A stretch of 64,000 bases of DNA from positions 80,412 to 144,411 of the forward strand of contig DEWF01000010.1 in assembly GCA_002363545.1 (NCBI GenBank), in the 5' to 3' direction. Both the position numbers and the translations under genes were made by a program. The notes under the pieces were generated by a model that was not told where the DNA came from, did not search any database, and saw only the letters and a list, made by a program, of their open reading frames with translations. Source of the stretch: Christensenella sp. UBA3217. Lineage in GTDB: Bacteria; Bacillota; Clostridia; Christensenellales; CAG-1252. Of this stretch, positions 1 to 64,000 are shown in pieces. Position 1 is the stretch's first letter, and every line of letters starts with the position of its first letter.

Positions 1-2
1 TT

Positions 3-1475
3 GCGCTTACCACAGCGCTTTTGTCCGTTTATTTCGGATGGGGCACTTCCGCCGTGTATTTGAAAGTGCGTAGTGGCGATACGGCGCTTTCCGCTCTTAC
101 GAAAGACCAACCCATGATCATTAAAAGCGATATTACTCTTGCCAAGGGTGTGGATAGTTATTCTGCCAAGATAGGGGGTGAAAACCACGTGATCGCACTG
201 TCCGCCCCCTTTGCCGAACGCTTTTCGGGGGAAATCAGGGACGTGACTTTCTTGCTCACGAAGGACTTTAAGGGGGATGCCGTCATATTGGAAAACAGCG
301 GCGCCTTATTAAACGTTCGCGTGATCGCGGAGGGAGAATGGGAAAAGGGCGGTGAGTACGTTTCCGCTTTGGTGGCGGCAAACAAAGGGAAGATCACCTC
401 CTGCTCGGTGCAGGCGGATCTCACGATAGGGGGCGATCAAAGGGGTAACTGTTACCTCGGCATGATCGCCGGAAAGAACGAAGGGGTCATTCAAAACTGC
501 CTTGCAAAAGGGAGTTGCACAGCGGAAAACGTGGACCTTGCCGGCATCGTGGGGGAAAACCTTTCGGCAGGCAGTGTGCACGATTGCACGGTGGAAATGA
601 ACCTCACCCAACGTACTACGCTACAGGGATGGAACCCTAACGTGGCGGGCATTTGCGATACCAATCACGGTGTGATCGAAAGATGCGTCTTTTCGGGGAG
701 CATCAGCGCGGTCGTGGACGTTTTGGAACTGCAAACGGGCGAGGATGTTTGCTCGGCTTATGCGGCGGGCATCGTTTGTACCAACGTGGGTACCCTTTTT
801 AAGTGCACCAACCAAGGGAGCGTGACAGCCACAGCACATAACGGCGGTGCCTTTGCGGGCGGGATAGTCACCTTTAACACGGTGACCAACGATTATGCTT
901 TGCTGGGAATGATCGAAGGTTGTTCGGGCCTTGGCGAGGTGACCGCTTCTTCTGATTCGTATAACAGCACGGCAGGCGGGGTAGCCGCCGTGAACAACAA
1001 GGGTGCTACCATTCAGTTCTCCCGTCAAACGCAACGGGTAGAGGCGCTTACCCAAGGGGATTATTACGATTATACGGGCGGCATCGCAGGGCAAAGCGGC
1101 GGGCTTCTCAAGGGGTGCTTCTTCGTGGGGACCCTTCCCGAGCAGGATCAAGACAGCATCGTGGGTGCCATCGTCGGGTCGTATCATTTGTATTACGGCG
1201 GCAAATACAACGGGCAGGATACTTGGTACACGAACATTTGGGATAACAACGCCTTCGTTTCGGACAGTGCGCGCACGAGCGGTGCCGTCGTCAGTGACAC
1301 CTCCGATGTGTTCGGGTTGCGTGGGTATGACGGATTGCGCGCATCCATCACCTATTCGCGATACTATTTTGAGAATACGGCAGGTTATGAAAAGTACGTG
1401 TCGGAGTTGCTTGACGCAAACGTGAAGCCGGTCACACTCGAAGAGTTAAAAGAAATGGAGATCTATTATGAGTAA
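3..1475 (+). CDS. Cell-surface repeat protein with GLUG-like G-rich repeats; 5' end cut by window edge
   Basis: The frame is open to base 3 with no upstream stop. Repeat cores recur (AGIVGEN, VAGICDTN, AAGIVCTN, AGGIVTFN, AGGVAAVNN, TGGIAGQSGG), each followed by G-x-I/V-x-x-C turns as in GLUG/adhesin beta-helix repeats. Confidence 0.55.
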   Translation, partial: ALTTALLSVYFGWGTSAVYLKVRSGDTALSALTKDQPMIIKSDITLAKGVDSYSAKIGGENHVIALSAPFAERFSGEIRDVTFLLTKDFKGDAVILENSGALLNVRVIAEGEWEKGGEYVSALVAANKGKITSCSVQADLTIGGDQRGNCYLGMIAGKNEGVIQNCLAKGSCTAENVDLAGIVGENLSAGSVHDCTVEMNLTQRTTLQGWNPNVAGICDTNHGVIERCVFSGSISAVVDVLELQTGEDVCSAYAAGIVCTNVGTLFKCTNQGSVTATAHNGGAFAGGIVTFNTVTNDYALLGMIEGCSGLGEVTASSDSYNSTAGGVAAVNNKGATIQFSRQTQRVEALTQGDYYDYTGGIAGQSGGLLKGCFFVGTLPEQDQDSIVGAIVGSYHLYYGGKYNGQDTWYTNIWDNNAFVSDSARTSGAVVSDTSDVFGLRGYDGLRASITYSRYYFENTAGYEKYVSELLDANVKPVTLEELKEMEIYYE

Positions 1476-1680
1476 GGCGCTTATGAAATGGATATGGATG
1501 CTTGTTGCGGGGGGAGTTTTATTGCTCTTTTTCGGCGTGATGCTACTCATCTCTTACCCAACGGCGGCATCCTTCGGCGTGCTTCCCGTGTGGGCGTTTT
1601 ATCTTGCGGGCGGCATCGTTTCTCTGTTCTTTTTTGCCATGGCGGCATTTTTCTTGGTAGTAAGCAAAAAAGGCAGTTGA
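1468..1680 (+). CDS. Small two-TM membrane protein (hypothetical)
   Basis: 70 aa, almost entirely hydrophobic in two segments. Its ATG overlaps the upstream stop (ATGAGTAA), which suggests translational coupling. Confidence 0.5.
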   Translation: MSKALMKWIWMLVAGGVLLLFFGVMLLISYPTAASFGVLPVWAFYLAGGIVSLFFFAMAAFFLVVSKKGS

Positions 1681-1732
1681 CGAAAAGAGGGAATCGTATT
1701 ATCATTTTGCATATAGGAGAAAAGCCGAAACG

Positions 1733-3871
1733 ATGACCAAAGTGGTGCTGGATGAACAAACCTTAACGGATAAGGTGTTAAAAACCTATTCGGAGCAACA
1801 GAGCGAAATGATCCTTCGCGCCTTTTCTCTTGCCAAGAAGGCGCACGAGGGGCAGTTCCGTTTGTCCGGTGAACCGTACATCATCCATCCCTGCCACGTG
1901 GCAAACATCTTGATCGATCTCGGCATGGATGCGGAATCGGTAGCGGCGGGCTTTTTGCACGACGTGCTGGAAGATACCGAAGTTACGCGCGAGCAACTTA
2001 TCGAACAGTTCGGTGAAGGGGTGGTCTCCCTTGTGGAAGGGGTGACCAAACTCAACAAATTGCAATTTAAGAGCAAGGAACAAGCGCAGGCGGAAAACCT
2101 TAGGAAGATGCTTCTTGCCATGGCAAAAGACGTTCGCGTGATCATTATTAAGTTTGCGGATAGGTTGCACAATATGCGCTCCCTCTCCTTCAAACCCGAG
2201 GACGCGCAGGTGGCAATCTCAAAAGAAACCATGGAGATCTATGCTCCTCTTGCGGCTCGCTTGGGTATGTCGCAGGTGAAAGGGGAATTGGAAGATCTTT
2301 CCATGCGCTATCTCTATCCCAAAGAGTATTACGAACTGGTGAATTTGATCGCCTCCAAAAAGGAGCAGCGTGACGAATTTGTGAAAAACGTTACCGAGGA
2401 ACTTCGCGTCAAGCTGGAAGAGATGGGCATCCATTTTGAGATCAACGGGCGCGCCAAGCACTTTTACAGCATTTACCGAAAGATGCAAAGGCAAAACTCT
2501 TCCATTGATCAGATCTATGATCTGGTGGCTATCCGCATCATTGTGGATACCGTAAAGGATTGCTATAACGTGTTGGGCCTCGTGCACTCCATGTGGACGC
2601 CGCTTCCCGGTCGTTTCAAGGATTACATTGCCATGCCTAAAGCCAACATGTATCAATCCTTGCACACCACGGTGCTGAACAGTTACGGAAATCCGTTTGA
2701 AGTGCAGATCCGCACGAGCGAGATGCACCGCTTGGCGGAGTACGGTATCGCGGCGCATTGGAAGTATAAAGACGGCAAGACCGATCGCACGTTGGATGAA
2801 AAGATCCGTTGGATCCGCGAGGTGATGGCGTTGCACGAAAGTGACGTGGAAGATAGTGCGGAATACCTGAACTCGCTCAAAACCGAAATGTTTAATGATG
2901 AGGTTTTTGTGTTTACCCCGCAAGGTGACGTGAAAAACCTTCCCGCAGGTTCCACCATCGTGGACTTTGCTTATGCCATCCACAGTGACGTGGGCAACAA
3001 GTGCGTGGGCGGCAAGATCAACATGAAGATCGTTTCGCTTTCCACCAAACTCAAAACGGGTGACATTGTGGAGATCATCACTTCTCCCAATGCCAAACCG
3101 AGCAGGGACTGGTTGCGTTTTGTGGCTTCCCCCTCCACCAAAGCAAGGATCCGTCAGTATTTCAAACGCACGATGCGTGACGAGAATATCCGCATCGGCA
3201 GGGATATGCTGGTGGCGGCTTGTAAAAAAGCAGGGTACAGCGCCAAGGAACTCATGGTGGACGATTGGATCTACGAAACGGTGGAAAAGCAAAGTTTCTC
3301 TTCCGCAGAAGACGTGCTTGCCGCGATCGGATACGGGGAACTCAAAACCAAGCAGATCATAGATAAACTCGTGCACCGCTATTTGCAAACCGTGCCCAAG
3401 GAGCAAGTCAGACCGCAAACCACAAAAAGATCAAGCGGCGGAAACGGCGTGCTGATAGACGGGGAAGACGGCATGCAGGTGCATATGTGTAAGTGTTGCA
3501 ACCCGCTTCCGGGGGACGCCATTATCGGATATATCACCCGCGGCAGAGGGATAAACGTGCATCGCGCCGACTGTGAAAACGTTTCCACGCTGGAAACGGA
3601 AAGGCTGATCAAAGCAGAATGGAGCGGCGTGGCGGCGGGCAAATTCTCCGCCACCCTTTACGTGTTTGCCACCAGCACCGCTGCGATCAACCAAACCACT
3701 GAAGTGTTTAGCGGCATGGGGGTGGAAATGACCCATATCGCCGCCGCGGTGGATAAGGATAAAAACGTGAAGATAGAGGTGACCATCGAACTTGCCGGTA
3801 GGGACGAACTCTTGGCGGTAAAGAACAAACTGTTGCAGATCAAAACGGTCACAGACGTTGTGAGAGGATAA
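1733..3871 (+). CDS. relA: Bifunctional (p)ppGpp synthetase/hydrolase RelA/SpoT (Rel)
   Basis: HD hydrolase motifs (HPCHVANIL, FLHDVLEDT). Synthetase core (DLVAIRIIV, YKDYIAMPKANMYQSLHTTV, EVQIRTSEMHRLAEYGIAAHWKYK). TGS segment (VFVFTPQGDVKNLPAGSTIVDFAYAIHSDVG) and an ACT-like C-terminus. AGGAG RBS. Confidence 0.95.
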   Translation: MTKVVLDEQTLTDKVLKTYSEQQSEMILRAFSLAKKAHEGQFRLSGEPYIIHPCHVANILIDLGMDAESVAAGFLHDVLEDTEVTREQLIEQFGEGVVSLVEGVTKLNKLQFKSKEQAQAENLRKMLLAMAKDVRVIIIKFADRLHNMRSLSFKPEDAQVAISKETMEIYAPLAARLGMSQVKGELEDLSMRYLYPKEYYELVNLIASKKEQRDEFVKNVTEELRVKLEEMGIHFEINGRAKHFYSIYRKMQRQNSSIDQIYDLVAIRIIVDTVKDCYNVLGLVHSMWTPLPGRFKDYIAMPKANMYQSLHTTVLNSYGNPFEVQIRTSEMHRLAEYGIAAHWKYKDGKTDRTLDEKIRWIREVMALHESDVEDSAEYLNSLKTEMFNDEVFVFTPQGDVKNLPAGSTIVDFAYAIHSDVGNKCVGGKINMKIVSLSTKLKTGDIVEIITSPNAKPSRDWLRFVASPSTKARIRQYFKRTMRDENIRIGRDMLVAACKKAGYSAKELMVDDWIYETVEKQSFSSAEDVLAAIGYGELKTKQIIDKLVHRYLQTVPKEQVRPQTTKRSSGGNGVLIDGEDGMQVHMCKCCNPLPGDAIIGYITRGRGINVHRADCENVSTLETERLIKAEWSGVAAGKFSATLYVFATSTAAINQTTEVFSGMGVEMTHIAAAVDKDKNVKIEVTIELAGRDELLAVKNKLLQIKTVTDVVRG

Positions 3872-3873
3872 AC

Positions 3874-3904
3874 AAAAACGGTTCCCAAGCGGAACCGTTT
3901 TTTG
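3874..3904. terminator. Bidirectional rho-independent terminator between relA and ribU
   Basis: Stem CGGTTCC/GGAACCG (3879-3897) flanked by an A-run and a T-run, between convergent genes. Confidence 0.8.
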
Positions 3905-3908
3905 TGTT

Positions 3909-4487
3909 TTATTTTTGCGTATCGTTGCTTTGAGGGGGGATATGCCTAGGCTCCTCGTAAAATTGATTTTTTCCGATCACCGATGCAAACGCTCCGTTGC
4001 GCGAGGTGGCAAAAAGCAATAAGTTGGCAAGCACTGCGCCCACTCCGCCTTGAATGGCGTTTTCCGGCACGCCGGTAAAAGCCACCACGGCGTTTCCTTT
4101 CATGACCCAAGAAGCAAAGAAGTAGCCCGTTATCATCTCCACAGCCGCAACGACGCAGGCAATGGCGGAAAGGGCAAAGCGATTCCATTTTGTTTTTTTC
4201 AAAACCGGGAACAGCATTCCCGCGATCCCGCCTTCCAGCCCCTTGATCAGAAAGGTGGGAAGAGCCCAATGGGCGTAGCCCGAGATCAAATCGGCAAGCG
4301 CGCTTCCAAGTCCACCTGCAAGAATGCCGCCCGGCGGGCCGAACACCACACCGCAGAAGAGTACGAGTGCGTCCCCAAGGTTAATGTATCCATCGGTGGC
4401 TACCGTTGGAATACGTACGACGAAAGTGCCAACTGCCACCAGTGCCGTCATCAAAGCGTATTTTGCTATGGTTGCGGTTTGTCTCAT
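3909..4487 (-). CDS. ribU: ECF-transporter S component, riboflavin-specific (RibU-like)
   Basis: 192-aa polytopic membrane protein typical of ECF S components. It sits directly downstream of an FMN riboswitch. No ecfA/ecfT genes are adjacent. Confidence 0.7.
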   Translation of the reverse strand: MRQTATIAKYALMTALVAVGTFVVRIPTVATDGYINLGDALVLFCGVVFGPPGGILAGGLGSALADLISGYAHWALPTFLIKGLEGGIAGMLFPVLKKTKWNRFALSAIACVVAAVEMITGYFFASWVMKGNAVVAFTGVPENAIQGGVGAVLANLLLFATSRNGAFASVIGKNQFYEEPRHIPPQSNDTQK

Positions 4488-4690
4488 ACCTCCTCCTTTC
4501 GTTTCCTTGGGGAGAAGGGGAGGAAAGATCGCCGCAAAAAAAGTGCGACGAAAGATCCCTTTTTCTTTCCCATTCAGACTTTACTGGCGGTCGCGGGATC
4601 TCACCGCGTCAACTGTTGGGGCTGTCGGACTCGTCTGCATTTGCAGCATTACCGCCGGTCGGTTTCCCTGCCCAAAGAAAAACGGTTATT
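4488..4690 (-). promoter_or_regulatory. FMN riboswitch (RFN element) with expression platform
   Basis: The minus strand reads TTTTCTTTGGGCAGGGAAACCGACCGGCGGTAA...GGTGAGATCCCGCGACCGCCAGTAAAGTCTGAATGGGAAAGAAAA. P1 is TTTTCTTT/AAAGAAAA. Conserved RFN blocks GGGCAGGG, CCGGCGGTA, GGTGA.AT.CC and AAAGTCTG.ATGGGA are present. A downstream TCCTCC tract can pair with the GGAGGA RBS. Confidence 0.8.
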
Positions 4691-4767
4691 TATTACCTAC
4701 CCACAGGATAGGTTGCGTTAATCATAACACTCCAAAGAAGGATTGTAAAGGATTTTGAATATGATCG

Positions 4768-5469
4768 TTATATTTTTTTACTGATGACTTCTCCCGTGAC
4801 GGGGTCAAGCAACAGCGCCCAATAATCCGAAGAGGATTTAATGAAAGAAACGTAGTAATAATAGGGCTGGTCGGCGTCCGCAAGGGCGTTCACAAGTTTG
4901 ATATAGATCTCACGGTTAAGGTTGCCGGTATCACTTTCTGCCCGGATCACTTCGGCAAGTTCACGTTCCGCCACGGAAAGGATCTCACGCCAACTGAGCG
5001 CACCTTCCGCTTTGTTGGTAAGGGAGATCTCGCTTTCCATGATCCCTTCCGCGATCACTTTTACAGACACTATCTTACCGATGGCTTTCGTATCCGCTAC
5101 TTCGGCGGAGAAGGAGGCGCCGATCACGTCCTTTGCCAAGTTGCCGCTCCTTTCTCCCGTTTCCCCTTGCAAAAGATAGGTATAGGTATTATTAAAAAGA
5201 GAAGAAGAGAGCGGGGTGACCGTCAGCGTGGCAAAAGGAGTCATTTCCCCAACCTCGCCGTCGATCACAATGATCTTTTCCGCCTCACCTGTCACAAAAC
5301 TTACGTTAAAGTTTTCGTTTGCGCCCACGTAAACGGCGTTATGGTAGGTGCTAACTCTCTTTTCCAAGCCCGTTTTGCCGCTCTTTTTGTCGGAACCGTT
5401 GCAAGCGGTAAAGAGGCTGATGCCCATAATAAGCAAAAACACGATGGTGACGATAAATGATTTTTTCAT
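4768..5469 (-). CDS. Lipoprotein, PepSY-like C-terminus (hypothetical)
   Basis: The start is taken at MKKSFIVTIVFLLIMGISLFTAC (lipobox LFTAC). The longer ORF start at 5499 lacks signal-peptide logic. The C-terminus (YWALLLDPVTGEVISKKI) resembles PepSY ends. Confidence 0.6.
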   Translation of the reverse strand: MKKSFIVTIVFLLIMGISLFTACNGSDKKSGKTGLEKRVSTYHNAVYVGANENFNVSFVTGEAEKIIVIDGEVGEMTPFATLTVTPLSSSLFNNTYTYLLQGETGERSGNLAKDVIGASFSAEVADTKAIGKIVSVKVIAEGIMESEISLTNKAEGALSWREILSVAERELAEVIRAESDTGNLNREIYIKLVNALADADQPYYYYVSFIKSSSDYWALLLDPVTGEVISKKI

Positions 5470-5540
5470 ACTGTTCCCCCGAAAAAAAGTACTATACATT
5501 ATGTTGCCGTAAGGGAATTTATGCCGCAGGGATATTTGAC

Positions 5541-5569
5541 TTGATAATGCGCGCTTTTTTTATTATAAT
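5541..5569 (+). promoter_or_regulatory. Sigma-A type promoter of hflX (TTGATA-17-TATAAT)
   Basis: TTGATA at 5541-5546, a 17-nt spacer, TATAAT at 5564-5569. The ATG lies at 5576, only 6 nt after the -10 box. Confidence 0.55.
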
Positions 5570-5575
5570 AAGGTT

Positions 5576-7132
5576 ATGATACATGGCAATACGGACGGTA
5601 TAAAACGGGCCCTGTTATGGCGCCTTGAAAAACATCTCGGCTTTACCGATAAGTCTTCCTTCGTCAGTGAGGAAACTCTTGCCGTTATCACCGAGTTTAC
5701 GCAGGCAACGGGACGGGAAGTTTCGGTGTATTTGAGCCGCACGGGCAGGGTGGAAGCCATTTCGGTGGGGGATGCCGTAAAGGTGGATGCGTTGGCACTC
5801 GGAAAACGCAGAGGGGAAAACTCCAAAAGCAAGATCCGCGTGATCCATACCCATCCCAAGGGATCTGCGCGCCTTTCCGCGGCGGATCTTTCCGCCTTAA
5901 AAGAAATGCGCTACGATTGCTTGGCGGCAGTTGGCGTATCGGCGCAGGGCGCAAACAAAATGGAAATAGGTTACCTTGCTCCCACGGGGGTAAAGATCAT
6001 AGACGTATCGCTGGATGGTATGGACCACGCTGCTTTGCTGGATATGATCGTGGAGTGCGACACCGTGGGTAAAGCCCGCGGCGCCGTAAAGGAAGAGATC
6101 AATTCGCGTTGCATCACGGTGGGCGTGGGGGATGAAGAATCCCTTTACGAACTCAAACGCCTTGCCGAAACCGCCAATTACGAGCCTGTCGGAAGGATCA
6201 TGCAAAAGCGCACCACGGTGGATTCTACCTATTACGTGGGTAGCGGTAAGATCGATGAGATCGCCATGGAAGCGCAAATCAAGGATGCCGCTATCGTGAT
6301 CTTTGACGTGCCGCTCAGCGCCGTTCAGCATGCCGCCATCAGCGAAAGGTTGGGGCGCAGAGTGATAGACCGCGGCACCTTGATCTTGGAGATCTTTGAA
6401 AAGCACGCCACCACCGCCGAAGGCAGGTTGCAAGTGGAACTTGCGCGCTTAAAATATACCCTTCCCCTTCTCGTGGGACAGGGGGAGAGCATGAGCCGTC
6501 AGCGCGGCGGATTGTATGCAATGGGCGGTGCGGGTGAAACCAAACTGGAAACGGATAGAAGGCATATTCGCCGTAGGATATCGGAACTAACGGAAAAACT
6601 GAAAGCCTTGGAAGAGGGCAGAGATCTCCGCAGACGCAAGCGCAAGCAAAGCGGCATCAAAAGCGTGACCTTGCTGGGGTATACCAACGCGGGAAAGAGC
6701 ACTTTGATCAACGCCATCAGTCGTTCCGACCTGTATGCGGAAAACAAATTGTTTGCCACCTTGGATAGCGTGAGTCGTAGCGTATGGACGGAAGAAGGAA
6801 ATTACGTAATGACCGATACCGTCGGGTTCATTCGCAATTTGCCGCACACTTTTGTGGAGGCTTTTAAGTCCACTTTGGATGAAGTGCGTTATGCCGATCT
6901 TTTGATCCACGTGGTGGACGCCTCTTCTCCCGAGATGGCGGCACAGATCGCCACGGTGGAAGAAGTTATTCGTGAGATCGGAGCGGAAAAAGTGCCTCTC
7001 ATCACCGTTTACAACAAGGCAGATAAGGCGGAACGTGAAGAGGGGAAACTGTATATCAGCGCCAAGTTCGGAGAGAATTTGGAAGTGTTAAAGCAAAGGA
7101 TAAAACTTGCCCTGTTTGGGGAAAAGGAGTGA
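5576..7132 (+). CDS. hflX: GTPase HflX with an N-terminal RadC/JAB-like extension
   Basis: HflX N-domain and linker (GSGKIDEI, DRGTLILEIFEKHATTAEGRLQVELARLKY). G motifs GYTNAGKST, DTVGF and NKAD. The extra ~170 N-terminal residues carry HTHPKGSARLSAAD. Confidence 0.9.
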   Translation: MIHGNTDGIKRALLWRLEKHLGFTDKSSFVSEETLAVITEFTQATGREVSVYLSRTGRVEAISVGDAVKVDALALGKRRGENSKSKIRVIHTHPKGSARLSAADLSALKEMRYDCLAAVGVSAQGANKMEIGYLAPTGVKIIDVSLDGMDHAALLDMIVECDTVGKARGAVKEEINSRCITVGVGDEESLYELKRLAETANYEPVGRIMQKRTTVDSTYYVGSGKIDEIAMEAQIKDAAIVIFDVPLSAVQHAAISERLGRRVIDRGTLILEIFEKHATTAEGRLQVELARLKYTLPLLVGQGESMSRQRGGLYAMGGAGETKLETDRRHIRRRISELTEKLKALEEGRDLRRRKRKQSGIKSVTLLGYTNAGKSTLINAISRSDLYAENKLFATLDSVSRSVWTEEGNYVMTDTVGFIRNLPHTFVEAFKSTLDEVRYADLLIHVVDASSPEMAAQIATVEEVIREIGAEKVPLITVYNKADKAEREEGKLYISAKFGENLEVLKQRIKLALFGEKE

Positions 7133-7135
7133 AAG

Positions 7136-7573
7136 ATGATCGTAAAAGTTAAAAAGACGGATGCTCGTGCAAAAGTGCCCACTTACGGCTCGCTCTCGGC
7201 GGCGGGGGCGGATCTTTACGCCGTAATAGAGGGTAATTCCCTTACGATCGCGCCGGGTGAAACAGCCATGATCGGCACCGGACTTGCCTTGGAGATCCCC
7301 GAGGGATACGTGGGACTCGTGTACGCTCGCAGCGGGCTTGCCACCAAAAGAGGGATTGCTCCCGCAAACAAGGTTGGCGTTATCGATTCGGATTACCGCG
7401 GAGAGGTAAAGGTGGCGCTTTATAATCATTCCGCCATTCCGCAAATCATTGAAGCGGGGGAACGCATTGCGCAACTTGTGATCGCTCCCTATTTGACCGC
7501 ACAGTTTGAGGAAGCGGAAACGTTATCCGATACCTCGCGCGCAGGCGGCGGCTTTGGTTCCACGGGTAGATAA
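7136..7573 (+). CDS. dut: dUTP diphosphatase
   Basis: Trimeric dUTPase motifs AGADLYA, ARSGLATKRGI, GVIDSDYRGEV, RIAQLVI and GGFGSTG. GGAG RBS. Confidence 0.95.
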   Translation: MIVKVKKTDARAKVPTYGSLSAAGADLYAVIEGNSLTIAPGETAMIGTGLALEIPEGYVGLVYARSGLATKRGIAPANKVGVIDSDYRGEVKVALYNHSAIPQIIEAGERIAQLVIAPYLTAQFEEAETLSDTSRAGGGFGSTGR

Positions 7574-7589
7574 AAACGGTTATAATAAG

Positions 7590-7621
7590 AGCACCGCGCG
7601 TTACGGCACGGTGCTTTTTTA
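7590..7621 (+). terminator. Rho-independent terminator after dut
   Basis: Stem GCACCG/CGGTGC followed by TTTTTT. Confidence 0.75.
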
Positions 7622-7686
7622 TTCAACTTTTATTCTTTCAACAGTTGTAAATGGTTTTTATGTTGGTGCGTTCCGCTCCCCCGCGA

Positions 7687-8214
7687 TCAGCAATCCAGCA
7701 AGTTGTCGCATAGAGCGCTGTAAACGGAACCCGCGCGGTTTTGCCAATTTTTATAAATGTAATCGGCGGTTTCTCTGCTTTCCACGATCATTTTCAGTTC
7801 CACCAAAGCGGCGTTGCTTCCCGGCTTCAAGATGCGCAGGTGCACGGTGTAAGTTTGGTCGCTGTTTTTATAGTAGTCGCTGATGTACTCCTGACGGCGG
7901 CGGTACTTCATGCGATCGTTCTTCACCGAAGTGTTGATCTCTTCACGCAGGGAGATGGGAATACGGGTATAAAAGTTTGCCAGGCACATTCTGCCATCCG
8001 GGGTGATGGAATAGGTGATCTTGTTTTGCACGGCTTTCTTTTGCACGAAAGAAACCTCTTCCAAGGCGGCAAGTGCGTCCTTGCAATCCATATAATTCAT
8101 CCAATCGTGATCGCTCGTGCAAAGATCGGTCAGGACGTCCTCTTCCAGAGCCACGTCCATTTTATCCATTGCGTATAAAAGAATGAGTTTGATCAAAGTG
8201 GAATCGCTTGCCAT
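7687..8214 (-). CDS. DUF4364-like putative winged-helix protein
   Basis: 175 aa. The N-terminus (LIKLILLYAMDKMDVALEEDVLTDL) and overall size match my recollection of the clostridial DUF4364 family. Last gene of the rpsT operon. Confidence 0.45.
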   Translation of the reverse strand: MASDSTLIKLILLYAMDKMDVALEEDVLTDLCTSDHDWMNYMDCKDALAALEEVSFVQKKAVQNKITYSITPDGRMCLANFYTRIPISLREEINTSVKNDRMKYRRRQEYISDYYKNSDQTYTVHLRILKPGSNAALVELKMIVESRETADYIYKNWQNRAGSVYSALCDNLLDC

Positions 8215-8225
8215 TTTATACCTCG

Positions 8226-8966
8226 TTAAATCAGAGCGTAGAGGGCAAGAAATTCCGAAATGTCGCTGAATTTACGCTCTGCTTTCTTGTAGCCTGTTAG
8301 GGCGAGCTTCATGCCCGTCCAAACGGTTTTGATCAGTTTGAGATCCCCTTTTTCAAGGGCGTAGTATAACCCGTCCGTTAAAAAGATCAGGTCATCTCTC
8401 TTCTTTTGGGAGAGTTTGTTATCTCCGCAAAAAACAGTTCTCAGTGCGGCAAAAAGGGGTGCGCCGCTTTCCAATACGGTATCGTTCACCACGGTTTGCA
8501 TCTCGTGATCCAGCCCTTGGTCGGTGCTGTCAATATCGTACAGGAAGGACTGCTTAAACGCTTTTTTGTAAGGAAGCAATACGTTTTCGCAAAAGAGCTT
8601 ATACCTGCCGTTGTTATCCGGGGCAGGGCAAAAATCGCGCATAAAAGAGGTCAACGATCGTGTCCCCGTATCAAAATCACGGAGAAGACCGGTGACCAGC
8701 GCAATGATTCTTTTATTGCTTTTGGGAAGAAGGAACAGATAACCCGTATCATCGCGCCCAACGGCGGCGGTGAGCTCCGATTCGTAATCCACCCCTTTCT
8801 TGCAATCGGTAATAAATGCCCGCAATTGATCGCTGAACACCAAGCACCTTAAAAGGTCCGTTATGGGCTTTTGCGTGATGATAAAGTTGCTGTTGATCAG
8901 AGCCGTAACGGCCTCGTCAAAAAGACGATAGGCATCTTCTTTGGTGTGGATCTTTACCTCGGGCAT
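8226..8966 (-). CDS. Hypothetical protein, no recognisable motif
   Basis: 246-aa ORF starting 8 nt after the rpsT stop on the same strand. Coding-like composition. Confidence 0.5.
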   Translation of the reverse strand: MPEVKIHTKEDAYRLFDEAVTALINSNFIITQKPITDLLRCLVFSDQLRAFITDCKKGVDYESELTAAVGRDDTGYLFLLPKSNKRIIALVTGLLRDFDTGTRSLTSFMRDFCPAPDNNGRYKLFCENVLLPYKKAFKQSFLYDIDSTDQGLDHEMQTVVNDTVLESGAPLFAALRTVFCGDNKLSQKKRDDLIFLTDGLYYALEKGDLKLIKTVWTGMKLALTGYKKAERKFSDISEFLALYALI

Positions 8967-8974
8967 AAAGGGAA

Positions 8975-9241
8975 TTACTTCTTTATGGCGTTCAAAGACT
9001 TGTTGAGAGAAGCGATCTTACGAGAAGCGGTGTTGATATGATAAACGCCGTCGCTCTTTGCCTTGTTGATAACGGACACGGTGGCGGGGAGCAGAGCTTC
9101 CGCGGCAGCCACGTCACCCGCGGCGATCAAAGCGTTGAACTTCTTAACTGCAGTCTTAACTTCGGAGCGGATCGCTTTGTTGCGAATATACTCTTCTTTG
9201 GTGATCAGTACGCGCTTCTTTTGAGATTTAATGTTAGGCAT
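8975..9241 (-). CDS. rpsT: 30S ribosomal protein S20
   Basis: MPNIKSQKKRVLITKEEYIRNKAIRSEVKTAVKKF is a typical S20 N-terminus. 88 aa. AAAGGAG RBS. Confidence 0.95.
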   Translation of the reverse strand: MPNIKSQKKRVLITKEEYIRNKAIRSEVKTAVKKFNALIAAGDVAAAEALLPATVSVINKAKSDGVYHINTASRKIASLNKSLNAIKK

Positions 9242-9789
9242 GTTTACTCCTTTCGGTGCTATGCACCTTTATGCTTATTTTCATGTATTAAGTATTTTAG
9301 CATAGCGGGCGCGTGTTTTGCAATGATTTTTTTATAATATTTTATTTTATGAAAGCAAAAACCAAATGCAGTTCTTATCTTATGGTTCCGTCTTATCGAT
9401 GATTCCTTGTAAACGCTTTAGAGCGCACGATGTGAGCTTTCTCTGCGTTAAAAAGACGCAGTATCCTACTCACCCCTCATGGCTTTTGACCTGCGAAGCC
9501 GCGCTCCCCGCTACACTTTGTGACGTAGTTTTTGTCACGATGCACTTTCTTAATTCTCTCCGCGAACGAAGCGAGCGATCAAAGAACCAATTAAAAGCGT
9601 TTGTGGGGTTTGGGGGCGCGACGCGTTAAGAAAAAGCCACGGTGCGGCTTTTTTAGCCAAAGCGCGTGCAGAAGCTATGCTTCAAGCGATCGCAACCCCC
9701 ACCTTTCTTTTGCAACTTTTCTTTCAAAAAGAAAAGTGTGTGATGATATAATCATTTGAAAAATCATTTTCGTTTTATGGAAATTGTGC

Positions 9790-9818
9790 GAATACTATAT
9801 GAAATGAGTTGCATCATA
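9790..9818 (+). promoter_or_regulatory. Forespore sigma-G/F-like promoter of gpr
   Basis: GAATA (9790-9794), a 17-nt spacer, then CATCATA (9812-9818). This resembles the Bacillus sigma-G consensus GnATR-N17/18-CATnnTA. Confidence 0.4.
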
Positions 9819-9823
9819 ATCCT

Positions 9824-10570
9824 ATGGATCGATATACGGAATTGGCTTTGGAGAGTGCGGAAGGAGCGGGGAGCGGCGTCACGCTTTGCGAGAAACGAAT
9901 GGGGCGGCATATCAAGCGCATTTGTTTCGTTGCCGAGCAGCCTTTTGGGAGGGAATTACGAGAAAAAGGCAGGTATTTTACCCTGCTCACGGAAAAGCAC
10001 CCCTTGGAAAACGAAGGGGTCTTGCGCGCCTTTTCCACGGGCATTGCTCGTACTCTTCCCGAGATGGTAGAGGGCAGTAAAAAACGCATTCTTGCGGTGG
10101 GGCTCGGCAATCCTTCCGCTGTGGTGGACGCCTTGGGCGCCGAAACGGTAAAATGCCTTTGCGCAGGAAAGCGCTCCGTCTCCTATCTTGCCACCCTTAC
10201 CCCTTCGGTATTCGGCGTGACAGGGCTGGAAACCGCTGCGGTCATTAAGGGGGTGGCAAGGGAATATAAGCCTGATATCATCCTTTGCGTGGATACCTTG
10301 GCTACCCGCCGTGCGGAGCGTCTTTTCAGGGCGGTGCAGATCGGTCAAACCATCGTACCGGGGGGTGGCGTGGGAAACCAAAGAGATGCGCTGACCGAGC
10401 AGCAACTCGGCGCGCCCCTTCTTACTGTGGGTGTGCCGCTTTTGGCGCATGCGGAACGTTTAACTTCTCTTCCGAGCGGGCTTGTGGTCACCCCCAAAGA
10501 AATAGACCTTGTGGTGCCGGCGTTTGCCAAAGCGATAGCCGCGGGGGTGGAGAGCGGTTTATGCGAGTAA
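9824..10570 (+). CDS. gpr: Germination (spore) protease GPR
   Basis: YTELALES near the N-terminus, then ILAVGLGNPSAVVDALG, GVTGLETAAVIKGV, PDIILCVDTLATRRAERL, VPGGGVGNQR and VTPKEIDL. The ATG at 9824 is preferred over the TTG at 9809. Confidence 0.85.
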   Translation: MDRYTELALESAEGAGSGVTLCEKRMGRHIKRICFVAEQPFGRELREKGRYFTLLTEKHPLENEGVLRAFSTGIARTLPEMVEGSKKRILAVGLGNPSAVVDALGAETVKCLCAGKRSVSYLATLTPSVFGVTGLETAAVIKGVAREYKPDIILCVDTLATRRAERLFRAVQIGQTIVPGGGVGNQRDALTEQQLGAPLLTVGVPLLAHAERLTSLPSGLVVTPKEIDLVVPAFAKAIAAGVESGLCE

Positions 10571-11254
10571 GCATTGAAGCAAGCGGTAATATCTTTCGCT
10601 TTGGTTTTGTGCGCTGAACATAAGCTCTACCGTGGGCGTTTTGCATTCGTTTATGGGTAAAACCGCTTTTACCAACGCGGCAAGCGGGTCCACTCCGCTT
10701 AGCATTTTTGCGTGGGGAATATGCCTTATTATTACCTCTTTCGCAAAGAGATAATGCGAGCAGCCGAGATATACCGATTCACAATCCGCGTAAGGGGAAA
10801 GCAAGGGAGAAAGATAGCGTTCGATCCGCCTGTTTTCGGGGTGATCCGCTTCTATCAAAGAGGCAAGGTGGGCGGGCGTTAAAAGAGATACGTTTGCCTC
10901 CAAAGCCGGCAGGTAAAGAGCGGTAGCGGGCGTGCAAAGCATCAGAGCCCTTCCGTATAACAATTCGGGACGGGGAAGCAACCCGAACACGGGTGGTTTG
11001 ACCCGCTTTCTTACGTGATCCAACGCCACGGCGGATAACGTGTTGCACCCGAAAATGATCACGTTTGCCCCTTTCTCCATCAACTTTTCCGCGCCGGCAA
11101 GGGCAATGTTTTTGAGTTCGTTGGGGGATTTTTCCCCAAAGGGGAGATTGGCGTTATCCGCATAATAAACAAACTTTTCCCCACAATGATATTTGATCAA
11201 AGAGGCGAGCAAATTCAGCCCGCCCATTCCGCTATCCATAATGCCTATTACCAT
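10559..11254 (-). CDS. murI: Glutamate racemase
   Basis: IGIMDSGMGGL, YYADNANLPFG and IIFGCNTLS (catalytic Cys context). 231 aa. Confidence 0.85.
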   Translation of the reverse strand: MVIGIMDSGMGGLNLLASLIKYHCGEKFVYYADNANLPFGEKSPNELKNIALAGAEKLMEKGANVIIFGCNTLSAVALDHVRKRVKPPVFGLLPRPELLYGRALMLCTPATALYLPALEANVSLLTPAHLASLIEADHPENRRIERYLSPLLSPYADCESVYLGCSHYLFAKEVIIRHIPHAKMLSGVDPLAALVKAVLPINECKTPTVELMFSAQNQSERYYRLLQCLLA

Positions 11255-11423
11255 AGTATTGATATATGACGCAAGCTGTAAAAAGTTTAATAATGGTTTC
11301 CGTTCGTTTTATTTTATAAAAAAAGTTCATACATATATGTTGTTTTTTGAATTTCTTTATGATATTATGGATTGGTGTGTGCCCGAAGGTGGGCGTGCGA
11401 AGGATGAACCAAAGGGGAAAACT

Positions 11424-12818
11424 ATGAAAACGGATATTTTGATCATAGGAGCGGGTCCTGCCGGTATTTTCACGGCTTTGGAACTCATTAAAAACGGCTG
11501 TAAGGATAAGATCACCTTTATCGAAAAGGGTGCAGCTATTGAGAAGCGCGCTTGTCCCAAAAGCAAAACGGGCGTTTGCGTGAATTGCAAAAACTGCGCC
11601 ATCACCACCGGGTTTTCGGGCGCTGGCGCTTTTTCGGATGGCAAACTATCCCTTTCGGCAGACGTTGGCGGGGATCTTCCCGATTTGATCGGTTATGAAA
11701 CGGTGCAAGACCTGATCGATTATACCGATAAGATCTATCTCGATTTCGGCGCGGATAAGCACATCGAGGGCGTTGAACACCCCGAAGAGATCAAAGCTAT
11801 CCGCAGAAAGGCCATCCAAGCGGGGCTCAAACTTGTGGATTGCCCCATTCGTCACATGGGCACCGAAAAGGCGCAAAAGATCTATTACGATATAGAGCAG
11901 TACCTTTTGGATAACGGCGTGGAAATGCACTTTAACGCCGAATGTTTGGACCTTATTATTGAGGACGAGACCTGTAAGGGAGCGGACGTGAAGATCGGCA
12001 ACAACGTGGAAAGGATCCAAGCCCGCGAAGTGATCGTGGCAACCGGTCGCCGCGGCGCGCTTTGGTTGGAAGTGATGTGCGCCAAGCACGGCATTTTGCA
12101 CCAACCCGGCACCGTGGATATCGGCGTGAGAGTAGAGTGCAGGAATGAGATCATGGAGGAGATCAACAGCGTGCTGTACGAGGCCAAGTTGATCGGTTAT
12201 CCCAAGCCCTTTAAGAACAAAGTGCGTACCTTCTGTCAAAACCCCGGCGGCTTTGTCAGTCAGGAAAATTACGATGAGAATCTTGCCGTTGTGAACGGGC
12301 ATTCCTATAAGGAACTCAAATCCCCCAACACCAATTTGGCTATTCTTTGTTCGCATAATTTTACCCATCCTTTCAACCAGCCCATCGAGTACGCTAAAAA
12401 GGTGGGCGAGCTCACCAATATGTTGGGTGACGGCAAAATGCTCGTGCAACGCTACGGCGATATTTTAGACGGTAAGCGTACCTGGGCAAAAGAGCTTGAA
12501 AACAGCAACGTTCGTCCCACCTTGAAAGATGCGGTTGCGGGTGATATCACTGCCGCCATGCCGTATCGCGCCATGCTTTCCATCATTAACTTTATTAAGA
12601 GCGTGGACGTGATCGTGCCGGGCTTTGCCGCGGGAGAAACCTTGCTGTATTCCCCCGAATTAAAGTTCTATTCCAACAAGATCAAGATGGATGAGGACCT
12701 TTCCACGTCCATTGCGCACCTGCATTGCCTTGGGGACAGCACGGGCTGGACCAGGGGGCTTATGATGGCATCGGTTATGGGGGTGTATCTCGCCCGTCAT
12801 CTTTGTAAGCGCGGATAA
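11424..12818 (+). CDS. FAD-dependent dehydrogenase (COG2509-type)
   Basis: Start at MKTDILIIGAGPAGIFTALEL (GxGxxG) with an AAAGGGG RBS. The upstream ORF extension overlaps the murI promoter region and is rejected. Confidence 0.75.
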   Translation: MKTDILIIGAGPAGIFTALELIKNGCKDKITFIEKGAAIEKRACPKSKTGVCVNCKNCAITTGFSGAGAFSDGKLSLSADVGGDLPDLIGYETVQDLIDYTDKIYLDFGADKHIEGVEHPEEIKAIRRKAIQAGLKLVDCPIRHMGTEKAQKIYYDIEQYLLDNGVEMHFNAECLDLIIEDETCKGADVKIGNNVERIQAREVIVATGRRGALWLEVMCAKHGILHQPGTVDIGVRVECRNEIMEEINSVLYEAKLIGYPKPFKNKVRTFCQNPGGFVSQENYDENLAVVNGHSYKELKSPNTNLAILCSHNFTHPFNQPIEYAKKVGELTNMLGDGKMLVQRYGDILDGKRTWAKELENSNVRPTLKDAVAGDITAAMPYRAMLSIINFIKSVDVIVPGFAAGETLLYSPELKFYSNKIKMDEDLSTSIAHLHCLGDSTGWTRGLMMASVMGVYLARHLCKRG

Positions 12819-12830
12819 AGGCGCATTGCC

Positions 12831-12912
12831 TTTGTTTCTGTCTTCGCAGTCGATCAGTCACGTACGGCAAAGTACGCTCCTGATCGCCCGCTTGCCGAGC
12901 CTCGTCACTGCA
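12831..12912. repeat. Single copy of the structured intergenic repeat family also present at 24.2-24.7 kb
   Basis: Shares GTTTCTG..CTTCG..AGTCACGTAC..GTACGCTCCT..TTGCC..GAGCCT..CTGC with the 24 kb copies. Core hairpin GATCAG-TCA-CGTAC-loop-GTACG-CTC-CTGATC. Confidence 0.7.
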
Positions 12913-13083
12913 CCTTTCTACGCGCTTACAGGAGGTGTGTAGGAGAACGCTTGTCTTCGCACCACTCTCCACGCTCGAATGATAAAACTGCACCTTTCTA
13001 CGCGCTTACAGGGGGTGTGTAGCAGAGCGTTTGTCTACGCACCACTCTTCACGTTCGGATGATGGAACTGCACTTTTCTTGCG
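12908..13083. repeat. 80-bp tandem repeat, about 2.2 copies
   Basis: Units start at 12908, 12988 and 13068 (CTGCACCTTTCTACGCGCTTACAGG...), about 85-90 percent identical. Confidence 0.85.
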
Positions 13084-13126
13084 ATTGCATATGCTGTTGG
13101 AAAACGTGTTTTACTTTAAATAAATA

Positions 13127-13168
13127 ATCCCTCGGTTAAAGTTTAACAAACCGAGGGATGTTTTTTTT
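13127..13168. terminator. Bidirectional terminator hairpin
   Basis: Stem ATCCCTCGG/CCGAGGGAT followed by TTTTTTTT, between convergent genes. Confidence 0.75.
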
Positions 13169-13179
13169 GTGGATAATGA

Positions 13180-14187
13180 TTAGTACGTTTCCGATTCTTT
13201 CTTTTGTCGGTAAGCACCGATGATCGTTAAGACCAAGGCGATTCCGATCAAGGAAAGCAAAACGATAAGGCTCACGTTCCCGTTCGTGTAGTTGTGCCAG
13301 TCGTTGTAATTGATGCGATAGTGGTTTACATGGGTGTGGAAGAGTGCATTTATCACGAGCCCCAAGAAGGCGGAAAACGCCGTGATGACCCAAACGCACA
13401 CGCCCGATTTGAGCACGCGGTCATAATCGAATAAACACAGTATGGTGCAAGCGATGGGCGCCGCGTAAGAATAGGACGTGATAATAGCAGCGGGAAGGAG
13501 CGGGAAGGTAAAGTGTGCCCGCGTGACCGCAAGAAGCAACAACGTAAGTAGGTACGCCCCCGCAAAAGAGATCACGAACTTAAACCTTGTTACTTGGGTT
13601 TTTGCCAAAACGATGGGCAGAAAAAGTATATCGTAGCCAATGGCAAGCCCCAAGCAGGCAATAGGCACCCAAAACAACGTTTTGGTATATGCGCCGCAAG
13701 TAAGTAGCAAAAGGCAGATAGAGAGAAAACTCGAACCGAAAAAGATCAAGAACTTTCTTTTTTCAAAGAAAATGGAAAAGGTGGGTATAAAAGAATAAGC
13801 CGTGAGCAGGGAAGTAAGCACGATCAAGAACCAAGAGAGTGTGTGGCTGACAGCAAGGTTCACGATAAAGCACACGAGCAGGGCGATGCCGTAGCCGATG
13901 GTGGGGATCAAAAGCCAACTTTTGCGTATTCTGCGAAAGAGTTTTGCTTGGGTCTTTTCTTTGCGCACGGCGGGATCGTTCGCCGCGGTAATGAATTCGT
14001 GCTCGGTAATATCAAGCACACGGCAAATATCCGTGATCAGGGAAATATCGGGATAGGATATCCCTCTTTCCCATTTGCTTACGGCGTCCTTGGTAATGAA
14101 TAAAAGATCGGCAAGTTCCTTTTGCGAGTAGTTTTTTTCTATCCTTTTGTTTTTAATAAAGGATCCGAACGTTTTTTTGTCTGTCAT
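13180..14187 (-). CDS. XRE-family HTH domain fused to a polytopic membrane domain
   Basis: Start at MTDKKTFGSFIKNKRIEKNYSQKELADLLFITKDAVSKWERG with a GGAGGTG RBS, followed by about 8 hydrophobic helices. Confidence 0.75.
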   Translation of the reverse strand: MTDKKTFGSFIKNKRIEKNYSQKELADLLFITKDAVSKWERGISYPDISLITDICRVLDITEHEFITAANDPAVRKEKTQAKLFRRIRKSWLLIPTIGYGIALLVCFIVNLAVSHTLSWFLIVLTSLLTAYSFIPTFSIFFEKRKFLIFFGSSFLSICLLLLTCGAYTKTLFWVPIACLGLAIGYDILFLPIVLAKTQVTRFKFVISFAGAYLLTLLLLAVTRAHFTFPLLPAAIITSYSYAAPIACTILCLFDYDRVLKSGVCVWVITAFSAFLGLVINALFHTHVNHYRINYNDWHNYTNGNVSLIVLLSLIGIALVLTIIGAYRQKKESETY

Positions 14188-14299
14188 ATCGTTCACCTCC
14201 GCCGTCAGTATAAACCGCGCCGCGTGTTTTGGCAATGGATTGTCCGTCCACCCCGGTTTTTTTGTAGTGGACGCGCCTTCTTCGTTATAAACGAAGAAA

Positions 14300-14899
14300 T
14301 CAATCGCCCTTTTTTATCCAATCATCCAAAAACGCCATCTGCTCTTCGGTATGGAACCAATGCTCGCCGCCTTTCATTACCGTCAAGTCCGCATGGATCT
14401 TGTTGGCAAAGTCCGAAATCGTTTGGGGATCGGTCAAAGAATCTTTTTCTCCGTACAGGATTTTTGTGGGTACCGTCCATTTGATCGGGTGCGATCGCAC
14501 GTACGATAGGTAGTCCCAAGAAAGCGTGTCGCCAAACGGGGTGGGAATCTCTTTCTCCTTACGCAACCTTTCTTCCGAAACGCCTGCCGCCCGCATCATG
14601 TCTTCAATCAATTTTACCATATCGCAAATCGGAGAAATAAAGTATGCCTTTTCTATCTTTTTTCCGAAAAATGCGTGCATTGCAAGAAAAGCGCCAATGC
14701 TGTTGGCAATCAAGATCACGCGTTTATCGTTTAGCGTATTTTCATTCCAAAAATCGTTGAATTCCTTTGTTGCCTCCCACGGCGTTTGGGCTTTATAATC
14801 CATTCCCATCACGGTGTGATCGGGAAACAGCGGGGCATAATGTTCCGCCTCGCTTGCGCTACCGCCTTTTCCGTGAATGTAAAGAATGATGGGTTTCAT
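14300..14899 (-). CDS. Small alpha/beta-fold hydrolase (esterase-like)
   Basis: Start at MKPIILYIHGKGGS with a GAGGT RBS. Nucleophile-elbow-like ANSIGAF and a C-terminal GGEHWFH. The upstream ORF extension runs into the tandem repeat and is rejected. Confidence 0.65.
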   Translation of the reverse strand: MKPIILYIHGKGGSASEAEHYAPLFPDHTVMGMDYKAQTPWEATKEFNDFWNENTLNDKRVILIANSIGAFLAMHAFFGKKIEKAYFISPICDMVKLIEDMMRAAGVSEERLRKEKEIPTPFGDTLSWDYLSYVRSHPIKWTVPTKILYGEKDSLTDPQTISDFANKIHADLTVMKGGEHWFHTEEQMAFLDDWIKKGD

Positions 14900-14980
14900 T
14901 TTTTGCAATACCTCTTTTTTCATTATACACGAAAAAAAGTTTTTTTCATAGAACAAATAAAACCTCATTATTCCGCATGG

Positions 14981-15350
14981 TTCAAGCCCCACGCATACAT
15001 AATAAAAGCACTCGCTTTCACGAGTGCTCTTGGTGCCGAAGGTGGGACGTCTATCTCTTGCCGGAGTGGCAAATGCTCCCCCGCATTTGGCGCCGCCTAA
15101 CTTGCTTTGCACAGTTTCTCAGTCGGCGCTGCCCACTCGTTCAAGCCCCACGCAAGTAAAAGAAAAAGCACTCGCTTTCACGAGTGCTCTTGGTGCCGAA
15201 GGTGGGACGTCTATCTCTTGCCGGGGTGGCAAATGCTCCCCCGCATTTGGCGCCGCCTAAACAGCAAAGCACAGTTTCTCAGTCGGCGCTGCCCACCCGT
15301 TCAAGCCCCACGCAAATAAAAGAAAAAGCACTCGCTTTCACGAGTGCTCT
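14981..15350. repeat. Tandem 159/160-bp units, each carrying the tRNA-Leu 3' terminal 18 nt and its terminator hairpin
   Basis: Units begin at 14981, 15140 and 15300 (TTCAAGCCCCACGCA...). Each contains AGCACTCGCTTTCACGAGTGCT followed by TGGTGCCGAAGGTGGGAC, identical to the start of the real tRNA at 15351. Confidence 0.9.
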
Positions 15351-15436
15351 TGGTGCCGAAGGTGGGACTTGAACCCACACGTTGTCGCCAACAATGGATT
15401 TTGAGTCCATCGCGTCTGCCATTCCACCACTTCGGC
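15351..15436 (-). tRNA. tRNA-Leu(CAA), CCA encoded
   Basis: The minus strand reads GCCGAAGTGGTGGAATGGCAGACGCGATGGACTCAAAATCCATTGTTGGCGACAACGTGTGGGTTCAAGTCCCACCTTCGGCACCA. Acceptor stem GCCGAAG/CTTCGGC, anticodon stem ATGGA/TCCAT, loop CTCAAAA, a long variable arm and T-loop TTCAAGT. Confidence 0.93.
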
Positions 15437-15446
15437 TTGCTTATTT

Positions 15447-15475
15447 ACTATACCATAACCAAAAGAGCATTGCAA
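15447..15475 (-). promoter_or_regulatory. Promoter of tRNA-Leu (TTGCAA-17-TATAGT)
   Basis: On the minus strand, TTGCAA (15475-15470), a 17-nt spacer, TATAGT (15452-15447), about 10 nt upstream of the tRNA 5' end. Confidence 0.6.
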
Positions 15476-15616
15476 GCGATTTTTTCAGAATACATCACAA
15501 CTCTTTTTGATTCCACATAAAATGCAGTGTGCAAAAGAAAAAACGCAAGACACCGTCCGAGAAGGACGCGGCGCTTGCAGTGAATATACCCCTTGATAAG
15601 AACCGGCGCCGGAGAG

Positions 15617-15660
15617 AGCATCGCGCAAAGTGGCTTTTGGCAAGTAGCGCGATGCTTTTT
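15617..15660 (+). terminator. Orphan terminator-like hairpin upstream of the ppa promoter
   Basis: 10-bp stem AGCATCGCGC/GCGCGATGCT followed by TTTTT. No annotated + strand gene ends here. Confidence 0.5.
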
Positions 15661-15716
15661 GCTGTAAAAACAGTGAAAAAAGGGGCAAAGGGAAGGCGCT
15701 CCGTTACATTTTTTTC

Positions 15717-15745
15717 TTGAAAAATAATTTATTAAGTGTTAGAAT
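15717..15745 (+). promoter_or_regulatory. ppa promoter (TTGAAA-17-TAGAAT)
   Basis: TTGAAA at 15717-15722, a 17-nt spacer, TAGAAT at 15740-15745. Confidence 0.55.
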
Positions 15746-15777
15746 AATAAATAGATTATTTTTACGGAGGTTTTCCC

Positions 15778-16311
15778 ATGAATTTGTGGAAAGACATGAA
15801 TCCCGCCCGTATCGCTCCGCAGGACTTTATTGCGGTGATCGAGATCAGCAAAGGCAGCAAGAATAAGTACGAATTGGATAAGGAATCCGGCGCTCTCATT
15901 CTGGATAGAGTGCTTTATACTTCCACCCACTATCCCGCCAATTACGGTTTTATTCCTTTGACTTATGCGGATGATAAGGACCCGCTGGACGTTTTGGTGC
16001 TTTGCAGTGAACAAATTGCTCCGCTTGCCATCGTGGAGTGTTATCCCATTGGCGTTATGGCCATGATAGACGGCGGCGCGTTTGACTATAAGATCATAGC
16101 GGTGCCTTTCCGTGACCCCACCTATAACAGTTATCAGGACGTGGGAGAACTGCCCCCGCATATCGTGCAGGAAATAGCACACTTCTTTAACGTGTATAAG
16201 CAACTGGAACACAAGGAAACCACCGTGATGGAGATCTTCGGAAAAGGGCGCGCTTTGGATATCATCAAAGAAGCGATAGATTTGTATCGGGAGAAATTCG
16301 GACAGCTGTGA
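15778..16311 (+). CDS. ppa: Family I inorganic pyrophosphatase
   Basis: VIEISKGSKNKYELDK, YPANYGFIP and DKDPLDVLVL motifs. 177 aa. GGAGG RBS. Confidence 0.93.
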   Translation: MNLWKDMNPARIAPQDFIAVIEISKGSKNKYELDKESGALILDRVLYTSTHYPANYGFIPLTYADDKDPLDVLVLCSEQIAPLAIVECYPIGVMAMIDGGAFDYKIIAVPFRDPTYNSYQDVGELPPHIVQEIAHFFNVYKQLEHKETTVMEIFGKGRALDIIKEAIDLYREKFGQL

Positions 16312-16312
16312 T

Positions 16313-17758
16313 ATGGAAAAGTTTGACGTAGTGGTGATCGGCGGCGGCGTGGTGGGCACGGCGGTGCTTCGCAGCCTTTCCGCTTATAATGCAAAGATCT
16401 TGCTTTTGGAAAAATCGAGCGACGTTGCTTCGGGCGCCAGCAGGGCAAACAGCGGCATCGTTCATGCCGGCTACGATGCGGAGCCCGGCACCAAGAAAGC
16501 CTATTTTAACGTGAAAGGCGCGGCAATGTTCCCTGCCTTAACAAAAGCGCTCGGCGTACCTTACCGCATGGTTGGGTCTTTGGTGGCGGCAAAAGAGGGC
16601 GGGCTTCCCGCTCTGCAAGAGCTCAAGGCGCGCGGCGATGCCAACGGCGTTAAAACCGAGATCATCTCCCGTGAGGAGATCTTGCGTTTGGAGCCAAATA
16701 TCGGCCCCGAGATCACGTATGCGCTGTATGCTCCCGAGGCAGGTGTGGTTTCCCCCTATAAACTCACCATTGCACAGGCGGATCAAGCGGTGGTAAACGG
16801 CGCAACGATCCGTTTGGAAGAAAAGGTGGTCGCTCTGCAAAAAAGCAAAGACGGCTTTATTTTGCGCACCGAAAAAGGGGAATATACCGCCTCTTACGTG
16901 ATCAACGCGGCGGGCGCGGGCGCTTCCGAAGTGAACGCCTTGATCGGAGAATACGCCCCGATGGAAACGCACGGCGTTGGCGATTATTTTATTTTGGACA
17001 GCAAAGAAGCGGGTGTGGTGAACACGGTGGTGTTCCCTCTGCCCGATGAAAAAGGCAAAGGTATTTTGGTGGGGCCCACCGCGGACGGAAACGTGATCCT
17101 CGGACCAACTTCGCGCAAAGTGCCGCATGAAAGGGCGGAAGAGAACGAAGTGACGCGAGAGGGGCTGGATCTTGTGCGAGAGGGAGTAAAACGTTTGATC
17201 CCCGCGGTGAACCTTCGCAGCGTTATACGCGTATATGCGGGCACGCGCACCGCGGTCGGGAGCGATTTTATCATTGAACAGTCCGCTCGTTTCCCGCATT
17301 ACTTTATGCTTCTCGGCATTTGTTCGCCGGGGCTTACTTCGGCGCCCGCCATCGGAGAGTACGTGGCAGCGGCGGCGGCAGAGGCGCTTGGCCTCACCAA
17401 AAAGAAAGAGTTTTTGCCTCTTCCCGCTCGTTTCCACTTAAACAAATCGAGTGATGAGGAAATAAAGCAAAAAGTGGCTGAGGATCCCGCATATGGCAGG
17501 ATCGTTTGCCGCTGTGAAAAGGTGACGGAAGGAGAGATCTTGGATGCGATACGGTCCCCGCTTCCCGCTCATACCGTGGATGCGATAAAGCGCAGAGTGC
17601 GCGCGGGTATGGGACGTTGTCAGGGCGGTTTTTGCCGTCCGCGCGTGATGGAGATCTTATCCCGTGAGTTAAACGTTCCCCTCTCTTCGGTCAGAATGGG
17701 GGATAAGGGAAGCGAGATTGCACCTTACGAGGTAAAAGAGGGCTATGAAAAAGTTTGA
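16313..17758 (+). CDS. FAD-dependent oxidoreductase, GlpA-like, with a BFD-like [2Fe-2S] domain
   Basis: FDVVVIGGGVVGTAV dinucleotide fold. C-terminal CRCEKVTEGEILDAI...RAGMGRCQGGFC. Confidence 0.8.
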   Translation: MEKFDVVVIGGGVVGTAVLRSLSAYNAKILLLEKSSDVASGASRANSGIVHAGYDAEPGTKKAYFNVKGAAMFPALTKALGVPYRMVGSLVAAKEGGLPALQELKARGDANGVKTEIISREEILRLEPNIGPEITYALYAPEAGVVSPYKLTIAQADQAVVNGATIRLEEKVVALQKSKDGFILRTEKGEYTASYVINAAGAGASEVNALIGEYAPMETHGVGDYFILDSKEAGVVNTVVFPLPDEKGKGILVGPTADGNVILGPTSRKVPHERAEENEVTREGLDLVREGVKRLIPAVNLRSVIRVYAGTRTAVGSDFIIEQSARFPHYFMLLGICSPGLTSAPAIGEYVAAAAAEALGLTKKKEFLPLPARFHLNKSSDEEIKQKVAEDPAYGRIVCRCEKVTEGEILDAIRSPLPAHTVDAIKRRVRAGMGRCQGGFCRPRVMEILSRELNVPLSSVRMGDKGSEIAPYEVKEGYEKV

Positions 17759-18980
17759 CGTGGTGGTGATCGGCGGCGGGCCCGCGGGAATGGCGGCGGC
17801 ACTCGGCGCAAGAGAAAAAGGCGCAACGGTAGCGATCTTAGAGCGCGACACCCGCTTGGGCGGCATTCTCAATCAATGTATTCACAACGGCTTCGGCTTG
17901 CATTATTTCGGGGAGGAGTTGACCGGCCCCGAATATGCCAAGCGCTTCCGTGATAAGGTTCTTGCGGATAGTGGCATCACCGTGTATTTGGAAGCGATGG
18001 TGCTTTCCTTTAACGAGCAAAAGGTGGTTCGCGCGCTTTCTCCTACGGAGGGTCTTTTGGAGATCCAGGCGGGAGCCATCTGCCTTGCCATGGGTTGTCG
18101 TGAGCGTAGCGCGGGTGCAATAGGACTCTTGGGCACCCGTCCTGCCGGCATTTACACGGCGGGTATGGCGCAAAGGCTTTCCAATATTGACGGATATCTC
18201 GTTGGCAAAGAGGTGGTGATCCTCGGCAGCGGTGATATCGGGCTCATTATGGCTCGCCGCATGACCAGCGAAGGAGCGAAAGTAAAACTCGTGGCGGAGA
18301 TCATGCCGTTCAGCAGCGGGTTGAAACGCAATATCGTGCAATGCCTGAACGATTATAACATTCCCCTGCGTTATTCCACCACCGTCACCCGCGTGACGGG
18401 CAAACAGCGCCTCACGGGCGTTTACGTGGCTCCCGTGGATGAAAAAATGCAGCCCATTCTTGAAAAGGAAGAGTATATCCCCTGCGATACCCTGCTGCTT
18501 TCGGTGGGGCTCATTCCCGAAAACGACCTTTTAAGCGGCACAGGGGTGCAAATGGCGGCGGTCACTTCGGGCGCTATGGTGGATGAGTATCGCGCAACTT
18601 CCGTTCCCGGCGTGTTCTCTGCGGGAAACGTACTGCACGTGCACGATCTTGTGGATAACGTGAGTGAAGAGGCATTTGTGGCGGGACGCGCGGCGGCGGA
18701 CTTTGCAAAGGGCGTGCTTCCCTGCGGTGATACGGTAGCCGTTATTCCTTCCGATGGCGTGCGCTATGCTCTTCCGCAAAGGGTGCACCCGGGCGAAGGA
18801 AAAGTGAAACTGTATTTCCGCGTGGATAAAGTGTATAAAGGCAGAACGGTGGTGGTCACGAGTGGCGGCAAGGAGATCAAGCGCAAGAAACCCCTCGTGA
18901 TGGCGCCGGGCGAAATGCAAAATATAGAGATCGAAAAGAGCCTCATAACGGGGGAGATCAAGATCTATACGGAGGAATGA
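17745..18980 (+). CDS. NAD(P)/FAD-dependent pyridine-nucleotide-disulfide-type oxidoreductase (partner of the GlpA-like protein)
   Basis: FDVVVIGGGPAGMAAA and a second GSGDIGLIMA fold. Overlaps the upstream gene by 14 nt. Confidence 0.8.
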   Translation: MKKFDVVVIGGGPAGMAAALGAREKGATVAILERDTRLGGILNQCIHNGFGLHYFGEELTGPEYAKRFRDKVLADSGITVYLEAMVLSFNEQKVVRALSPTEGLLEIQAGAICLAMGCRERSAGAIGLLGTRPAGIYTAGMAQRLSNIDGYLVGKEVVILGSGDIGLIMARRMTSEGAKVKLVAEIMPFSSGLKRNIVQCLNDYNIPLRYSTTVTRVTGKQRLTGVYVAPVDEKMQPILEKEEYIPCDTLLLSVGLIPENDLLSGTGVQMAAVTSGAMVDEYRATSVPGVFSAGNVLHVHDLVDNVSEEAFVAGRAAADFAKGVLPCGDTVAVIPSDGVRYALPQRVHPGEGKVKLYFRVDKVYKGRTVVVTSGGKEIKRKKPLVMAPGEMQNIEIEKSLITGEIKIYTEE

Positions 18981-19324
18981 TGAACACCACTTGTATCATG
19001 TGTCCCATGGGTTGTTCGCTCACGGTTGAAGAAGAGGGAAAAGAGATCGTCGTAAAAGGCAACGGCTGTCCGCGCGGTGAAAAGTACGGCAGGGCGGAGT
19101 ATTCTCATCCCGAGCGCGTGGTCACCACCCTTTTGAAGAAAGAGAAAGGCGGGGTGGTAAGCGTTAAGACCGATCGCCCCATTCCCAAGGATAAAATAGC
19201 GGACCTATTGCTGTGGGCGGCGGCGTTTCGCGTGCAAGGACAGTATAAAACGGGTGACGTTTTGGCTGTAAACCCTGTCGATTGCGGCGCGAATATCCTT
19301 GCCACCGCAGATGAGGAAGAATAA
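18977..19324 (+). CDS. DUF1667 domain protein
   Basis: CIMCPMGCSLTVEEEGKEIVVKGNGCPRGEKY is a typical DUF1667 N-terminus. It is the third gene of the conserved trio. Confidence 0.75.
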   Translation: MMNTTCIMCPMGCSLTVEEEGKEIVVKGNGCPRGEKYGRAEYSHPERVVTTLLKKEKGGVVSVKTDRPIPKDKIADLLLWAAAFRVQGQYKTGDVLAVNPVDCGANILATADEEE

Positions 19325-20259
19325 TGCTTTATTATGAGTTGAAGGCGCAAATAGCGCGGGGGGATATTGCCCCGCTGTACCGCATAGACGGGGAGGATAA
19401 GTATTGGTCCGAGCTTGCCTATAAGGATCTTTTGGCGCTTTCTTCCGAGTTGGATACCGAGGTGCTTTCGGACGATCGTTCGGTGGAGGACGCGATCTTC
19501 GGCGTGCAAAACTTCCCGATGATGTCAGACCGAAAGATCGTGGTGATACGCGACCGCAAGCTCAAAGATGCGGACGTGAAACTGCTGGAAAAATATTTGC
19601 AGGAACCCTCTCCCACGGGGGTGATCGTTGTTTATAACTGCGAGGGTAAGATCAAAGGAGAGCGGGATTTTACCTTTGACGTGTTGCCCGAAAACGAGCT
19701 CATTCCTTACGTGGTGCGTCTTACGGAAGAAATGGGTGGGAGCATCACGCAGGGTGCGGCAAAAAAACTCGTGAATTATACCGAGCAAAGCATGACCCGC
19801 ATTAAAAACGAACTGTTAAAACTCACGGCAATGGGGGAGATCACCGAGCAAACGGTGCAATCTTTCGTGGAGCCGAGTTATTCGTATAAAATATACGATT
19901 TTACCGATCAGATCGCACGAGGCAGCTATAAAGGAGCTTACGAGGTTTTGTCCTCTCTTGCGCGAAACGCAAGCGAGTATTCCCCTTTCTTTACCAGGCT
20001 CACCGACCATATTCGCTTGATGCTACATACAAAATTGGCAAAAAACGTGCCGGATGCCGAGCTTGCCAAAGCGCTTGGGGTTTCACCTTATCCCTTGACC
20101 AAGGCAAAAAGGTCGGCGGCAAATTATACTTCCAAACAACTGTTGACCATACTTATGAATATGTATCGTTTGGAACAAGACTATAAATCGGGAAACATCG
20201 GCGTGGAAAACGCCATGGATTTGGCGATCGCAGAAGCGATCGAAGCGAGGCGTAAATGA
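19324..20259 (+). CDS. holA: DNA polymerase III delta subunit
   Basis: 311 aa. N-terminus LYRIDGEDKYW... and the AAA+-lid-like layout are typical of HolA. Weak sequence family, so the call rests on size and pattern. Confidence 0.65.
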   Translation: MLYYELKAQIARGDIAPLYRIDGEDKYWSELAYKDLLALSSELDTEVLSDDRSVEDAIFGVQNFPMMSDRKIVVIRDRKLKDADVKLLEKYLQEPSPTGVIVVYNCEGKIKGERDFTFDVLPENELIPYVVRLTEEMGGSITQGAAKKLVNYTEQSMTRIKNELLKLTAMGEITEQTVQSFVEPSYSYKIYDFTDQIARGSYKGAYEVLSSLARNASEYSPFFTRLTDHIRLMLHTKLAKNVPDAELAKALGVSPYPLTKAKRSAANYTSKQLLTILMNMYRLEQDYKSGNIGVENAMDLAIAEAIEARRK

Positions 20260-20810
20260 TATCCTTTTTAAGAAGAAGAAAAAAGATCCTCATGTACGCG
20301 CTTTTGGGAGTGGCGGCTACCTTTTCCGTACTGAAAGAGGTAATGATGATCGTGGGCACTTTTGCTTACACCGCCGGTCTCCCGTACGGTGCGTTCTTGG
20401 GAATATCCCTGTTCTTTATGGTGGTTTCTTTTGCGGCATTGGCAAAACTCATCATCTTTTTGGCGTTCCGCATCAACGGCAGGATCTTCGTTCGGAACAG
20501 CGGGTTGCTTTATCCCTTCCCCATTGGGTATAGGGATTATGAATCCATCGCGCTTGCCTTCTCTTTCCTTTGTTTCTTGCTTTCGGGATTGCTGGCGCTT
20601 CCCTCCTTGTTCTTACCATCCTTTGGGGATATTACCGATGCGATCATTTTGCTCGTTCGGTATTCCTTCTTGGCGGTGCACGTTTCTTATCTTTTGAAAA
20701 ATTACGCGCACGATTACGATAAAAAGGCGTTTTCCTTCTCCTTATCCATCGTGCCCATCGTGATTATGTCGTTCAGGCTGATCATGACTGTCGTGGGGGT
20801 GCTGTTATGA
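20256..20810 (+). CDS. Polytopic membrane protein (hypothetical)
   Basis: 184 aa with 5-6 hydrophobic helices. Overlaps the holA stop and the next gene start. Confidence 0.5.
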   Translation: MISFLRRRKKILMYALLGVAATFSVLKEVMMIVGTFAYTAGLPYGAFLGISLFFMVVSFAALAKLIIFLAFRINGRIFVRNSGLLYPFPIGYRDYESIALAFSFLCFLLSGLLALPSLFLPSFGDITDAIILLVRYSFLAVHVSYLLKNYAHDYDKKAFSFSLSIVPIVIMSFRLIMTVVGVLL

Positions 20811-22063
20811 AGAAATGCTTGTGGTTGATTTTGTTATTTTCTTTGATGCTCTCCCTCTTTTGTATGGGAGGTTCGGCGGTTGCAGAGGCGCCCTCTCCTT
20901 ATGAATTGGCGCAAGCGTATTTATCCGCTCACCCCGCAAGAAGCGTTTTGAGTGGGGGTGAACTTGCATCAAGCGTTTATCTTAAAGACGCTCTTGACGG
21001 ATACGGATATACCACCAAAACCGTTTCGCTCGATTATTACGATGGGGAAAACCACCATCTTTCCGCTCACGTGATCGGTGAAAAGGATAATCATAAGAGC
21101 CAAACCATCTTGATCGGGTGCTATTACGGCGGCTACGAGGGAGAAAACGTGGGGCATGGCGCCACGGCGGGTCTTTCGGTGGGTGCGCTTTTGTATATTG
21201 CCAACGCGCTTTCCGATTATACCGCAAATTATAATATCACCATTGCCTTTTGGGGTGGCATGGAGTATGGGGATTCCTTCCACGTGGATAGATGCGGCGT
21301 GGCGTTAAAAAGCATTGCCTTGTATATCAACTTGGACTCCCTGGCTGCGGGTAAATATGATTACCTTTACGCGGATGACGTGCCGCGTTCGCAGGAAAAG
21401 TTTTTCCGTTCCGTCATTTCCGATTTCGGCGCAAACGTGTGCAGCGCGCCCGTATTCAAAAAGCCCACTTCCTTCGGGAACGGCGGGGACGCTTACGCCT
21501 ATCCCCACCTCGGCATTCTCGGCGCCAATCGCTTCTTCTTGGAAGAAGGGATCCCTTGCGTGAACTTTTTAAGCGGTGCTTGGTCTTACGATTGCGGCTT
21601 GTATCGCTATGAAGAGCGCAGAGATATTGAAGGTACCACGGCGGATACTCTTGCGGAGATCGATCGCTTGAACGGTGGTTCCGTTAATACCCAAAAGCGC
21701 TTGCTTTCTTTGTCAAACGTGATCATCGCGGGCGTTAAGAGTGAAAAACTTCCCGCCGCGCTTTCTTCCGCCGCAAAGGAAACCACGGGGGCGGACTTAA
21801 ACAATCGTTTGGCGGTGTATCTGATTACCTTTATCGGCGGGGCTATCCTGTTGGGCGTGTTCCTGTTTTTCATTCTTCGCAACAGAGGGAGTAGAACGGA
21901 AAGTGAATGGACGCAACCCGGACCGAAAGATCGTGACCAAGATCCTTATGAAGAAATGCGCTCCGATCCCTTTATGCAAGGGCCTTTCGGCATGGGAAGA
22001 GAGGAGCCGAATGAGAAAGAGGAAAGGAAAACGAACGGCGAAGACGATGTTTTCCGTTTCTGA
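20807..22063 (+). CDS. Secreted, membrane-anchored M28-peptidase-like protein, probably degenerate
   Basis: Signal peptide, M28-like blocks (ILIGCYYGGY, GATAGLSVGALLYIANAL, TIAFWGGMEYG, YINLDSLAAG), a C-terminal TM helix and an acidic tail. Confidence 0.5.
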   Translation: MKKCLWLILLFSLMLSLFCMGGSAVAEAPSPYELAQAYLSAHPARSVLSGGELASSVYLKDALDGYGYTTKTVSLDYYDGENHHLSAHVIGEKDNHKSQTILIGCYYGGYEGENVGHGATAGLSVGALLYIANALSDYTANYNITIAFWGGMEYGDSFHVDRCGVALKSIALYINLDSLAAGKYDYLYADDVPRSQEKFFRSVISDFGANVCSAPVFKKPTSFGNGGDAYAYPHLGILGANRFFLEEGIPCVNFLSGAWSYDCGLYRYEERRDIEGTTADTLAEIDRLNGGSVNTQKRLLSLSNVIIAGVKSEKLPAALSSAAKETTGADLNNRLAVYLITFIGGAILLGVFLFFILRNRGSRTESEWTQPGPKDRDQDPYEEMRSDPFMQGPFGMGREEPNEKEERKTNGEDDVFRF

Positions 22064-22148
22064 GCCTTTAACGGAAGGGAAAGTAATACGTTTTGCTTTC
22101 CTTTTCACGCGCAGTATATTATACTTGTAGTTTGTAAGAGGTGTGATT

Positions 22149-23003
22149 ATGGAAATTTTGATGGATTATTTTAAGAACCTCGGGTGGCTTTCCATCGTGG
22201 ACGCGGTGGTGCTCGTCATCTTTTTGACGGCGATCATGGTGTTCTTCTTCCGCAAGAAGAACTATCGCACGGGTTTGTTTTTCGTTTTGTACACTGTGCT
22301 CTTTGTCGGTTTGGACGTTTGTATTGCCTTCTTCTCCATCAAATCCATCTTTTTTGCAAGGGAGATCATGCGTTTCCTCGGTATCATCTTCATCGTGGCA
22401 AGCGCGGTGGTGTATCAATCCGACCTCAAACTGCTCTTTGCCAAATTCGGCGGACGAGCGGAGGAAAACGTGTATGCCAAATTACATAACTCCCGCAACG
22501 AGGATGACCTTCGTTATGCTTCGGGGGAGATCGTAAAAGCCTGTCAAAACCTTTCCAAAAACAATATCGGCGCCTTGATCGTGGTTTGTCCCACCATCAT
22601 TTCTTCCAATATGTTGGATACCGGTATTCGTTTGAACGGCGTTCTTTCCGCTCCTTTATTGGAAAGCATTTTTAACCCGCATGCGCCCCTTCATGACGGT
22701 GCGGTCATCATCAAAAACAACATGGTCTTGGCGGCAGGGTGCTTCCTGCCTCTCTCACAAAACCCCGCCATCAGTAAGGACCTTGGCACTCGTCACCGCG
22801 CCGCGATCGGCATCACCGAAGAAACCGACGTGTTGACCATCGTAGTGAGTGAAGAGACCGGTATCATCAGTTTGGTGCAAAACGGAGATATCAAGCGTTA
22901 TATCACCGGTGAAAAGTTGATGGACGCTTTGGATACCGCTTTCGGCATCACCGATCTCAGCCGCAGAAATTCCAGACAATTTGGGAGGAACAGCAGAAGA
23001 TAA
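22149..23003 (+). CDS. cdaA: Diadenylate cyclase CdaA
   Basis: Three N-terminal TM helices and a DAC domain (GALIVV, PLHDGAVII, LGTRHRAAIGITEETDVLTIVVSEETG). ATG after an AGAGGTG RBS. Confidence 0.92.
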   Translation: MEILMDYFKNLGWLSIVDAVVLVIFLTAIMVFFFRKKNYRTGLFFVLYTVLFVGLDVCIAFFSIKSIFFAREIMRFLGIIFIVASAVVYQSDLKLLFAKFGGRAEENVYAKLHNSRNEDDLRYASGEIVKACQNLSKNNIGALIVVCPTIISSNMLDTGIRLNGVLSAPLLESIFNPHAPLHDGAVIIKNNMVLAAGCFLPLSQNPAISKDLGTRHRAAIGITEETDVLTIVVSEETGIISLVQNGDIKRYITGEKLMDALDTAFGITDLSRRNSRQFGRNSRR

Positions 23004-24226
23004 TGAAGGACATCGTGAAGATCCCGCGCGTGCTCTTACCGAAAGAAAACGTGGATATCAAAAAATGGGCGGTCATCGCCTGTGATCAATTCACCTCGCA
23101 AGGGCTGTATTGGCAACAATTGAAAGATTACTGCGGAGAAGTTTCCGCGCTCAATATCATTTTCCCCGAGTATTATTTGGAAAAAGGGGATATGGAAACG
23201 CGTATCGCAAGCATCAATTCCTATATGAACAAGTATCTTGCGGGAGATATTTTCCGTGAGATAGAGGGTGTGATCCTAACAGAAAGGACAACCTCTTACG
23301 GTCACAAGCGCACCGGTCTTATCCTTGCTTTTGACCTTGAAAAATATGATTTTACCACCGGCACTCTTCCCATTCGCGCAACCGAAGCCACGGTGAAAGA
23401 GCGTCTTCCCGTTCGTTTGAAGATCCGCGAACACGCGCCGTTGGAGCTCCCGCACGTGCTTTTGTTAATAGACGATGAGCAAAAGACCGTTATCGAACCC
23501 GTCGCGGCAAAGGTGACGGATAAAGACCTTCTTTATTCTTGCGATCTTAATATGAACGGTGGCAGTATCAAGGGGTATTTGGTAAAAGAGCCCGAAAAGG
23601 TTTTAGAGGCGATAGAACGTTTGGACGATCCCGCTCGTATGCAGGCGCGTTATGGGAGCGAGAAACCTTTCCTTTTTGCGGTGGGGGACGGCAACCATTC
23701 CGTTGCCACGGCAAAACTGTTGTGGGATAGGATCAAACCCAACCTCTCCGAAGAAGAGCGCAAGACACATCCTGCGCGCTACGTACTGGCGGAGGTGGTC
23801 AACCTTTACGATGAGGACCTTCTCTTTGAAGCCATTCACCGCGTTGTGTTCGGTGTGGGGGAATCCTTTATTCAGGAAATGACTTCCGCCTTGTCCGGCG
23901 AGGGGCACATCTCCTTGCTGTATCGGGATAAAATGTACGGCGTTTCTGTGCCTAAGGTGGCTGCCGAAGCCGTTAAAGCGGTGCAGGAGTTTTTAGACGC
24001 GTATATCGCCACGCACGAGGGCGCGTCTGTGGATTATATCCACGGCGACTCCAACCTTGCCGAGGTGGCGGCAGCAAAGGATGGCGTGGCTATCTTTATG
24101 CCTGTCATGGAAAAGAAAGATCTTTTCCCTTACGTGGTAAAGCACGGTTCCTTGCCCAGAAAAACTTTCTCCATGGGGGAGGCTGAGGAGAAGAGGTATT
24201 ACTTGGAGGCTCGCAAAATCGTTTGA
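23003..24226 (+). CDS. DUF1015-like protein
   Basis: 407 aa. The WAVIACDQFTSQ and AVGDGNHSVATAK segments resemble the DUF1015 PPYD / ADGHHR blocks. Confidence 0.5.
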   Translation: MKDIVKIPRVLLPKENVDIKKWAVIACDQFTSQGLYWQQLKDYCGEVSALNIIFPEYYLEKGDMETRIASINSYMNKYLAGDIFREIEGVILTERTTSYGHKRTGLILAFDLEKYDFTTGTLPIRATEATVKERLPVRLKIREHAPLELPHVLLLIDDEQKTVIEPVAAKVTDKDLLYSCDLNMNGGSIKGYLVKEPEKVLEAIERLDDPARMQARYGSEKPFLFAVGDGNHSVATAKLLWDRIKPNLSEEERKTHPARYVLAEVVNLYDEDLLFEAIHRVVFGVGESFIQEMTSALSGEGHISLLYRDKMYGVSVPKVAAEAVKAVQEFLDAYIATHEGASVDYIHGDSNLAEVAAAKDGVAIFMPVMEKKDLFPYVVKHGSLPRKTFSMGEAEEKRYYLEARKIV

Positions 24227-24667
24227 GGGCATATCCATCGCGCAGCTCTGCGTTTCTGACTTCGTCAACGAATAGTCACGTACAAGGAGTACGCTCCTAT
24301 CCGTTGCCTTGTCGAGCCTTGATCTGCGCGCGTCTATGCCCTCAAACGGGTGGGCAGGATACGAGAATATGACAAAGCATCTCTGCGTTTCTGACTTCGT
24401 CAACGAATAGTCACGTACAAGGAGTACGCTCCTATCCGTTGCCTTGTCGAGCCTTGATCTGCGCGCGTCTATGCCCTCAAACGGGTGAGAGTGATAGCCC
24501 TATAAACTGCTTACCGTATATTAAACGGTTTGGGAGAGTGGTGGGTTTGGTATGAAAAAAGCAGCTCTGCGTTTCTGCCTTCGTCAACGAATAGTCACGT
24601 ACAAGGAGTACGCTCCTATCCGTTGCCTTGTCGAGCCTTGATCTGCGCGCGTCTATGCCCTCAAACG
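24220..24667. repeat. Three copies of a ~107-129 nt structured intergenic repeat
   Basis: Copies lie at 24220-24348, 24377-24483 and 24561-24667 and are nearly identical. Copy 1 is closed by a perfect 14-nt inverted repeat, CGTTTGAGGGCATA / TATGCCCTCAAACG. Confidence 0.9.
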
Positions 24668-24778
24668 GGGGCCGGAAGTAGAACCTTGAACCGTGTGCGG
24701 TTATGATAAATAGCGCAAGAGCACAACAAATAGAAAAACAAAAGCAAGCCACATAGTGGCTTTAATAAGGAGACAGAT

Positions 24779-26092
24779 ATGAAAGTTTGTAAATTCGGCG
24801 GCAGTAGCATGGCGTCGGGCGAAACCATCAAGAGAGTGGCATCCATCATCCGCGCCGATGCGGATAGAAAGTACATAGTGGTTTCCGCGCCGGGCAAACG
24901 CTTTGCAAAGGACATTAAGATCACCGACAGTTTGCTGAATGCATATGCCGAGAGCAGAAAGGGTACGCCCCTTAAATCTCTACTTGCACCCATACGCGAG
25001 CGTTTTGAAGGAATAGCCAAGGACCTCGGCGTGGAGGAAAAGATCAACCTTTCCGCCATCTTTACCGAGATAGAGCAAGGCATAGCAGCTTCCCCCATTC
25101 CCGATTTTGCGGCGGCGCAAGGGGAGCGTCTTTCCGCCATGATGCTTGCGGCGTATCTCGGCTTTGCATTTGTGGACGCGCGCGAGATCGTGCGTTTTGC
25201 GGATAACGGTCAATTCAACGCGGAATACACCAATGATATTGCTCGCAAATACCTTTCCAAAAAAGAGGGCGGCGTGGTGATCCCCGGCTTTTACGGCAGC
25301 ACTTCCGGCGGTCAGATCCGCACGTTCAGCCGTGGCGGCAGTGACGTCACCGGCGCCATTATTGCGCGTGCGGTCAAGGCGGATATTTACGAGAACTGGA
25401 CGGACGTGAACGGCTTTTTAACGGCGGACCCCCGCATTGTGGAAAATCCCAAACCCATCCCTGAGCTTTCTTACCGCGAATTGCGTGAGCTTTCCTATAT
25501 GGGTGCAAACGTGCTCCATCCCGAGAGTATTTTCCCCGTGCGCAAAGCCAATATCCCCATCAATATCAAAAACACCTTTGAACCCGAAAATCCCGGCACC
25601 ATGATCCTGCCCGGCGTGTTGCATCACGATCGTTTGATCACCGGTATTGCGGGCAAAAAAGGGTTTGTAAGCATCTTGATCGAAAAATCCATGATGAACA
25701 ACGAGATCGGCTTCACCAGAAAGTTGCTCTCCGTGCTGGAAAACCTGAACATGAGCTTTGAACATTTGCCCAGCGGTATTGATACCATGACCCTCATTTT
25801 GGCGGATACCGAAATAGGCGGCAAAATGCAAGAACTTGTGGGTGGCATCCGCGAGGCAGTCAGCCCCGATCGCGTGGAGATCCAGTCTGACCTTGCTTTG
25901 ATAGCTACCGTGGGTCACGGCATGGCGTATAAGCCGGGCACCGCTTCCCGCCTTTTCACCGCGCTTTCTCGCGTGGGCGTGAATATCAAGATGATCGACC
26001 AAGGTTCCAGCGAGCTTAATATCATCGTTGCGGTTTCGGGCGAAGATTACGAAAAAGCGATCAATGCGATTTACGAAGAATTTATCAATTGA
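24779..26092 (+). CDS. lysC: Aspartate kinase
   Basis: MKVCKFGGSSM start, GGSDVTGA, and C-terminal tandem ACT-like segments. AAGGAG RBS. Confidence 0.9.
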   Translation: MKVCKFGGSSMASGETIKRVASIIRADADRKYIVVSAPGKRFAKDIKITDSLLNAYAESRKGTPLKSLLAPIRERFEGIAKDLGVEEKINLSAIFTEIEQGIAASPIPDFAAAQGERLSAMMLAAYLGFAFVDAREIVRFADNGQFNAEYTNDIARKYLSKKEGGVVIPGFYGSTSGGQIRTFSRGGSDVTGAIIARAVKADIYENWTDVNGFLTADPRIVENPKPIPELSYRELRELSYMGANVLHPESIFPVRKANIPINIKNTFEPENPGTMILPGVLHHDRLITGIAGKKGFVSILIEKSMMNNEIGFTRKLLSVLENLNMSFEHLPSGIDTMTLILADTEIGGKMQELVGGIREAVSPDRVEIQSDLALIATVGHGMAYKPGTASRLFTALSRVGVNIKMIDQGSSELNIIVAVSGEDYEKAINAIYEEFIN

Positions 26093-26102
26093 GGTGAGTA
26101 GT

Positions 26103-27065
26103 ATGATTTACGCAGGCGTAGACGTTGGCGGCATGAGCATCAAGTGTTGCCTCGCAACAGAAGAAGGAAAGATCATCACAAAGGGCAGTTTTGTCACCAA
26201 AGAAGGCATCACCTGCGCCGAAATGGCAGAGCAAACGGCTTCTTACATCAAGACCCTTGCAAAGAATGCGGGTATTGAGGAGAAGGAGATCGTTTCCGTA
26301 GGTATGGGAACCCCCGGTACGGTGGATGGCAAGAAAGGCATGATCGTGTATTCCAACAACATCAAGTTGGATCATGCGCCCATCGTAAAGGAAATGGAAA
26401 AGCACCTATCCTGTCCCGTTTTTGTTGAAAACGACGCCAACGCGGCGGCTCTCGGCGAAGCGGTTTTCGGTGCGGCAAAGGGCTTGAAGAACGTGGTTTT
26501 GGTCACGCTCGGCACGGGCGTCGGAACCGGTATCGTAGCCAACGGTCAAATGATCACCGGCATGGGTGGCGCCGGTGCGGAAGGCGGCCACATGGTTATT
26601 AAAATGGGCGGAGAAAAATGCAGTTGCGGCAATCGCGGTTGCTTTGAAGCCTATGCTTCCGCTTCCGCACTTTTAAAACAAACCGACAAAATGGTTGCTC
26701 GCCATCCCGATAGTTTGCTTGCTTCTCTGTGGGCAGAAAAAGGCAGAGTGGGCATTGTTCCCTTTGACGCGGCAAAAGCAGGTGACAAAGCGGGCGAGAC
26801 CGTGATCCGCAATTACGTGAATTACGTGGCACAGGGGCTTGTCGGGTTAGTGAATATTTTCCGTCCGGACGTGGTTTTGATCGGTGGCGGAATCAGCAAT
26901 CAAGGGGATTACTTTATCAAAAAGGTATCCCGACGCTTGAATAGGATCGTGTACGGTTCCAGCATTAACGATAGGGTGAAAGTAAAGGCGGCGGAGCTTA
27001 AAAACGATGCGGGCCTTTTGGGTGCGGTGGCGTTGGCTGTGCGCGCGGGGAACGCGCGAGCGTAG
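26103..27065 (+). CDS. glcK: ROK-family glucokinase
   Basis: YAGVDVGGMSIK, ENDANAAALGE, and the zinc motif HMVIKMGGEKCSCGNRGCFEAYAS. GAGGTG RBS before the ATG at 26103. Confidence 0.88.
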   Translation: MIYAGVDVGGMSIKCCLATEEGKIITKGSFVTKEGITCAEMAEQTASYIKTLAKNAGIEEKEIVSVGMGTPGTVDGKKGMIVYSNNIKLDHAPIVKEMEKHLSCPVFVENDANAAALGEAVFGAAKGLKNVVLVTLGTGVGTGIVANGQMITGMGGAGAEGGHMVIKMGGEKCSCGNRGCFEAYASASALLKQTDKMVARHPDSLLASLWAEKGRVGIVPFDAAKAGDKAGETVIRNYVNYVAQGLVGLVNIFRPDVVLIGGGISNQGDYFIKKVSRRLNRIVYGSSINDRVKVKAAELKNDAGLLGAVALAVRAGNARA

Positions 27066-27146
27066 CGAGCGCGTATAAGGGCGCATCTGCGGCGCTGCCA
27101 ACACCCCAAAGAATTTGTATTTTTTCGGGGACCCCAAGGAGTAAAA

Positions 27147-27596
27147 ATGAAAACCTTGTTTATTTATTTCAGTTATACGGGCAGTGGGGATCTGGTGGCG
27201 GAGCGCCTTGCCTCCAAAGGAGCGGAGGTTCGCAAAGTGCAAATGAAAAAAGCACTTCCTCGCTCTTTCTTTTTCGGAATTTTAAAAGGCGGCTTTTTGG
27301 CGTTGACCAAAAAAAAGAGCGCCTTGCTGGATTGGAATAAAAACATTGAAGGGTACGACCATATCATCATAGGTTCCCCCATTTGGAACGCCCGCATTTC
27401 TTCCCCCATCAACACGGTGTTATCCTCTCTTTCTTTGGAGAACAAGCCTCTTACTTTTGTGTTTTATGCAGGGAGCGGAACGGGGAAAAACGCCGAGATG
27501 CGCGTTGCAAACGAATACCCGAATGCAAAGGTCCTTTTCTTAAAAGAACCCAAGAAATATCAAGAAGAATTGGATAAGTTGGATCCTCTCCTTTGA
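27147..27596 (+). CDS. Flavodoxin-like protein
   Basis: MKTLFIYFSYTGSGD and IIIGSPIWNARIS are typical flavodoxin-fold FMN loops. Confidence 0.7.
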   Translation: MKTLFIYFSYTGSGDLVAERLASKGAEVRKVQMKKALPRSFFFGILKGGFLALTKKKSALLDWNKNIEGYDHIIIGSPIWNARISSPINTVLSSLSLENKPLTFVFYAGSGTGKNAEMRVANEYPNAKVLFLKEPKKYQEELDKLDPLL

Positions 27597-27610
27597 AAAC
27601 AAGGTAAACG

Positions 27611-27647
27611 ATCACCGCAGGCTTTGCGGTGATTTTTGTTTTTTTGG
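27611..27647 (+). terminator. Rho-independent terminator
   Basis: Stem ATCACCGC/GCGGTGAT followed by a T-rich run. Confidence 0.75.
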
Positions 27648-27753
27648 AAGGGGGTTTGCCTTGTGACACGCCAGGCATAGAGATCGTCTTTCCACTTTAC
27701 TTTATTCTTCGCGCGTGATATAATAACAATACTTCTATTTGGGAAGGTGCAGT

Positions 27754-28728
27754 ATGAAAGTATGGAAGATCGTGGGGCCCAGGACCCTCTCTATGGAGGA
27801 GGAACAAGGGGAACTTCGCCCTGATTACGTGAAGGTAAAAGTCACCAAACTTGGCTTGACCAGCGCGGATATCGCCGTTTATGAAGGGCAGAGCGATATC
27901 ACTCTTCCCATCGTTCCGGGCAGGATCGCCACCGGCGTTATCAGCGAGGTGAATCCGGAAAGCCGCTTCCGCAAAGGGGAGCGCGTGCTTCTTTCTCCTT
28001 ACGTGCGTGACCGCAAGGGCCGCCTTCTGACCAAGGGGTTGGATACGGACGGTTATTTGGCGGATTACGTGGTGGTGCCGGAGGATTCCGTGTGTGCTCT
28101 TCCCGAAACCATCACCGAAGATATGGGCGTTTATGCCGAATACATCAGCATAGCCACGGGTTTGATCGGTAAGTTGGATTTAAAGCACGAACAGTACGTT
28201 GCGATCCTCGGCGCGAATGCGCTCGGCTTGATCTTTGCCCAACTTGCCATCTACTATCAGGCAATTCCCATCATCATTGATCGTTCGGAGAAAAAGCTTG
28301 CCGAAGCGGCAAATTTCGGCATCTATTACCGCATCAATTCTTCCAAGCAGGATGCCGCTCGCCGTATCCGCCAGATCACCTGCGGCAAAATGGCGGATTG
28401 CACCGTTTTCGAGTGCCGTTCCTCTCAGCAACCGCAACTGGCATTCTCCCTCACGGCGGAAGGGGGCAAAGTGGGTATCGTTGGGTACGATAGCTTCATA
28501 AGCAAATTGAATGCGGATATCTCCGCCATCATGGGCAGGCAACTCTCGGTCGTGGGCATTAACAATGGCGCCGCAGATATGGATGCCGCCATCAACTTGC
28601 TTGCAAATAACATTGTAAAGGTGGATAACATTGCGGATAAAACGGTGGATTTTCTTGCCGCGCCCGATGCGTTTACCCAGTCCATAGACAGCGAGAACAA
28701 TTATTTAAAGATCTTGATCAAGTGCTGA
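27754..28728 (+). CDS. Medium-chain (zinc-type) alcohol/polyol dehydrogenase family protein
   Basis: GroES-like N-terminus (VKVTKLGLTSADIAVYEG, PGRIATGVISEV) and a Rossmann segment ILGANALGLIFAQLA. Confidence 0.75.
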   Translation: MKVWKIVGPRTLSMEEEQGELRPDYVKVKVTKLGLTSADIAVYEGQSDITLPIVPGRIATGVISEVNPESRFRKGERVLLSPYVRDRKGRLLTKGLDTDGYLADYVVVPEDSVCALPETITEDMGVYAEYISIATGLIGKLDLKHEQYVAILGANALGLIFAQLAIYYQAIPIIIDRSEKKLAEAANFGIYYRINSSKQDAARRIRQITCGKMADCTVFECRSSQQPQLAFSLTAEGGKVGIVGYDSFISKLNADISAIMGRQLSVVGINNGAADMDAAINLLANNIVKVDNIADKTVDFLAAPDAFTQSIDSENNYLKILIKC

Positions 28729-28752
28729 GTGGCGGCTTTTATTGCGTAAAAA

Positions 28753-28792
28753 AAGAAGACGGTTTGACCGTCTCTTTTTTTTATTATTTATT
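28753..28792. terminator. Terminator hairpin between convergent genes
   Basis: Stem GACGG/CCGTC flanked by an A-run and a T-run. Confidence 0.6.
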
Positions 28793-28802
28793 CCGAAACC
28801 TT

Positions 28803-30143
28803 TTAAAAGATCTTGGGTAAATAGGCATGCAAATACCCTTCAAAAACGGCAATGGAGGAAAGTGCGTCTGCCTTTTCCTTCTCGGTCAGTCCGTCCGTAG
28901 CGTCAAAAGAGGAAAGAGAACGCAAGGCGGCAAGCATTTCGTTTTGGGAAACGGGCTCCTTCTGCACCTCTTCTATTAACTCTTTATCCAACAAGGAAGA
29001 TAACAAGTCTTGCTCATCCGTAAAAGCGGAAAGCAATTCGTTAAAGGCCGCGAGCAGGGCGGTTTGCTTTTCATCGCTCACGGCGTCGTAAGCACGAATG
29101 GCGGCATACAGACGGTACACCTTGTTCGCAAGTGACGTTTCCTCATCCGTAAAATAAAGGAACTCTCCGTTCACGGTAAAGCCGCTCACGATGCGGCGGA
29201 GGGAAAGGTATTCGTCATAGCCTCCCTCTCGCGCTTGGTATTGTTCTTCCGAGATAAGGGTCGCTTCCCATTCCGAATAAAGGTATCCGTAGTACAAGGT
29301 CCTCTCTTGCTTTTCGTAAGGAAGACCGAGCAAGGCGCGTGCGCCCCCCACCGAAAGGTATTCCGCGCCGTAGGTAAGAAGCTCATCGTAATGCAAGACC
29401 AAAAGATCGGAAAGAGAGGTAAGCAAGGTTTTGCTACGCTCCACCACCTCTTGCATATCGGGATCGGTTTCTTCTTCCGCCGAATAGTTTTCTATTATGC
29501 TGTTTAAGAAGGAACGAAGGGTCTCTTTTGCTCCGTTGCTAATGCCCACCGCCGCACGCAGAGAAGCGGAAAGACCGTAAAGGGCGGTGGTGATCTGTCT
29601 TTCTCCAATGGAACTTAATTCTCCCGCAAGAAGGCTATCCAGCAAACTTGTGCCGAAAGCGGCGTCCTGTCCGAGCAGGAGAGAGGCAAGTTTTTTGCAG
29701 TCCTCTTTCGTGTAAGGCAACTCTTCAAAAAGGCGGTTTGCCACGGTGTAAAACACACTGCCCGCCACGTCGGGGCTCACGCTGTCTGCCACCACTTGCA
29801 AAGCGGGGCGGTAAAGGCTGTATCCCTCCTCGGAAAAATCGTTGTTTTTCAAAGCAAGCAGTGCTTCTCCTATCTCCGTTGCATGCTCTTTCAAAGCAAG
29901 CAGGGCGGTGCGCATCTCCGCTTGTTCCAACCCCGCTTCTTTAAAAAGGGAGAGGAGGGAGGTTGCCACTGAGGCGTTGTCTTCACCCGCGGGGAAGGCG
30001 GCGTTAACGCATTGCAAAGCAAGCTCCTCTTGGGATAAGGTGACAGCCTGCCCGTTCTCATCGCACGCAAAAAGACCCGCCGAAAGCAGGCAAAGCAGAG
30101 CGATGATCAAAAGCAATGCAAAAACACGTTTCATCCTATTCAC
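28803..30143 (-). CDS. Lipoprotein, alpha-helical, unknown function
   Basis: Signal peptide with lipobox GLFAC. The 420-aa mature part is Leu/Ala/Glu-rich with no motif I recognise. Confidence 0.55.
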   Translation of the reverse strand: MNRMKRVFALLLIIALLCLLSAGLFACDENGQAVTLSQEELALQCVNAAFPAGEDNASVATSLLSLFKEAGLEQAEMRTALLALKEHATEIGEALLALKNNDFSEEGYSLYRPALQVVADSVSPDVAGSVFYTVANRLFEELPYTKEDCKKLASLLLGQDAAFGTSLLDSLLAGELSSIGERQITTALYGLSASLRAAVGISNGAKETLRSFLNSIIENYSAEEETDPDMQEVVERSKTLLTSLSDLLVLHYDELLTYGAEYLSVGGARALLGLPYEKQERTLYYGYLYSEWEATLISEEQYQAREGGYDEYLSLRRIVSGFTVNGEFLYFTDEETSLANKVYRLYAAIRAYDAVSDEKQTALLAAFNELLSAFTDEQDLLSSLLDKELIEEVQKEPVSQNEMLAALRSLSSFDATDGLTEKEKADALSSIAVFEGYLHAYLPKIF

Positions 30144-30195
30144 TATAACACACGCGCGAGAATTTAGTCAATCATGAACCCAAAGGAAAAGCCTG

Positions 30196-31146
30196 TCAAT
30201 CAGACGTGTTTTGGGTGCGCTTTCGGAAAAAGAGCTCTTTGGTTTCGGTAAGCACAATGGCGATCAGCATAAGCGATATGCCTATCCACTCCCGCATAGA
30301 AAGCATTTCTCCCTTTATCAGCATGCCAAAGAGCATGGAAAAACTCGCTTCCAAACTCATAATGAGGGAAGCCGCCGTGGGGTTGGTGCCTTTTTGTCCG
30401 AGGATCTGGAATGTGTAAGCTATGCCGCAGGAACAAATGCCCATATACAAAAAGGCTTTGTAATGCGCAAGCAGCACGGAAAAAGAAAAGGCGTCCCGCT
30501 CAAAGATCAAAGCGGCAATGGCGGAAAACACGCCGCAGAACAAAAATTGAAGGCAACTGAGTTTCACGCCGTCCACTTTGTTTCCGAAATAGTCCACCAC
30601 CGTGATGTGCACCGCAAAAGCTACCGCGCAAAAGATCAAGCAGAGATCTCCCGTGTTAACGGAAAAAGCACCTTTCACGCATATCAGGTACAAGCCCCCC
30701 ACGCCAAGCGCAACCGATATCCAAATAAAAAGCCCGCTTTTCTTGCCGAGAAGCAGTCCGATCACAGGCACCAACACAATATACATGGCGGTAATAAATC
30801 CCGCCTTGCCGGGTTCCATATTTTGTGAAATGCCAAACTGTTGCAGGTTTTCCGCAGTACAGATCACCACGCCACACACCAGCCCACCGAGTAAAAGGGT
30901 AAGCCTTGCGTTTTTTTTCTCTTCAAGGGAGAGATTAGGGACTCCTCCCCTTTTTTTACGCAAAGCGTCCATGGTCAGAAACACCGGCACGAGCACAATC
31001 GATCCAATAAAAGAACGGGTGGCGGTAAAGGTGAATGGGGCTACTTCCTTAACTGCCTGTACCACAAAAGAAAGCCCCCAAAGAATGGCGGCGGCAAAGA
31101 GAAATGCGTAGCGGATCCATTTTCCGTTGTGTGTGCTTTCGTTCAT
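30196..31146 (-). CDS. EamA/DMT-family transporter
   Basis: About 10 TM helices in two EamA-like halves. 316 aa. Confidence 0.75.
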   Translation of the reverse strand: MNESTHNGKWIRYAFLFAAAILWGLSFVVQAVKEVAPFTFTATRSFIGSIVLVPVFLTMDALRKKRGGVPNLSLEEKKNARLTLLLGGLVCGVVICTAENLQQFGISQNMEPGKAGFITAMYIVLVPVIGLLLGKKSGLFIWISVALGVGGLYLICVKGAFSVNTGDLCLIFCAVAFAVHITVVDYFGNKVDGVKLSCLQFLFCGVFSAIAALIFERDAFSFSVLLAHYKAFLYMGICSCGIAYTFQILGQKGTNPTAASLIMSLEASFSMLFGMLIKGEMLSMREWIGISLMLIAIVLTETKELFFRKRTQNTSD

Positions 31147-31208
31147 GTATCCAATCTACAATCACGGGGCGGTGAAAGTCAAGAAAAAATCTCACGCCCG
31201 CCCGTTTA

Positions 31209-31237
31209 TTGACAAATAATAATAACACAATTATAAT
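31209..31237 (+). promoter_or_regulatory. Consensus sigma-A promoter of ybaK (TTGACA-17-TATAAT)
   Basis: TTGACA at 31209-31214, a 17-nt spacer, TATAAT at 31232-31237. The ATG lies at 31245. Confidence 0.7.
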
Positions 31238-31244
31238 AGAAAAT

Positions 31245-31718
31245 ATGGAAAAATCCGAAAAGACCAACGCCATGCGCATATTGGAATCGCAGGGGGAAAG
31301 CTACGAGCCCATCTACCTTTCCGTGATCCCCACGGACGGGGTGAGCGCGGCTAATGCCATCGGGTGCGATCCCGCCTGCGTATTCAAAACGCTCGTGACG
31401 GTGGGCTCCGATCTTTCGCATTACGTTTTCGTAATACCCGTTGCGCAAACGTTGGATCTTAAAAAAGCGGCGAAAGCGGCGGGGGTCAAAAGCGTGGAGA
31501 TGCTTCCGCAAAAAATGCTCTTTCCGTTAACGGGATACGTGCACGGCGGGTGCAGTCCCATCGGTATGAAAAAACCCTTTCCCACCTTTTTTGATGAAAC
31601 GGCGATCCTCTTTGACAAGATCGTCACAAGCGCGGGAAAACTCGGCGTCTTTTTGCGCACCGCGCCTTGCTCTTTCGAAAAGGTTGTAAATGTAAAATAT
31701 GCGGATCTGGTGAGGTGA
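31245..31718 (+). CDS. ybaK: Cys-tRNA(Pro)/aminoacyl-tRNA deacylase YbaK
   Basis: KTNAMRILESQG N-terminus, KTLV, and the GYVHGGCSPIGMKK active-site region. Confidence 0.85.
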   Translation: MEKSEKTNAMRILESQGESYEPIYLSVIPTDGVSAANAIGCDPACVFKTLVTVGSDLSHYVFVIPVAQTLDLKKAAKAAGVKSVEMLPQKMLFPLTGYVHGGCSPIGMKKPFPTFFDETAILFDKIVTSAGKLGVFLRTAPCSFEKVVNVKYADLVR

Positions 31719-31720
31719 AT

Positions 31721-32377
31721 ATGTCTGATATCGTGGTATCGAACGTTAGCAAAAGTTTTGACAAAAGGGAGATCTTGCACTCCCTGTCTTTTACGGTAAA
31801 ATCAGGAGATTTTCTTTCCATCACCGGTGAAAGCGGAAGCGGAAAAAGCACTTTGCTCTCCATTATGGGGGGTGTGATGCGTCCCGACGGCGGCAAGGTG
31901 GAACTGGGAGGAACGGATATTGCTTCTCTTTCGGAAAAAGCGCTTGCCAAGATGCGTCGTACCCGTTTGGGTTTTGTGTATCAGTTTTTTAATTTGATCC
32001 CCACCATGACGGTGCGTGATAATATTTTATTGCCCTTGATCTTGGATGGAAAAAAGCCATCGCTCTATCGTGAAAAGTTTGATGAACTCGTATCCTTCAC
32101 CCACTTGGGCGCCGTGCTGGATTCTTACCCAGGCACTTTGTCCGGCGGTGAACAGCAGCGTGCGGCGATCTTGCGCGCATTGATCCACGATCCCGAGGTC
32201 ATTTTGCTGGATGAACCCACGGGCAATTTGGATAGCGAAAACGCGCACGCCGTCATGACCTTATTATCCGATCTGAATCGTAAATACGGCGTCACGGTGG
32301 TGCAAGTGACGCACAGCGAACAGGGCGCGGCATACGGTAATCGTGTGATCACGATCAAGGACGGCAGTTTGGCGTGA
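31721..32377 (+). CDS. ABC transporter ATP-binding protein (MacB/LolD-like)
   Basis: Walker A GESGSGKST, signature LSGGEQQR, Walker B ILLDEPT. GAGGTG RBS. Confidence 0.9.
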   Translation: MSDIVVSNVSKSFDKREILHSLSFTVKSGDFLSITGESGSGKSTLLSIMGGVMRPDGGKVELGGTDIASLSEKALAKMRRTRLGFVYQFFNLIPTMTVRDNILLPLILDGKKPSLYREKFDELVSFTHLGAVLDSYPGTLSGGEQQRAAILRALIHDPEVILLDEPTGNLDSENAHAVMTLLSDLNRKYGVTVVQVTHSEQGAAYGNRVITIKDGSLA

Positions 32378-34722
32378 TGTTCGCAAAAAGCATTCTACTC
32401 GGCTTGAAACGAAAGATAGGAGAGCCGATCATGATCCTTTTGACGGTGGCTATCGCAGTGGCCACTTTTGCTTCCGCACTTTCTCTGCGGAGCGCCATTC
32501 AAAAAACCGCGATCGCTTCTTATCAGGCGCTTTCGGGCAGCTCGGAATGGGAGATCTCGGCGGAATATTCTTACGACGCGTATTACCTGACGGCGGATGG
32601 CGCCGAATATCAAAAATTACAGCAAGCGGTTTCCCCTTATGGGGAGCTTCGCAAAGGTTATCTTTTTTACGCCGCCCTCGGGAAAGAGGGGGGTGAACCG
32701 CGTTTTGCCACCGTTTACTCGGCGGATTATCAAGAGTTGAGCCTCTATAACCCCGTTCACTATGCGAGCGGGCGCGCACCCATTGAACAAACCGAAGTGG
32801 TACTTTCACGCGCCTTTGCGCAAAAAATAGGGGTCAAAACCGGGGATTATTTGGTTGCCTCGCGTTATGGGTCCGACCGAGAGAGCACTCTGCGCGTTGC
32901 GGGTATTGCAAAAGACGAGGGCATCTTTTCCCAAGTGAACGTGCTGTTTTCGGAAGTGGTGGCTTCTCGCTTGTTGTTCCAGCGGGACGAAGTACGAGCA
33001 TATAACAAGTTTTTCGCGGATATTTCCGAAGAAAAGATAAAAGCATCGGGCATGGATAAAGAGAGTGCGTTGCAGGCGATCCGTACGGCGCTCCCCACTT
33101 ACAAGGTGCAATCCCCCGTTAAGGACAAAAACGTGGAGATCACCCTCAATTATCAAAGCATATTGCTTTTTGTGATCGCTCTTATCGTGGCGGCGCTGGG
33201 CGCGGTGCTCATTTATACGGCGGTCACTCTCGTTGTGAAAAACAGGATCGCAACGGCGGCGCTTTTCAAGAGCGTTGGTGCCACGAGCGGTGTGCTTTCT
33301 CTCTACCTTCTTGCCGAGGTGCTTTTATACGGCTTGGTAGGCAGTTTGCTGGGCATTGCGGGCAGTTTCGGCGTGAGTGCCATCTTCGGAGCGCTGACGG
33401 GTTCGGTTGCGGATTTCTCCCTTGGAGCGGGCACGGTGTTTGCAGGCATCGGCTTTGGTCTGGGGCTCTCGCTGCTTTCGGGGCTCTTGCCCGTTTTGCG
33501 CCTTTCGTGCGCCTCTCTTTACGATACCCTTCACGCACATTCTCCCGTGTTGACGGTGAAAAAAATGCCCGCGCTTTTGACGGGTGCCGTTTTCGTTGCG
33601 CTTTTCCTTGCCACTGCGTTCGCAAGCGTTTCAGCCGCGTTTACGGTGGGTATTTTCGCTTCGCTTTCGCTACTGGCTTTTCTCTTTGCATTCATGCCGC
33701 TTGCCATCAAAGGGGTATCCATCCTTTTGTGCCGTTTGACCAAGGATCATCCGCGGCTCGGCAAGGTTTATTTAGCAGCTTCGGGTGCAAAGTGCGAGCG
33801 TCACACCCAATCGGGCGCACGTTTGCTTGCCATTGCGGTTGCGGCGGTCGTGTCGGTGGCGGTTCTCTTGGGGGAAGCGAATACCCAACTTTCTTCTTTT
33901 GAGAGATTGTTCCGCGCGGATATCATGATATCGGCAAGCGCAGACGAACTTGCAGCCATTGCTAACGACGTAAAAAACGAAGAGGGGGTATCGGGCGCTT
34001 ATCTTTGCTATATCGAGAGCCGCTGTCCCATCACGGGAGAGCAAGGCAACACCGTTTCTTTGATAGCCGCTCGCTCACAGGATTTTGAACAAGCCTTTCG
34101 GGCGGCGGAGTACGGGGTGGACGTGAACGCCATTCGCGGGGAAAGAAAAATCGCCATGGGTGGCGGTCTTGCCATGAAACTCGGCTTGCAGATCGGGGAC
34201 AGCGTGGAGATCACGCTGGACGGAAAGCCCGTCCTCTTTACCCTTGCTTGCATGATGGATAGCCCGTTGACCGTGGTGTTTACCGATCTTTCGGGCTTGG
34301 GTGCGGAGATCGGGGCGAACACCTGCTTGGTCAATGGCGGGGCGGAAGTGTATTCCCGTCTTTCACAAAAGTACTCCCTTACCGGAGCGGTGTATTATGC
34401 TGAGGACGCCTTCTCTTACGTGACGAAACTTGCTTCGTCCTATATCAAGGTGTTCACGCTTTTTGAGTTTTTGGTGTTGCTCTTTGCCGCTGCAGGGTAC
34501 CTTAACACCGCGCTTGCCGCTCATCGTGACAGAAAGCGCGAGTACGCATTGCTTTCCGCTTCCGGTGCAAGCAAACGGGATCTTTTGAAGATCATTGTGG
34601 CGGAAAATGGCATTGTGGTGCTTTCCGCCTTTGCCCTCGGCGCCCTCTTTGCAGTGGGACTTTTGTTTATCGTGCAAAACATGTTAAAGTCGCTCGGACT
34701 GTACTTTACGTTGCTTGGCTGA
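32374..34722 (+). CDS. ABC transporter permease with two FtsX domains (MacB-type)
   Basis: 782 aa with two blocks of 4 TM helices separated by large extracytoplasmic segments. Start overlaps the ATPase stop. Confidence 0.8.
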   Translation: MMFAKSILLGLKRKIGEPIMILLTVAIAVATFASALSLRSAIQKTAIASYQALSGSSEWEISAEYSYDAYYLTADGAEYQKLQQAVSPYGELRKGYLFYAALGKEGGEPRFATVYSADYQELSLYNPVHYASGRAPIEQTEVVLSRAFAQKIGVKTGDYLVASRYGSDRESTLRVAGIAKDEGIFSQVNVLFSEVVASRLLFQRDEVRAYNKFFADISEEKIKASGMDKESALQAIRTALPTYKVQSPVKDKNVEITLNYQSILLFVIALIVAALGAVLIYTAVTLVVKNRIATAALFKSVGATSGVLSLYLLAEVLLYGLVGSLLGIAGSFGVSAIFGALTGSVADFSLGAGTVFAGIGFGLGLSLLSGLLPVLRLSCASLYDTLHAHSPVLTVKKMPALLTGAVFVALFLATAFASVSAAFTVGIFASLSLLAFLFAFMPLAIKGVSILLCRLTKDHPRLGKVYLAASGAKCERHTQSGARLLAIAVAAVVSVAVLLGEANTQLSSFERLFRADIMISASADELAAIANDVKNEEGVSGAYLCYIESRCPITGEQGNTVSLIAARSQDFEQAFRAAEYGVDVNAIRGERKIAMGGGLAMKLGLQIGDSVEITLDGKPVLFTLACMMDSPLTVVFTDLSGLGAEIGANTCLVNGGAEVYSRLSQKYSLTGAVYYAEDAFSYVTKLASSYIKVFTLFEFLVLLFAAAGYLNTALAAHRDRKREYALLSASGASKRDLLKIIVAENGIVVLSAFALGALFAVGLLFIVQNMLKSLGLYFTLLG

Positions 34723-34796
34723 CGGAAAGAATGGGCATTTGGTAAAAAAAGAAGTATTAATTTTTTATAAAAAAATCGAATATCGCGTGAAAATCG

Positions 34797-34825
34797 TTGA
34801 CTTGCGCACCATTGGTAAGTATAAT
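34797..34825 (+). promoter_or_regulatory. rpmE promoter (TTGACT-17-TATAAT)
   Basis: TTGACT at 34797-34802, a 17-nt spacer, TATAAT at 34820-34825. Confidence 0.65.
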
Positions 34826-34862
34826 AACAGCATATAAAGACATTCATAAGAGGTGTATCATC

Positions 34863-35072
34863 ATGAAAGAGTCCATCCATCCCGAGTACAGAAAAGCAAC
34901 TGTTGTCTGTGCATGCGGCAATACCTTTGAAACGGGCACTACCAAGAAGACCGACGTGATCTCCGTCGATATCTGCTCCAAGTGCCATCCTTTTTTCACC
35001 GGTAAGCAAAAGCTTATTGATACCGGCGGCAGGGTAGAAAAGTTCAACAACCGCTTTAACAGAAGTAAATAA
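34863..35072 (+). CDS. rpmE: 50S ribosomal protein L31 (Zn-ribbon form)
   Basis: MKESIHPEY start, with CACG...[10 protein letters not shown] cysteines. AGAGGTG RBS. Confidence 0.95.
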
Positions 35073-35086
35073 AGAAAATCCAAAAG

Positions 35087-35119
35087 GTGCGTTGTTGATT
35101 TGCGACAACGCATTTTTTG
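35087..35119 (+). terminator. Terminator/attenuator after rpmE
   Basis: Stem GCGTTGT/ACAACGC followed by TTTTTT. Confidence 0.75.
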
Positions 35120-35167
35120 TACCGTTTCACGAAAGGTGAACGCATATTGCGTTCCGATGGTGATTAT

Positions 35168-36964
35168 ATGAGAAAGTTCGTATCGAAGATCGGCGGTCAG
35201 GCCGTATTGGAAGGCGTAATGATGCGCGGCGAAAAAAGCGTCGCCACCGCAGTGCGCACTTCGGACGGCAGGATCGAAGTCGAAACGTCGAGGATCCCCG
35301 AGGAGAATAAATGGTGGAAGAAAGTTCCCGTACTCCGCGGATTCTTGAATTTTTTCTATATGATGATCGTCGGTTCGCGCGTGCTTACCCGTTCCGCCGA
35401 GCTTTACGGTGAGGATATGGGAGAACCCGGCAAGTTTGAAATGTGGCTTGCTTCCAAAACCAAAAAGAACGTGATGGATATTGCCATCTATATCGGCGTG
35501 ATCCTGGGCGTGGTGTTTGCGGTAGGGCTTTTTATTGCGCTGCCGCTCGGCATCGTAACGTTGCTTAATATGATCCCGGGCGTTGCCCTCAAAGGCGTTT
35601 GGTACAACCTTGCTTGCAGCGGGGTGCGTTTGCTCGTGCTCTTCTCCTACTTGGTGCTCGTTTCTTTGGTAAAGGACATCAGGCGGGTGTTTATGTATCA
35701 CGGGGCGGAGCACAAGGTCATCACCTGTTTTGAGCAGGGGGAAGAATTGACGGTGGAAAACGCGAGGCGTATGAGCAGGCAGCACGATCGTTGCGGCACG
35801 AGCTTCCTCGTGATAACCGTGTTAGTAAGCGTGTTGGCAAGTGCCTTCTTGCCCGCTATTGATTATTATCAAGCCCATTTCGGTTGGAATAAGCCGCTTG
35901 CTTTCTTGGTTGTGTTTTCTACCCGCCTTGCGTTGCTTCCCGTTGTGGCGGGCGTGGCGTACGAGGTGCTGAAAGGTCTTGCCAGGTTTGATAACGGTTT
36001 CGTGCGTGTGCTCAAAAAGCCCGGGTTGTGGTTCCAAAAACTCACCACCCGCGAGCCGGATGACAGCATGTTGGAAGTATCCCTTACCGCCTTTAAGACG
36101 GTAATGGCAATGGATGCGGATGAAAGCATCCCCACCGTGCGTTTCCGCATTATGAAGGATTATCGCATCATTCGTCAAAACGTGCTTACCGACTTGAAAG
36201 AGTCCGGAGAGCCTGACGCCATTGCGGATTGGATCTTTGTGGAAGTTTTGGGGGTGGAGCGCAGCGCTCTTGCCGCCGTGGAGCAAATTACCGAGGAGCA
36301 AGCGGAAAAAGCGCTTGCCTATTCCAAAAAGATCAAAGAGGGAGAACCCTTGCAATACGCTATCGGAAAAACCGAGTTTTACGGCATCGCTTTGAAGACC
36401 GATCATCGCGCCCTGATCCCAAGGGGGGATACCGAGGTGCTGGTGGAAGAGGCGTTAAAAGAGGTGAAAGAAGGAGCCCGTGTGCTGGATATTTGCACGG
36501 GTAGCGGGGCGATCGCCATCGCGCTGGCTTTGAAGAGCGGCGCAGATGTTACCGCTTCGGATATCAGCGAGGATGCGCTTTCTCTTGCCAAGGAGAACGC
36601 AGAACAAACGGGGGCGTCCGTCACCTTTATCAAGAGTGATCTTTTCGATGGGATCACCGAAACTTACGATATGATCACGGCAAATCCGCCTTATATCCCT
36701 TCGGCGGAGGTGGATACGCTGGATAAATTCGTTCAAAAGGAGCCGCGCCTTGCCTTAGACGGCGGAGCAGACGGTTTGGCATATTACAAAAGGCTTGCCC
36801 AAGAGCTTCCCGCTCACTTAACGGCAGGCGGCGTGTTTTTGACCGAGATCGGTCATGATCAAGGGGAACAAGTGAGCGCGCTGTTTGCGTTCATGGGGAA
36901 AACCGCCGTGATAAAAGACTTGGAAGGACACGACCGCGTGGTAAAGGTGGTAAAAGATGCTTGA
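35168..36964 (+). CDS. prmC: Fusion protein: DUF1385 membrane domain + release-factor glutamine N5-methyltransferase PrmC
   Basis: The N-terminal ~310 aa are DUF1385-like ([30 protein letters not shown]). The C-terminal ~270 aa are PrmC-like ([38 protein letters not shown] at 36683-36694). Confidence 0.85.
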
Positions 36965-38030
36965 TAAACTCAAAGCGATGAAAGAGCGCTATCTTGAACT
37001 CACCGATAAACTTGCCGATCCCCAAGTGATCGCTAAGCAGGACGAATGGCAAAAGGTTGCCAAAGAACATTCTTCTCTCAGCGAGATCGTGGCGGATTAC
37101 GACGCCTACCTTGCGGCGGAAAAGGACGCAAAGGATTGTGAGGAAATGCTCAAAAGCGAAACCGATCCCGAGCTCATTGCCCTTGCCGCCGAGGAGAAGG
37201 AAAACGCGGAGAAAAAACTGCGTGAACTCAAAGATACCTTAAAGATCCGTCTTTTGCCCAAGGATCCGAACGACGATAAAAACGTGGTGATCGAGATCCG
37301 CGCGGGCACGGGCGGTGAAGAAGCAAGCCTGTTCGGTGCGGTGCTGATGCGTATGTATATGCGCTTTGCAGAAAGGATGCATTGGAAAACCGAAGAGGTG
37401 GATATGAACATGACCGACCTTGGCGGTGTGAAAGAAGCGGTGTTCATCGTGTCGGGTAAAGGCGCGTACAGCAAGTTGAAGTACGAAAGCGGCGCTCATC
37501 GCGTGCAAAGGGTGCCCGCCACCGAATCGCAGGGCAGGATCCACACTTCCGCCGCCACCGTGGCGGTGCTTCCCGAAGCGGAAGACGTGGACGCGGAGAT
37601 CAATCAGGCGGATCTGAAAATCGATACCTACCGTGCGGGCGGCGCAGGGGGTCAGTACGTGAACAAGACCGAAAGCGCCATCCGCATCACCCATCTTCCC
37701 ACCGGACTTGTGGTGACCTGTCAGGACGAAAAATCGCAAATCAAAAACAAAGAAAAAGCGATGAAAGTGTTAAAGTCCAAACTGTACGATTACTATCGTT
37801 CGGCGGCGGATAAGGAATATGCGGAAAAGAGAAAGGCGCAGGTGGGCAGCGGTGACCGCAGCGAAAGGATCCGCACTTACAACTATCCGCAGGGCAGAGT
37901 GACCGACCACCGTATCGGCATGACGCTTTACAGTTTGGAACAATTTTTGGATGGCGATATGCTCGAGATCTTGGATGCGCTCGCCCTCAACGAACAAAAT
38001 GAACTTCTAAAAGGCAGTCAGGACGATTGA
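36957..38030 (+). CDS. prfA: Peptide chain release factor 1
   Basis: The PAT tripeptide ([13 protein letters not shown]) marks RF1. GGQ loop [21 protein letters not shown]. Confidence 0.95.
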
Positions 38031-38044
38031 CCGAAGGAGGCAGT

Positions 38045-39442
38045 ATGATATTCTACAATACGCACAAACACCTATTGCAGGAGCAAACCTATTCTTACTC
38101 TTTGCAGGATGTGGCGGAGCCCAATCTGTTCCGTGAGTTCTTTGATTACGAGAACGTGCCTCGCACGGCATTTGACTTTTTCACCGTGCCCATGAACACG
38201 CCGGAGCAACTGTGGATCACCGATACCACCTTCCGTGATGGACAGCAATCCATGCACCCCTTCACCGTGGAGCAGATCGTGGATCTTTATAAGATGTTGC
38301 ATCGCTTGGGCGGCAAGAAAGGCATAGTTAAACAGAGCGAGTTTTTCCTTTACAGTGAGAAGGACAGAGCAGCGGTTCGTGCCTGTCAGGAGCTTGGTTA
38401 TGAGTTCCCCGAGATCACCAGCTGGATCCGCGCCACCGATTCCGATTTTGAGCTCGTGAAAGAGATGGGCATTAAGGAAACGGGCATTCTCGTCAGTTGC
38501 TCGGACTATCATATCTTCAATAAATTGCACTTGACCCGTGCTCAGGCCATGGATAAATACCTTTCCATCGTCAAAAAGGCGTTGGACAGAGGTATTGTGC
38601 CGCGCGCTCATTTGGAGGATATTACCCGCGCCGATTCTTACGGATACGTGGTCCCCTTCGTGCGTGAGCTCATGAAGCTTTCCAAGGAGAGCGGCATTCC
38701 CATTAAGGTGCGTGCCTGCGATACCCTTGGCTACGGCGTTACCTATCCCGGTTCCTCTCTTCCGAGGAGCGTTCCCAGAACCATTTACGGTTTGTGGCGC
38801 TACGGAGAGGTGCCCAGCGAGCAGATGGAGTGGCACGGTCATAACGATTTCTATAAAGTGGTCACCAACGCGGCTACCGCTTGGCTGTACGGCTGTTCGG
38901 CGGTAAACTGCGCTCTTCTCGGCATTGGCGAGAGAACGGGTAACTGTCCGTTGGAGGCAATGGCGGTGGAGTATGCTTCGCTCAAAGGCACCACGGACGG
39001 CATGGACCTTTCGGTCATCACCGAGATAGCGGATTATTTCAAGAGGGAGATCGGCTATAAGATCCCGCCTCGCACTCCCTTCGTGGGACGCGATTTCAAC
39101 GTAACGCGCGCCGGAGTGCACGTGGACGGCTTGATGAAGGACGAGGAGATCTATAACATCTTCAACACCACCAAGATCTTGAACCGTCCGCCTACCGTAT
39201 GTGTGGATAACAACAGCGGCTTGGCAGGTATTGCGTATTGGATCAACAACCACTTTGCTCTTTCGGATGAGGAGAAGCTTTCTAAGTCCGATCCCATGAT
39301 CGTGGCTATCAAGGCAAAGGTGGACGAGATGTACGCGAGCGGTCGTGTGCCCGCCATGAGTGACGATGAGCTCAACGAGCTTGTCAGAGAGGCGGACGAG
39401 GCTCGTTATAAGAAATTCCTTCTTCTTGCGGAGAAACGTTAA
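38045..39442 (+). CDS. HMGL-like homocitrate/isopropylmalate-synthase family enzyme (possible Re-citrate synthase)
   Basis: ITDTTFRDGQQS, HLEDITRAD and HGHNDFYKVVTNAATAW blocks of the DRE-TIM aldolase family. About 465 aa with no LeuA regulatory domain. AAGGAGG RBS. Confidence 0.7.
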   Translation: MIFYNTHKHLLQEQTYSYSLQDVAEPNLFREFFDYENVPRTAFDFFTVPMNTPEQLWITDTTFRDGQQSMHPFTVEQIVDLYKMLHRLGGKKGIVKQSEFFLYSEKDRAAVRACQELGYEFPEITSWIRATDSDFELVKEMGIKETGILVSCSDYHIFNKLHLTRAQAMDKYLSIVKKALDRGIVPRAHLEDITRADSYGYVVPFVRELMKLSKESGIPIKVRACDTLGYGVTYPGSSLPRSVPRTIYGLWRYGEVPSEQMEWHGHNDFYKVVTNAATAWLYGCSAVNCALLGIGERTGNCPLEAMAVEYASLKGTTDGMDLSVITEIADYFKREIGYKIPPRTPFVGRDFNVTRAGVHVDGLMKDEEIYNIFNTTKILNRPPTVCVDNNSGLAGIAYWINNHFALSDEEKLSKSDPMIVAIKAKVDEMYASGRVPAMSDDELNELVREADEARYKKFLLLAEKR

Positions 39443-39536
39443 GCAAACAAACACGTTGCGTTTTTTTACGAAAATGTAAAAATTCGCGCGCGTGTATTGT
39501 ATAATAAGAAAAGAAAAACCAAAGGAGGACATCATT

Positions 39537-39953
39537 ATGTTAAGGATCGTTTACGGCGCAAAAGGCAGCGGCAAAACTTTGAAACTCATTGATGAAGCCA
39601 ATTCCATGGTGGATAAAACTGCCGGAAGTATTGTCTTTATCACTTACGTGGATCGCTACAATTTTGACCTTAATTACAACATCAGAGTTATCAATGCGGG
39701 CAACTTCGGCGTGGGTACCGAGGAGCAACTTGCCGGTTTTGTGAAGGGTGTTATGGCGTCCAATTCCGATATCGATATGCTGTATATCGACGGCGCGCAC
39801 CGCATTACGGGCAAGAGCGTGGCGGATATGCAGTACTTCTATGACGAAGTGGCAAAGGCAAGCAAAAACAGCGCGGTGGAGATCGTTCTTTCCGCCAGCA
39901 CGGATGAACTGCCCTCCTTCTTGAAGGGATACGAAAACGAAAAGGTGAATTGA
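39537..39953 (+). CDS. Small P-loop NTPase (hypothetical)
   Basis: Walker A GAKGSGKT at residues 7-14 and Walker-B-like MLYIDG. 138 aa. AAAGGAGG RBS. Confidence 0.55.
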   Translation: MLRIVYGAKGSGKTLKLIDEANSMVDKTAGSIVFITYVDRYNFDLNYNIRVINAGNFGVGTEEQLAGFVKGVMASNSDIDMLYIDGAHRITGKSVADMQYFYDEVAKASKNSAVEIVLSASTDELPSFLKGYENEKVN

Positions 39954-39959
39954 TCTTAC

Positions 39960-41444
39960 ATGAAATATATCAGCACGCGAAACGCTTCCTGCCGCGTATC
40001 GGGCAGTGAAGCCATCTTAATGGGGATCAGTCCCGAAGGCGGACTGTTTGTTCCCGAAACCTTCCCGCAGATCACCCTTGACGAGATCAAGGCGATGGGG
40101 GATATGTCGTATGCGGAGCGCTCCGCTCTTGTGATGAGCCGCTATTTGGATGAGTTTTCCGAGCAGGAACTGTTGGAAATAGCAAACCGCGCATACGCTC
40201 GTTTTGACGATGAGGACGCTTGCCCTCTCACCAAGATAGAGGAAGACCTTTATATCTTGGAACTGTGGCACGGTCCCACCTATGCTTTTAAGGACGTGGC
40301 GCTTACGGTGCTTCCGCAACTCATCTCCGCTTGCAGAGCCAAGCGTGGGGAAAAGGATAAGACCTTGGTGCTCGTGGCAACGAGCGGGGATACCGGCAAA
40401 GCGGCGCTGGAAGGCTTTAAGGACGTGGAAGGCACCGAGATCATGGTGTTTTACCCGGATGAAGGCGTGGCACACATGCAAAAACTCCAAATGATCACCA
40501 CCGGCGGGGATAATACCTACGTGGCGGGCATCAAAGGGAATTTTGACGATGCGCAAACCGCTGTGAAAAAAATCTTTACCGATCAATCGGTGCGTGACGC
40601 TCTTAAAGAGGGCGGTTACGTGATGAGCTCCGCAAACAGTATCAACTGGGGAAGACTGCTCCCGCAGATCGCCTATTACTTCTCCGCTTATGCGGACCTG
40701 TTGTCAAGCAATGAGATCACCGTGGGAGATAAGGTGAATTTTGCCGTTCCCACCGGAAATTTCGGAGATATCCTTGCAGGGTATTACGCCATGCGCATGG
40801 GACTCCCCGTGAACAAACTCGTTTGTGCCTCCAATATCAATAACGTGCTTACGGATTTCTTTACCACGGGCGAATACGACGCCACGAGAGAATTCCATAA
40901 AACCATCTCTCCCTCAATGGATATTTTGATCTCCTCCAACTTGGAGCGTCTTCTATTTGAGTACACGGGGCGTGATGACAAGGCGCTTTGCGCGTTGATG
41001 GATTCTTTGAAGAAAACCGGCAAGTATCAAGTGGACCCCACCGACTTAAAGCGCAAGCTTCCCTTCTTCGAGGGCGGCTTTGCGGATGAAGACGAAACCA
41101 TGGAAACCATCTATAACACCTTTGACGAATACGGTTATGTGGTTGATCCGCACACGGCGGTGGCTGTTGCCGTGTATAACGACTATTATTTAACTTCCGG
41201 TGATACCTCTCCCGCCATCGTGCTTTCCACGGCGAACCCCTATAAGTTTGCGCAGGACGTGTACGAAGCGGTGGGCGAGAATTACGTGGAAGATCCCTTT
41301 AAGGCAGTTAAAAAATTGCACTTCTTAACAGGCATGGATGTGCCGGAAGGCATTCGTGATCTGGAAACTATGGAGCCGCGCTTTACCGACGTGCTCTCGG
41401 GTGAGGAGATCAAGCAAAAGGTACTTGCCAAAGTAAAGGGATAA
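39960..41444 (+). CDS. thrC: Threonine synthase (long form)
   Basis: PLP-lysine context HGPTYAFKD, ATSGDTGKA and PTGNFGD. Confidence 0.9.
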   Translation: MKYISTRNASCRVSGSEAILMGISPEGGLFVPETFPQITLDEIKAMGDMSYAERSALVMSRYLDEFSEQELLEIANRAYARFDDEDACPLTKIEEDLYILELWHGPTYAFKDVALTVLPQLISACRAKRGEKDKTLVLVATSGDTGKAALEGFKDVEGTEIMVFYPDEGVAHMQKLQMITTGGDNTYVAGIKGNFDDAQTAVKKIFTDQSVRDALKEGGYVMSSANSINWGRLLPQIAYYFSAYADLLSSNEITVGDKVNFAVPTGNFGDILAGYYAMRMGLPVNKLVCASNINNVLTDFFTTGEYDATREFHKTISPSMDILISSNLERLLFEYTGRDDKALCALMDSLKKTGKYQVDPTDLKRKLPFFEGGFADEDETMETIYNTFDEYGYVVDPHTAVAVAVYNDYYLTSGDTSPAIVLSTANPYKFAQDVYEAVGENYVEDPFKAVKKLHFLTGMDVPEGIRDLETMEPRFTDVLSGEEIKQKVLAKVKG

Positions 41445-41454
41445 AAGGAACACC

Positions 41455-42438
41455 ATGAGAATTTACAGTGCTATTCAACCCACAGGATGTATCACGATAG
41501 GCAACTATATCGGCGCCGTGAAAAATTGGCTTGCTTTGCAGGATGAAAACGAGTGCATCTTTTCCATTGCGAACCAACACGCATTGACCGTCAGGCAGGA
41601 CCCGCAGGAATTCCGCGCGCGCACACTTTCCTTTTTCGCGCAGTTTCTCGCTTGCGGCTTGGATCCCGAAAAGAGCATTCTTTACGTGCAGTCCAACGTG
41701 CCGCAGCACAGCGAGCTTGCTTGGATACTCTCTTGTATGACCTATATCGGAGAACTGGACAGAATGACCCAGTTCAAGGATAAATCCCGTAAAAACGAGG
41801 ATAATATCAATGCGGGACTTTTTACTTACCCCGTGCTGATGGCGGCGGATATTCTTCTTTATCGTGCCGACTTGGTGCCGGTGGGTAAGGACCAAAAGCA
41901 ACACTTGGAGCTCGCGCGCGATATTGCGGTGCGTTTCAATAACCGTTATGGGGAAACCTTTGTGGTACCCGAGCCGTATATCCCCAAGCAGGGCGCAAAG
42001 ATCACAAGTTTGCAAAACCCGCTGGAAAAAATGAGCAAGTCTGATAAGGATCAGAACGCCACGGTTTCCATCATTGACCCCGCCGACGCCATCATGCGCA
42101 AGTTCAAGCGTGCGGTGACGGATAGTGATAACCGCATCATCTTCTCGGAAGAGAAGCCGGGCATTTCCAACCTGCTTTCCATTTATTCCGCCTTTTCGGG
42201 CGAAAGCATTGAGGCGGCGGAAAAGCGCTTTGAAGGCAAAGGCTATGGGGACTTTAAGGTGGCGGTAGGTGAAACGGTCGTGGCGGCGCTTGATCCCATC
42301 CAAAAGAAATACCAAGAGTATTTGGCGGATAAGGGCGAGTTGGAGCGCATTATGAAAGAGGGAGCGGAAAAGGCAAAGCATATTGCCTATCGTACCCTGC
42401 AAAAGGTAAAGAAAAAGATAGGATTTGTGGCTGACTGA
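41455..42438 (+). CDS. trpS: Tryptophan--tRNA ligase
   Basis: Class I motifs TIGNYIG and KMSKS, with GKDQKQHLELARDIA. Confidence 0.95.
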   Translation: MRIYSAIQPTGCITIGNYIGAVKNWLALQDENECIFSIANQHALTVRQDPQEFRARTLSFFAQFLACGLDPEKSILYVQSNVPQHSELAWILSCMTYIGELDRMTQFKDKSRKNEDNINAGLFTYPVLMAADILLYRADLVPVGKDQKQHLELARDIAVRFNNRYGETFVVPEPYIPKQGAKITSLQNPLEKMSKSDKDQNATVSIIDPADAIMRKFKRAVTDSDNRIIFSEEKPGISNLLSIYSAFSGESIEAAEKRFEGKGYGDFKVAVGETVVAALDPIQKKYQEYLADKGELERIMKEGAEKAKHIAYRTLQKVKKKIGFVAD

Positions 42439-43298
42439 TGTTTGGATACGTGACTCCCGATAAGCCGAATATGTTTATGAAGGACTATGTCCTTTTTCGC
42501 GCCTATTATTGCGGGTTGTGTCACGCCACCAAAAAGGAGAGCGGGCAGATCGCTCGTTTGACGGTCAACTACGATATTGCCTTTATCGGGCTTTTGTTTC
42601 ACGACGTGCTCGGGGAAAAGGCACAAGTGGTTAAAAAAGGGTGTATCCTAAACCCCAAAAAGCGTCCGATCATCGCGGCAAACCCTTTGATGAAAAGGAT
42701 CGCAAGGCTGAATTTGATCCTTGCGGGGCTCAAACTAGCGGATGATAAAGCGGATGGCGATAGTAAACCTCTTCGCAGGTTGGCATTTTCGCGTCAGGTC
42801 AAAAAGGCAAGAAAAAAAGAACCCGTTTTTGCTTCCCTTGCGGACGAGTGCTTGGCGCGGCAGACTGAGGAGGAAAAGTGCGGCACCATGTTAAACGGTG
42901 CGGCGGAACCTTTTGCCGATATGATGAAAAAGGTGTTTGCCGCCCTCGCAGGGGAAAAAAACACTCCCGCGTTGGAGCAGATAGGGTACCTTTTAGGAAA
43001 ATACGTGTACTTTATGGACGCCCTTGACGATTACGATGAGGACGTAAAGAAACACAGGTTCAATGCTTTTAAGAGGACCTTCGGCGCGGATACCTTCGCA
43101 CAGTTGCGCCAAGAAAAAGGGGAAGATCTTGCCTTTATTATGGAGGACTTGGTAAAGAGTGTGGAGGACGCCTATCGCGAGATGGATATGGGCGAAAACG
43201 AAGGAGTTGTGACGAATGTGCTTTGGTATGGATTGCGTAGCCGCATCCGTACCGTACTGAATAAGGAGGATGACAAATGTTCAAAAATCCGTTTGTAG
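42438..43298 (+). CDS. DUF5685-like protein
   Basis: MFGYVTPDKPNMFMKDYVLFRAYYCGLCHATKK is an N-terminus characteristic of the clostridial DUF5685 family as I recall it. Confidence 0.5.
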   Translation: MFGYVTPDKPNMFMKDYVLFRAYYCGLCHATKKESGQIARLTVNYDIAFIGLLFHDVLGEKAQVVKKGCILNPKKRPIIAANPLMKRIARLNLILAGLKLADDKADGDSKPLRRLAFSRQVKKARKKEPVFASLADECLARQTEEEKCGTMLNGAAEPFADMMKKVFAALAGEKNTPALEQIGYLLGKYVYFMDALDDYDEDVKKHRFNAFKRTFGADTFAQLRQEKGEDLAFIMEDLVKSVEDAYREMDMGENEGVVTNVLWYGLRSRIRTVLNKEDDKCSKIRL

Positions 43299-43885
43299 TG
43301 CTTGGACTGGATAAGAACGCCACGCAGGCAGAAGTCCAAGAGGCATACGAGAGGTTGCGCGAGGAGTATCGTGCCGCTATTCACAACGAAGGGGACGAAG
43401 GCAAAAAAGCCGCCAAAAAACTTTCGGAATTGGAAACGGCTTATCGTGAAGCGATGGATATTCTTTCGGGTGGCAGCGAGATCAAAGGCGTTTATACCGT
43501 GGTGGCGGATCATTTGAAGAGCCGCAACTTTGACGCCGCGCAAGCCGCGCTGGATCAAGTGTCCGAGCGTGACGCGGAGTGGCACTATTATCAATCCGCC
43601 GTTTATCACGGCAAGGGTTGGAATTACGAGGCAAAAGCCCAGCTTGATATGGCGATCAACATGGATCCCGACAACCAAAAGTACAAAGATACTTTGGATA
43701 GAATGAAAAACCACGAGCAGGGGGGCGGGGAGCGTGCTTCCGCCGAAAGACAGCGCAGTTATGATACCTACGAGAACATGCAACAAAACGGTCGCGGCGC
43801 CAGCGCGAGCGATTGTTGCGCCAGTTTGATCTGCGCCGATTGTTGCTGTGAGTGCATGGGCGGTGACCTCATTCGTTGTTGCTGA
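43277..43885 (+). CDS. J-like domain / TPR-like protein with a Cys-rich tail
   Basis: J-domain helices (NPFVVLGLDKNATQAEVQEAYERLREEY...AAKKLSELETAYREAM) without an HPD tripeptide, a TPR-like middle, and the tail CCASLICADCCCECMGGDLIRCC. Confidence 0.6.
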   Translation: MFKNPFVVLGLDKNATQAEVQEAYERLREEYRAAIHNEGDEGKKAAKKLSELETAYREAMDILSGGSEIKGVYTVVADHLKSRNFDAAQAALDQVSERDAEWHYYQSAVYHGKGWNYEAKAQLDMAINMDPDNQKYKDTLDRMKNHEQGGGERASAERQRSYDTYENMQQNGRGASASDCCASLICADCCCECMGGDLIRCC

Positions 43886-43888
43886 GGA

Positions 43889-44419
43889 ATGAAAAAGATC
43901 ACTGGGAGAGAGATAGCGCTATCGGGTATCACGGCGGCATTCGCAGTGATCGCGGTGGTGCTTTCTTATTATTTGAACGTGCTGTCCGTCACCTTTTTGG
44001 CGGTTGCGTCGGTGGTGCTCACCCTTCCCATGATGGCGGGGAGCGCGCGCGGGTCCATTCTTGCTTACGCCGCGGCTGCGGGGCTCTCCTTTATCTTTGT
44101 TTCCTATATAGCGGCACTTCCTTTCGTGATCATCTTCGGGCCCTATCCCATTTTGGATTATTTTTTGCGTAAATACTTAAAAAAGAGGGTGATCGTTCTG
44201 CCCATTGAGATCGCTTTTGCAAACCTTTCTTTCCTCGGGTGCTATTTTGCCATCGGGCTTTCTCGTGCGGATTTTCCCTTTTTGGAAAACCTTCCCGTTT
44301 GGCAACAATACTTTTGCATTTTTCTCGGGCTCACGATCGTGTTCGTGATTTTCCATTTTGCTTTTACTTCACTTTACGATACGTTAAACAGGCGTTTGTC
44401 TAAGGTTTTAAAACAATAA
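43889..44419 (+). CDS. Polytopic membrane protein (hypothetical)
   Basis: 176 aa with 5 hydrophobic helices. Starts 4 nt after the previous stop. Confidence 0.5.
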   Translation: MKKITGREIALSGITAAFAVIAVVLSYYLNVLSVTFLAVASVVLTLPMMAGSARGSILAYAAAAGLSFIFVSYIAALPFVIIFGPYPILDYFLRKYLKKRVIVLPIEIAFANLSFLGCYFAIGLSRADFPFLENLPVWQQYFCIFLGLTIVFVIFHFAFTSLYDTLNRRLSKVLKQ

Positions 44420-44421
44420 AA

Positions 44422-44769
44422 TCAATATCCCAAAAACTTTGTTCCAAGGTCTAAAACTCTTGTCACGTAGGGACTCGCAAGGGAGTAATAGATCACTTTT
44501 CCCTTGCGTCTTGTTTTCACAAGGCGCAGGGCGCGCAAAAAGGCAAGTTGGTGTGAAACGGTGCTTTGTTGTTGCGAGAGCATCAGGCAAAGGTCCGTCA
44601 CGCACATTTCGGTTATGCAAAGAGAAGAAAGAATTTTTACCCGCGTGGCGTCGCTGAATACCGAGAAAAAATCCGCCAAGTCCGCAACCACTTCGTTTTT
44701 TGGCAGGTAGTATTTGATAACGTCTTCATCGTGTTCGGAAAGAGATAGGGATCGCCCGTTTTTTTTCAC
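44422..44769 (-). CDS. ArsR/SmtB-family metal(loid)-responsive repressor
   Basis: SDATRVKILSSLCITEMCVTDLCLMLSQQQSTVSHQLAFLR. The winged-HTH carries a CVTDLC variant of the ArsR CVCDLC site. Confidence 0.85.
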   Translation of the reverse strand: MKKNGRSLSLSEHDEDVIKYYLPKNEVVADLADFFSVFSDATRVKILSSLCITEMCVTDLCLMLSQQQSTVSHQLAFLRALRLVKTRRKGKVIYYSLASPYVTRVLDLGTKFLGY

Positions 44770-44864
44770 CTTTTTATCCTACGGGGCATATACCACTCCT
44801 GTCAAGGTTGAAGCAAGTCGGCTTTTGACGAATCTATGTAAAAACGGCGAAAAAGGAGGAAACT

Positions 44865-45035
44865 ATGCTGAATAGCGGCATGCTTTTGATGCTTTTGCTT
44901 TTATTGATCTATACCTTTGGCGGCAACGGCTCTCTTACCACCGAGAACCTTACCCTCATTATCCTTGCGCTCTCCTTCCTCGTGGCAGGAAACCAAAATG
45001 ATAATAACGGATGCGGCTGTGACCGGGTGAACTGA
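44865..45035 (+). CDS. Unannotated 56-aa membrane peptide with a C-terminal GCGC motif
   Basis: AAAGGAGGA RBS 5 nt before the ATG at 44865. My translation is MLNSGMLLMLLLLLIYTFGGNGSLTTENLTLIILALSFLVAGNQNDNNGCGCDRVN, with TGA at 45033-45035. It is below the 60-aa cutoff of the ORF track. Confidence 0.5.
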   Translation: MLNSGMLLMLLLLLIYTFGGNGSLTTENLTLIILALSFLVAGNQNDNNGCGCDRVN

Positions 45036-45037
45036 AA

Positions 45038-45094
45038 AATGCGGAATGCGGGATTTTCCAATGCGGAATTCGGAATGCGTAATGCAGAATTGCA
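45038..45094. repeat. AATGCGG-type heptamer array, block 1 (about 8 units)
   Basis: AATGCGG AATGCGG (GATTTTCC) AATGCGG AATTCGG AATGCGT AATGCAG AATTGCA. Confidence 0.85.
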
Positions 45095-45175
45095 CCCTTT
45101 CCGGGGTCCCCGCAAAAAGTTTTTTGTAGGGGTGGTTTTAAAGGGGGCTTGATTGCCGCTATAAGCGGGAATGGG

Positions 45176-45287
45176 GGATTTTCTAATGCGGAATGCGTAA
45201 TGCGTAATGCGGAATTTCCTAATGCGGAATGCGGAATGCAGAATCAGCTATGCAATGTCTAATTCGAAATGCGGAATTCGGAATTGT
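45176..45287. repeat. AATGCGG-type heptamer array, block 2 (about 13 units)
   Basis: GGGATTTTCT, then AATGCGG AATGCGT AATGCGT AATGCGG ... AATGCGG AATGCGG AATGCAG ... AATGCGG AATTCGG AATTG. Confidence 0.85.
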
Positions 45288-45375
45288 AGGAGCCTAAAAA
45301 CGCACCTATTTTACACTCTTTGCAAAGGGGGATAGTCTGCCACCATCGGTGGGAGAGGGAAATTTTTTCTGATAG

Positions 45376-45573
45376 TCAGCAAAGCAGATCTTCAAGATCC
45401 ACGTGAAAAAAATCTGCTAATTCCAAAATTTGCGATATGCTCGGTTCGGTGTACCCGGTTTCCCAATGGGAAATGGTTTTTAACGTAATGTGAAGGGCTT
45501 TCGCCAAGTCCTGCTGCGTTATTTTGTTTTCCTTTCGCAAACTTTTCAGATTGTTTTTGAAATTGTTATTCAT
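45376..45573 (-). CDS. XRE-family HTH transcriptional regulator (Cro/cI-like, 65 aa)
   Basis: KITQQDLAKALHITLKTISHWETGYTEPSISQILELADFF is a canonical XRE HTH. Confidence 0.88.
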   Translation of the reverse strand: MNNNFKNNLKSLRKENKITQQDLAKALHITLKTISHWETGYTEPSISQILELADFFHVDLEDLLC

Positions 45574-45592
45574 GCTTTTAGTGTATCAATTA

Positions 45593-45635
45593 TTGAGAAA
45601 TACGGGTTGACATCTCAAAAATTGAGAATTATAAT
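45593..45635 (+). promoter_or_regulatory. Consensus promoter of the giant lipoprotein gene with an embedded palindromic operator
   Basis: TTGACA at 45607-45612, a 17-nt spacer, TATAAT at 45630-45635. The spacer contains the perfect palindrome TCTCAA-AAA-TTGAGA (45613-45627). An extra TTGAGA half-site lies at 45593-45598. Confidence 0.65.
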
Positions 45636-45685
45636 ATAGTTATTACACCACACACGTTTGTTTTACAAACGGCCCCGGAGGAAAA

Positions 45686-48600
45686 ATGAAAAGGTTTTTG
45701 CTTATTTTCGTTATCTTATCACTCAGCCTTTCGCTGCTGTTGTTCGTTGCTTGTGACGTACTTTCGTCAACTCCCGGCAACGAAGATTCAGCGAACTACG
45801 GCATTGCCACCGTGTACGCTTACGCACAAGAAGCGGGGTTCACGGGCACTTTGGAAGAGTTGATAGCGGCTTTCAAAGGGGAATCGGGCAAAAGCGCGTA
45901 TGACCTCGCTGTGGAAAACGGGTATTCCGGTACGGTGAACGATTGGCTCGCCACCCTGATAGGGTCTTCGGGCAAAAACGGTATCACTCCGCATATCGGA
46001 AGTAACGGCAACTGGTTCATTGGGGAAATGGATAGCGGCGTAAAAGCCGCGGGTGATAACGGCGTTGGCATTACCGGCATTGACAAAACGGGCACGCAAG
46101 GCTTGGTGGATACTTACACCATCACGCTCAGTGACGGTCAAACTTACACCTTTACCGTCACCAACGGACAGAATGGCGTTGGACAAAAAGGGGATGACGG
46201 CGTTGGCATTTTGAAGATAGAACATACCGGAACTGATGGCTTGATAGATACTTACACCATCACCCTTACCAACGGTCAAACTTACACCTTTACCGTCACA
46301 AACGGAAGCAATGGTATAAACGGAACCAATGGTATAAACGGAACCAATGGTACGAATGGTATCAATGGCACAAACGGCACGAATGGCGTGGATGGCGTAG
46401 GAATTAAGAGCGTGGATAAAACCAAGACCGAAGGCTTGGTGGATACTTATACCATCACGCTCACCAACGGTCAAACTTTTAACTTTACCGTCACCAACGG
46501 TAAGGATGGCGCTCCCTCCGGTGGTGCGGTTCAGGATGAGAATGCCTCCACTCCCGATTCTTATTTCCGTTTTATCTATGATGAAGAAACCGAGTCTTAC
46601 GCGATCATGGCGCGCTATCAGGATATGCCCTCCCGCGTGGTGATCCCCTCCTCCTATAACGGAAAGCCCGTTACCGGCATTTTGGATAATGCATTTGGGG
46701 GAAGAAACACGATAGATGAGGTCGTGATCCCGCGTACCATAGTAGAAATCGGATATCGTGCATTTGCCGATTGCCGGTGGTTGAGTTCCGTTATTTTTGA
46801 AGAGGGAATCGAACTCACGGAAATTGGTGCAAGTGTATTTTCCTGGTGCACAGCGTTGCGATCCGTGGTCATTCCCGCGAGTGTAACGCGCATTGGATCC
46901 GGGGCGTTTTATTTTTGTTATCAATTGGAGCTCGAAGTACCGGATACCGTCACGGATATCGCGAGTGACGCGTTTGTGAATTGTGCATCCGTGACTCTTC
47001 CGTTCATTGTTTCCGAAGAGCAAATTGCGCAAATGCGTTCGTCAATAAGCAACTATTTGAAGAACTGGCTGATGATTCATGCGCAAGAGACCATCACAAA
47101 TCAATCCTATAATTTAAAAACTGATCTTATGGCTCAGAGCCTTTTTAACTTTTATACACGTGGTGTAGCTTGTGTTCCGAGTTGGTCAGTTACTTTCAAA
47201 AGCGCAACCTATACCTATACCGTTGTGGCATCTTGGAATAGTGGATCCATTAAATTGACGTTTGAGGAGGATGCACGAACCATAGTGTATGATGGATGGG
47301 CAGGAGAACACACCAAAACAACGGATTATATCGAAATAGATGCCGACGACGCTGCTTCCGACAACTTGAACGCGATCATCGAAGCCATGGCTTATTCCGT
47401 GAATGAAGTGACCTCTCAGAGCGTCACCGGCAGGTTCAGCGTGGAAGGTACATTAGCCTTGCAAGTGTACGATATAAAATATTCGCTGAACGTTCGGGCA
47501 AATATCGATCGCAAAAACGCGAGTAACACCCAAATTGCCGCAAGATTGATGAGTGCATCGGGCAAAGAACTGTTAGGGGTGTTTTACGATGGGTCCGAAA
47601 TGGCAGAAGAGAATAGACTTACCGTTAAAGTGGGAGATGGGGCACCCAAGTATATCAATTACGCAAACGTTCTTTCTCTCTTGAATTTGATCCTCTCTCC
47701 GACAGCAGAGAACCCGGGCAAGGGCATCTTTGAGAGTGAATACGAAGGGGACGAGGGCAACTACTACGAGAACGACGTGCACGGTCTCAGCGATCTCCTC
47801 GGCTGGTATGGCATTCAAAATGGTGACCTCATGGAAGGCGTTCTCGATTTTTTGGCGCACGGCTATGAAAGCGAGGACGGCGAGCGCGTCCTCGTGGATA
47901 TCAATCTTGGTGAAGCGATGGCGTACATCGCTGATTTGATCGCGGACTTCGGCATAGACCTCGATCAAATTCCTTTCTTAAATGAGATGGGGCTTGACAT
48001 CAGAACGATGCACGGCTTGCTTGGTCATATCTCTCTTGCCGGATCTTTGAACGGCGATAGACTGTCCGGATTGGAGTTCAGCGTGAATATCCCGGAGAGT
48101 TGTTTCTATTTCTCGGCGGATGAAACCGGAAAGAAATTTGAGTTTTCAAGAGGATTTGCATTGAGTTTGTCCCTGCAAGATTTCACCTTCTCTGCCGACA
48201 ATACTCTGTCTAACGTGATCCCCGAAAGGGTAAAAGAAGAGGCGGAGTACTTTAATCCGACCGATATCGATATCCAAGGGGACGTGACCGTATCTTTGCC
48301 CCAAGATCAAAGCACTTATCGATTCCGCTTCGTATCGGAAGTCAACCTGTTTGAGTTGTTGCAAAACAAGACGAACAGCAAAGCAAAGTTTGTGTTGAAC
48401 ATTCAAAAATCGCCGGGCACGTATTTTGATCCGTACTATGCTTGCAACTTCCTAACCGTCACTTACGAGCAGGAGGAAAAGATCCTATGCGTGAGCGGCA
48501 CCATGCTTGGTTTGGATGACGGCTCGCAATGGTACACGTTGGAGTTTTTTGATCGTGACACCGTAAAGAATGAGATCCTTCGTTGGCTTGGACTTGATAA

Positions 48601-49429
48601 TTGGCAGGGTTTGGAATGGGATGAAGAAAGGGGCATTCTTATTTGCTATAATGATGGAGAGACAATTGCCAAGGAAAGCGCTAAAATCGTGTTCTCTTAT
48701 GCGCTCGTGCCCAATCTGGTGCGGTATTATTACGCTCTGAAGGAAGCGGAATCCGCAAGCGCAGCGGTGGGCTCTTTCTCCATTGCGGATATTCTTTCCG
48801 GCGTGGGCTCGTTCTTTAAAGTTATTGAAAGCGATAATATTTGGATAGACGGTAATCAAGCTGACATCCATTTGAGCAATGATGAATTGAAGAGTTTGTT
48901 AAAGGTGTTTGATTCGTTATTCCAGATCAATCTAACGGATTTAGCGCGTAACGGTGATTGTATAGATTTCGTTTTGAATACGGAAGATTATAATGACGGT
49001 CTGTTGCTTTCATTGCGATTCAGAAGTATAACCTACGCCTTGGAAGCACATTGGGTAAATGACAGATCACTGAACGTTGAGTTCCGTTTGACCTGGGAAA
49101 ACGGCAGACAAAAGGCGTATTCCTTTACGTTGGATAGAGGAGATATCAGTTTGTCTATGGAAAAGAAGGCGTCATCCGGAGAGGTGGAAGAATCTTATCA
49201 AATAGATATCCTATCCATTCATTTTGCGCAGGATAAAGAGCTTTCGGATGTTATCGATTCCTTCATTCCCTCTTTAGAACAAAAGGAGGCGGCAATGCCG
49301 CTTCTCTCGCCGGATGGGACCGGGGCAGGTACGGAACTTGCAAGAGCGGTGCTGTTATTCTTAAATCGTGATACCGTATATCCCATAGCCTCCACGATCG
49401 GAAGGTTGTTTATTAGTTTGATCGTGTAA
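45686..49429 (+). CDS. Giant surface lipoprotein: tail-fibre-like repeats, collagen-like tract, BspA-type LRR, 800-aa unknown C-terminal region
   Basis: Lipobox LLFVAC (Cys22). Three ~45-aa repeats of G.DGVGI..I..T.T.GL.DTYTITLTNGQTYTFTVTNG (aa 123-273). Eleven G-X-Y triplets (aa 207-239). LRR_5-like repeats (aa 315-435, e.g. IPRTIVEIGYRAFADC, IPASVTRIGSGAFYFC). Confidence 0.8.
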   Translation: MKRFLLIFVILSLSLSLLLFVACDVLSSTPGNEDSANYGIATVYAYAQEAGFTGTLEELIAAFKGESGKSAYDLAVENGYSGTVNDWLATLIGSSGKNGITPHIGSNGNWFIGEMDSGVKAAGDNGVGITGIDKTGTQGLVDTYTITLSDGQTYTFTVTNGQNGVGQKGDDGVGILKIEHTGTDGLIDTYTITLTNGQTYTFTVTNGSNGINGTNGINGTNGTNGINGTNGTNGVDGVGIKSVDKTKTEGLVDTYTITLTNGQTFNFTVTNGKDGAPSGGAVQDENASTPDSYFRFIYDEETESYAIMARYQDMPSRVVIPSSYNGKPVTGILDNAFGGRNTIDEVVIPRTIVEIGYRAFADCRWLSSVIFEEGIELTEIGASVFSWCTALRSVVIPASVTRIGSGAFYFCYQLELEVPDTVTDIASDAFVNCASVTLPFIVSEEQIAQMRSSISNYLKNWLMIHAQETITNQSYNLKTDLMAQSLFNFYTRGVACVPSWSVTFKSATYTYTVVASWNSGSIKLTFEEDARTIVYDGWAGEHTKTTDYIEIDADDAASDNLNAIIEAMAYSVNEVTSQSVTGRFSVEGTLALQVYDIKYSLNVRANIDRKNASNTQIAARLMSASGKELLGVFYDGSEMAEENRLTVKVGDGAPKYINYANVLSLLNLILSPTAENPGKGIFESEYEGDEGNYYENDVHGLSDLLGWYGIQNGDLMEGVLDFLAHGYESEDGERVLVDINLGEAMAYIADLIADFGIDLDQIPFLNEMGLDIRTMHGLLGHISLAGSLNGDRLSGLEFSVNIPESCFYFSADETGKKFEFSRGFALSLSLQDFTFSADNTLSNVIPERVKEEAEYFNPTDIDIQGDVTVSLPQDQSTYRFRFVSEVNLFELLQNKTNSKAKFVLNIQKSPGTYFDPYYACNFLTVTYEQEEKILCVSGTMLGLDDGSQWYTLEFFDRDTVKNEILRWLGLDNWQGLEWDEERGILICYNDGETIAKESAKIVFSYALVPNLVRYYYALKEAESASAAVGSFSIADILSGVGSFFKVIESDNIWIDGNQADIHLSNDELKSLLKVFDSLFQINLTDLARNGDCIDFVLNTEDYNDGLLLSLRFRSITYALEAHWVNDRSLNVEFRLTWENGRQKAYSFTLDRGDISLSMEKKASSGEVEESYQIDILSIHFAQDKELSDVIDSFIPSLEQKEAAMPLLSPDGTGAGTELARAVLLFLNRDTVYPIASTIGRLFISLIV

Positions 49430-49455
49430 AAACAGACTTTGCAAAATGGTTAAGA

Positions 49456-49486
49456 AAAATATGCGGCGTTATTGCCGCATATTTTT
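49456..49486 (+). terminator. Rho-independent terminator
   Basis: Stem ATATGCGGC/GCCGCATAT followed by TTTTT. Confidence 0.8.
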
Positions 49487-49541
49487 ACGTTCTCGCGCTT
49501 TCCCTCTTTTGTTTTCCGATATTATGTAGTATAATATCGGT

Positions 49542-51365
49542 ATGAACGATGTGATCAAATTGAAATTGAAGGAGCTCCCCCTAGACAGCGGGGTGTACAT
49601 GATGCGTGACATAAGTGGCGCCATCATTTACGTGGGCAAGGCGAAAAATTTGAAAAATCGCGTGCGTTCTTACTTTAATGCCTCTCCCAAAGCGGAGAAG
49701 GTGCTTTCCATGGTGCAAAAGGTTGCGGACTTTGATTATTTGATCACGCGCAGCGAAGAGGAAGCCCTCGTGCTGGAAAACAACCTGATCAAACTGCACA
49801 AGCCTTTTTACAACATCCTTTTGAAGGACGATAAACTTTACCCCTTTTTGCGAATAGATACTTCCAAACCTTTCCCCAAGGTGGAGGTGATACGCCGCCT
49901 GAAAGCGGACAAGGCCCGTTATTTCGGTCCTTATATGGTGGGCATATCGGCTGCCGAGATGCTTAGGCTCATTCATTCCGCGTTTCCCATTCGTGATTGC
50001 TCGTTAAATATGGATAAGATCCCCAAAAACCATCGCCCCTGTTTGAACGCGCATATCGGGCGGTGTTTGGCGCCTTGCAGCGGGGCGGTATCACGCGAAG
50101 AATATCACCGCGTGTTGCAGGACGTGATCTCCTTTTTGAAAGGAAATGATAACACCATCAAGGAGAATTTGGAGCGTAAGATGCAAGAAGCCTCCGAAGC
50201 CATGCAGTACGAGCAGGCTCTGCGCTACCGCAACGCGCTTTCCACGTTGGACAAGATGATCCGCCGTCAGATCGCCGCCCTTCCCAAGGACTTTAACCTG
50301 GATATTTTCGGGCTGGCTTCGGGCGGGGACGGCATGGCGGTGGCAACCGTCATTGTGCGCGGCGGCAAGATGGTAGGCGGTGAAAAATTTGCCATTCGGG
50401 ATGGGAGCATAGATCTTGCGGGCACTCTTTCCAGCTTTATCAACCGTTATTATGATGGCGGCATCGTGGCGGACGAAGTGGTGAGCGCCATAGAACTGCC
50501 CGATGCGGCGGCGCTTTCAGAACTCCTTTCGGAAAAGAAGGGGGAAAAGGTGGCGGTATCCACCCCCAAAGCGGGCGTGCGCAAACAGCTTGCGGATATT
50601 GCCATGAAAAACGCCATGGAGTACCTGTCCCGCAGTACGGCGGAACTTTCGCGCAAAGAGCGCCTGACCACGGGCGCCTGCCGTCAACTTGCGGATCTTC
50701 TTTCGCTTTCTTCCACTCTTGACAGGATAGAGTGCTTTGATATCAGTCACACGAGCGGCACCGATAAAGTGAGCTCCATGGTGGTTTTCACCAAAGGGGA
50801 AAAGGACGCCAAAATGTACCGCACCTTCCATATCAAAACGGTGGAAGGAAACAATGATTTTGCTTGCATGAAAGAAACGTTGGACCGCCGTTTTGCGCGG
50901 CTCAAAGAGGGCAAGGACGCTTCCTTCGGAACTCGTCCCGACCTGTTGGTGATAGACGGCGGCATCGGGCAGGTGCATTACGCCATGCAGTCCATGAAGG
51001 AAGCGGGGGAAAGCATTCCCATGATCGGGCTTGCGGAGCGGGAGGAGATCATCGTGCTCCCTTCGGGAGAGGAGATCATTTTGCCCAAGTCAAGTTTTGC
51101 ACTTCGGCTACTCATACGCATTCGTGACGAGGCGCACCGTTTTGCCATCACTTTCCATAGAAAACTGCGCGGAAAACGCAGTGTAAAGAGCATGCTTTTG
51201 GATATTGAGGGAATGGGAGAAAAGCGTGTGGCGGCGCTTCACAAAGCCTTTGGCTCGCTGGATGAACTCAGAAACGCCACCGCGGAGGAGATAGCCTCGG
51301 TAAAAGGCATTCCCGCCCCTCTTGCGGAAAAGGTGGTCGCGTTTTTCAAAGAAAACGCGAAATAG
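49542..51365 (+). CDS. uvrC: Excinuclease ABC subunit C
   Basis: GIY-YIG motif (GVYMMRDISGAIIYVGKAKNLKNRVRSY), a UVR domain (YEQALRYRNAL), an endonuclease V-like domain and a C-terminal (HhH)2. Confidence 0.95.
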   Translation: MNDVIKLKLKELPLDSGVYMMRDISGAIIYVGKAKNLKNRVRSYFNASPKAEKVLSMVQKVADFDYLITRSEEEALVLENNLIKLHKPFYNILLKDDKLYPFLRIDTSKPFPKVEVIRRLKADKARYFGPYMVGISAAEMLRLIHSAFPIRDCSLNMDKIPKNHRPCLNAHIGRCLAPCSGAVSREEYHRVLQDVISFLKGNDNTIKENLERKMQEASEAMQYEQALRYRNALSTLDKMIRRQIAALPKDFNLDIFGLASGGDGMAVATVIVRGGKMVGGEKFAIRDGSIDLAGTLSSFINRYYDGGIVADEVVSAIELPDAAALSELLSEKKGEKVAVSTPKAGVRKQLADIAMKNAMEYLSRSTAELSRKERLTTGACRQLADLLSLSSTLDRIECFDISHTSGTDKVSSMVVFTKGEKDAKMYRTFHIKTVEGNNDFACMKETLDRRFARLKEGKDASFGTRPDLLVIDGGIGQVHYAMQSMKEAGESIPMIGLAEREEIIVLPSGEEIILPKSSFALRLLIRIRDEAHRFAITFHRKLRGKRSVKSMLLDIEGMGEKRVAALHKAFGSLDELRNATAEEIASVKGIPAPLAEKVVAFFKENAK

Positions 51366-51457
51366 ATCTCTTATTACGCGCGCCTACGGGTTGATTTTTA
51401 CGTAGTGCATAAGTTATAATAAAAAATAACCCAACCTTTCGGGAGTATCAAGAAGAA

Positions 51458-52270
51458 ATGAAATACAAACTGATCACAAGTGACTTTGATAACACCGTTT
51501 ACGACGGAGAAAGGGTGCATCCCGAAGTAAAAAAAGCCATTGCGGCGTATCGCCGTGCGGGTGGCAAGTTCGTAATTGCCACGGGGCGTGTTTTCGCTTC
51601 CATCTTACATAAATTGCCTTGCATAGGCGAGGTGGATGACGAGGTGATAGCCTGTCAGGGCAGCGCCATTTATCGCGCTTCCACCGGGGAAGTGTTGGAG
51701 CGTTTTCCTCTTTCTCCCGAGCTGGCGAGCAAGGCGGTGCAATACTTTGAAAGCAGAGGGATCGTGTGCCACGCGTATGCCGATATGGCGTTTTACACGG
51801 CTGAAAAGAATCCGCTTTCCGAGGCGTATGCCGATTACTGCGAGGCTCGTCCCACTTATCTCGGTCGTCCGCTCAGTGAGTTTTTGCCCGAAATGGCGTT
51901 TACCAATAAGATTATCGGCATCTTGGGCATCAGCGAGATAGACGGGCACATCCAAGCCCTTGCCGAGTACCTTGGCAAAGAGGCGGAAGTGACCAAAAGT
52001 TCCCCCATCTTTTTGGAAGTGACCTCGGCAAATGCGGGCAAAGGAAACAGCTTACGCGCGCTTGCCAAACGCCTTGGTATTCCCATGGAACAAACGGTGG
52101 CAGTGGGCGATAACTTAAACGACCTTTCCATGGTGGAAGCGGCGGGGCTCGGCGTTTCGGTGGAAAACGGCGTGGATAAATTGAAACAAAAGGCCGATCT
52201 GATCGTGCCCTCGGTGACGGATGGGGGCGTGGCTCGTTTGATAGAACGCATCTTGGATAACGATCTTTGA
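51458..52270 (+). CDS. Cof-type HAD-IIB phosphatase
   Basis: LITSDFDNT (DxD), ATGR, KGNSL and GDNLNDLSM motifs. Confidence 0.85.
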   Translation: MKYKLITSDFDNTVYDGERVHPEVKKAIAAYRRAGGKFVIATGRVFASILHKLPCIGEVDDEVIACQGSAIYRASTGEVLERFPLSPELASKAVQYFESRGIVCHAYADMAFYTAEKNPLSEAYADYCEARPTYLGRPLSEFLPEMAFTNKIIGILGISEIDGHIQALAEYLGKEAEVTKSSPIFLEVTSANAGKGNSLRALAKRLGIPMEQTVAVGDNLNDLSMVEAAGLGVSVENGVDKLKQKADLIVPSVTDGGVARLIERILDNDL

Positions 52271-52287
52271 GTGAAAAGGAGGCGGAA

Positions 52288-53244
52288 ATGTTAGGACGCT
52301 ATAACACGGCAAAGGAAGAAAGGCAGGACGCCAGCGCGGTATGCGCCGCGGATTTTGCCGCCGCGCTCGGGCTCAAAGCCGTGGTGTTAGAGCAAAATGC
52401 GGAACTGCATTTTTCCACTTCGGCGGTGTGCCGCCCCGGCCTTTTCCTTGCGGGATACGAGGAGTTTTTTGCGGCAAGTCGCGTGGTGGTGTTCGGCAGT
52501 GCGGAAATGAGCTTTGCCATGAGTTTAGACGCCGCGCTTCTTTCAAAAAGGATAGATAAACTCTTTTCTCTCGGCATCCCTTGCGCGGTCATTGCACGTA
52601 ATATCAAACCCCTTCCCGCGTTTATTGCGGCGGCGGAAAAATACAAAGTGCCGCTCTTTACTTCTTCCCGCATCACGGGGCAGATAGGCTCCGCCATCAC
52701 CGATTATATCAACGATCTGCTTGCCGAGGAGATCACCATGCACGGCGTGCTGGTGGACGTGGCGGGCACGGGAGTGCTTTTAACGGGTGTGAGCGGCATA
52801 GGAAAGAGTGAAGTGGCGTTGGAACTGGTGCATCGTGGGCACCGCTTGGTGGCGGATGACAGCGTGATCATTCGCAAAAAGAACGGCGTGCTGATCGGTC
52901 GTGCGCCCGATATGATCCGCCATATGCTGGAAATTCGCGGTGTGGGCATCATAAACGTGGAACGCTTGTTCGGTTCGGTTGCCGTGCGCGTAAACAAATC
53001 GGTGGACGCCGTGTTTGAACTTGTTGCTTGGGAAGAGGGCAAAACTTACGAGCGTATCGGTTCGGAAAGCTTGACCCAAGAGATCTTGGGCGTCAGTTTG
53101 CCCAAACTGGAAATACCCGTCAAGGCGGGCAGGAATCTCTTTGTGGTCATTGAAGCCGCCGTGGCTTCTCTCCGTTTGAAGGAGATGGGGTACAGCGCTC
53201 CCTCAGAGCTGGAAGAAAGACTGAAAAAAGCAAACGATCGCTGA
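52288..53244 (+). CDS. hprK: HPr kinase/phosphorylase
   Basis: HGVLVDVAGTGVLLTGVSGIGKSEVALELVHRGHRLVADD and LEIRGVGIINV. ATG after an AAAGGAGG RBS. Confidence 0.93.
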   Translation: MLGRYNTAKEERQDASAVCAADFAAALGLKAVVLEQNAELHFSTSAVCRPGLFLAGYEEFFAASRVVVFGSAEMSFAMSLDAALLSKRIDKLFSLGIPCAVIARNIKPLPAFIAAAEKYKVPLFTSSRITGQIGSAITDYINDLLAEEITMHGVLVDVAGTGVLLTGVSGIGKSEVALELVHRGHRLVADDSVIIRKKNGVLIGRAPDMIRHMLEIRGVGIINVERLFGSVAVRVNKSVDAVFELVAWEEGKTYERIGSESLTQEILGVSLPKLEIPVKAGRNLFVVIEAAVASLRLKEMGYSAPSELEERLKKANDR

Positions 53245-53285
53245 GAAACATATATTATACCGTTTATCATTAAAAGAGGCGGTAT

Positions 53286-54188
53286 ATGGAAAAGACTATC
53301 ACGGCTTTACGAGAAAGAGAGATCCCCTTTGCCGAGGGAGTATCTGCCGAAAGGCTCACCACCTTTGGGAGCGGCGGCAGAGTGCGCTGTGTGATCAGCC
53401 CGCGTTCGGTCAAGGAATTGCGCTTTGCATTAAAGGTTCTATCCGACAGAAGGGTCCCCTCGCGTGTGATCGGAGGTGGGAGCAACGTGCTCTTGCCGGA
53501 CCAAGGCTATAACGGCGCGCTTTTGTCCCTTGCTTGTTTTGATCTTTTGCAAGCGCGCGGCTGTGAAGTCAGCGTGGGCTCAGGTGTTAAAATGCCTCTT
53601 TTTGCCGCACGTATGGCACAAACGGGGCTTTGCGGCGCGGAATTCCTTTGCGGCATTCCCGGGGTGATGGGCGGTGGCGTCATCACCAATGCGGGCGCGT
53701 TCGGCGGCATGCTGTCGGACCTGCTTACAGAGGTCACCTTTCTTTCGGCGGAAGGAGAGGTGGTGAGGTTGCCCGCCTCTTGTTTGACCTTTGGATATCA
53801 CTCGGCGGTGCTCCCCCGGGGTGCAACGGTGCTATCCATGAAAATGCGCCTTGCCCAAGGAGATAGCGTGAGCATCAAAGCGCGTATGCGTGAGATGATG
53901 AACAAGCGGCTTAGCAGTCAACCGCACGAACGTTCGGCTGGGAGCGTGTTTCGCAAAACGGGGAATACGTCCGCCGCCATCTATATTGAGCAAACGGGAC
54001 TCAAAGGCAAGAGGATCGGCGGTGCGCTCCTATCCGCCAAGCATTGTAATTTTATTGTGAACGAAGGTTCGGCAACCACACAGGAGTATTATGCGCTTGC
54101 TGAACTTGTGAGAGAAAGAGTAGCGGCGCTTTGCGGCGTCAGACTGGATTACGAGGTGGAAAGAATATGCTCACCGACAAAGAGTTAA
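53286..54188 (+). CDS. murB: UDP-N-acetylenolpyruvoylglucosamine reductase
   Basis: FAD-binding domain (TTFGSGGRV, IGGGSNVLL) and the catalytic region SAGSVFRKT. Confidence 0.9.
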   Translation: MEKTITALREREIPFAEGVSAERLTTFGSGGRVRCVISPRSVKELRFALKVLSDRRVPSRVIGGGSNVLLPDQGYNGALLSLACFDLLQARGCEVSVGSGVKMPLFAARMAQTGLCGAEFLCGIPGVMGGGVITNAGAFGGMLSDLLTEVTFLSAEGEVVRLPASCLTFGYHSAVLPRGATVLSMKMRLAQGDSVSIKARMREMMNKRLSSQPHERSAGSVFRKTGNTSAAIYIEQTGLKGKRIGGALLSAKHCNFIVNEGSATTQEYYALAELVRERVAALCGVRLDYEVERICSPTKS

Positions 54189-55111
54189 AGGAAGAATTGC
54201 ACGCCTTGGAAGGGGCGGGAGCGGGAGATCGCTATATCTCCGCGCTGCTTTCTTTCGGCGGTGCCCTCGGCAGAGAGGAAAAGGGGCTTTATCTTTCCTA
54301 TACCACCCACGATTACCTTCTTGCTTGGGAAATGGCGGGGTATATGCGCGAGCATTATCGCTATCACGGCGAGGTGAGCATCGTGGATCCCGATGACAAA
54401 CGGCGCAACCGCGTGTATTGCTTTGAAATGCGGGGCAAGGCGGCGTTGGACCTTTTGTCCGACCTTGGCAAGATCAAGCGCGAAAAGGAAGAGATCGTTT
54501 CCTTTGACCTGGGCGTAAAAAGCAAGATCGCTTCGGAAAAGGATGCGGGAGAGTACGCACGCGCCGTGTATCTTTCCGTGGGCAGTTTGACCCGCGCGGC
54601 GGAAGGGTTGCGCTTGGAAATGGTGTTTGAACTGGAAAGTGATGCGGACGCTTTCTTGGCTTTTTTGAAAAAGGAAGATATTCTTCTCAGCAAATCGGAA
54701 AAGGGCAATAAGATCACGTTGCACACCCGTAAGGGACAAACCATCTCGGACTTTTGCGCCTTGATGGGGGCAAACAAGAGCGTGCTCGTTTTGCAGGACA
54801 TGCTGGTGCAAAAATACGTGGACGGTAAAACGGCGCGCGCGGGGAACTTGATGCTTGCCAATACCGACAAATCGGTTTCCGCGGCTATCCGCCAATATCA
54901 TGACGCTGTCACCTTGCGTGACGCGACCTGCGGTTTTATCGGGGTGCCCAAGGAGATCAAGGACGTGGCGGAAGCGCGCATTGAGCACGCGGATATTTCC
55001 TTGGATGAACTTGTGGAACGCTTGCCCGAAAAGATCACCAAGAGCGGGCTCTACCATCGCTTGCAAAAGTTGCACGAGTTAGCGGAGAAGATCAGGGAGG
55101 AAGGCAAATGA
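54167..55111 (+). CDS. whiA: Sporulation/cell-division regulator WhiA
   Basis: 314 aa. The N-terminus (LTDKELKEEL) has a degenerate LAGLIDADG-like fold pattern. C-terminal HTH (DISLDELVERLPEKITKSGLYHRLQKLHELA). Confidence 0.8.
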   Translation: MLTDKELKEELHALEGAGAGDRYISALLSFGGALGREEKGLYLSYTTHDYLLAWEMAGYMREHYRYHGEVSIVDPDDKRRNRVYCFEMRGKAALDLLSDLGKIKREKEEIVSFDLGVKSKIASEKDAGEYARAVYLSVGSLTRAAEGLRLEMVFELESDADAFLAFLKKEDILLSKSEKGNKITLHTRKGQTISDFCALMGANKSVLVLQDMLVQKYVDGKTARAGNLMLANTDKSVSAAIRQYHDAVTLRDATCGFIGVPKEIKDVAEARIEHADISLDELVERLPEKITKSGLYHRLQKLHELAEKIREEGK

Positions 55112-55344
55112 AAAGCAAGCATATTGCGTTAAAGGATCTATCTCTTTCCCTTGCCAAAACGGTGGCGGAAAGGGCGGCGGCATATAACGCCGATATCCGC
55201 ATCGTTTACCGTGACAAGGGCGCGAACGCCAAGAGCTTGATGGGGATCATTGCCCTCTCTTATAAAAAGGGCGCGGAATTGCTGCTGGTTGCCGAAGGGC
55301 GGGATGCGGCTCGCGCGATCGAACAATTGAAAAGCATTCTGTAA
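55108..55344 (+). CDS. crh: HPr-family protein, Crh-like (Ser46 context present, His15 absent)
   Basis: 78 aa. ANAKSLMGIIALS matches the HPr Ser46 loop. The position equivalent to His15 is occupied by LSLSLAKT. Confidence 0.7.
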   Translation: MKSKHIALKDLSLSLAKTVAERAAAYNADIRIVYRDKGANAKSLMGIIALSYKKGAELLLVAEGRDAARAIEQLKSIL

Positions 55345-55356
55345 ACGGAGAACCTT

Positions 55357-58300
55357 ATGAGAGATTTTGTTCACTTACATTTACACAGCGAATACAGCCT
55401 GCTCGACGGCGCCGCCAGAATAGACCGCCTTTTCAAAAAGGCAAGGGACCTTGGTATGCGCGCCGTGGCCATAACCGATCACGGCAATATGTACGGTGCG
55501 GTAGATTTTTTCAACGCCGCTCAGGCGGATTTTGAGTCGGTGGTCAAAGCGCGTATCGTGGAAGAGAAAAAGGCGGCGGGAGAGGACGTATCTCCCGACG
55601 ACGTGTTCCCCACCGAAGAGGATTACAAACGTTTTAAGGATCTTAAAATCAAACCCATCATCGGCTGTGAGTTCTATATGTGCGAGGACTTAAAGGTCAA
55701 GGAGAGAACCAGCCAAACCTATCACTTGATCCTGCTTGCAAAAGACCTTACCGGCTATTATAACCTTTGCAAATTGAACACCATCGCTTGGGTGGACGGC
55801 TTTTATACCCATCCGAGAATCGATTTTGAAGCCTTAAAGGCGCATTCCGAGGGGTTGATCTGCCTTTCCGCCTGTATTGCGGGCATCATTCCGCGCGCGA
55901 TACGAAACGATGAATTCGATCGTGCCCGCGAACTCTCCCTTTGGTTTAAGGACGTGTTTGGCGATGACTTTTATTTTGAAGTGCAAAACCACGAGATCCC
56001 CGATGAAAAGAAGGTGGTGGTAAACCTTATCAAGATGAGCCGTGAGCTCGGCATCAAACTGGTGGCAACCAATGACGTGCACTATATAGACAAAGAGGAC
56101 GAGGAGATGCAGGACGTTTTGATCTGCATCGGCACGGCGCATTACATTGATGACGAGATGCGTATGCGTATGAACGGTCCTTATTACTATTTTAAGAGCG
56201 GGGAGGAGATGGAAGAGCTGTTTCCAAACCTTCCCGAGGCGCTGGATACCACACTGGAAATTGCCGAAAAGTGCAACGTGGAGATCAAGTTCAAAATGCC
56301 CCTTTTCCCGCCCTACGTGCCCCCTACGGGCGAAACCCCGGGCGATTATTTGCGCAGGCTTGCGTACGAGGGCATCGTAAATCGTTATCCCGTGATCACG
56401 GATGAGATCAAGGAGAGAATGGAATACGAACTTTCCGTTATCATCACGATGGGTTTTGCGGAGTATTACCTGATCGTTTGGGACTTTATCGATTATGCGC
56501 GCCGTCACGATATCCCCGTTGGCGCGGGACGTGGTAGCGGCGTGGGCAGTATCATTGCGTATGCCATCGGCATTACGAACGTGGATCCCCTCCGTTATAA
56601 CTTGATCTTTGAGCGCTTCTTGAACGTTGAGCGCGTGTCCAACCCCGATTTTGATATTGACTTTTGCATGGAAGGCAGAGAACAGGTTATCCAGTACGTG
56701 CGCGAGAAGTACGGCCCCGAGCGCGTCACCAGGATCATTACCTTTGGTACCCTTGCCGCCAAGCAAGCCATTAAGGACGTGGCTCGCGTGTATCGTGTGC
56801 CTTATGCGGACGTGGACAAGCTGGTAAAAATGCTCCCCGAAGCAAACGGCAAAATGACCATTAAAGGTATTTTGGGAAGAGATCCCAAGCACAACGAGCA
56901 AAAGAGCGCGGACGTGATCCAACTTTACGAAAGTGATCCCATGATCCGCAAGGTGCTGGATATGGCGCTCAAAGTGGAAGGCATGCCGAGAAACACAGGT
57001 ATGCACGCCGCGGGCGTTGTGATCTGTAAGGAGATCGTGGGAGACTTCGTGCCCCTGCAACGAAACGGGGAAGTGGTGACCACCCAATACCCCAAGGATC
57101 AAGTGGAAGCGTTGGGCATGCTCAAAATGGACTTCCTGGGCTTGGTCACGCTGACTGACGTGCACAAGGCAAAGATCTATATCAAAGAGAACCACGGTGT
57201 GGACGTGGATTTCTCCAAACTCGGCTATGATAACCCCGAGGTGTATAAGCTTATCGCATCGGGTGATACCGACTCGGTGTTCCAGCTTGAAAACGGCGGT
57301 ATGAAAGCCTTTATGATGCAACTTCGTCCCACCTCGCTCGAAGATATCATTGCAGGTATCTCTCTCTATCGTCCGGGCCCCATGAGCAGTATTCCCAAAT
57401 ACATCGAGAACAAGAACAACCCCGAAAAGGTCACCTATTTGGACGAAAGGCTTCGCCCCATTCTGGAAATGACTTACGGCTGTTTGGTGTACCAAGAGCA
57501 GGTGATGCAGATCGCGCGTGAGATCGCCGGATACAGCTACGGCAGGGCGGATATCTTGCGCCGTATCATGAGCAAAAAGAAAGCCAAGTTGATGGACGAG
57601 CAAAAGAAAATATTCTTCTACGGTTCGCCCGAGGATAAAAAGAAAAAGCTCACCGCGGTGGAAGGCGCTTTGAAGCGCGGCGCTTCGGAAGAAGTGGCAA
57701 CCAAGCTCTTTGACGATATGGCGGACTTTGCCAAGTACGCGTTCAACAAATCGCACGCCGCTGCGTACGCCGTGCTTTCCTATGAAACCGCTTATTTGAA
57801 AAAGTATTACACGCCGGAGTTCATCACCGCCGTTATCAATGACCGCATCACCAACCAAAAGGAAGTTTCCAAGTACGTGAATTACCTGCGCAATAAGGGC
57901 GTGGAAGTTTTAAAGCCCGATATCAACGAAGGGGACGTGTTCTTTACCACAAACGGCAAAACGGTTCGCTTTGGATTGGTTGCGGTAAAAGCGGTGGGAG
58001 AGGACGCGGCGCGCCACGTGGTGGAGGAAAGAAAGAGCGGTGGTCCGTATAAGAATCTGTCTGACTTTTTCCGCCGTCAAAGGGTCATGCCCAACCGTGC
58101 CATGATAGAAAACCTGATCAAGGCAGGCGCCTTTGATTGCTTGGGAGAAAACCGCGCCACCTTGCTTGCCAATTACGAACAAGCCATGGCGGCCACCTCG
58201 GAAGATAACAAGCGCAAGCAGTCGGGACAATTCTCCCTCTTTGACGAGATAGAGGAGTTGAATTCGGATATCGATATCGTAAAGATGGCGGAACTACCCA

Positions 58301-58998
58301 AAAAGCAAATTTTGGAGAATGAATACGAAGTATTCTCCCTTTACCTTTCCGGCCACCCGCTGGAAGATTACAAGGAAGCCTACAAGTCGGTTGCGTTTAC
58401 CACCGCACAGGTCATTGAACTAGAAGAGGCGGCGCTTGCCGCGCAGGAAAACGAGGAGCAAGCGGCAGCCATCCCTTCGCTGGACGGCGCGCAGGTGACG
58501 GCGGCGGGCATGCTTTTGGACGTGACCAAAAAGGTGGGAAAAACGGGCAACGAAATGGCGGTTTTCAAAGTGCAGGACTTGGACGGTACGATGGAAGCCA
58601 TTGCCTTTGGCAATACCTATACCCGCTACAAGGATCTTTTGAAAACAGGCAATATCGTTCTCTTAGACGGCGCCCTCAAAAACAAGGACGGCATGTACAG
58701 CTTGAACGTTCGCGCGGTGCGTGAATGGAAAAAGCCCGATGCCGCCGCGGAAGGCTCGGCGGAGGCGCCCAAGAGAAACGTGGTGTTCATCGTAAAGTTC
58801 CCGCACGATTACGCCGCCCTTTACCCGAGGGTGAAAGAGATCTGCTCGGCGTTCAAAGGCCCCATCGAAGTGTATTTCCAAATAGACGGCAAGTATTACC
58901 GTCACGATCAAACGGTGGCGGATAGCGATGCCTTGATAGCGGAGCTGTACGGTGTGGTAGGGCCCGAAAACGTGGAAGTAAAAGAACGCAAGAAGTAA
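55357..58998 (+). CDS. dnaE: DNA polymerase III alpha subunit (DnaE-type)
   Basis: PHP domain (FVHLHLHSEYSLLDGA), palm/fingers blocks (GAGRGSGVGSIIAYAIGIT, PDFDIDF, LKMDFLGL, FNKSHAAAYA) and an OB fold near the C-terminus. Confidence 0.95.
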   Translation: MRDFVHLHLHSEYSLLDGAARIDRLFKKARDLGMRAVAITDHGNMYGAVDFFNAAQADFESVVKARIVEEKKAAGEDVSPDDVFPTEEDYKRFKDLKIKPIIGCEFYMCEDLKVKERTSQTYHLILLAKDLTGYYNLCKLNTIAWVDGFYTHPRIDFEALKAHSEGLICLSACIAGIIPRAIRNDEFDRARELSLWFKDVFGDDFYFEVQNHEIPDEKKVVVNLIKMSRELGIKLVATNDVHYIDKEDEEMQDVLICIGTAHYIDDEMRMRMNGPYYYFKSGEEMEELFPNLPEALDTTLEIAEKCNVEIKFKMPLFPPYVPPTGETPGDYLRRLAYEGIVNRYPVITDEIKERMEYELSVIITMGFAEYYLIVWDFIDYARRHDIPVGAGRGSGVGSIIAYAIGITNVDPLRYNLIFERFLNVERVSNPDFDIDFCMEGREQVIQYVREKYGPERVTRIITFGTLAAKQAIKDVARVYRVPYADVDKLVKMLPEANGKMTIKGILGRDPKHNEQKSADVIQLYESDPMIRKVLDMALKVEGMPRNTGMHAAGVVICKEIVGDFVPLQRNGEVVTTQYPKDQVEALGMLKMDFLGLVTLTDVHKAKIYIKENHGVDVDFSKLGYDNPEVYKLIASGDTDSVFQLENGGMKAFMMQLRPTSLEDIIAGISLYRPGPMSSIPKYIENKNNPEKVTYLDERLRPILEMTYGCLVYQEQVMQIAREIAGYSYGRADILRRIMSKKKAKLMDEQKKIFFYGSPEDKKKKLTAVEGALKRGASEEVATKLFDDMADFAKYAFNKSHAAAYAVLSYETAYLKKYYTPEFITAVINDRITNQKEVSKYVNYLRNKGVEVLKPDINEGDVFFTTNGKTVRFGLVAVKAVGEDAARHVVEERKSGGPYKNLSDFFRRQRVMPNRAMIENLIKAGAFDCLGENRATLLANYEQAMAATSEDNKRKQSGQFSLFDEIEELNSDIDIVKMAELPKKQILENEYEVFSLYLSGHPLEDYKEAYKSVAFTTAQVIELEEAALAAQENEEQAAAIPSLDGAQVTAAGMLLDVTKKVGKTGNEMAVFKVQDLDGTMEAIAFGNTYTRYKDLLKTGNIVLLDGALKNKDGMYSLNVRAVREWKKPDAAAEGSAEAPKRNVVFIVKFPHDYAALYPRVKEICSAFKGPIEVYFQIDGKYYRHDQTVADSDALIAELYGVVGPENVEVKERKK

Positions 58999-59047
58999 AG
59001 CGTTGATTTTTTTGGTTTGTACTGAAAGAGCACTTGAATTATGATAA

Positions 59048-59082
59048 AAGGGTCCTGCGCAGAGTGCGCGGGACCCTTTTTA
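59048..59082. terminator. Bidirectional terminator between dnaE and a lipoprotein gene
   Basis: Stem GGGTCC...GGACCC with an inner GCGC pairing, flanked by A and T runs. Confidence 0.8.
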
Positions 59083-59104
59083 TGGTATTGCTTTACAGAT
59101 TGAT

Positions 59105-59827
59105 TTAGCAGTGGAAAGAAAGGCTCACCGTATAAGTGACGCTCTCCATAAGACCGGTATCTTCGTTGCCATCCAACCACAAAAGGGCAACGATCTCTCT
59201 GGTTTGGTAGCTCGTTAAAATGCCAAGGTCAAGAGAGGTGGTGGCGGGAAGGTTGGCAAGGGAGGCAGGCGTATTTCCTTCTTCAATGATGCCGTAAGTA
59301 ACGGGCGCCTCTTCATAGGGTGCCAAAACACCCTTTAAAACGTACGCGTCGGGGAAGGATTCGTCCTTCGCAAAGATGGCAAGGCGCAATGCGGAAAGAC
59401 GACTGCTTTCCTCGCTTGCGGCAAAGGTGGCATCCAGATGTAAGGTCAAACTGTTTCCGGAAATGTTTTGAACGTAAATGGGATCGTTAAAAAGCAAAAG
59501 AGGTGAAGTCTGTTGCGGCTTAAAGAAGGTAAAATTACTTCCGTCATAATGCAGGTATGCCATGGAAAACTCCACATCGGATGTTGTGTTATCCGTGATC
59601 AAAGAACGGGGGACCATGGTAAGACCTTCCTCATCCGTTATGGTAGCATCAAACTCCATATTGGGAACGGGACCGAATTCGCTGCCGAGTTCTAATGATT
59701 CGCATACTTGCACGTGCGCAAAAATGCTTAAGTGCCGTTCGTCATCTTCCACGGGGCTGGAACAGGCTGTGAAAACCAAAGTAAGCCCCAAGACCAAAAC
59801 AAGGGAAAGAACGAGCAACTTTTTCAT
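59105..59827 (-). CDS. Lipoprotein, unknown function
   Basis: MKKLLVLSLVLVLGLTLVFTAC lipobox. 240 aa with beta-rich composition. Confidence 0.6.
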   Translation of the reverse strand: MKKLLVLSLVLVLGLTLVFTACSSPVEDDERHLSIFAHVQVCESLELGSEFGPVPNMEFDATITDEEGLTMVPRSLITDNTTSDVEFSMAYLHYDGSNFTFFKPQQTSPLLLFNDPIYVQNISGNSLTLHLDATFAASEESSRLSALRLAIFAKDESFPDAYVLKGVLAPYEEAPVTYGIIEEGNTPASLANLPATTSLDLGILTSYQTREIVALLWLDGNEDTGLMESVTYTVSLSFHC

Positions 59828-60055
59828 AATAACCTCCCATCGGCGCGTTGCGTTTTTGAAAAGCGGCGCCTATGCTGTTTTGCGTATATTACTATCATAG
59901 CATATTCTCGTTGCATTTATCAAGTGTATATTTTTTTTCGCGGGGCGCGTTTTGTCGTTTTTTGTCACGAGCATTTTCTCTCTCCCCTTCAAAAATATCA
60001 CTTGTGCCACTGTGCGGAATAATGCTATAATAGCATTATAAAAAAGGAGCGGCTT

Positions 60056-61018
60056 ATGAAAAGAATAGCGGTTTTAACTTCGGGCGGAGACGCCCCCGGC
60101 ATGAACGCCGCCATCCGTGCGGTGGTCAGAGCGGCAAACTTTCATCATATAGAGGTGTACGGCGTTTCACGCGGGTACTGCGGCCTTATCGAGGGAGATC
60201 TGCAAATGCTTTCCCGCAGGAGCGTGTCCGATACCATTCAGCGCGGCGGCACCATATTGAAAACGGCGCGTTCCGTGGAATTTACCACATACGAAGGGCG
60301 CAAAAAGGCGGCGGAAGTCCTTTCCGAACGCGGCATAGACGGTTTGGTGGTGATCGGCGGTGATGGTTCGCTACGCGGCGCGAACGATCTTTGGAAAGAA
60401 TTCGGCGTTAAAACGGTGGGCGTGCCTGGCACGATCGATAATGACCTTGGTTATACCGACCGCACCATTGGGTTTGATACCGCGGTGAATACCGCGCTTT
60501 CCGCCATCAACAATCTGCGTGATACCATGAGTTCGCACGACCGTGTGGTCATCGTGCAGGTCATGGGCAGGCACAGCGGTGAGATCGCTTTGCACGCAGG
60601 GCTTGCGGGCGGCGCGGAAGTGATCCTCGTGCCCGAAAAATCGGTGGATCTTGATGACGTTGCGTCCATTCTGAACCGTGGCAAAGCGGTGGGAAAAACC
60701 AGCGGCATCGTGGTGCTTGCGGAGGGCGCCATGCCTTTGGATGAAGTGATGAGCGAACTGAAAGAACGCACGGGGCTTTCCTTCCGTTCCACCGTGCTTG
60801 GGTATATCCAGCGCGGCGGTTCTCCCAGTATGGAGGATAGGGTGCTGGCAAGCCGTTTGGGCGTAAGAGCGGTGGAGCTTTTGAAGGATAACAAAGGCGG
60901 CAGAGTGGTTGGCGTAAAGGGCGGGGAAGTTATAGATCTGCCCATTTCCGAGGCGTTAGCCATTGCTCCGCGCTTTGACGAAGTGCTTTACGAGCAGGCG
61001 AAAATGCTGAGTTTGTGA
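60056..61018 (+). CDS. pfkA: ATP-dependent 6-phosphofructokinase
   Basis: IAVLTSGGDAPGMNAAIRAVVR, GGDGSLRGA, PGTIDNDL and MGRHSG. Confidence 0.95.
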   Translation: MKRIAVLTSGGDAPGMNAAIRAVVRAANFHHIEVYGVSRGYCGLIEGDLQMLSRRSVSDTIQRGGTILKTARSVEFTTYEGRKKAAEVLSERGIDGLVVIGGDGSLRGANDLWKEFGVKTVGVPGTIDNDLGYTDRTIGFDTAVNTALSAINNLRDTMSSHDRVVIVQVMGRHSGEIALHAGLAGGAEVILVPEKSVDLDDVASILNRGKAVGKTSGIVVLAEGAMPLDEVMSELKERTGLSFRSTVLGYIQRGGSPSMEDRVLASRLGVRAVELLKDNKGGRVVGVKGGEVIDLPISEALAIAPRFDEVLYEQAKMLSL

Positions 61019-61096
61019 AAAACGTTTGCGATATTTCTTCTCGCGTGCGATAATAGGGAAAGATAATACAAGGCAATATGCCTTATGGAGGAAAGT

Positions 61097-62338
61097 ATGA
61101 ACAAATTAAAAGGAGCATTGATTTTCGGTCAGTCGGGCGGTCCTTCGTCCGTCATCAATTCCAGCGCGGCGGGCGTTTTTATCGAAGCGCTCAAGCACAG
61201 CGACGTTATCACCAACGTGTACGGCGCAGCGCATGGTATCAAAGGTATCTTGGACGAGCAGTTTTATGATATCTCCAAAGAGGATATGAAAGAGCTGGAA
61301 CTCTTGAAAAACACCCCCTCTTCCGCACTCGGCAGCGTGCGTTATAAGCTCAAAAGCGCGGATGTGGACGAAACCGATTACAAAAGACTTCTTGAAGTGT
61401 TTAAGAAATACAATATCCGTTATTTTCTTTACAACGGCGGAAACGATAGCATGGATACCTGCAACAAGGTCAGCAAGTACATGGCGCAGTCCGGCTATGA
61501 GTGCCGCGTGATGGGTGTGCCCAAGACCATTGATAACGACCTTTTCGGCACCGACCATTGCCCCGGCTACGGCAGTGCGGCAAAGTACGTGGCAACTTCC
61601 ATTATGGAACTCAAATTGGATTCCACCGTGTATAACACCGGTATGGTGTGCGTGGTGGAAGTGATGGGCAGAAACGCCGGTTGGCTCACCGCGGCAGCAC
61701 AACTTGCTTCTTACAAGGGCTTGGGTGCGGATCTTATTTACCTGCCCGAAACTCCCTTTGATATTGATGAATTCCTTGCAAGCGTGAAAGAGGTTTGCGC
61801 CAAGAACGATAACAAGTGCATGGTTGTCGTTTCCGAAGGTATCAAAACCAAGGAAGGCACTTACGTGGGCGAATTTACCGCCAGCAAGACCGACCTCTTC
61901 GGTCACGCGCAACTCGGCGGCGTGGGCGCCATGCTTGCTAACCTCGTAAAAGAGAAGCTCGGCGTTAAGACACGTGCCATCGAATTCAGTTTGCTCCAAC
62001 GCTGCGCGGCTCACCTTGCCAGCAAGGTGGACGTGGAAGAAGCCTTTGCTTGCGGCTCCAAGGCGGTGCAGGCTGCCGTTGAGGGCACCACGGACAAGAT
62101 GGTTTGCTTGGTTCGTAAGCCGGGTAAGGATTACGTTTGCACGACCGAACTCATGGACGTGGCTCTTGCGGCAAATACCGAAAAGAAGATCCCCGAGAGC
62201 TGGATCCTTCCCGCGGGAAAGGGGCTCACGCAGGATTACGTGGATTACGCTCTTCCCTTGATCCAAGGGGACAGCAAGGCTCCGTTGGAAGACGGTTTGC
62301 CGAGGTTTGCAAAACTCAAAAAAGTGCTTGTTAAATAA
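61097..62338 (+). CDS. pfp: Phosphofructokinase, long (about 415 aa) PPi-dependent-type family
   Basis: GQSGGPSSVINSS, GGNDSMDT (Asp in place of the second Gly of GGDGS), PKTIDNDL and MGRNAGW. Confidence 0.75.
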   Translation: MNKLKGALIFGQSGGPSSVINSSAAGVFIEALKHSDVITNVYGAAHGIKGILDEQFYDISKEDMKELELLKNTPSSALGSVRYKLKSADVDETDYKRLLEVFKKYNIRYFLYNGGNDSMDTCNKVSKYMAQSGYECRVMGVPKTIDNDLFGTDHCPGYGSAAKYVATSIMELKLDSTVYNTGMVCVVEVMGRNAGWLTAAAQLASYKGLGADLIYLPETPFDIDEFLASVKEVCAKNDNKCMVVVSEGIKTKEGTYVGEFTASKTDLFGHAQLGGVGAMLANLVKEKLGVKTRAIEFSLLQRCAAHLASKVDVEEAFACGSKAVQAAVEGTTDKMVCLVRKPGKDYVCTTELMDVALAANTEKKIPESWILPAGKGLTQDYVDYALPLIQGDSKAPLEDGLPRFAKLKKVLVK

Positions 62339-62396
62339 GTATTAGGCAAACAAAACAGGGCGGGCGTACTATGAACTAGTGCGCCCGTATTGATAA

Positions 62397-63740
62397 ATGA
62401 AAGCAAAAGACGTTTTTACACTGCGCATAGATAGTTACGGCATGGAAGGAGAGGGGGTCGCCCACGCGGATGGGTATACCTTTTTTGTGCCCTATGCCAT
62501 GGCGGGGGAACAGGTGAAGGTGGCGGTGGATAGAGTAAAAGGCTCTGTGGTCTTTGCACATATCATCAAAATGCTTTCCCCATCGCTCGATCGCCTTGTT
62601 CCCGATTGTCCGCTTTTCGGTAAATGCGGCGGTTGTACTCTTCGACATCTTCCTTACGACTTGCAGCGGCAGATCAAAACGGAAAACGTGCGCGCTCTCT
62701 TTCGCAAAAATGCCGCGATCGAGCCGGGGGACATCCCCTTCTTCGGCAGCGGGGCGGACGCATACCGCAACAAGATCGCGTTGCCCTTTGGGGTTGAGAA
62801 TGGACAGCCTGTGCTTGGCATGTATAAGCGCGGCACGCATAAAGTGCTCTCTCTTGAAAAATGCCCCTTGCACGGGGAGTGGATAGAGCCGCTGATCAAA
62901 TGTGTTTTATCCTTTGTGAAGAATAACGACCTGTCGGTGTATGATGAAAGGAGCGGTAAGGGACTTTTAAGGCACCTTGTGGCGCGGCGTTTGCCTTTGG
63001 ACGGCGGGTTTACGTACAGCGTGATCTTGGTTGTGAACGGCAGTAAGATCCCGCAGGAAAAGGCTCTTGCGGAGTTGCTTGAAAGGACGCTTCCCGGTAA
63101 GGTGAGTTTGTACCTTTGCAAAAACACTTTGCGCAATAACGTGATCCTCACCTCCGACATTCGCACCGTGATGGGAGAGGATCATATTCGCGCGGAGATT
63201 TGCGGCGGCGTTTGGGAGGTATCGCCCCTTGCCTTTTTACAGGTCAACTTCCCGGTGGCGGAAGCCATCTATCGCCGCGTTGTCGAATGTATCCCGCAAG
63301 GCAAAACGGTGGTGGACGCTTATTCCGGAACCGGTATCATGAGCGCTTTGCTCGCCAACAAGGCAAAGAATGTGATCGGCATAGAGGTGATACCCGATGC
63401 CGTGAAGGATGCCAACCAAAACGCGGCGCGCTACGGCGTGGCGGATAAAGTAAGGCACCTCTGCGGGGAGGTGGAAAACCTGCTTCCGAACCTTGCAGAG
63501 GAGTTGGGCGAATATGTGCTTGTGGTGGACCCACCACGTGCAGGGCTGGATGAAAAGGTGGTGGATACTCTTCTTGCTTATCCCCCCGAAAGCATCGTTT
63601 ACGTATCCTGTTCTCCCGCAACCTTAACGCGCGACCTTGCCCGTTTGACGCAAAAATACAAGATAAACAGCGTGGAACTTTACGATATGTTTCCGTCCAC
63701 CCCGCATGTCGAAACGCTGTGCTTGCTACGCAAGCAATGA
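62397..63740 (+). CDS. rlmD: 23S rRNA (uracil-C5)-methyltransferase RlmD/RumA family
   Basis: TRAM N-terminus, Fe-S cysteines CPLFGKCGGCTLRHL plus a later C, SAM fold VVDAYSGTGIMS and DPPRAGL, and the catalytic Cys context VYVSCSPAT. Confidence 0.9.
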   Translation: MKAKDVFTLRIDSYGMEGEGVAHADGYTFFVPYAMAGEQVKVAVDRVKGSVVFAHIIKMLSPSLDRLVPDCPLFGKCGGCTLRHLPYDLQRQIKTENVRALFRKNAAIEPGDIPFFGSGADAYRNKIALPFGVENGQPVLGMYKRGTHKVLSLEKCPLHGEWIEPLIKCVLSFVKNNDLSVYDERSGKGLLRHLVARRLPLDGGFTYSVILVVNGSKIPQEKALAELLERTLPGKVSLYLCKNTLRNNVILTSDIRTVMGEDHIRAEICGGVWEVSPLAFLQVNFPVAEAIYRRVVECIPQGKTVVDAYSGTGIMSALLANKAKNVIGIEVIPDAVKDANQNAARYGVADKVRHLCGEVENLLPNLAEELGEYVLVVDPPRAGLDEKVVDTLLAYPPESIVYVSCSPATLTRDLARLTQKYKINSVELYDMFPSTPHVETLCLLRKQ

Positions 63741-63900
63741 ATTGCAACCTGACGGTTGCGTGAATTGCCCTGTCGGTCATGAATTGCCTTGCGACATGAA
63801 TTGCGCCTACCGGCACATTGCGGTTGCAATTCAATTCACGGAGCGAAGCGAGAAATCATGGCGTAGCCAATTCATGACGGTAACGCCGTCAATTCATATG
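63738..63900. repeat. Convergent array of ATGAATTG octamers (4 direct, 3 inverted)
   Basis: TGAATTGC occurs at 63738, 63761, 63780 and 63797. The inverted form (G/C)CAATTCA occurs at about 63826, 63868 and 63889. Confidence 0.8.
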
Positions 63901-63914
63901 TAAAGGAGTTTTGT

Positions 63915-64000
63915 ATGTCTGAAAATCAATTGGTTTTGTTATCAAAAGCATTTGCAGTTGAAATTATTAACACTTGTGATATCATAAAAGAGAGAAAGAG
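63915..64000 (+). CDS. Four-helix-bundle protein (23S rRNA IVS / Avd-like family), 3' end beyond window
   Basis: AAAGGAG RBS. MSENQLVLLSKAFAVEIINTCDIIKERK matches the typical N-terminal helix (K.FA..I....K.L) of this family. Confidence 0.55.
   Translation, partial: MSENQLVLLSKAFAVEIINTCDIIKERK

Follow-up and report, generated by a model that had tools for sequence, protein, structure and literature searches.

A probable divergent JAB/JAMM domain at the N-terminus of the ribosome-splitting GTPase HflX in many Clostridia

Introduction

The hflX gene in a 64-kb stretch of Christensenella sp. UBA3217 DNA (the whole stretch analysed, hereafter the window) encodes a protein that opens with a long additional segment, raising the questions of what this segment is and what it might do on the ribosome. 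HflX is a universally conserved ribosome-splitting factor and has been implicated in heat-stress rescue and in the recycling of hibernating ribosomes. A role in macrolide-lincosamide resistance has also been reported (PMC12493154). The published structural and mechanistic work on HflX that we found deals with forms without this N-domain (solved structures; PMC12493154), and literature searches that paired HflX with JAB, JAMM, metalloprotease or domain architecture turned up no assignment of a domain to the extension. A first-pass annotation of the window had read the segment as a RadC-like JAB/MPN domain and had suggested that a metal-dependent hydrolase module is coupled to HflX. We therefore analysed the extension by profile searches, structure prediction and a survey of its relatives.

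Results

The window protein is an HflX preceded by an additional domain

The gene is an uninterrupted ORF on the forward strand (5576..7132), coding for 518 aa plus a stop codon. The TIGR03156 profile matched residues 187-510 with 405.3 bits (cut-off, 216.75; E = 1.9e-121), and Pfam located the three domains of the HflX core, all on the forward strand: the HflX N-terminal domain (ND1; GTP-bdg_N, residues 187-274, 6134..6397, E = 2.6e-26), the helical middle domain (GTP-bdg_M, residues 277-356, 6404..6643, E = 7.6e-27) and the G domain (MMR_HSR1, residues 364-481, 6665..7018, E = 4.4e-20). By these matches the protein is a GTPase HflX. The score against NF008280, the model for E. coli-type ribosome rescue HflX, was below its cut-off (274.8 bits against 441). 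Canonical HflX (E. coli, Listeria HflX/HflXr, Staphylococcus) has this same core of ND1, helical domain and G domain. It also has the HflX_C domain, for which the Pfam scan gave no match in the window protein; of 97 relatives scanned, about 45 of them full-length, 25 had HflX_C.

Residue 187 corresponds to position 16 of TIGR03156, and residue 185 to about position 22 of NF008280. Because the HflX profiles begin only near residue 187, some 170 residues are additional to canonical HflX, which is the length that the first-pass annotation had given. We assigned residues 1-167 (5576..6076, forward strand) to a JAMM/JAB-like domain from the AlphaFold model, sub-threshold JAB-clan matches and an hhalign comparison with RadC. 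A linker of about 10 residues (residues 168-177; 6077..6106, forward strand), with a pLDDT of 77-83 and no regular secondary structure predicted, joins this domain to ND1.

Upstream of the gene lies a sigma-70-like promoter, TTGATA-17-TATAAT (5541..5569, forward strand), which agrees with the consensus at 11 of 12 positions and ends 6 nt before the hflX ATG. The same arrangement is kept in close relatives (L001-L006 and L008). Because there is no space for a Shine-Dalgarno sequence between promoter and ATG, the hflX mRNA is probably leaderless. The dut gene follows directly on the 3' side (7136-7573), and a divergent lipoprotein gene lies upstream. No second hflX or JAB copy was found within the 64-kb window.

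The extension carries a complete set of JAMM residues

Residues 91-104 (HTHPKGSARLSAAD; 5846..5887, forward strand) form the motif H91-T-H93-P-K-G-S-A-R-L-S101-A-A-D104, with H91, H93 and D104 as predicted Zn ligands, plus S101. Its H-x-H-x7-S-x2-D spacing and its position are exactly those first described for this locus, and a glutamate, E48 (5717..5719, forward strand), stands 43 residues upstream of it. E48 lies within GREVSVYLSR in the segment GREVSVYLSRTGRVEAISVG (residues 46-65), at the start of strand 2 of the predicted fold; it immediately precedes strand 49-54, as the earlier placement of a glutamate in a beta-strand context had implied. It is the predicted catalytic glutamate (general base) and pairs with the glutamate of the RadC 'ERE' in the hhalign comparison. 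Zinc is coordinated in JAMM enzymes by the counterparts of H91, H93 and D104; the counterpart of E48 activates water, and that of S101 stabilises the intermediate. A six-frame scan of the window (ORFs of at least 80 aa) found H-x-H-x7-[ST]-x2-D in the HflX ORF and in one 102-aa ORF only. Judged from the sequences compared here, the motif is not a chance match.

The predicted fold follows the JAMM order of elements

An AlphaFold2 model of the full-length protein, built from a 150-sequence alignment, had a pLDDT of 90.9 and a pTM of 0.85, with block means of 81-97 over residues 1-160. A model predicted from the single sequence was unusable (pLDDT 41) and was discarded. The predicted N-domain runs from a strand (2-4) through helices 11-20 and 32-45, strands 49-54 and 58-64, a loop (65-86), strand 87-93, helix 102-111, and strands 115-122, 125-135 and 138-145 to helix 151-167, an order that can be written b1-a-b2-b3-b4-[HxH loop]-a2[S..D]-b5-b7. 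The HTH of the motif is at the end of strand 87-93, and S101 and D104 are at the start of helix 102-111. AfJAMM has been described as a beta sheet in which helix 1 separates strands 1 and 2 and helix 2 separates strands 4 and 5; its zinc site sits on the loop that runs from the end of strand 4 into the start of helix 2 (PMC300881). The modelled N-domain agrees with AfJAMM in the order of its elements and in the placement of the ligands, the order of elements alone having been compared; to that extent the structure prediction, with its confident model, bore out the suggested JAMM architecture. The loop between strands 3 and 4 (residues 65-86; 5768..5833, forward strand), identified from conservation counts and the predicted secondary structure, carries a conserved R78-R79-x4-L84-S-G and is a candidate substrate-binding element.

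Foldseek searches of the PDB with the full-length model matched Listeria, E. coli and Mycobacterium HflX/HflXr and human GTPBP6 (E = 1e-25 to 1e-34), with the best match, at E = 9e-35, to ribosome-bound HflXr; the core matches to canonical HflX included 8uua, 8a57 and 5ady. About 350-365 columns were aligned with the solved HflX structures, at a query-normalised TM-score of about 0.6. Because the alignment spans just this length, the solved HflX structures lack the N-domain, and the solved E. coli structure, which aligns to the HflX core only, agrees with the first-pass statement that E. coli HflX has no such domain. When the full-length model was searched against the PDB and viral structures, the matches listed were to HflX and Ras-like GTPases alone, and these full-length searches are uninformative on the fold of the N-domain. 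Mycobacterial HflX likewise has extra sequence N-terminal to ND1, but this is a tail of 39-58 residues for which no folded or enzyme domain has been described (PMC12493154), as against a folded, enzyme-like domain of about 170 residues here.

The domain is a fixed part of HflX in many Bacillota

The distribution of the domain was surveyed by pattern matching plus tblastn in one genome per species, with patterns that include part of the motif. At least 584 confirmed relatives were obtained among at least 599 pattern matches in the species-representative genomes. All 80 loci among the matches listed were from Bacillota, mostly Clostridia; within these, Christensenellales-like MAGs showed 66-79% identity, and members of Oscillospiraceae, Defluviitaleaceae, Lachnospiraceae and Caldicoprobacterales, Fervidicella and the negativicute Dendrosporobacter showed 32-47%. 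Almost every complete locus has the domain at the start of an ORF some 585-640 aa long. An exhaustive HMMER search over 1.84 billion cluster representatives gave 672 proteins at E <= 1e-3, of which 312 reached E <= 1e-10, with full-length members of 520-650 aa; this search was needed, as a word-indexed search with a single N-domain query had returned only 9 relatives. Named database entries with the domain are labelled just 'GTPase HflX', their precomputed Pfam annotation shows nothing across the N-terminal part, and no Pfam or NCBIfam model covers the domain family. As far as sequence comparison goes, the HflX orthologues of many Bacillota, mainly of the class Clostridia, carry the domain as a constant component.

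Four database proteins (P0354, P0327, P0368 and P0113) were considered as real non-HflX fusions and rejected, their ORFs being chimeric- or frameshifted-looking and located on short contigs. Such entries, among them P0354 (N-domain plus an L16 tail) and P0327 (N-domain plus Trans_reg_C), are what might suggest that the HflX fusion is itself an artefact, with two adjacent genes merged by a sequencing, assembly or ORF-calling error. However, about 70 independent genomes have the same continuous ORF as the window, the architecture is common to 44 full-length cluster representatives, and the full-length model is confident across the junction, so that we regard an artefact as exceedingly improbable.

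The five JAMM residues are conserved in HflX-linked copies

Among 161 aligned copies, E48 was present in 155, H91 in 155, H93 in 152, S101 in 154 and D104 in 157, and the exceptions came almost all from two non-HflX proteins. With non-HflX copies excluded, the complete set of five was intact in 150 of 152 HflX-linked copies, and the survey of orthologues proposed at the outset thus found both a widespread extension and near-invariant motif residues. In copies of the same domain fused to LptE, the motif was intact in none of nine. Further invariant positions were G4, N5, G8, R47, R55, G57, G65, R79, L84, R88, T92, P94, L100, L108, D114 and G120. The genome-scan patterns hold part of the motif, which makes conservation among the loci look higher than it is; the HMMER set, which consists of 50%-identity cluster representatives, is free of this effect, and the case for conservation is built on it. 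Mean pairwise identity among 45 full-length proteins was 47% in the JAB core (residues 46-122), 48% in ND1, 58% in the helical domain and 52% in the G domain; as gauged by these identities, the constraint on the N-domain is comparable to that on HflX's own domains.

The domain is very probably a divergent member of the JAB superfamily

Against the window protein, Prok-JAB (PF14464) scored 17.2 bits (cut-off, 25), RadC (PF04002) 16.2 bits (cut-off, 22.1) and NF000642 12.5 bits (cut-off, 180). No JAB-clan model scored above its curated cut-off, and the best family member reached E = 2.3e-4 (Prok-JAB). When 78 diverged N-domains were scanned singly, Prok-JAB matched 65 and RadC 45 at E <= 1, and, of the 24,736 Pfam families, none besides these two was matched by more than two of the 78. 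An HMM comparison had been proposed with the expectation of a RadC or JAB match; JAB-clan families were indeed the only recurrent matches, but none passed a curated threshold. Nearly all weak matches to PADLOC were likewise to JAB models of the CBASS or Bil type. With a profile of the 78 sequences, 14 of 17 matches to PDB sequences at E <= 10 were JAMM proteases, namely AMSH-LP (E = 0.013), AMSH, Sst2 and Rpn11-like proteins, all aligned on IHTHP...LSxVD and with the motif in register with 'IHTHPTQTAFLSSVD' of AMSH-LP (2znv/2znr). Finally, hhalign against an E. coli RadC alignment placed 77-79 columns in register, including E, HxH, S and D, at P = 0.003-0.004 and a probability of just 8.5-10%; the score was 24.3, compared with 12.9 +/- 2.3 (maximum, 20.05) in 240 column-shuffled controls. 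This RadC alignment, made up of enterobacterial sequences and three prophage paralogues from E. coli, is of low diversity, which reduces the power of hhalign.

These scores have to be weighed against the alternative that the extension is a lineage-specific HflX appendage unrelated to JAB, with a convergent HxH...S..D. Every database match is sub-threshold, the hhalign probability does not exceed 10%, and a shallow five-sequence profile gave spurious top matches to histone H4 at similar E-values (about 0.04-0.13, on the N-terminal helices). The histone matches vanished with the deeper 78-sequence profile, however, and that likeness was discarded. In three independent libraries hardly anything but JAB was matched, each time with the motif aligned in register; the five catalytic positions, the E-to-H spacing and the order of secondary structure all fit; and the RadC alignment scored about 5 SD above the shuffled controls. 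An unrelated origin is therefore improbable, and we conclude that the domain is very probably a divergent JAB superfamily member.

Within the superfamily, 'RadC-like', the label of the first-pass annotation, is not the most fitting one, although its JAB/JAMM assignment was supported. The domain lies outside the RadC family proper by score and motif, because it is below the RadC cut-off, has HTHPxG..LS..D instead of HNHPSG..PS..D, and lacks the helix-hairpin-helix domain (PF20582, the N-terminal domain of RadC, had no match in the HflX protein). RadC/YicR (PF04002) resembles it as a bacterial JAB domain with identical motif spacing; written out in full, the contrast is HNHPSG-x3-PS-x2-D in RadC versus HTHP-x-G-x3-LS-x2-D here. 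By motif and scores it stands nearer to Prok-JAB and the AMSH type, and it is also no scoring member of PF14464.

With prokaryotic JAB proteins (PF14464; AfJAMM; CBASS Cap3, BilC) the domain shares the complete E...HxH-x7-S-x2-D, compactness and the lack of the eukaryotic Ins-2; Prok-JAB is its best recurrent profile match, and its secondary-structure order is the same as that of AfJAMM. It differs from them in its own N-terminal M-I-x-G-N-x-x-G-I strand, in R55, G57, G65, RR79, R88 and D114, in the extra helix 32-45 and the C-terminal helix 151-167, in its fusion to a translational GTPase, in scoring below the gathering threshold and in having no Ubl, E1 or E2 genes nearby. AMSH, AMSH-LP, Sst2 and Rpn11 are the best matches among solved structures, with 'IHTHPTQTAFLSSVDLHT' of AMSH-LP aligned to the family consensus 'CIHTHPGGDARLSEVDLQAL', but these matches are weak (E = 0.013-0.15) and cover about 40 residues around the motif. 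No sign of the ubiquitin-binding elements Ins-1 and Ins-2 of AMSH-type enzymes was seen in the HflX domain, and we know of no ubiquitin system in the source organism.

The relation to RadC bears on a further possibility, that the domain is a nucleic-acid-processing enzyme in the manner of RadC which cuts or modifies rRNA, tRNA or mRNA on the HflX-engaged ribosome. Nucleic-acid processing has been hypothesised for RadC domains (PMC5512222). The invariant arginines R47, R55, R79 and R88 lie around the motif, the window protein has a basic JAB core (pI 10), and the ribosomal surroundings are mostly RNA. Nevertheless, the profile similarity to peptidase-type Prok-JAB/AMSH exceeds that to RadC, the RadC-associated helix-hairpin-helix domain is missing, the family domain is acidic on average (mean pI 5.7), and the RadC-like LfgB of E. 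coli is now annotated as a protease. We regard a nucleic-acid-processing role as unlikely.

The gene neighbourhood holds no ubiquitin-like system

Clustering of the flanking ORFs, in the window and at the 80 loci, revealed neither a conserved neighbour nor a ThiS/MoaD-like Ubl, E1 or E2 gene of the kind expected for Ubl-linked prokaryotic JAB systems (Cap3, Mec+/CysO, QbsD, Bil). This result speaks against a substrate supplied by a ubiquitin-like conjugation system. The commonest neighbour was a cysteine-desulfurase-like gene, found at 15 loci.

Discussion

The reading that we favour, with moderate confidence, is that the domain is a catalytically competent zinc hydrolase which HflX carries to the 50S intersubunit face, where it would cleave a ribosome-associated substrate; metal binding, catalysis, position and substrate are here what we infer. 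Catalysis is favoured over a purely structural metal site because E48 and S101, which are not ligands, are also conserved. On the position, work on mycobacterial HflX is informative: its N-terminal extension touches uL16 and H38 and stretches as far as the H69-H71 junction, and subunit splitting starts with the accommodation of its ND1 (PMC12493154). Since that extension is at the same terminus, the JAB domain may by analogy be placed on the same 50S face. In such a scheme, GTP-bound HflX would bind a stalled or idle ribosome and split it, an encounter that would bring the hydrolase near H38, uL16 and H69-H71, and the hydrolase would then cut a ribosome-associated substrate there. The likeliest target would be a peptide or isopeptide bond within a protein or peptide bound to the ribosome, ranked first because of the profile similarity to peptidase-type JAB proteins and the protease annotation of LfgB. 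A peptide or isopeptide substrate would thus stand before a steric or non-catalytic role, and the latter before nucleic-acid processing.

Several observations count against this main reading: no JAB-clan cut-off was passed, the fold was assigned from secondary-structure order alone, no Ubl, E1 or other partner gene is conserved at the loci to point to a substrate, and the mean pI is acidic, with no clear hint of RNA binding. To our knowledge, no bacterial ribosome-rescue pathway needs a JAMM peptidase.

The domain might also have a JAMM fold and be non-catalytic, acting as a steric wedge, an anti-association block or an rRNA-remodelling appendage, with a metal that stabilises the fold or senses metal or redox state. 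Many MPN domains are non-catalytic scaffolds, and a globular domain of 170 residues on ND1 necessarily fills intersubunit space. The degenerate copies in LptE fusions indicate that the fold can serve structural roles, and the mycobacterial extension acts through steric effects and by making rRNA disordered (PMC12493154). Loss of the motif is, however, typical of non-catalytic MPN domains and is seen in the LptE-linked copies, whereas in HflX-linked copies the non-ligands E48 and S101 are as strictly conserved as the ligands. A purely structural role is accordingly a minority possibility, somewhat more credible than nucleic-acid processing.

A more specific form of the hydrolase reading, which we offer tentatively, is a two-activity rescue factor, in which the GTPase of clostridial HflX would split stalled or hibernating ribosomes and its JAMM module, as an active zinc peptidase, would cleave a protein or peptide bound to the ribosome during that same contact. 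Candidate substrates would include nascent chains, hibernation factors and the tails of ribosomal proteins. If this is true, bacterial ribosome rescue would include an undescribed proteolytic step.

The new functional coupling of a hydrolase-type module with HflX that the first-pass annotation had suggested is plausible. Both components are of known kinds, but neither the domain family nor its constant attachment to HflX throughout a large bacterial class appears to have been described. The five invariant residues make the hydrolase hypothesis directly testable by point mutants. Many gut commensals, rumen organisms and pathogens belong to the Clostridia. If the metallohydrolase is active, ribosome rescue in Clostridia would gain a chemical step that is missing from current models, and HflX would provide a case of a JAMM enzyme that works on the translation machinery without any ubiquitin-like system.

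Transcription and translation start of JAB-hflX

A near-consensus promoter (TTGATA-17-TATAAT) lies on the forward strand within window positions 5541–5576, ahead of the gene for JAB-HflX, the GTPase HflX with an extra N-terminal JAMM/JAB-like domain (N-domain). Only 6 nt separate the end of this promoter from the hflX ATG, too few to accommodate a Shine-Dalgarno sequence. This placement of promoter and ATG is conserved upstream of the match start in the close relatives (loci L001–L006 and L008), whereas in distant relatives GGAGG or AAGGA ribosome-binding sites precede the gene. The promoter position and its conservation in close relatives suggest that the hflX mRNA is leaderless in the window's clade.

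C-terminal end and neighboring genes

The window HflX (5576–7132, 518 aa) stops directly past the G domain, without an HflX C-terminal domain; the same holds for a few relatives, namely the database proteins P0011, P0117 and P0081 (about 529–534 aa). Most JAB-HflX proteins are 585–610 aa long. The Pfam HflX_C domain was found in 25 of the 97 relatives scanned, about 45 of which were full-length.

The start of the dUTPase gene dut (7136–7573, forward strand) is 4 nt past the stop codon of hflX. In E. coli (L081, NC_000913 3811891–3814387), dut is also located near a JAB-type gene, the order being yicR, dfp, dut, so that the RadC-like JAB gene yicR is two genes away. The proximity of dut in both organisms is probably a coincidence, because dut follows hflX in only five of the related loci. 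Directly upstream of JAB-hflX, a cysteine-desulfurase-like gene of the NifS/IscS type was present in 15 of the 80 related loci (for example, L038:1856–3004), and a NifU-like gene was upstream in 5 of the 80; neither was present in the window.

Matches and fusions of the N-domain

A shallow five-sequence N-domain profile matched histone H4 ('DNIQGITKPAIRRLARRGG...') with E-values of about 0.04–0.13 over N-domain residues 3–58 (nt 5582–5749), which comprise the N-terminal strand and helices. This likeness was judged to be spurious, because the match was lost when a deeper profile was used.

Database ORFs in which the N-domain is joined to the C-terminus of ribosomal protein L16 (P0354), a Trans_reg_C domain (P0327), an HflX C-terminal fragment (P0368) or an SMC-like tail (P0113) were not counted as genuine architectures, since they resemble chimeras produced by assembly errors or frameshifts. 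Their contigs, where a size was given, were about 1–1.6 kb.

Among RadC-like JAB genes, E. coli K-12 b2644 (L084:4387–4869), formerly yfjY and now named lfgB in RefSeq, is described there as 'CP4-57 prophage protease', an indication that the RadC-type JAB proteins include at least one that is considered a protease.

Two lipoproteins, P0111 (869 aa, annotated as LptE, from a Nitrospinota MAG) and P0122 (1090 aa), carry an LptE domain (PF04390, E about 1e-11) followed by four to five tandem degenerate N-domain copies. The predicted active-site set (E48, H91, H93, S101 and D104 in JAB-HflX) is gone from all nine of these copies, and the 'GN..G' motif of the N-terminal strand is kept in part. As judged from these sequences, the LptE-linked N-domains are apparently a case in which the fold is used repeatedly and non-catalytically, in an outer-membrane setting.

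Follow-up and report, generated by a model that had tools for sequence, protein, structure and literature searches.

The gene for tRNA-Leu(CAA) in Christensenella sp. UBA3217 is followed by DNA in which the end of the tRNA and its terminator return at regular intervals. This raises the question of what the repeated units are: traces of integrases that target tRNA genes, miniature mobile elements, decayed tRNA copies, products of sequence assembly, or RNA modules of a recognised type. The locus was analysed within a stretch of 64,000 nucleotides, called the window below, and in related contigs and genomes.

Anatomy of the array

The original prediction, made from the sequence, described a tRNA-Leu(CAA) gene followed by two tandem units of about 160 bp, and ARAGORN, Rfam and Tandem Repeats Finder (TRF) bear this description out. 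The tRNA was placed at 15351-15436 on the minus strand (ARAGORN; Rfam tRNA score 57.2 bits), and TRF reported a tandem array at 14980-15368, with a period of 160 bp, 2.4 copies and 93% matches. Beyond the tRNA, the array covers 14980-15350 (minus strand), directly downstream of the gene and on the same strand. The features of the locus are as follows.

15447..15475, minus strand: sigma-70-like promoter of the tRNA-Leu transcription unit (TTGCAA, 17-nt spacer, TG, TATAGT)
15351..15436, minus strand: tRNA-Leu(CAA) gene, CCA encoded (ARAGORN, Rfam)
15351..15368, minus strand: first copy of the 18-mer, within the tRNA
15314..15351, minus strand: intrinsic terminator 1 (12-bp stem, TGAA loop, U-tract)
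15191..15313, minus strand: structured module of unit A (141.1 bits with the R1 covariance model), with 5' motif GTGGGGCTTGAAC, P0 (GGGTGG/CCACCC), P1 (GCGCCG.../...CGGCGC) and P2 (CAAATGC/GCATTTG)
15191-15208, minus strand: second copy of the 18-mer, 3' end of unit A
15154..15191, minus strand: intrinsic terminator 2, hairpin identical
15031..15153, minus strand: structured module of unit B (R1 model, 141.9 bits), with the other allele of the P1 tip
15031-15048, minus strand: third copy of the 18-mer, 3' end of unit B
14995..15031, minus strand: intrinsic terminator 3, with a different spacer, ATTATGTATGCG
14980..14994, minus strand: terminal partial copy, consisting of the 5' motif GCGTGGGGCTTGAAC alone, after the terminator; unique sequence beyond

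The 18-mer, GTCCCACCTTCGGCACCA, comprises the last two bases of the T-loop, the 3' strands of the T-stem and of the acceptor stem, the discriminator and CCA. Exactly three copies are present, all on the minus strand, against a chance expectation of 0.04, and none of 100 shuffles reached three. The 3' ends of both units match the 3' end of tRNA-Leu(CAA) at 18 of 18 positions. Behind each 18-mer stands the terminator hairpin AAGAGCACTCG-TGAA-AGCGAGTGCTTTT, also in three occurrences, and the hairpin CAAATGC-GGGGGA-GCATTTG is found in both unit A and unit B. The predicted composition of a unit (the 18-nt tRNA end, the terminator and a shared body hairpin) is thus confirmed. One 160-bp period consists of a copy of the tRNA terminator, a short spacer and a module of about 123 nt, whose body takes up about 95 nt. 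The two full units differ at nine positions, the GCTTTGC/GCAAAGC segment among them. The spacer of terminator 3, ATTATGTATGCG, is the one found in L011, a relative that carries no unit.

Upstream of the array, the minus strand offers a single promoter-like site, the one at 15447-15475. No such site lies inside the units, and a promoter of their own was therefore rejected. A coding function like that of tpr was rejected as well: stop codons are abundant in the sense frames, and the lengths of homologous modules (119-129 nt) differ by non-multiples of 3, which together indicate that the units are not coding. The 142-nt segment between the repeats holds no conserved ORF.

The array is flanked by the genes for inorganic pyrophosphatase (ppa; 15778-16311, plus strand) and a small alpha/beta hydrolase (14899-14300, minus strand), with an intergenic distance of 878 bp between them. 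Contigs encoding exactly both flanking proteins were taken as relatives; they are labelled as Christensenella or Christensenellaceae MAGs. L002, assembled independently, matches the window at 100% identity, units A and B included. L001/L005 and L003 (99.4-99.6% identical) have two-unit arrays, and in L006 the contig ends after at least one unit. Around homologous arrays, the genes are of the housekeeping kind (FAD oxidoreductases, holA, peptidase M28, DAC, an HTH protein and germination protease).

Copy number and distribution among relatives

The original prediction asked for strains to be compared in unit copy number or for an occupied site, and this comparison revealed between zero and three units. 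L011, whose flanks are 95.3% identical to those of the window, aligns with it with one clean gap of 319 nt, which corresponds to the absence of exactly two units; its order is tRNA, tRNA terminator, motif and then directly the hydrolase gene. Single units were found in L091 and L094, pairs in L090 and L064 as in the window, and three units in L108. Units of a second type, V (189 nt), precede units of the window's type, W, in L012, L033, L062 and L064, and the array of L108 is V+W+W. Both types share a common framework (motif, P0 and CCCCGGCG). The direct repeat is of variable length, with values of 18 nt (L091), 28 nt (L094) and about 69 nt (window). Terminal copies are decayed in L012, L033, L062 and L108.

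A genome scan was conducted with one genome per species, using as a query the 18-mer preceded by a base other than that of the T-loop. Out of 67 loci obtained, about 31 were tRNA-Leu(CAA) genes with one or two extra 18-mers 66-270 nt downstream. They come from Christensenellales, Ca. Scatosoma, Oscillospiraceae, other Clostridia, Syntrophomonadales and Victivallales; the species that carry units behind tRNA-Leu(CAA) number about 30. The 36 single-match loci were set aside as being mostly coincidences within protein-coding genes, with a conserved coding context recurring in several. A metagenome scan with a gapped W/V pattern yielded mostly chance matches in coding DNA, and only L105 and L108 were informative.

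The bodies of the units vary by lineage, and W, V, Scatosoma-type and 'AGCGUUAAGAAAAC-hairpin' types can be told apart. The layout recurs: after a terminator come a motif such as (G)GTGGGAC(TTGA), at least one hairpin, the 18-mer and another terminator. The breadth of the tRNA-Leu unit phenomenon and the dynamics of its copy number are matters of direct observation, and the module is confined to the 3' flank of the tRNA.

The body of the units has a conserved fold

The alignment comprised 12 distinct units of the W type, taken from the window and its relatives (effective number 1.09). Their consensus is an outer stem, in which GUGGGRC(UUG) pairs with (CRA)...GUCCCAC, around three inner helices with loops of 3-11 nt: P0 (GGGUGG/CCACCC), P1 (GCGCCG.AC.../...GU.CGGCGC, with a variable tip) and P2 (CAAAUGC/GCAUUUG). 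Across the alignment, 97.3% of cells are paired. Both sides change in 6 of 31 pairs, compared with 1.8 +/- 0.9 in column shuffles, none of which (0 of 500) reached six; when partners were slid by 1-3 columns, 0-1 compensatory pairs were left.

All six compensatory pairs fall in the inner helices P0-P2. In P1, GCGCCG/CGGCGC becomes GCGGCG/CGCCGC (L008) or GUGCCG/CGGCAC (L090); in P2, CAAAUGC/GCAUUUG becomes CAAACGC/GCGUUUG or CGAAUGC/GCAUUCG; and in P0, GGGUGG/CCACCC becomes GGGCGG/CCGCCC (L062). A change of this kind also separates the two units of the window, where P0 reads GGG/CCC in unit A and GAG/CUC in unit B. Pair 18-97 is converted from GC to AU by a G>A change (15297 in A versus 15137 in B) together with a C>T change. 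The strand of the tRNA is the one that folds, as on this strand 14 G.U cells exceed five A.C cells; on the opposite strand the numbers would be reversed.

Units of the Ca. Scatosoma type form a second, independent body family, with 13 compensatory pairs out of 45. Searched with a covariance model of the W units, the 64-kb window gave no matches other than units A and B (141-142 bits). Units of relatives scored 111-140 bits, and those of other lineages matched weakly (14-33 bits). The T arm and 3' end of the tRNA scored 18.5 bits under this model, like a unit from which the body had been deleted. We conclude that the structure of the body is conserved and is kept by compensatory changes on the tRNA-sense strand. 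Such changes would be equally expected from a structure formed by folded single-stranded DNA.

The 5' motif and the outer stem

The 5' motif, GTGGG(G/A)CTTGAAC, is the reverse complement of GTTCAAGTCCCAC of the tRNA (3 of 500 and 0 of 500 shuffles scored as high), that is, an exact inverted copy, 13 nt long, of T-loop and T-stem sequence. Its GTGGGRC is complementary to the GTCCCAC of the 18-mer, and pairing of the two is predicted to leave an unpaired tail, CUUCGGCACCA, with the CCA end. Many units have 7-10 nt at their own 3' end with which the motif pairs. An alternative partner for the 18-mer would be GGGUGGG. The outer stem is paired in 97.6% of cells and shows one-sided changes only (A-U/G.U). 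The 18-mer is invariant, which explains why no double compensatory change is seen in the outer stem of the W family. When the length of the stem was evaluated unit by unit, 9 of 44 units were matched by at most 5 of 200 shuffles, and the rest fell within the range of shuffled G-rich bodies. This weak significance reflects how often a G-rich body is complementary to the C-rich tail by coincidence. The motif is present even in L011, where there is no unit, and its nature as an inverted tRNA copy could thus reflect history at the DNA level and not pairing in RNA.

The best support for the outer stem comes from L043. Here, a second tRNA-Leu gene is followed by units of its own, which end in the 18-mer of that tRNA, GTCCTGTCGACCGCACCA. 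These units start with (GC)AGGACTTGAAC, the motif containing AGGAC instead of GGGAC and the 18-mer containing GTCCT. Their body is significantly similar to those behind tRNA-Leu(CAA) in L030, L041 and L042 (1-2 of 1000 shuffles). The similarity suggests that one body family stands behind two tRNAs, each time with the cognate 3' end and the cognate motif.

The P1 tip is hypervariable

The two units of the window had been described as differing by a flipped mini-palindrome. The difference (GCTTTGC versus GCAAAGC) is real, but a local inversion was rejected, since the reverse-complement relation is limited to the 7-mer and three adjacent substitutions are at odds with an inversion. The tip of P1 in unit A resembles that of L012, and the tip in unit B resembles those of L090 and L062, which identifies the segment as alleles of a hypervariable helix tip. 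L008 is 98.3% identical to the window over 1.2 kb, and a large share of the 20 mismatches falls in the P1 tip and the adjoining stem; the stem of L008 is kept paired through a C/G swap. Different small distal hairpins are found at the P1 tips of relatives. The P1 tip is, therefore, hypervariable among near-identical strains.

Proposed organisation and expression of the units

On balance, and by analogy, we take the array to be an array of tRNA-linked repeats (TLRs) of the E. coli tyrT kind, a possibility absent from the original prediction, made up of a new and unrelated family in Clostridia. In a unit of this kind, GTGGGRC and the GTCCCAC of the 18-mer would form an outer stem enclosing the body of P0, P1 and P2, with the tail CUUCGGCACCA left free. 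The module would be transcribed together with tRNA-Leu by read-through of the terminator. Read-through may be rare, the terminators being strong (12-bp stems, U-tracts). The copied tRNA 3' end, with its trailer and terminator, would provide the module with the same signals for 3'-end formation and trimming as the tRNA itself. Copy number would change by unequal homologous recombination across the direct repeats of about 69 bp, which comprise the 18-mer, terminator, spacer and motif; the presence of 0, 1, 2 or 3 units in relatives would follow from such recombination.

Mobile elements, remnants and artefacts as alternatives

The duplicated tRNA ends had initially been read as the scar of a tyrosine integrase. 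Part of this reading stands, in that the duplicated segment is the tRNA 3' end from the T-loop on and the locus shows insertion and deletion dynamics. The integrase, the phage match and a scar-like body, which the reading also implied, were not found in the searches described below. A related idea, close to the small non-autonomous element named in the original prediction, is that the units are miniature, non-autonomous, CIME-like elements with the 18-mer as att core, mobilised in trans by a T-loop-class tyrosine integrase. The unit (terminator, motif and body) would then have been inserted, stacked and excised, and its fold would serve mobility rather than the host. We consider this unlikely, although a number of observations favour it.

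The first 2 nt of the direct repeat are the last of the T-loop. Such a start matches one of the known sublocations of tRNA-targeting integrases, which include the T-loop, the anticodon-loop and the 3'-end, and the usual length of the direct repeats of such integrases is 15-221 bp (10.1101/2020.11.02.365908). The precise absence of two units from L011, between flanks 95% identical to those of the window, the stacking of different body types behind one tRNA (V+W in L012, L064 and L108), the occurrence of one body family behind two tRNAs, with that tRNA's end each time, and the variation of direct-repeat length by lineage all agree with mobility. In other taxa, the 18-mer also bounds larger inserts that lack an integrase: in L092 one of 3.4 kb, with PadR, HAAS and two SDR genes, and in L105 one of 594 nt (about 0.6 kb), with a 92-aa ORF and a W unit. 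In L027, the end of a prophage carries a partial tRNA from the anticodon loop on and is followed by the host's 123-nt mini-unit, and tRNA-Leu(CAA) is thus a genuine phage att site.

The same prophage also argues against mobile units, since a phage that uses this tRNA leaves a partial tRNA of the anticodon-loop type, a different structure. No integrase was called within about 6 kb on either side of the array in the window and in homologous contigs, and a Pfam scan of 20 ORFs of the window between 4 and 43 kb revealed no integrase or recombinase. An integrase-bearing element with the 18-mer in its attP, which the original prediction anticipated, was not found in phage, plasmid and IMG/VR collections: in blastn searches, the unit had no match among INPHARED phages and PLSDB plasmids; viral contigs contained the left end of the W body in no case; and only two 18-mers outside tRNAs were present in all IMG/VR viral contigs, neither of them with a W body. 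A 160-bp circle is a poor recombination substrate. The shared framework of V and W implies that their stacking could be an old tandem duplication, and unequal crossing-over explains the changes in copy number equally well. An origin as integrase scars is therefore disfavoured, by the absence of the unit from IMG/VR, INPHARED and PLSDB, by the absence of an integrase, and by a fold that is kept through compensation. Site-specific recombination may still have produced the first unit or been a means of spread.

More doubtful again is the idea that the units are inert remnants with no present function, either decayed scars of integration and deletion or decayed partial tRNA duplicates. Some relatives look the part. 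L043, L077 and L089 carry a truncated tRNA-Leu copy of 74-94 nt, of the type seen at the prophage end of L027, starting at the anticodon stem and having a decayed T arm, the units of L029 and L044 keep variable-arm and T-arm-like sequence, and terminal copies decay in the four loci named above. Similarity to a tRNA pseudogene, present in L029, L043, L077 and L089, was not detected in the window, where ARAGORN called one tRNA only and no pseudo-tRNA. Compared with the first 68 nt of the tRNA, the W body is not significantly similar (170 of 500 shuffles scored as high), nor is the V body (323 of 500), and a degenerate tRNA copy was rejected on these grounds. Moreover, neutral DNA should not keep a fold by compensation in two independent families, nor between tandem copies, and the architecture recurs across several phyla.

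That the tandem structure arose during assembly, by expansion or collapse of a repeat, can be dismissed with near certainty, for although many short-read contigs break at the array and L004 is likely a chimera joined inside the tRNA, the nine differences between A and B anchor each unit by unique sequence, the identical A+B array was recovered independently in L002, two-unit arrays are present in L001/L005 and L003, and related species have homologous arrays; the array is not an assembly artefact.

Wider meaning of a probable TLR family in Clostridia

In the literature that we found, the term 'tRNA-linked repeats' is used for E. coli or enteric bacteria. That an unrelated family in gut Clostridia and other phyla obeys the same rules suggests a design that is either selected or mechanistically generated, the rules being an 18-19-nt tRNA end, a complementary 5' motif, an interchangeable structured body, flanking terminators and variable copy number. 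The locus and its relatives provide independent material for comparison (helices that covary, a helix tip that is hypervariable, alleles with and without units, one body on two tRNAs) with which TLRs can be judged as processed RNAs, as mobile mini-elements, or as both. If the TLR reading is wrong, the locus is a decayed att region without wider interest.

A bolder proposal, to which we give only a slim chance, is that TLR-type modules are a phylum-spanning class, in which unrelated bodies acquire the T-arm and 3' end of the tRNA that they follow, inverted at the 5' end of the unit and direct at its 3' end. The range of such a class would include Enterobacteria and Clostridia (Christensenellales, Oscillospiraceae) and, tentatively, Syntrophomonadales, Victivallales and a Kineobactrum. 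Were this true, it would point to an undescribed form of propagation directed by tRNA ends, or to an overlooked, general role of these RNAs in the quality control of stable-RNA operons or in the formation of their 3' ends.

Comparison with known systems

With att scars, tandem accretion and CIMEs, the array shares direct repeats of a tRNA 3' end from the T-loop on, presence/absence polymorphism and stacked inserts. It differs from them in its small insert of about 95 nt, its covarying fold and its want of foreign cargo, and no integrase or related attP was found for it in phage and plasmid collections.

A functional RNA derived from the 3' trailer of a tRNA-Leu is known from E. coli as 3'ETS-leuZ. 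According to the summary in PMC8144298, this RNA is, unlike the units of the window, unrepeated, carries no copied tRNA 3' end and is located ahead of the terminator. A sponge or base-pairing activity, such as would go with 3'ETS-leuZ, is not part of our claim for the units of the window.

TLRs were first described by Egan & Landy 1978 and later treated by Rudd 1999 (both as cited in PMC8144298). [quoted passage not shown] Members of this TLR/RtT group are rttR behind tyrT/tyrV and rrA/rrB/rrF behind 5S rRNA; the rrn-linked repeats (rrA/rrB/rrF) are placed between a pair of terminators, arise by read-through and undergo processing, while the function of the tRNA-linked repeats is not known, and neither is the origin of the TLRs of tRNA operons (PMC8144298).

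The tyrT-tyrV-rttR region of E. coli K-12 (L097) was used as a control. It contained a 178-bp array of 3.1 copies and gave four matches to RtT (RF00391), with scores of 133-137 bits. In the RF00391 consensus, the 5' GGGGAAGGA pairs with the 3' UCCUUCCCC of the end derived from tRNA-Tyr, and CACCACCA is unpaired. In the window, positions 14500-16000 gave no RtT match (gathering score 45 bits), even at E<=10, and at 18 related loci no Rfam family reached its gathering score on the units. The remaining Rfam matches were to tRNA and, in L036, to an unrelated Gut-1 and FMN riboswitch. A known RNA family for the units was therefore rejected, at E<=10 at this locus and at gathering scores at the 18 loci.

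The likeness to TLR/RtT elements lies in the architecture. In both systems, the repeats follow a stable-RNA gene directly and on the same strand, here within the transcription unit of the tRNA, and their last 18-19 nt are the 3' end of that gene, a copy that reaches back to the final 2-3 nt of the T-loop. E. coli has 1-5 units of about 150-180 nt per locus, and here a 160-bp unit is present in 2.4 copies, with 0-3 units in relatives. In RtT, pairing of a 5' segment with the tRNA-derived end encloses a GC-rich structured body and leaves a tail with CCA, and the corresponding pairing is predicted for the units here; the rrn-linked members of E. coli, like the units described here, lie between two terminators; and the bodies take the 3' end of whichever gene is upstream, as seen here once, in L043. 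The differences lie in sequence, host and signals. The two groups have no similarity in sequence or by covariance model, the three-helix body is unrelated to RtT, and there is no tpr-like ORF here. The hosts are Christensenellaceae and other Clostridia and not Enterobacteria. Every unit here has a full intrinsic terminator, whereas the tyrT repeats are without one. The array thus has the RtT/TLR architecture without homology to RF00391, and the E. coli tRNA-linked repeat is, as an analogue, its closest known match.

Variation and rearrangement of related arrays

A hypervariable segment, corresponding to the tip of the P1 body helix, was observed in the window (15225-15297 and 15065-15137) and in L008 (19-141), a locus with a W-type unit. 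Within the window, the tip sequence differs between repeat units A and B. L008 is 98.3% identical to the window overall, yet has an entirely different P1 tip, alongside which a compensating C/G swap is found in the P1 stem. The ca. 40-nt P1 segment holds a large share of the 20 mismatches in the 1.2 kb compared.

The surroundings of the arrays also varied, as seen at two further loci:
L105, 1061-1684: 92-aa ORF (MELKYYLEQ...) between tRNA-Leu and a unit with the window's body type (W)
L108, 2900-3800: tRNA plus a V+W+W array, V being a different, 189-nt unit type

The L105 ORF, which has no match in Pfam, intervenes between the gene and the unit, and the unit's copy of the tRNA 3'-terminal 18-mer therefore lies 594 nt away from the tRNA. 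In L012, a similar small ORF (ca. 97 aa, MELKYYLEQ...) is located downstream of the array on the minus strand, from 705 down to ca. 412. In L108, the tRNA and its array lie upstream of the pyrophosphatase gene and in the same direction; the window, by contrast, has them in divergent orientation. Thus, the tRNA-array segment is inverted or relocated between relatives. L004 (1-340) is likely a chimeric metagenome contig. On one side it carries the pyrophosphatase gene of an AT-rich organism and the 5' part of that organism's tRNA-Leu, and on the other the 3' part of tRNA-Leu and the hydrolase flank of the window's organism; the join is inside the tRNA, whose acceptor strand is not complementary.

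RNA elements were found downstream of one tRNA-Leu-linked unit:
L036, 1427-1503, plus strand: Gut-1 RNA (RF01706, 76.5 bits)
L036, 2076-2198: FMN riboswitch, further along

The Gut-1 RNA is directly 3' of the unit and falls within a series of repeats, each of the form 'GTGAAAT + short hairpin'. Behind the arrays of L012 and L064 (GAAATC...) and of L091 (GTTATATT...), comparable runs of a word plus a hairpin were seen.

Duplications and inserts at tRNA genes

Repeats of tRNA 3' ends were also found at other genes. The last ca. 24 nt of an Acidobacteriota tRNA-Glu(CTC) recur 88 nt downstream (L072, 1266-1445), and behind a tRNA-Leu(GAG) of Kineobactrum lies a 78-nt unit ending in the 18-mer and the same trailer (L066, 4624-4787). 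Large viral contigs from IMG/VR (L015-L026 and L028) carry arrays of at least 20 tRNA genes, including a tRNA-Leu(CAA) whose final 24 nt are the same; in these contigs it has no repeat units behind it.

Additional features were located at tRNA-Leu genes:
L043, 5150-5507, minus strand: second tRNA-Leu gene (anticodon loop CTAAGGA) with its own repeat array
L043, 5530-5653; L077, 4798-4901; L089, 1310-1413: truncated tRNA-Leu copies, 74-94 nt
L027, 14350-14700: prophage end (IMGVR_UViG_3300035103_000041)
L092, 3484-6959: 3.4-kb insert, Thermoclostridium MAG

Units of this L043 array consist of a terminator, (GC)AGGACTTGAAC, a body, and the cognate tRNA's 18-mer, GTCCTGTCGACCGCACCA; the body is related to those in L030, L041, and L042. 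The truncated copies sit in the gap that separates tRNA-Leu(CAA) from the following tRNA, start at the anticodon stem, and have a decayed T arm (GTGTGAGACCAAAGTCCCAC). They look like att remnants of the anticodon-loop type. At the prophage end, a partial tRNA-Leu (anticodon loop to CCA) is fused to AT-rich phage DNA; behind it come a terminator, then a 123-nt mini-unit (GTGGGACTTGAAC, a hairpin, and the 18-mer), and a second terminator. The L092 insert has tRNA-Leu(CAA) at one end and another exact copy of the 18-mer at the other. Since its cargo (a PadR regulator, a HAAS-domain protein, and two short-chain dehydrogenases) includes no integrase, we conclude that it is an island resembling a CIME, a cis-mobilisable element flanked by att sites.

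Follow-up and report, generated by a model that had tools for sequence, protein, structure and literature searches.

In Christensenella sp. UBA3217, the gene for an accessory surface lipoprotein appears to be preceded by a compact, self-contained repressor/operator unit, a reading to which we assign a probability of about 0.75. Positions are those of the whole 64,000-nucleotide stretch of contig DEWF01000010.1 that was analysed (the window). The repressor gene (45376-45573, minus strand) is an open reading frame for a 65-aa, single-domain Cro/CI-type helix-turn-helix protein, which matches Pfam HTH_3 over residues 9-63 (4e-17; 62.3 bits, cut-off 23) and so belongs to the XRE / Cro-CI transcription factors. 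Its 67 homologues are 55-79 aa long and 51-100% identical to it. The XRE protein lacks both a sensor domain and a conserved partner gene. Divergent from it, on the plus strand, is the promoter of the lipoprotein (cargo) gene, with a -35 hexamer TTGACA (45607-45612; sequence and consensus scan), a 17-nt spacer (45613-45629) and a -10 hexamer TATAAT (45630-45635; consensus scan), matching the consensus at 12 of 12 positions. Perfect TTGACA-N17-TATAAT promoters number 2 in the window, with 0.02 expected from dinucleotide shuffles. Judged by its sequence, this is a very strong, consensus-strength sigma-A-type promoter.

The promoter spacer is filled by a perfect palindrome, O_R (TCTCAA-AAA-TTGAGA, TCTCAAAAATTGAGA; 45613-45627, no strand assigned), that is found only once in the window. 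Perfect 6-3-6 palindromes number 37 in the 64 kb, so that one falling within a given 17-nt spacer is, by our own arithmetic, an event of probability ~0.002. A second, imperfect operator, O_L (TATCAA-TTA-TTGAGA, TATCAATTATTGAGA; 45584-45598, no strand assigned), is 15 bp long and one mismatch short of perfect symmetry. Its centre lies 29 bp upstream of that of O_R, a spacing of ~2.8 helical turns that is suboptimal for face-to-face cooperativity. An earlier note on this DNA had described the divergent 65-aa Cro/cI-like gene, the perfect promoter and the spacer palindrome, all of which agree with the sequence, and had also placed a third TTGAGA half-site 15 nt upstream; the TTGAGA is indeed there (45593-45598, ending 15 nt before the start of O_R), as the right arm of O_L.

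O_L overlaps the proposed promoter of the XRE gene, an extended -10 element (TGATACACT; 45580-45587, minus strand) read from the sequence 6 nt from the XRE ATG. The same TTGATA+NNNT geometry adjoins O_L in 24 metagenome loci; the gap to the ATG is exactly 6 nt in several loci, while elsewhere the leader is longer and includes a Shine-Dalgarno sequence. A consensus scan gave an alternative candidate, TTGAGA-18-AATAAT (45618-45589), and both candidates overlap O_L. No Shine-Dalgarno sequence was found upstream of the XRE gene, and the 6-nt gap between extended -10 and ATG indicates that its mRNA is probably leaderless, as is the lambda cI mRNA made from P_RM.

This geometry points to repression and negative autoregulation by the XRE protein. 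One XRE dimer would bind O_R within the 17-bp spacer and, as O_R fills the spacer of a consensus promoter, would block RNA polymerase and keep the lipoprotein gene silent. The weaker O_L, 29 bp away, would take up a second dimer, which, since O_L overlaps the extended -10 promoter of the XRE gene, would limit synthesis of the repressor itself. A drop in the level or activity of XRE would let the cargo promoter fire at full strength.

Two known kinds of switch resemble this arrangement. Lambdoid Cro/cI switches (lambda, 434, P22) likewise have a small protein of HTH_3 fold and graded palindromic operators common to two divergent promoters, with one site occluding a strong outward promoter and another overlapping the regulator's own promoter. 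Unlike them, the XRE locus has no prophage context, a single regulator without an antagonist and two operators rather than three; its regulator has no RecA-cleavable or oligomerisation domain, and what it controls is a gene for an envelope protein. The controller (C) proteins of restriction-modification (R-M) systems (C.AhdI, C.PvuII, C.Esp1396I) are also XRE proteins, of ~65-80 aa; their own promoter carries a pair of adjacent palindromic operators that differ in strength, and a portable unit carries their concentration-dependent autoregulatory circuit. C proteins, however, are co-transcribed with the gene for the restriction endonuclease and act first as activators and then as repressors, whereas the genes of the XRE locus are divergent and the main XRE site lies in the spacer of a promoter that is consensus to begin with.

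Comparison with other loci supports a regulatory function. Operators, spacing and promoter are all kept in ~28 other loci whose XRE proteins are 55-83% identical to the one in the window. Three of them (L090, L091 and L094; XRE identity 57-83%) keep T[AC]TCAA-N3-TTGAGA together with TTGAC[AT]-(N)TCTCAA-N2-3-TTGAGA-(N)-TA[TC]AAT in front of cargo genes unrelated to that in the window, the first motif standing 29-30 bp from O_R in all three, and L091 shares an identical 29-bp core. Scanning metagenome contigs for the exact pattern gave 27 matches, with O_L 29-30 bp from O_R in 24 of them; a divergent XRE gene with the same recognition region (KT[IV]SHWETGY[ST]EPS) accompanies 21 of these 24 and was not found in L097 and L110, which are identical in sequence, or in L101, where the contig stops 44 nt upstream. 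Where the recognition helix is another one (four helices in five cassettes: L004a; L004b and L080; L023; L024), the palindromes differ too; each still sits within a 17-nt spacer and is repeated 25-32 bp upstream. Palindromic operators at the divergent promoter co-vary with the recognition helix, as expected of an XRE regulator, and the claim of a repressor-occluded promoter made in the earlier note gains support from their retention in the XRE subfamily and from the same placement of other palindromes beside unrelated XREs.

The ~330-bp XRE-plus-control unit is, on these comparisons, a conserved module of uncultured gut and rumen Clostridia. Past the -10 hexamer the cargo varies by locus and is mostly a membrane protein or lipoprotein; the ~90-bp control unit precedes quite different envelope-protein genes in many uncultured gut Clostridia, and we therefore regard it as a reusable unit for on/off control, familiar in type, and not as a new kind of system. 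The nearest full-architecture homologue of the lipoprotein (P0023) is controlled by an XRE of another specificity class, so such modules have been recruited independently to this kind of gene. An adjacent XRE gene accompanies ~5 of the ~60 scanned proteins that share the N-terminal head of the lipoprotein according to a weak 3-seed HMM; as most have none, XRE control is not general to the head-bearing class.

The predicted cargo 5' UTR (45636-45685, plus strand) contains a small hairpin (CGTTTG-TTTTA-CAAACG, 45655-45671) and a Shine-Dalgarno sequence (GGAGG, 45677-45681), followed by the 1247-aa lipoprotein ORF (45686-49429, plus strand). Domain searches agree with the four-part architecture claimed before: a head, a GXY tract, BspA-type leucine-rich repeats (LRR) and ~800 residues with no known motif. 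The signal peptide (45686-45754, plus strand) ends in a lipobox, LLFVAC, with Cys23; the segment MKRFLLIFVILSLSLSLLLFVAC fits a Gram-positive lipobox pattern, which makes the protein a putative Lgt/Lsp substrate whose acylation is predicted. The head (45755-46525, plus strand), whose structure model has low confidence, carries motifs that recur in many surface proteins of Firmicutes and in some tail proteins of phages (SAYDLAVENGYSGTVNDWL, residues 70-88; GSNGNWFIGEMDSGVKA, residues 105-121), three DTYTIT beta-meander repeats (DTYTITL..GQT..FTVTNG; residues 142-161, 188-207 and 253-272) and the GXY tract (46304-46402, plus strand; residues 207-239). A short GXY run is shared with Scl1/Scl2 and BclA; the 11 triplets found here contain no proline and score below the Pfam Collagen cut-off (18.5 against 27.2 bits) and the SclB equivalog cut-off (14 against 325 bits), and assignment to the long-GXY, triple-helix Scl/BclA proteins was rejected.

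The LRR domain (46667-46993, plus strand; residues 328-436) matches Pfam LRR_5 (2.8e-21; 76.2 bits against a cut-off of 27.7). Its model (pLDDT ~90) matches TpLRR (6mlx; Foldseek E=6e-9, probability 1.00) and gut-bacterial LRR surface proteins (4gt6, 4oju, 4fs7), so that score and modelled fold both argue for the BspA/TpLRR type. LRR_5 repeats (residues ~290-440) are common to the lipoprotein and to BspA of Tannerella, TpLRR of T. pallidum, pneumococcal PcpA and HupY/LrrG of GBS; in contrast to BspA/TpLRR proteins, the LRR here takes up only ~110-150 residues, the bulk being the repeat head and an 808-aa orphan domain, and the HupY/LrrG equivalog score is 23.6 bits against a cut-off of 1250. 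Like BspA/TpLRR-type proteins, the lipoprotein is predicted to be surface-exposed and lipid-anchored. Its LRR module and its predicted position on the surface hint that it may act as an adhesin or bind a ligand. In order, the chimeric cargo protein consists of a lipid anchor, a stalk-like repeat/GXY head, the LRR and the beta-rich orphan domain.

This C-terminal domain (47003-49429, plus strand; residues 440-1247) has no Pfam, NCBIfam or PDB sequence match. As a whole, its model (pLDDT 75.9, beta-rich) matches no fold in PDB or BFVD (BFVD TM-scores <=0.09); the only resemblances are local ones of low TM-score, to open beta-sheets of the LolA/RseB/ependymin-like and LptD-like kinds. With no significant sequence or fold match, no described family could be assigned, and the ~800 residues remain, as noted before, without a counterpart in a well-known family. 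The family is rare, with 11 proteins found among 5.8 billion clusters and 39 representatives among 1.84 billion, and usually forms stand-alone lipoproteins of 850-930 aa; a paralogue occurs in a metagenome-assembled genome that also carries the XRE-lipoprotein locus.

A related genome (L090; 72-77% nucleotide identity to the window) delimits the accessory part. Beside uvrC it has trpS, a DUF5685 gene, a DnaJ-like gene, a 176-aa membrane gene, ArsR, a 56-aa ORF, XRE and the operator/promoter region, without a lipoprotein gene at the syntenic position. Homology to the window breaks directly after the -10 hexamer and resumes at 49499, 43 nt before uvrC. Since ArsR, XRE and the promoter are kept in L090, the accessory part is limited to the lipoprotein gene, its UTR and its terminator; the earlier proposal that the whole ArsR-to-lipoprotein block is an accessory insertion holds for the lipoprotein gene, absent from L090, and fails for the ArsR-XRE block, present there in trpS...uvrC order. 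The terminator (AAAAATATGCGGC-GTTAT-TGCCGCATATTTTT; 49455-49488, plus strand; fold z = -4.6) is intrinsic and lies within the window-specific segment, ahead of uvrC, which has a -10 of its own. The lipoprotein gene is monocistronic with its own terminator.

An origin in a mobile element, with the unit being the leftover or working control region of a prophage (cI/Cro), an ICE or an R-M C protein and the lipoprotein its moron-like or superinfection-exclusion cargo, is improbable. The XRE protein does match a phage repressor family (phrog_8, 3e-19) and NCBIfam RstR, its small size and two-operator layout recall C proteins and Cro, and the head motifs match phage tail PHROGs (4e-12 to 1e-4). Yet no phage, integrase, conjugation or R-M genes lie near the locus, whose housekeeping flanks are collinear with L090; a search of IMG/VR for the operator/promoter pattern gave 0 matches, module DNA has none among 50,697 GenBank phage records, and phage-encoded XREs are at most 52% identical to this one. 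A prophage immunity repressor was rejected on these grounds. An R-M controller was rejected as well, with no R-M genes in the window neighbourhood or homologous loci and a PADLOC 'control protein' match at only E=1.4e-3. The suggestion of a domesticated phage receptor-binding protein finds no support: although the head shares the tail-fibre N-terminal motifs SAYxLAxxNGYxGTxxxWL and IGxNGNWxIG, PHROG matches are confined to head residues ~42-163 and the LRR, those to phage tail families coming only from short motifs at residues ~42-105; no tail-fibre receptor-binding domain was detected in the lipoprotein, and the model of its C-terminal domain has no meaningful BFVD match.

Still less probable is a toxin-antitoxin-like or addiction pair, in which XRE silences a product harmful when over-made, for containment and not display. 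Many cargo genes of the module encode small multi-TM or zinc-ribbon membrane proteins (84-240 aa), a kind often toxic when over-expressed, the promoter is of maximal strength, and weak NCBIfam matches include the antitoxin families HipB, MqsA and PezA; but the cargo here, a secreted lipoprotein of 1247 aa, has adhesin-type domains and belongs to no toxin family, and no cargo tested has a PADLOC or toxin Pfam match. A type II antitoxin (HipB/HigA/MqsA-like) was rejected because the genes are divergent where type II pairs are co-transcribed, and the XRE protein has no toxin-binding C-terminal domain. That the palindromes are non-regulatory or bound by another factor, such as the neighbouring ArsR-family regulator, with XRE regulating something else, is very improbable. 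ArsR does adjoin in the window and in L090, and the tie between XRE and the palindromes rests on sequence comparison; against this, operator sequence follows the XRE recognition helix across ~28 loci without ArsR neighbours and differs where the helix differs, and ArsR and the 56-aa ORF form a divergent pair with a promoter region of their own, a pair that is inverted in L090 with the XRE module unaffected. Activation of the cargo promoter by spacer binding, in the style of MerR, we hold to be the least probable: the site does lie between -35 and -10, as for MerR-family activators, but MerR activation needs over-long spacers of 19-20 bp, while every locus here has consensus hexamers with an optimal 17-bp spacer, and the protein is HTH_3, not MerR.

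If the lipoprotein is a switchable adhesin, as the earlier note suggested, any switching would have to be transcriptional, since six further assemblies of the species carry the gene and its control region undamaged and nearly unchanged, and the length of the repeats does not vary among them. It is conceivable, though unlikely, that the XRE/O_L/O_R/promoter unit is a portable epigenetic toggle with which uncultured gut Clostridia restrict the display of accessory envelope proteins to a fraction of the population. With XRE present, the strong cargo promoter would be silent and the weak, back-to-back leaderless XRE promoter freed or favoured; with XRE lost, the cargo promoter would dominate the shared region and XRE would stay off. 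Such a toggle would give heritable ON and OFF states without DNA rearrangement. Several paralogous modules have identical operators (for example, L091 and the window), and those in one genome could then form a common regulon, while variation at the sequence level would be added by swaps of cargo made precisely at the -10 hexamer and by recombination between paralogous lipoprotein genes, as in the L001 hybrid.

The 65-aa, single-domain Cro/CI-type gene XRE (45376-45573, minus strand; Pfam HTH_3, 62 bits against a cut-off of 23) is divergent from a perfect TTGACA-17-TATAAT cargo promoter (45607-45635, plus strand) lying 33 bases from the XRE start codon, and the promoter spacer begins with the perfect palindrome TCTCAA-AAA-TTGAGA (O_R, 45613-45627), which occurs once in the window; gene, promoter and palindromic spacer are all as the earlier note described them. 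Perfect TTGACA-17-TATAAT promoters occur twice in the 64-kb window, with 0.02 expected from dinucleotide-preserving shuffles. The upstream TTGAGA (45593-45598) is likewise present, but instead of a separate third half-site, as had been proposed, it belongs, as the right arm, to another 15-bp site that carries one mismatch, TATCAA-TTA-TTGAGA (O_L, 45584-45598), centred 29 bp from the centre of O_R. We put at roughly three in four the probability of the following regulatory logic: XRE dimers at O_R would occlude the consensus cargo promoter, dimers at O_L would throttle XRE synthesis, and XRE, its two putative operators and the divergent promoter would form a reusable gate for accessory envelope genes.

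A protein search with XRE returned 67 proteins of 55-79 aa with 51-100% identity. Upstream and promoter sequences were read at three loci: L090 from a related species (XRE identity 83%; TATCAATTTCTGAGA ... TTGACA-TCTCAAAATTGAGAAT-TATGAT), with no substantial cargo beyond an 87-aa ORF without a Shine-Dalgarno (SD) sequence; L091 (75%; TATCAAATATTGAGA ... TTGACA-TCTCAAAAATTGAGAAT-TATAAT), with a 240-aa membrane/zinc-ribbon protein as cargo and a 29-bp core identical to that of the window; and L094 (57%; TATCAAAAATTGAGA ... TTGACT-TTCTCAAATATTGAGAG-TACAAT), with a 478-aa zinc-ribbon membrane protein. Metagenome contigs were scanned with the exact pattern TTGAC-N1-2-TCTCAA-N2-3-TTGAGA-N-TAYNAT, yielding 27 loci, 24 of which combine a 17-nt spacer with a site resembling O_L at a distance of exactly 29-30 bp from O_R; the three loci lacking O_L (L098, L100 and L114) are unrelated. 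Of these 24, 21 are accompanied by a divergent XRE whose recognition region reads KT[IV]SHWETGY[ST]EPS, and none was found at L097, L110 or L101, the first two being the same sequence and the contig of the third ending 44 nt upstream of the promoter.

The arrangement extends to other XRE classes. The complete head-LRR-C-terminal architecture of the window lipoprotein recurs in a single other protein, P0023 (28% identity over 82% of the query), encoded at L004. There an uncalled 68-aa XRE is divergent from TTGCAA-TACGAGAAATTCTCGTA-TATAAT, and TACGAAAAAACTTCGTA lies 29 bp upstream; the gene that follows encodes another head-type lipoprotein with its own XRE and TTGACA-TATAGGAGAAAGTCCTA-TATAAT. 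Further cassettes of other XRE classes were found at L080, L023 and L024. All six cassettes compared have a 17-nt spacer holding one palindrome and a second, similar palindrome 25-32 bp upstream, and the palindrome sequence differs as the recognition helix differs. Cognate pairs of repressor and operator are expected to covary in this way, which supports the regulatory reading, so that predicted XRE binding at the palindromes is, at the level of sequence comparison, well supported. Set beside it, binding of the palindromes by another factor has a low probability, as does MerR-like activation of the cargo promoter by XRE.

The XRE gene has no SD. Read on the XRE strand, the gene-proximal arm of O_L is TTGATA, which continues as TTGATACACT, an extended -10 element (TG-n-TACACT) ending 6 nt ahead of the XRE ATG. 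The layout of TTGATA plus an NNNT element is present in all 24 metagenome loci (TACAAT, TATAAT, TACTAT, TAAAAT and similar); the distance from element to ATG is exactly 6 nt in about one third of them, and the remaining two thirds or so have a longer XRE leader with an SD. L004a, a locus with another operator, has a like geometry (...TTCGTAGAAT followed after 6 nt by the ATG). The double role of the XRE-proximal arm of O_L, which is also part of the proposed promoter, would explain why this operator is invariably the imperfect TATCAA and not TCTCAA. A consensus scan gave TTGAGA-18-AATAAT as an alternative, and the predicted XRE promoter overlaps O_L with either candidate. XRE would thus be expected to repress its own synthesis, probably from a leaderless transcript. 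Leaderless starts seem usual in this organism, since uvrC and a ybaK-like gene in the window share a TATAAT only 6-7 nt ahead of an SD-less ATG. The second of the two perfect TTGACA-N17-TATAAT promoters (31209-31248) lies 7 nt upstream of an SD-less ATG at 31246; the gene starting there looks YbaK/EbsC-like from its N-terminal translation and is a further candidate for a leaderless transcript.

Comparison with L090, which is collinear with window positions 38171-55912 at 72-77% nucleotide identity, delimits what is accessory. Common to both are thrC, trpS, DUF5685, a DnaJ-like gene and a gene for a 176-aa membrane protein, followed by ArsR, a 56-aa ORF and the XRE gene, operators and promoter included, and finally by uvrC, HAD, hprK, murB and whiA. 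Homology ends directly after the -10 hexamer (45635) and restarts at 49499, 43 nt ahead of the uvrC start; between the two blocks L090 has about 400 bp, in which the 87-aa ORF is the only one. The earlier note had regarded the whole block from ArsR to the lipoprotein gene as an accessory insertion, which does not hold, as ArsR, XRE and the promoter are present in the collinear L090. The ArsR-XRE-promoter block is thus resident, and variability is confined to the cargo (UTR, lipoprotein gene and terminator). The GC content of the lipoprotein gene, 0.43-0.49, is slightly below that of the flanks (0.50-0.55). The gene is present in six other assemblies of the same species, differing at 0-8 nucleotides and with the control region unchanged, and by this comparison it is fixed within the species. 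The 87-aa ORF of L090 (6644-6907, minus strand), at the position of the lipoprotein gene, has a TTG start and no family match and may be a deletion scar or degenerate cargo behind an intact, putatively XRE-controlled promoter.

The ArsR/SmtB-family regulator (115 aa) and the 56-aa hydrophobic ORF (ending NNGCGCDRVN) form a divergent pair (44422-45035) that is inverted as a unit in L090 (7319-7926), with both flanks unchanged in orientation. An invertible ArsR segment was considered and rejected, as a search around ArsR found no convincing flanking inverted repeats. From the 56-aa ORF to the 3' end of XRE, the non-coding DNA (45036-45290) contains about 16 copies of a heptamer repeat (consensus AATGCGG) grouped in three clusters. 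The window matches AATGCGGAATGCG (at most 2 mismatches) at 12 places, 11 of them in this stretch, which has no counterpart in L090.

The lipoprotein gene is followed by a strong terminator (49455-49488; fold z = -4.6), beyond which uvrC has a separate -10 element; the lipoprotein unit is therefore monocistronic. Control of uvrC by the XRE promoter was considered, since L090 has nothing substantial between the two, and was rejected for the window on the same terminator and -10. The uvrC promoter region (49518-49545) has TATAAT at 49531-49536, only 5-6 nt ahead of the SD-less ATG, so that uvrC appears to have its own promoter and the short distance suggests that its mRNA is leaderless. This region is covered by the block of L090 homology restarting at 49499 (about 74% overall identity). 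The uvrC -10 lies within a perfect inverted repeat of 9 nt, CCGATATTA-N7-TAATATCGG, a possible operator of another factor. An Rfam scan of 44300-49700 found no RNA family. A hybrid lipoprotein-family gene, P0121, is carried by L001 (MAG GCA_003530375). Its 5' 1 kb, like the genes upstream of it (aspS-gltX), matches L002/P0125, a paralogous locus in MAG GCA_003542435, a MAG in which the window's locus is found as well (contig L003, 99.7% identical); its 3' part and everything downstream, from uvrC onward, match the window at 99.3%. The crossover is single and clean, in the 19-nt identical stretch GCGCACGGCTATGAAAGCG (L001 3100-3700, window 47578-48180 and L002 compared), and would stem either from an inversion of the chromosome between inverted paralogues or from chimeric assembly.

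The cargo gene (45686-49429, plus strand; SD GGAGG at 45677-45681) encodes 1247 aa with a lipoprotein signal peptide ending LLFVAC (Cys23). Its four-part composition was borne out: the head (residues ~24-290) has the N-terminal motifs noted earlier, three DTYTITL..GQT..FTVTNG repeats and 11 GXY triplets, and is followed by leucine-rich repeats (LRR; Pfam LRR_5, 76 bits) and by about 800 residues that, as anticipated, belong to no well-known family. The head motifs are common to thousands of large Firmicute surface proteins (2631 matches at E <= 1e-3 among 8000 candidates scored), those of residues ~42-163 match phage tail PHROGs (4e-12 to 1e-4), and the head structure model, at pLDDT ~50, was too low in confidence to be interpreted. 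The LRR (residues ~290-440) gave a confident model matching TpLRR (6mlx, E=6e-9) and gut-bacterial LRR surface proteins. The C-terminal ~808 residues have no Pfam or NCBIfam match, and profiles built from alignments of 12 and 35 members retrieved nothing from PDB sequences or Pfam. Their family is small: a database of 5.8 billion clusters contains 11 of its proteins, and 1.84 billion proteins include 39 representatives at E <= 1e-3. Most members are stand-alone lipoproteins of 850-930 aa (MKKKLGIILAILLCVVLVFTFVAC...), a few have N-terminal Flg_new or LRR_5 extensions, and the fusion point in the window lipoprotein is the start of the mature stand-alone domain. An AlphaFold model from 12 sequences (pLDDT 75.9) is beta-rich and multi-domain. 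It has no global match in the PDB and BFVD libraries searched, and its resemblance to open sheets of the RseB, ependymin and LptD type is weak and local. The LRR module and the location suggest that the lipoprotein may act in surface ligand binding or adhesion. In two species, stand-alone genes of the family (P0130 and P0122, L005-L009) precede the same pair of Pfam-less genes, for a 235-253-aa protein on the opposite strand and a 453-480-aa predicted lipoprotein, with which they may form a conserved three-gene surface module.

About 26 TCTCAA-class modules have a readable cargo ORF. Some 19 of these encode predicted lipoproteins or proteins with at least one transmembrane segment, including small multi-TM and zinc-ribbon membrane proteins, and seven have no predicted transmembrane segment or signal peptide; at least one other cargo, that of L115, looks from its N-terminal sequence like an LRR-type lipoprotein. 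A second orthologous group (P0167, P0169 and P0172; 72-77% XRE identity), whose cargo is a RanBP-type zinc-ribbon membrane protein, is placed stably between an amylase gene and ParA/rubrerythrin genes. General XRE control of head-LRR lipoproteins was rejected as a rule: of some 60 such genes in representative genomes, only about 5 adjoin a divergent XRE, a lower bound from an HMM with only 3 seeds. The module was absent from an operator/promoter pattern scan of IMG/VR and was not found in GenBank phages by blastn/tblastn, the best phage XRE being 52% identical; with PADLOC also negative or generic, a phage, plasmid or defence origin was rejected, and we rate as improbable that the module is a mobile-element immunity or C-protein unit. 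No cargo matched defence or toxin models, and a toxin-antitoxin-like containment pair of XRE and cargo is likewise thought unlikely. XRE has no sensor domain and the module no conserved partner gene. A bistable promoter-competition toggle giving population heterogeneity is doubtful.

A Cro/CI-type repressor with operators within and beside a promoter and a divergent autoregulated gene is textbook, and the module leaves the understanding of XRE repressors unchanged. New are the ~90-bp architecture, tightly conserved across dozens of loci in uncultured gut and rumen Clostridia, its position ahead of interchangeable genes for envelope proteins, the boundary falling precisely at the -10 hexamer, and the orphan 808-aa lipoprotein domain; a full-text literature search found no description of the module or operator. 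If the reading is true, a 65-aa repressor and ~90 bp with defined operators, promoters and leaderless start would constitute a well-delimited regulatory part for poorly studied, mostly uncultured gut Clostridia, accessory envelope genes could be found by inspecting the downstream side of the module, and attention would be drawn to an orphan ~800-aa lipoprotein domain family without a fold match in the PDB or BFVD libraries searched.
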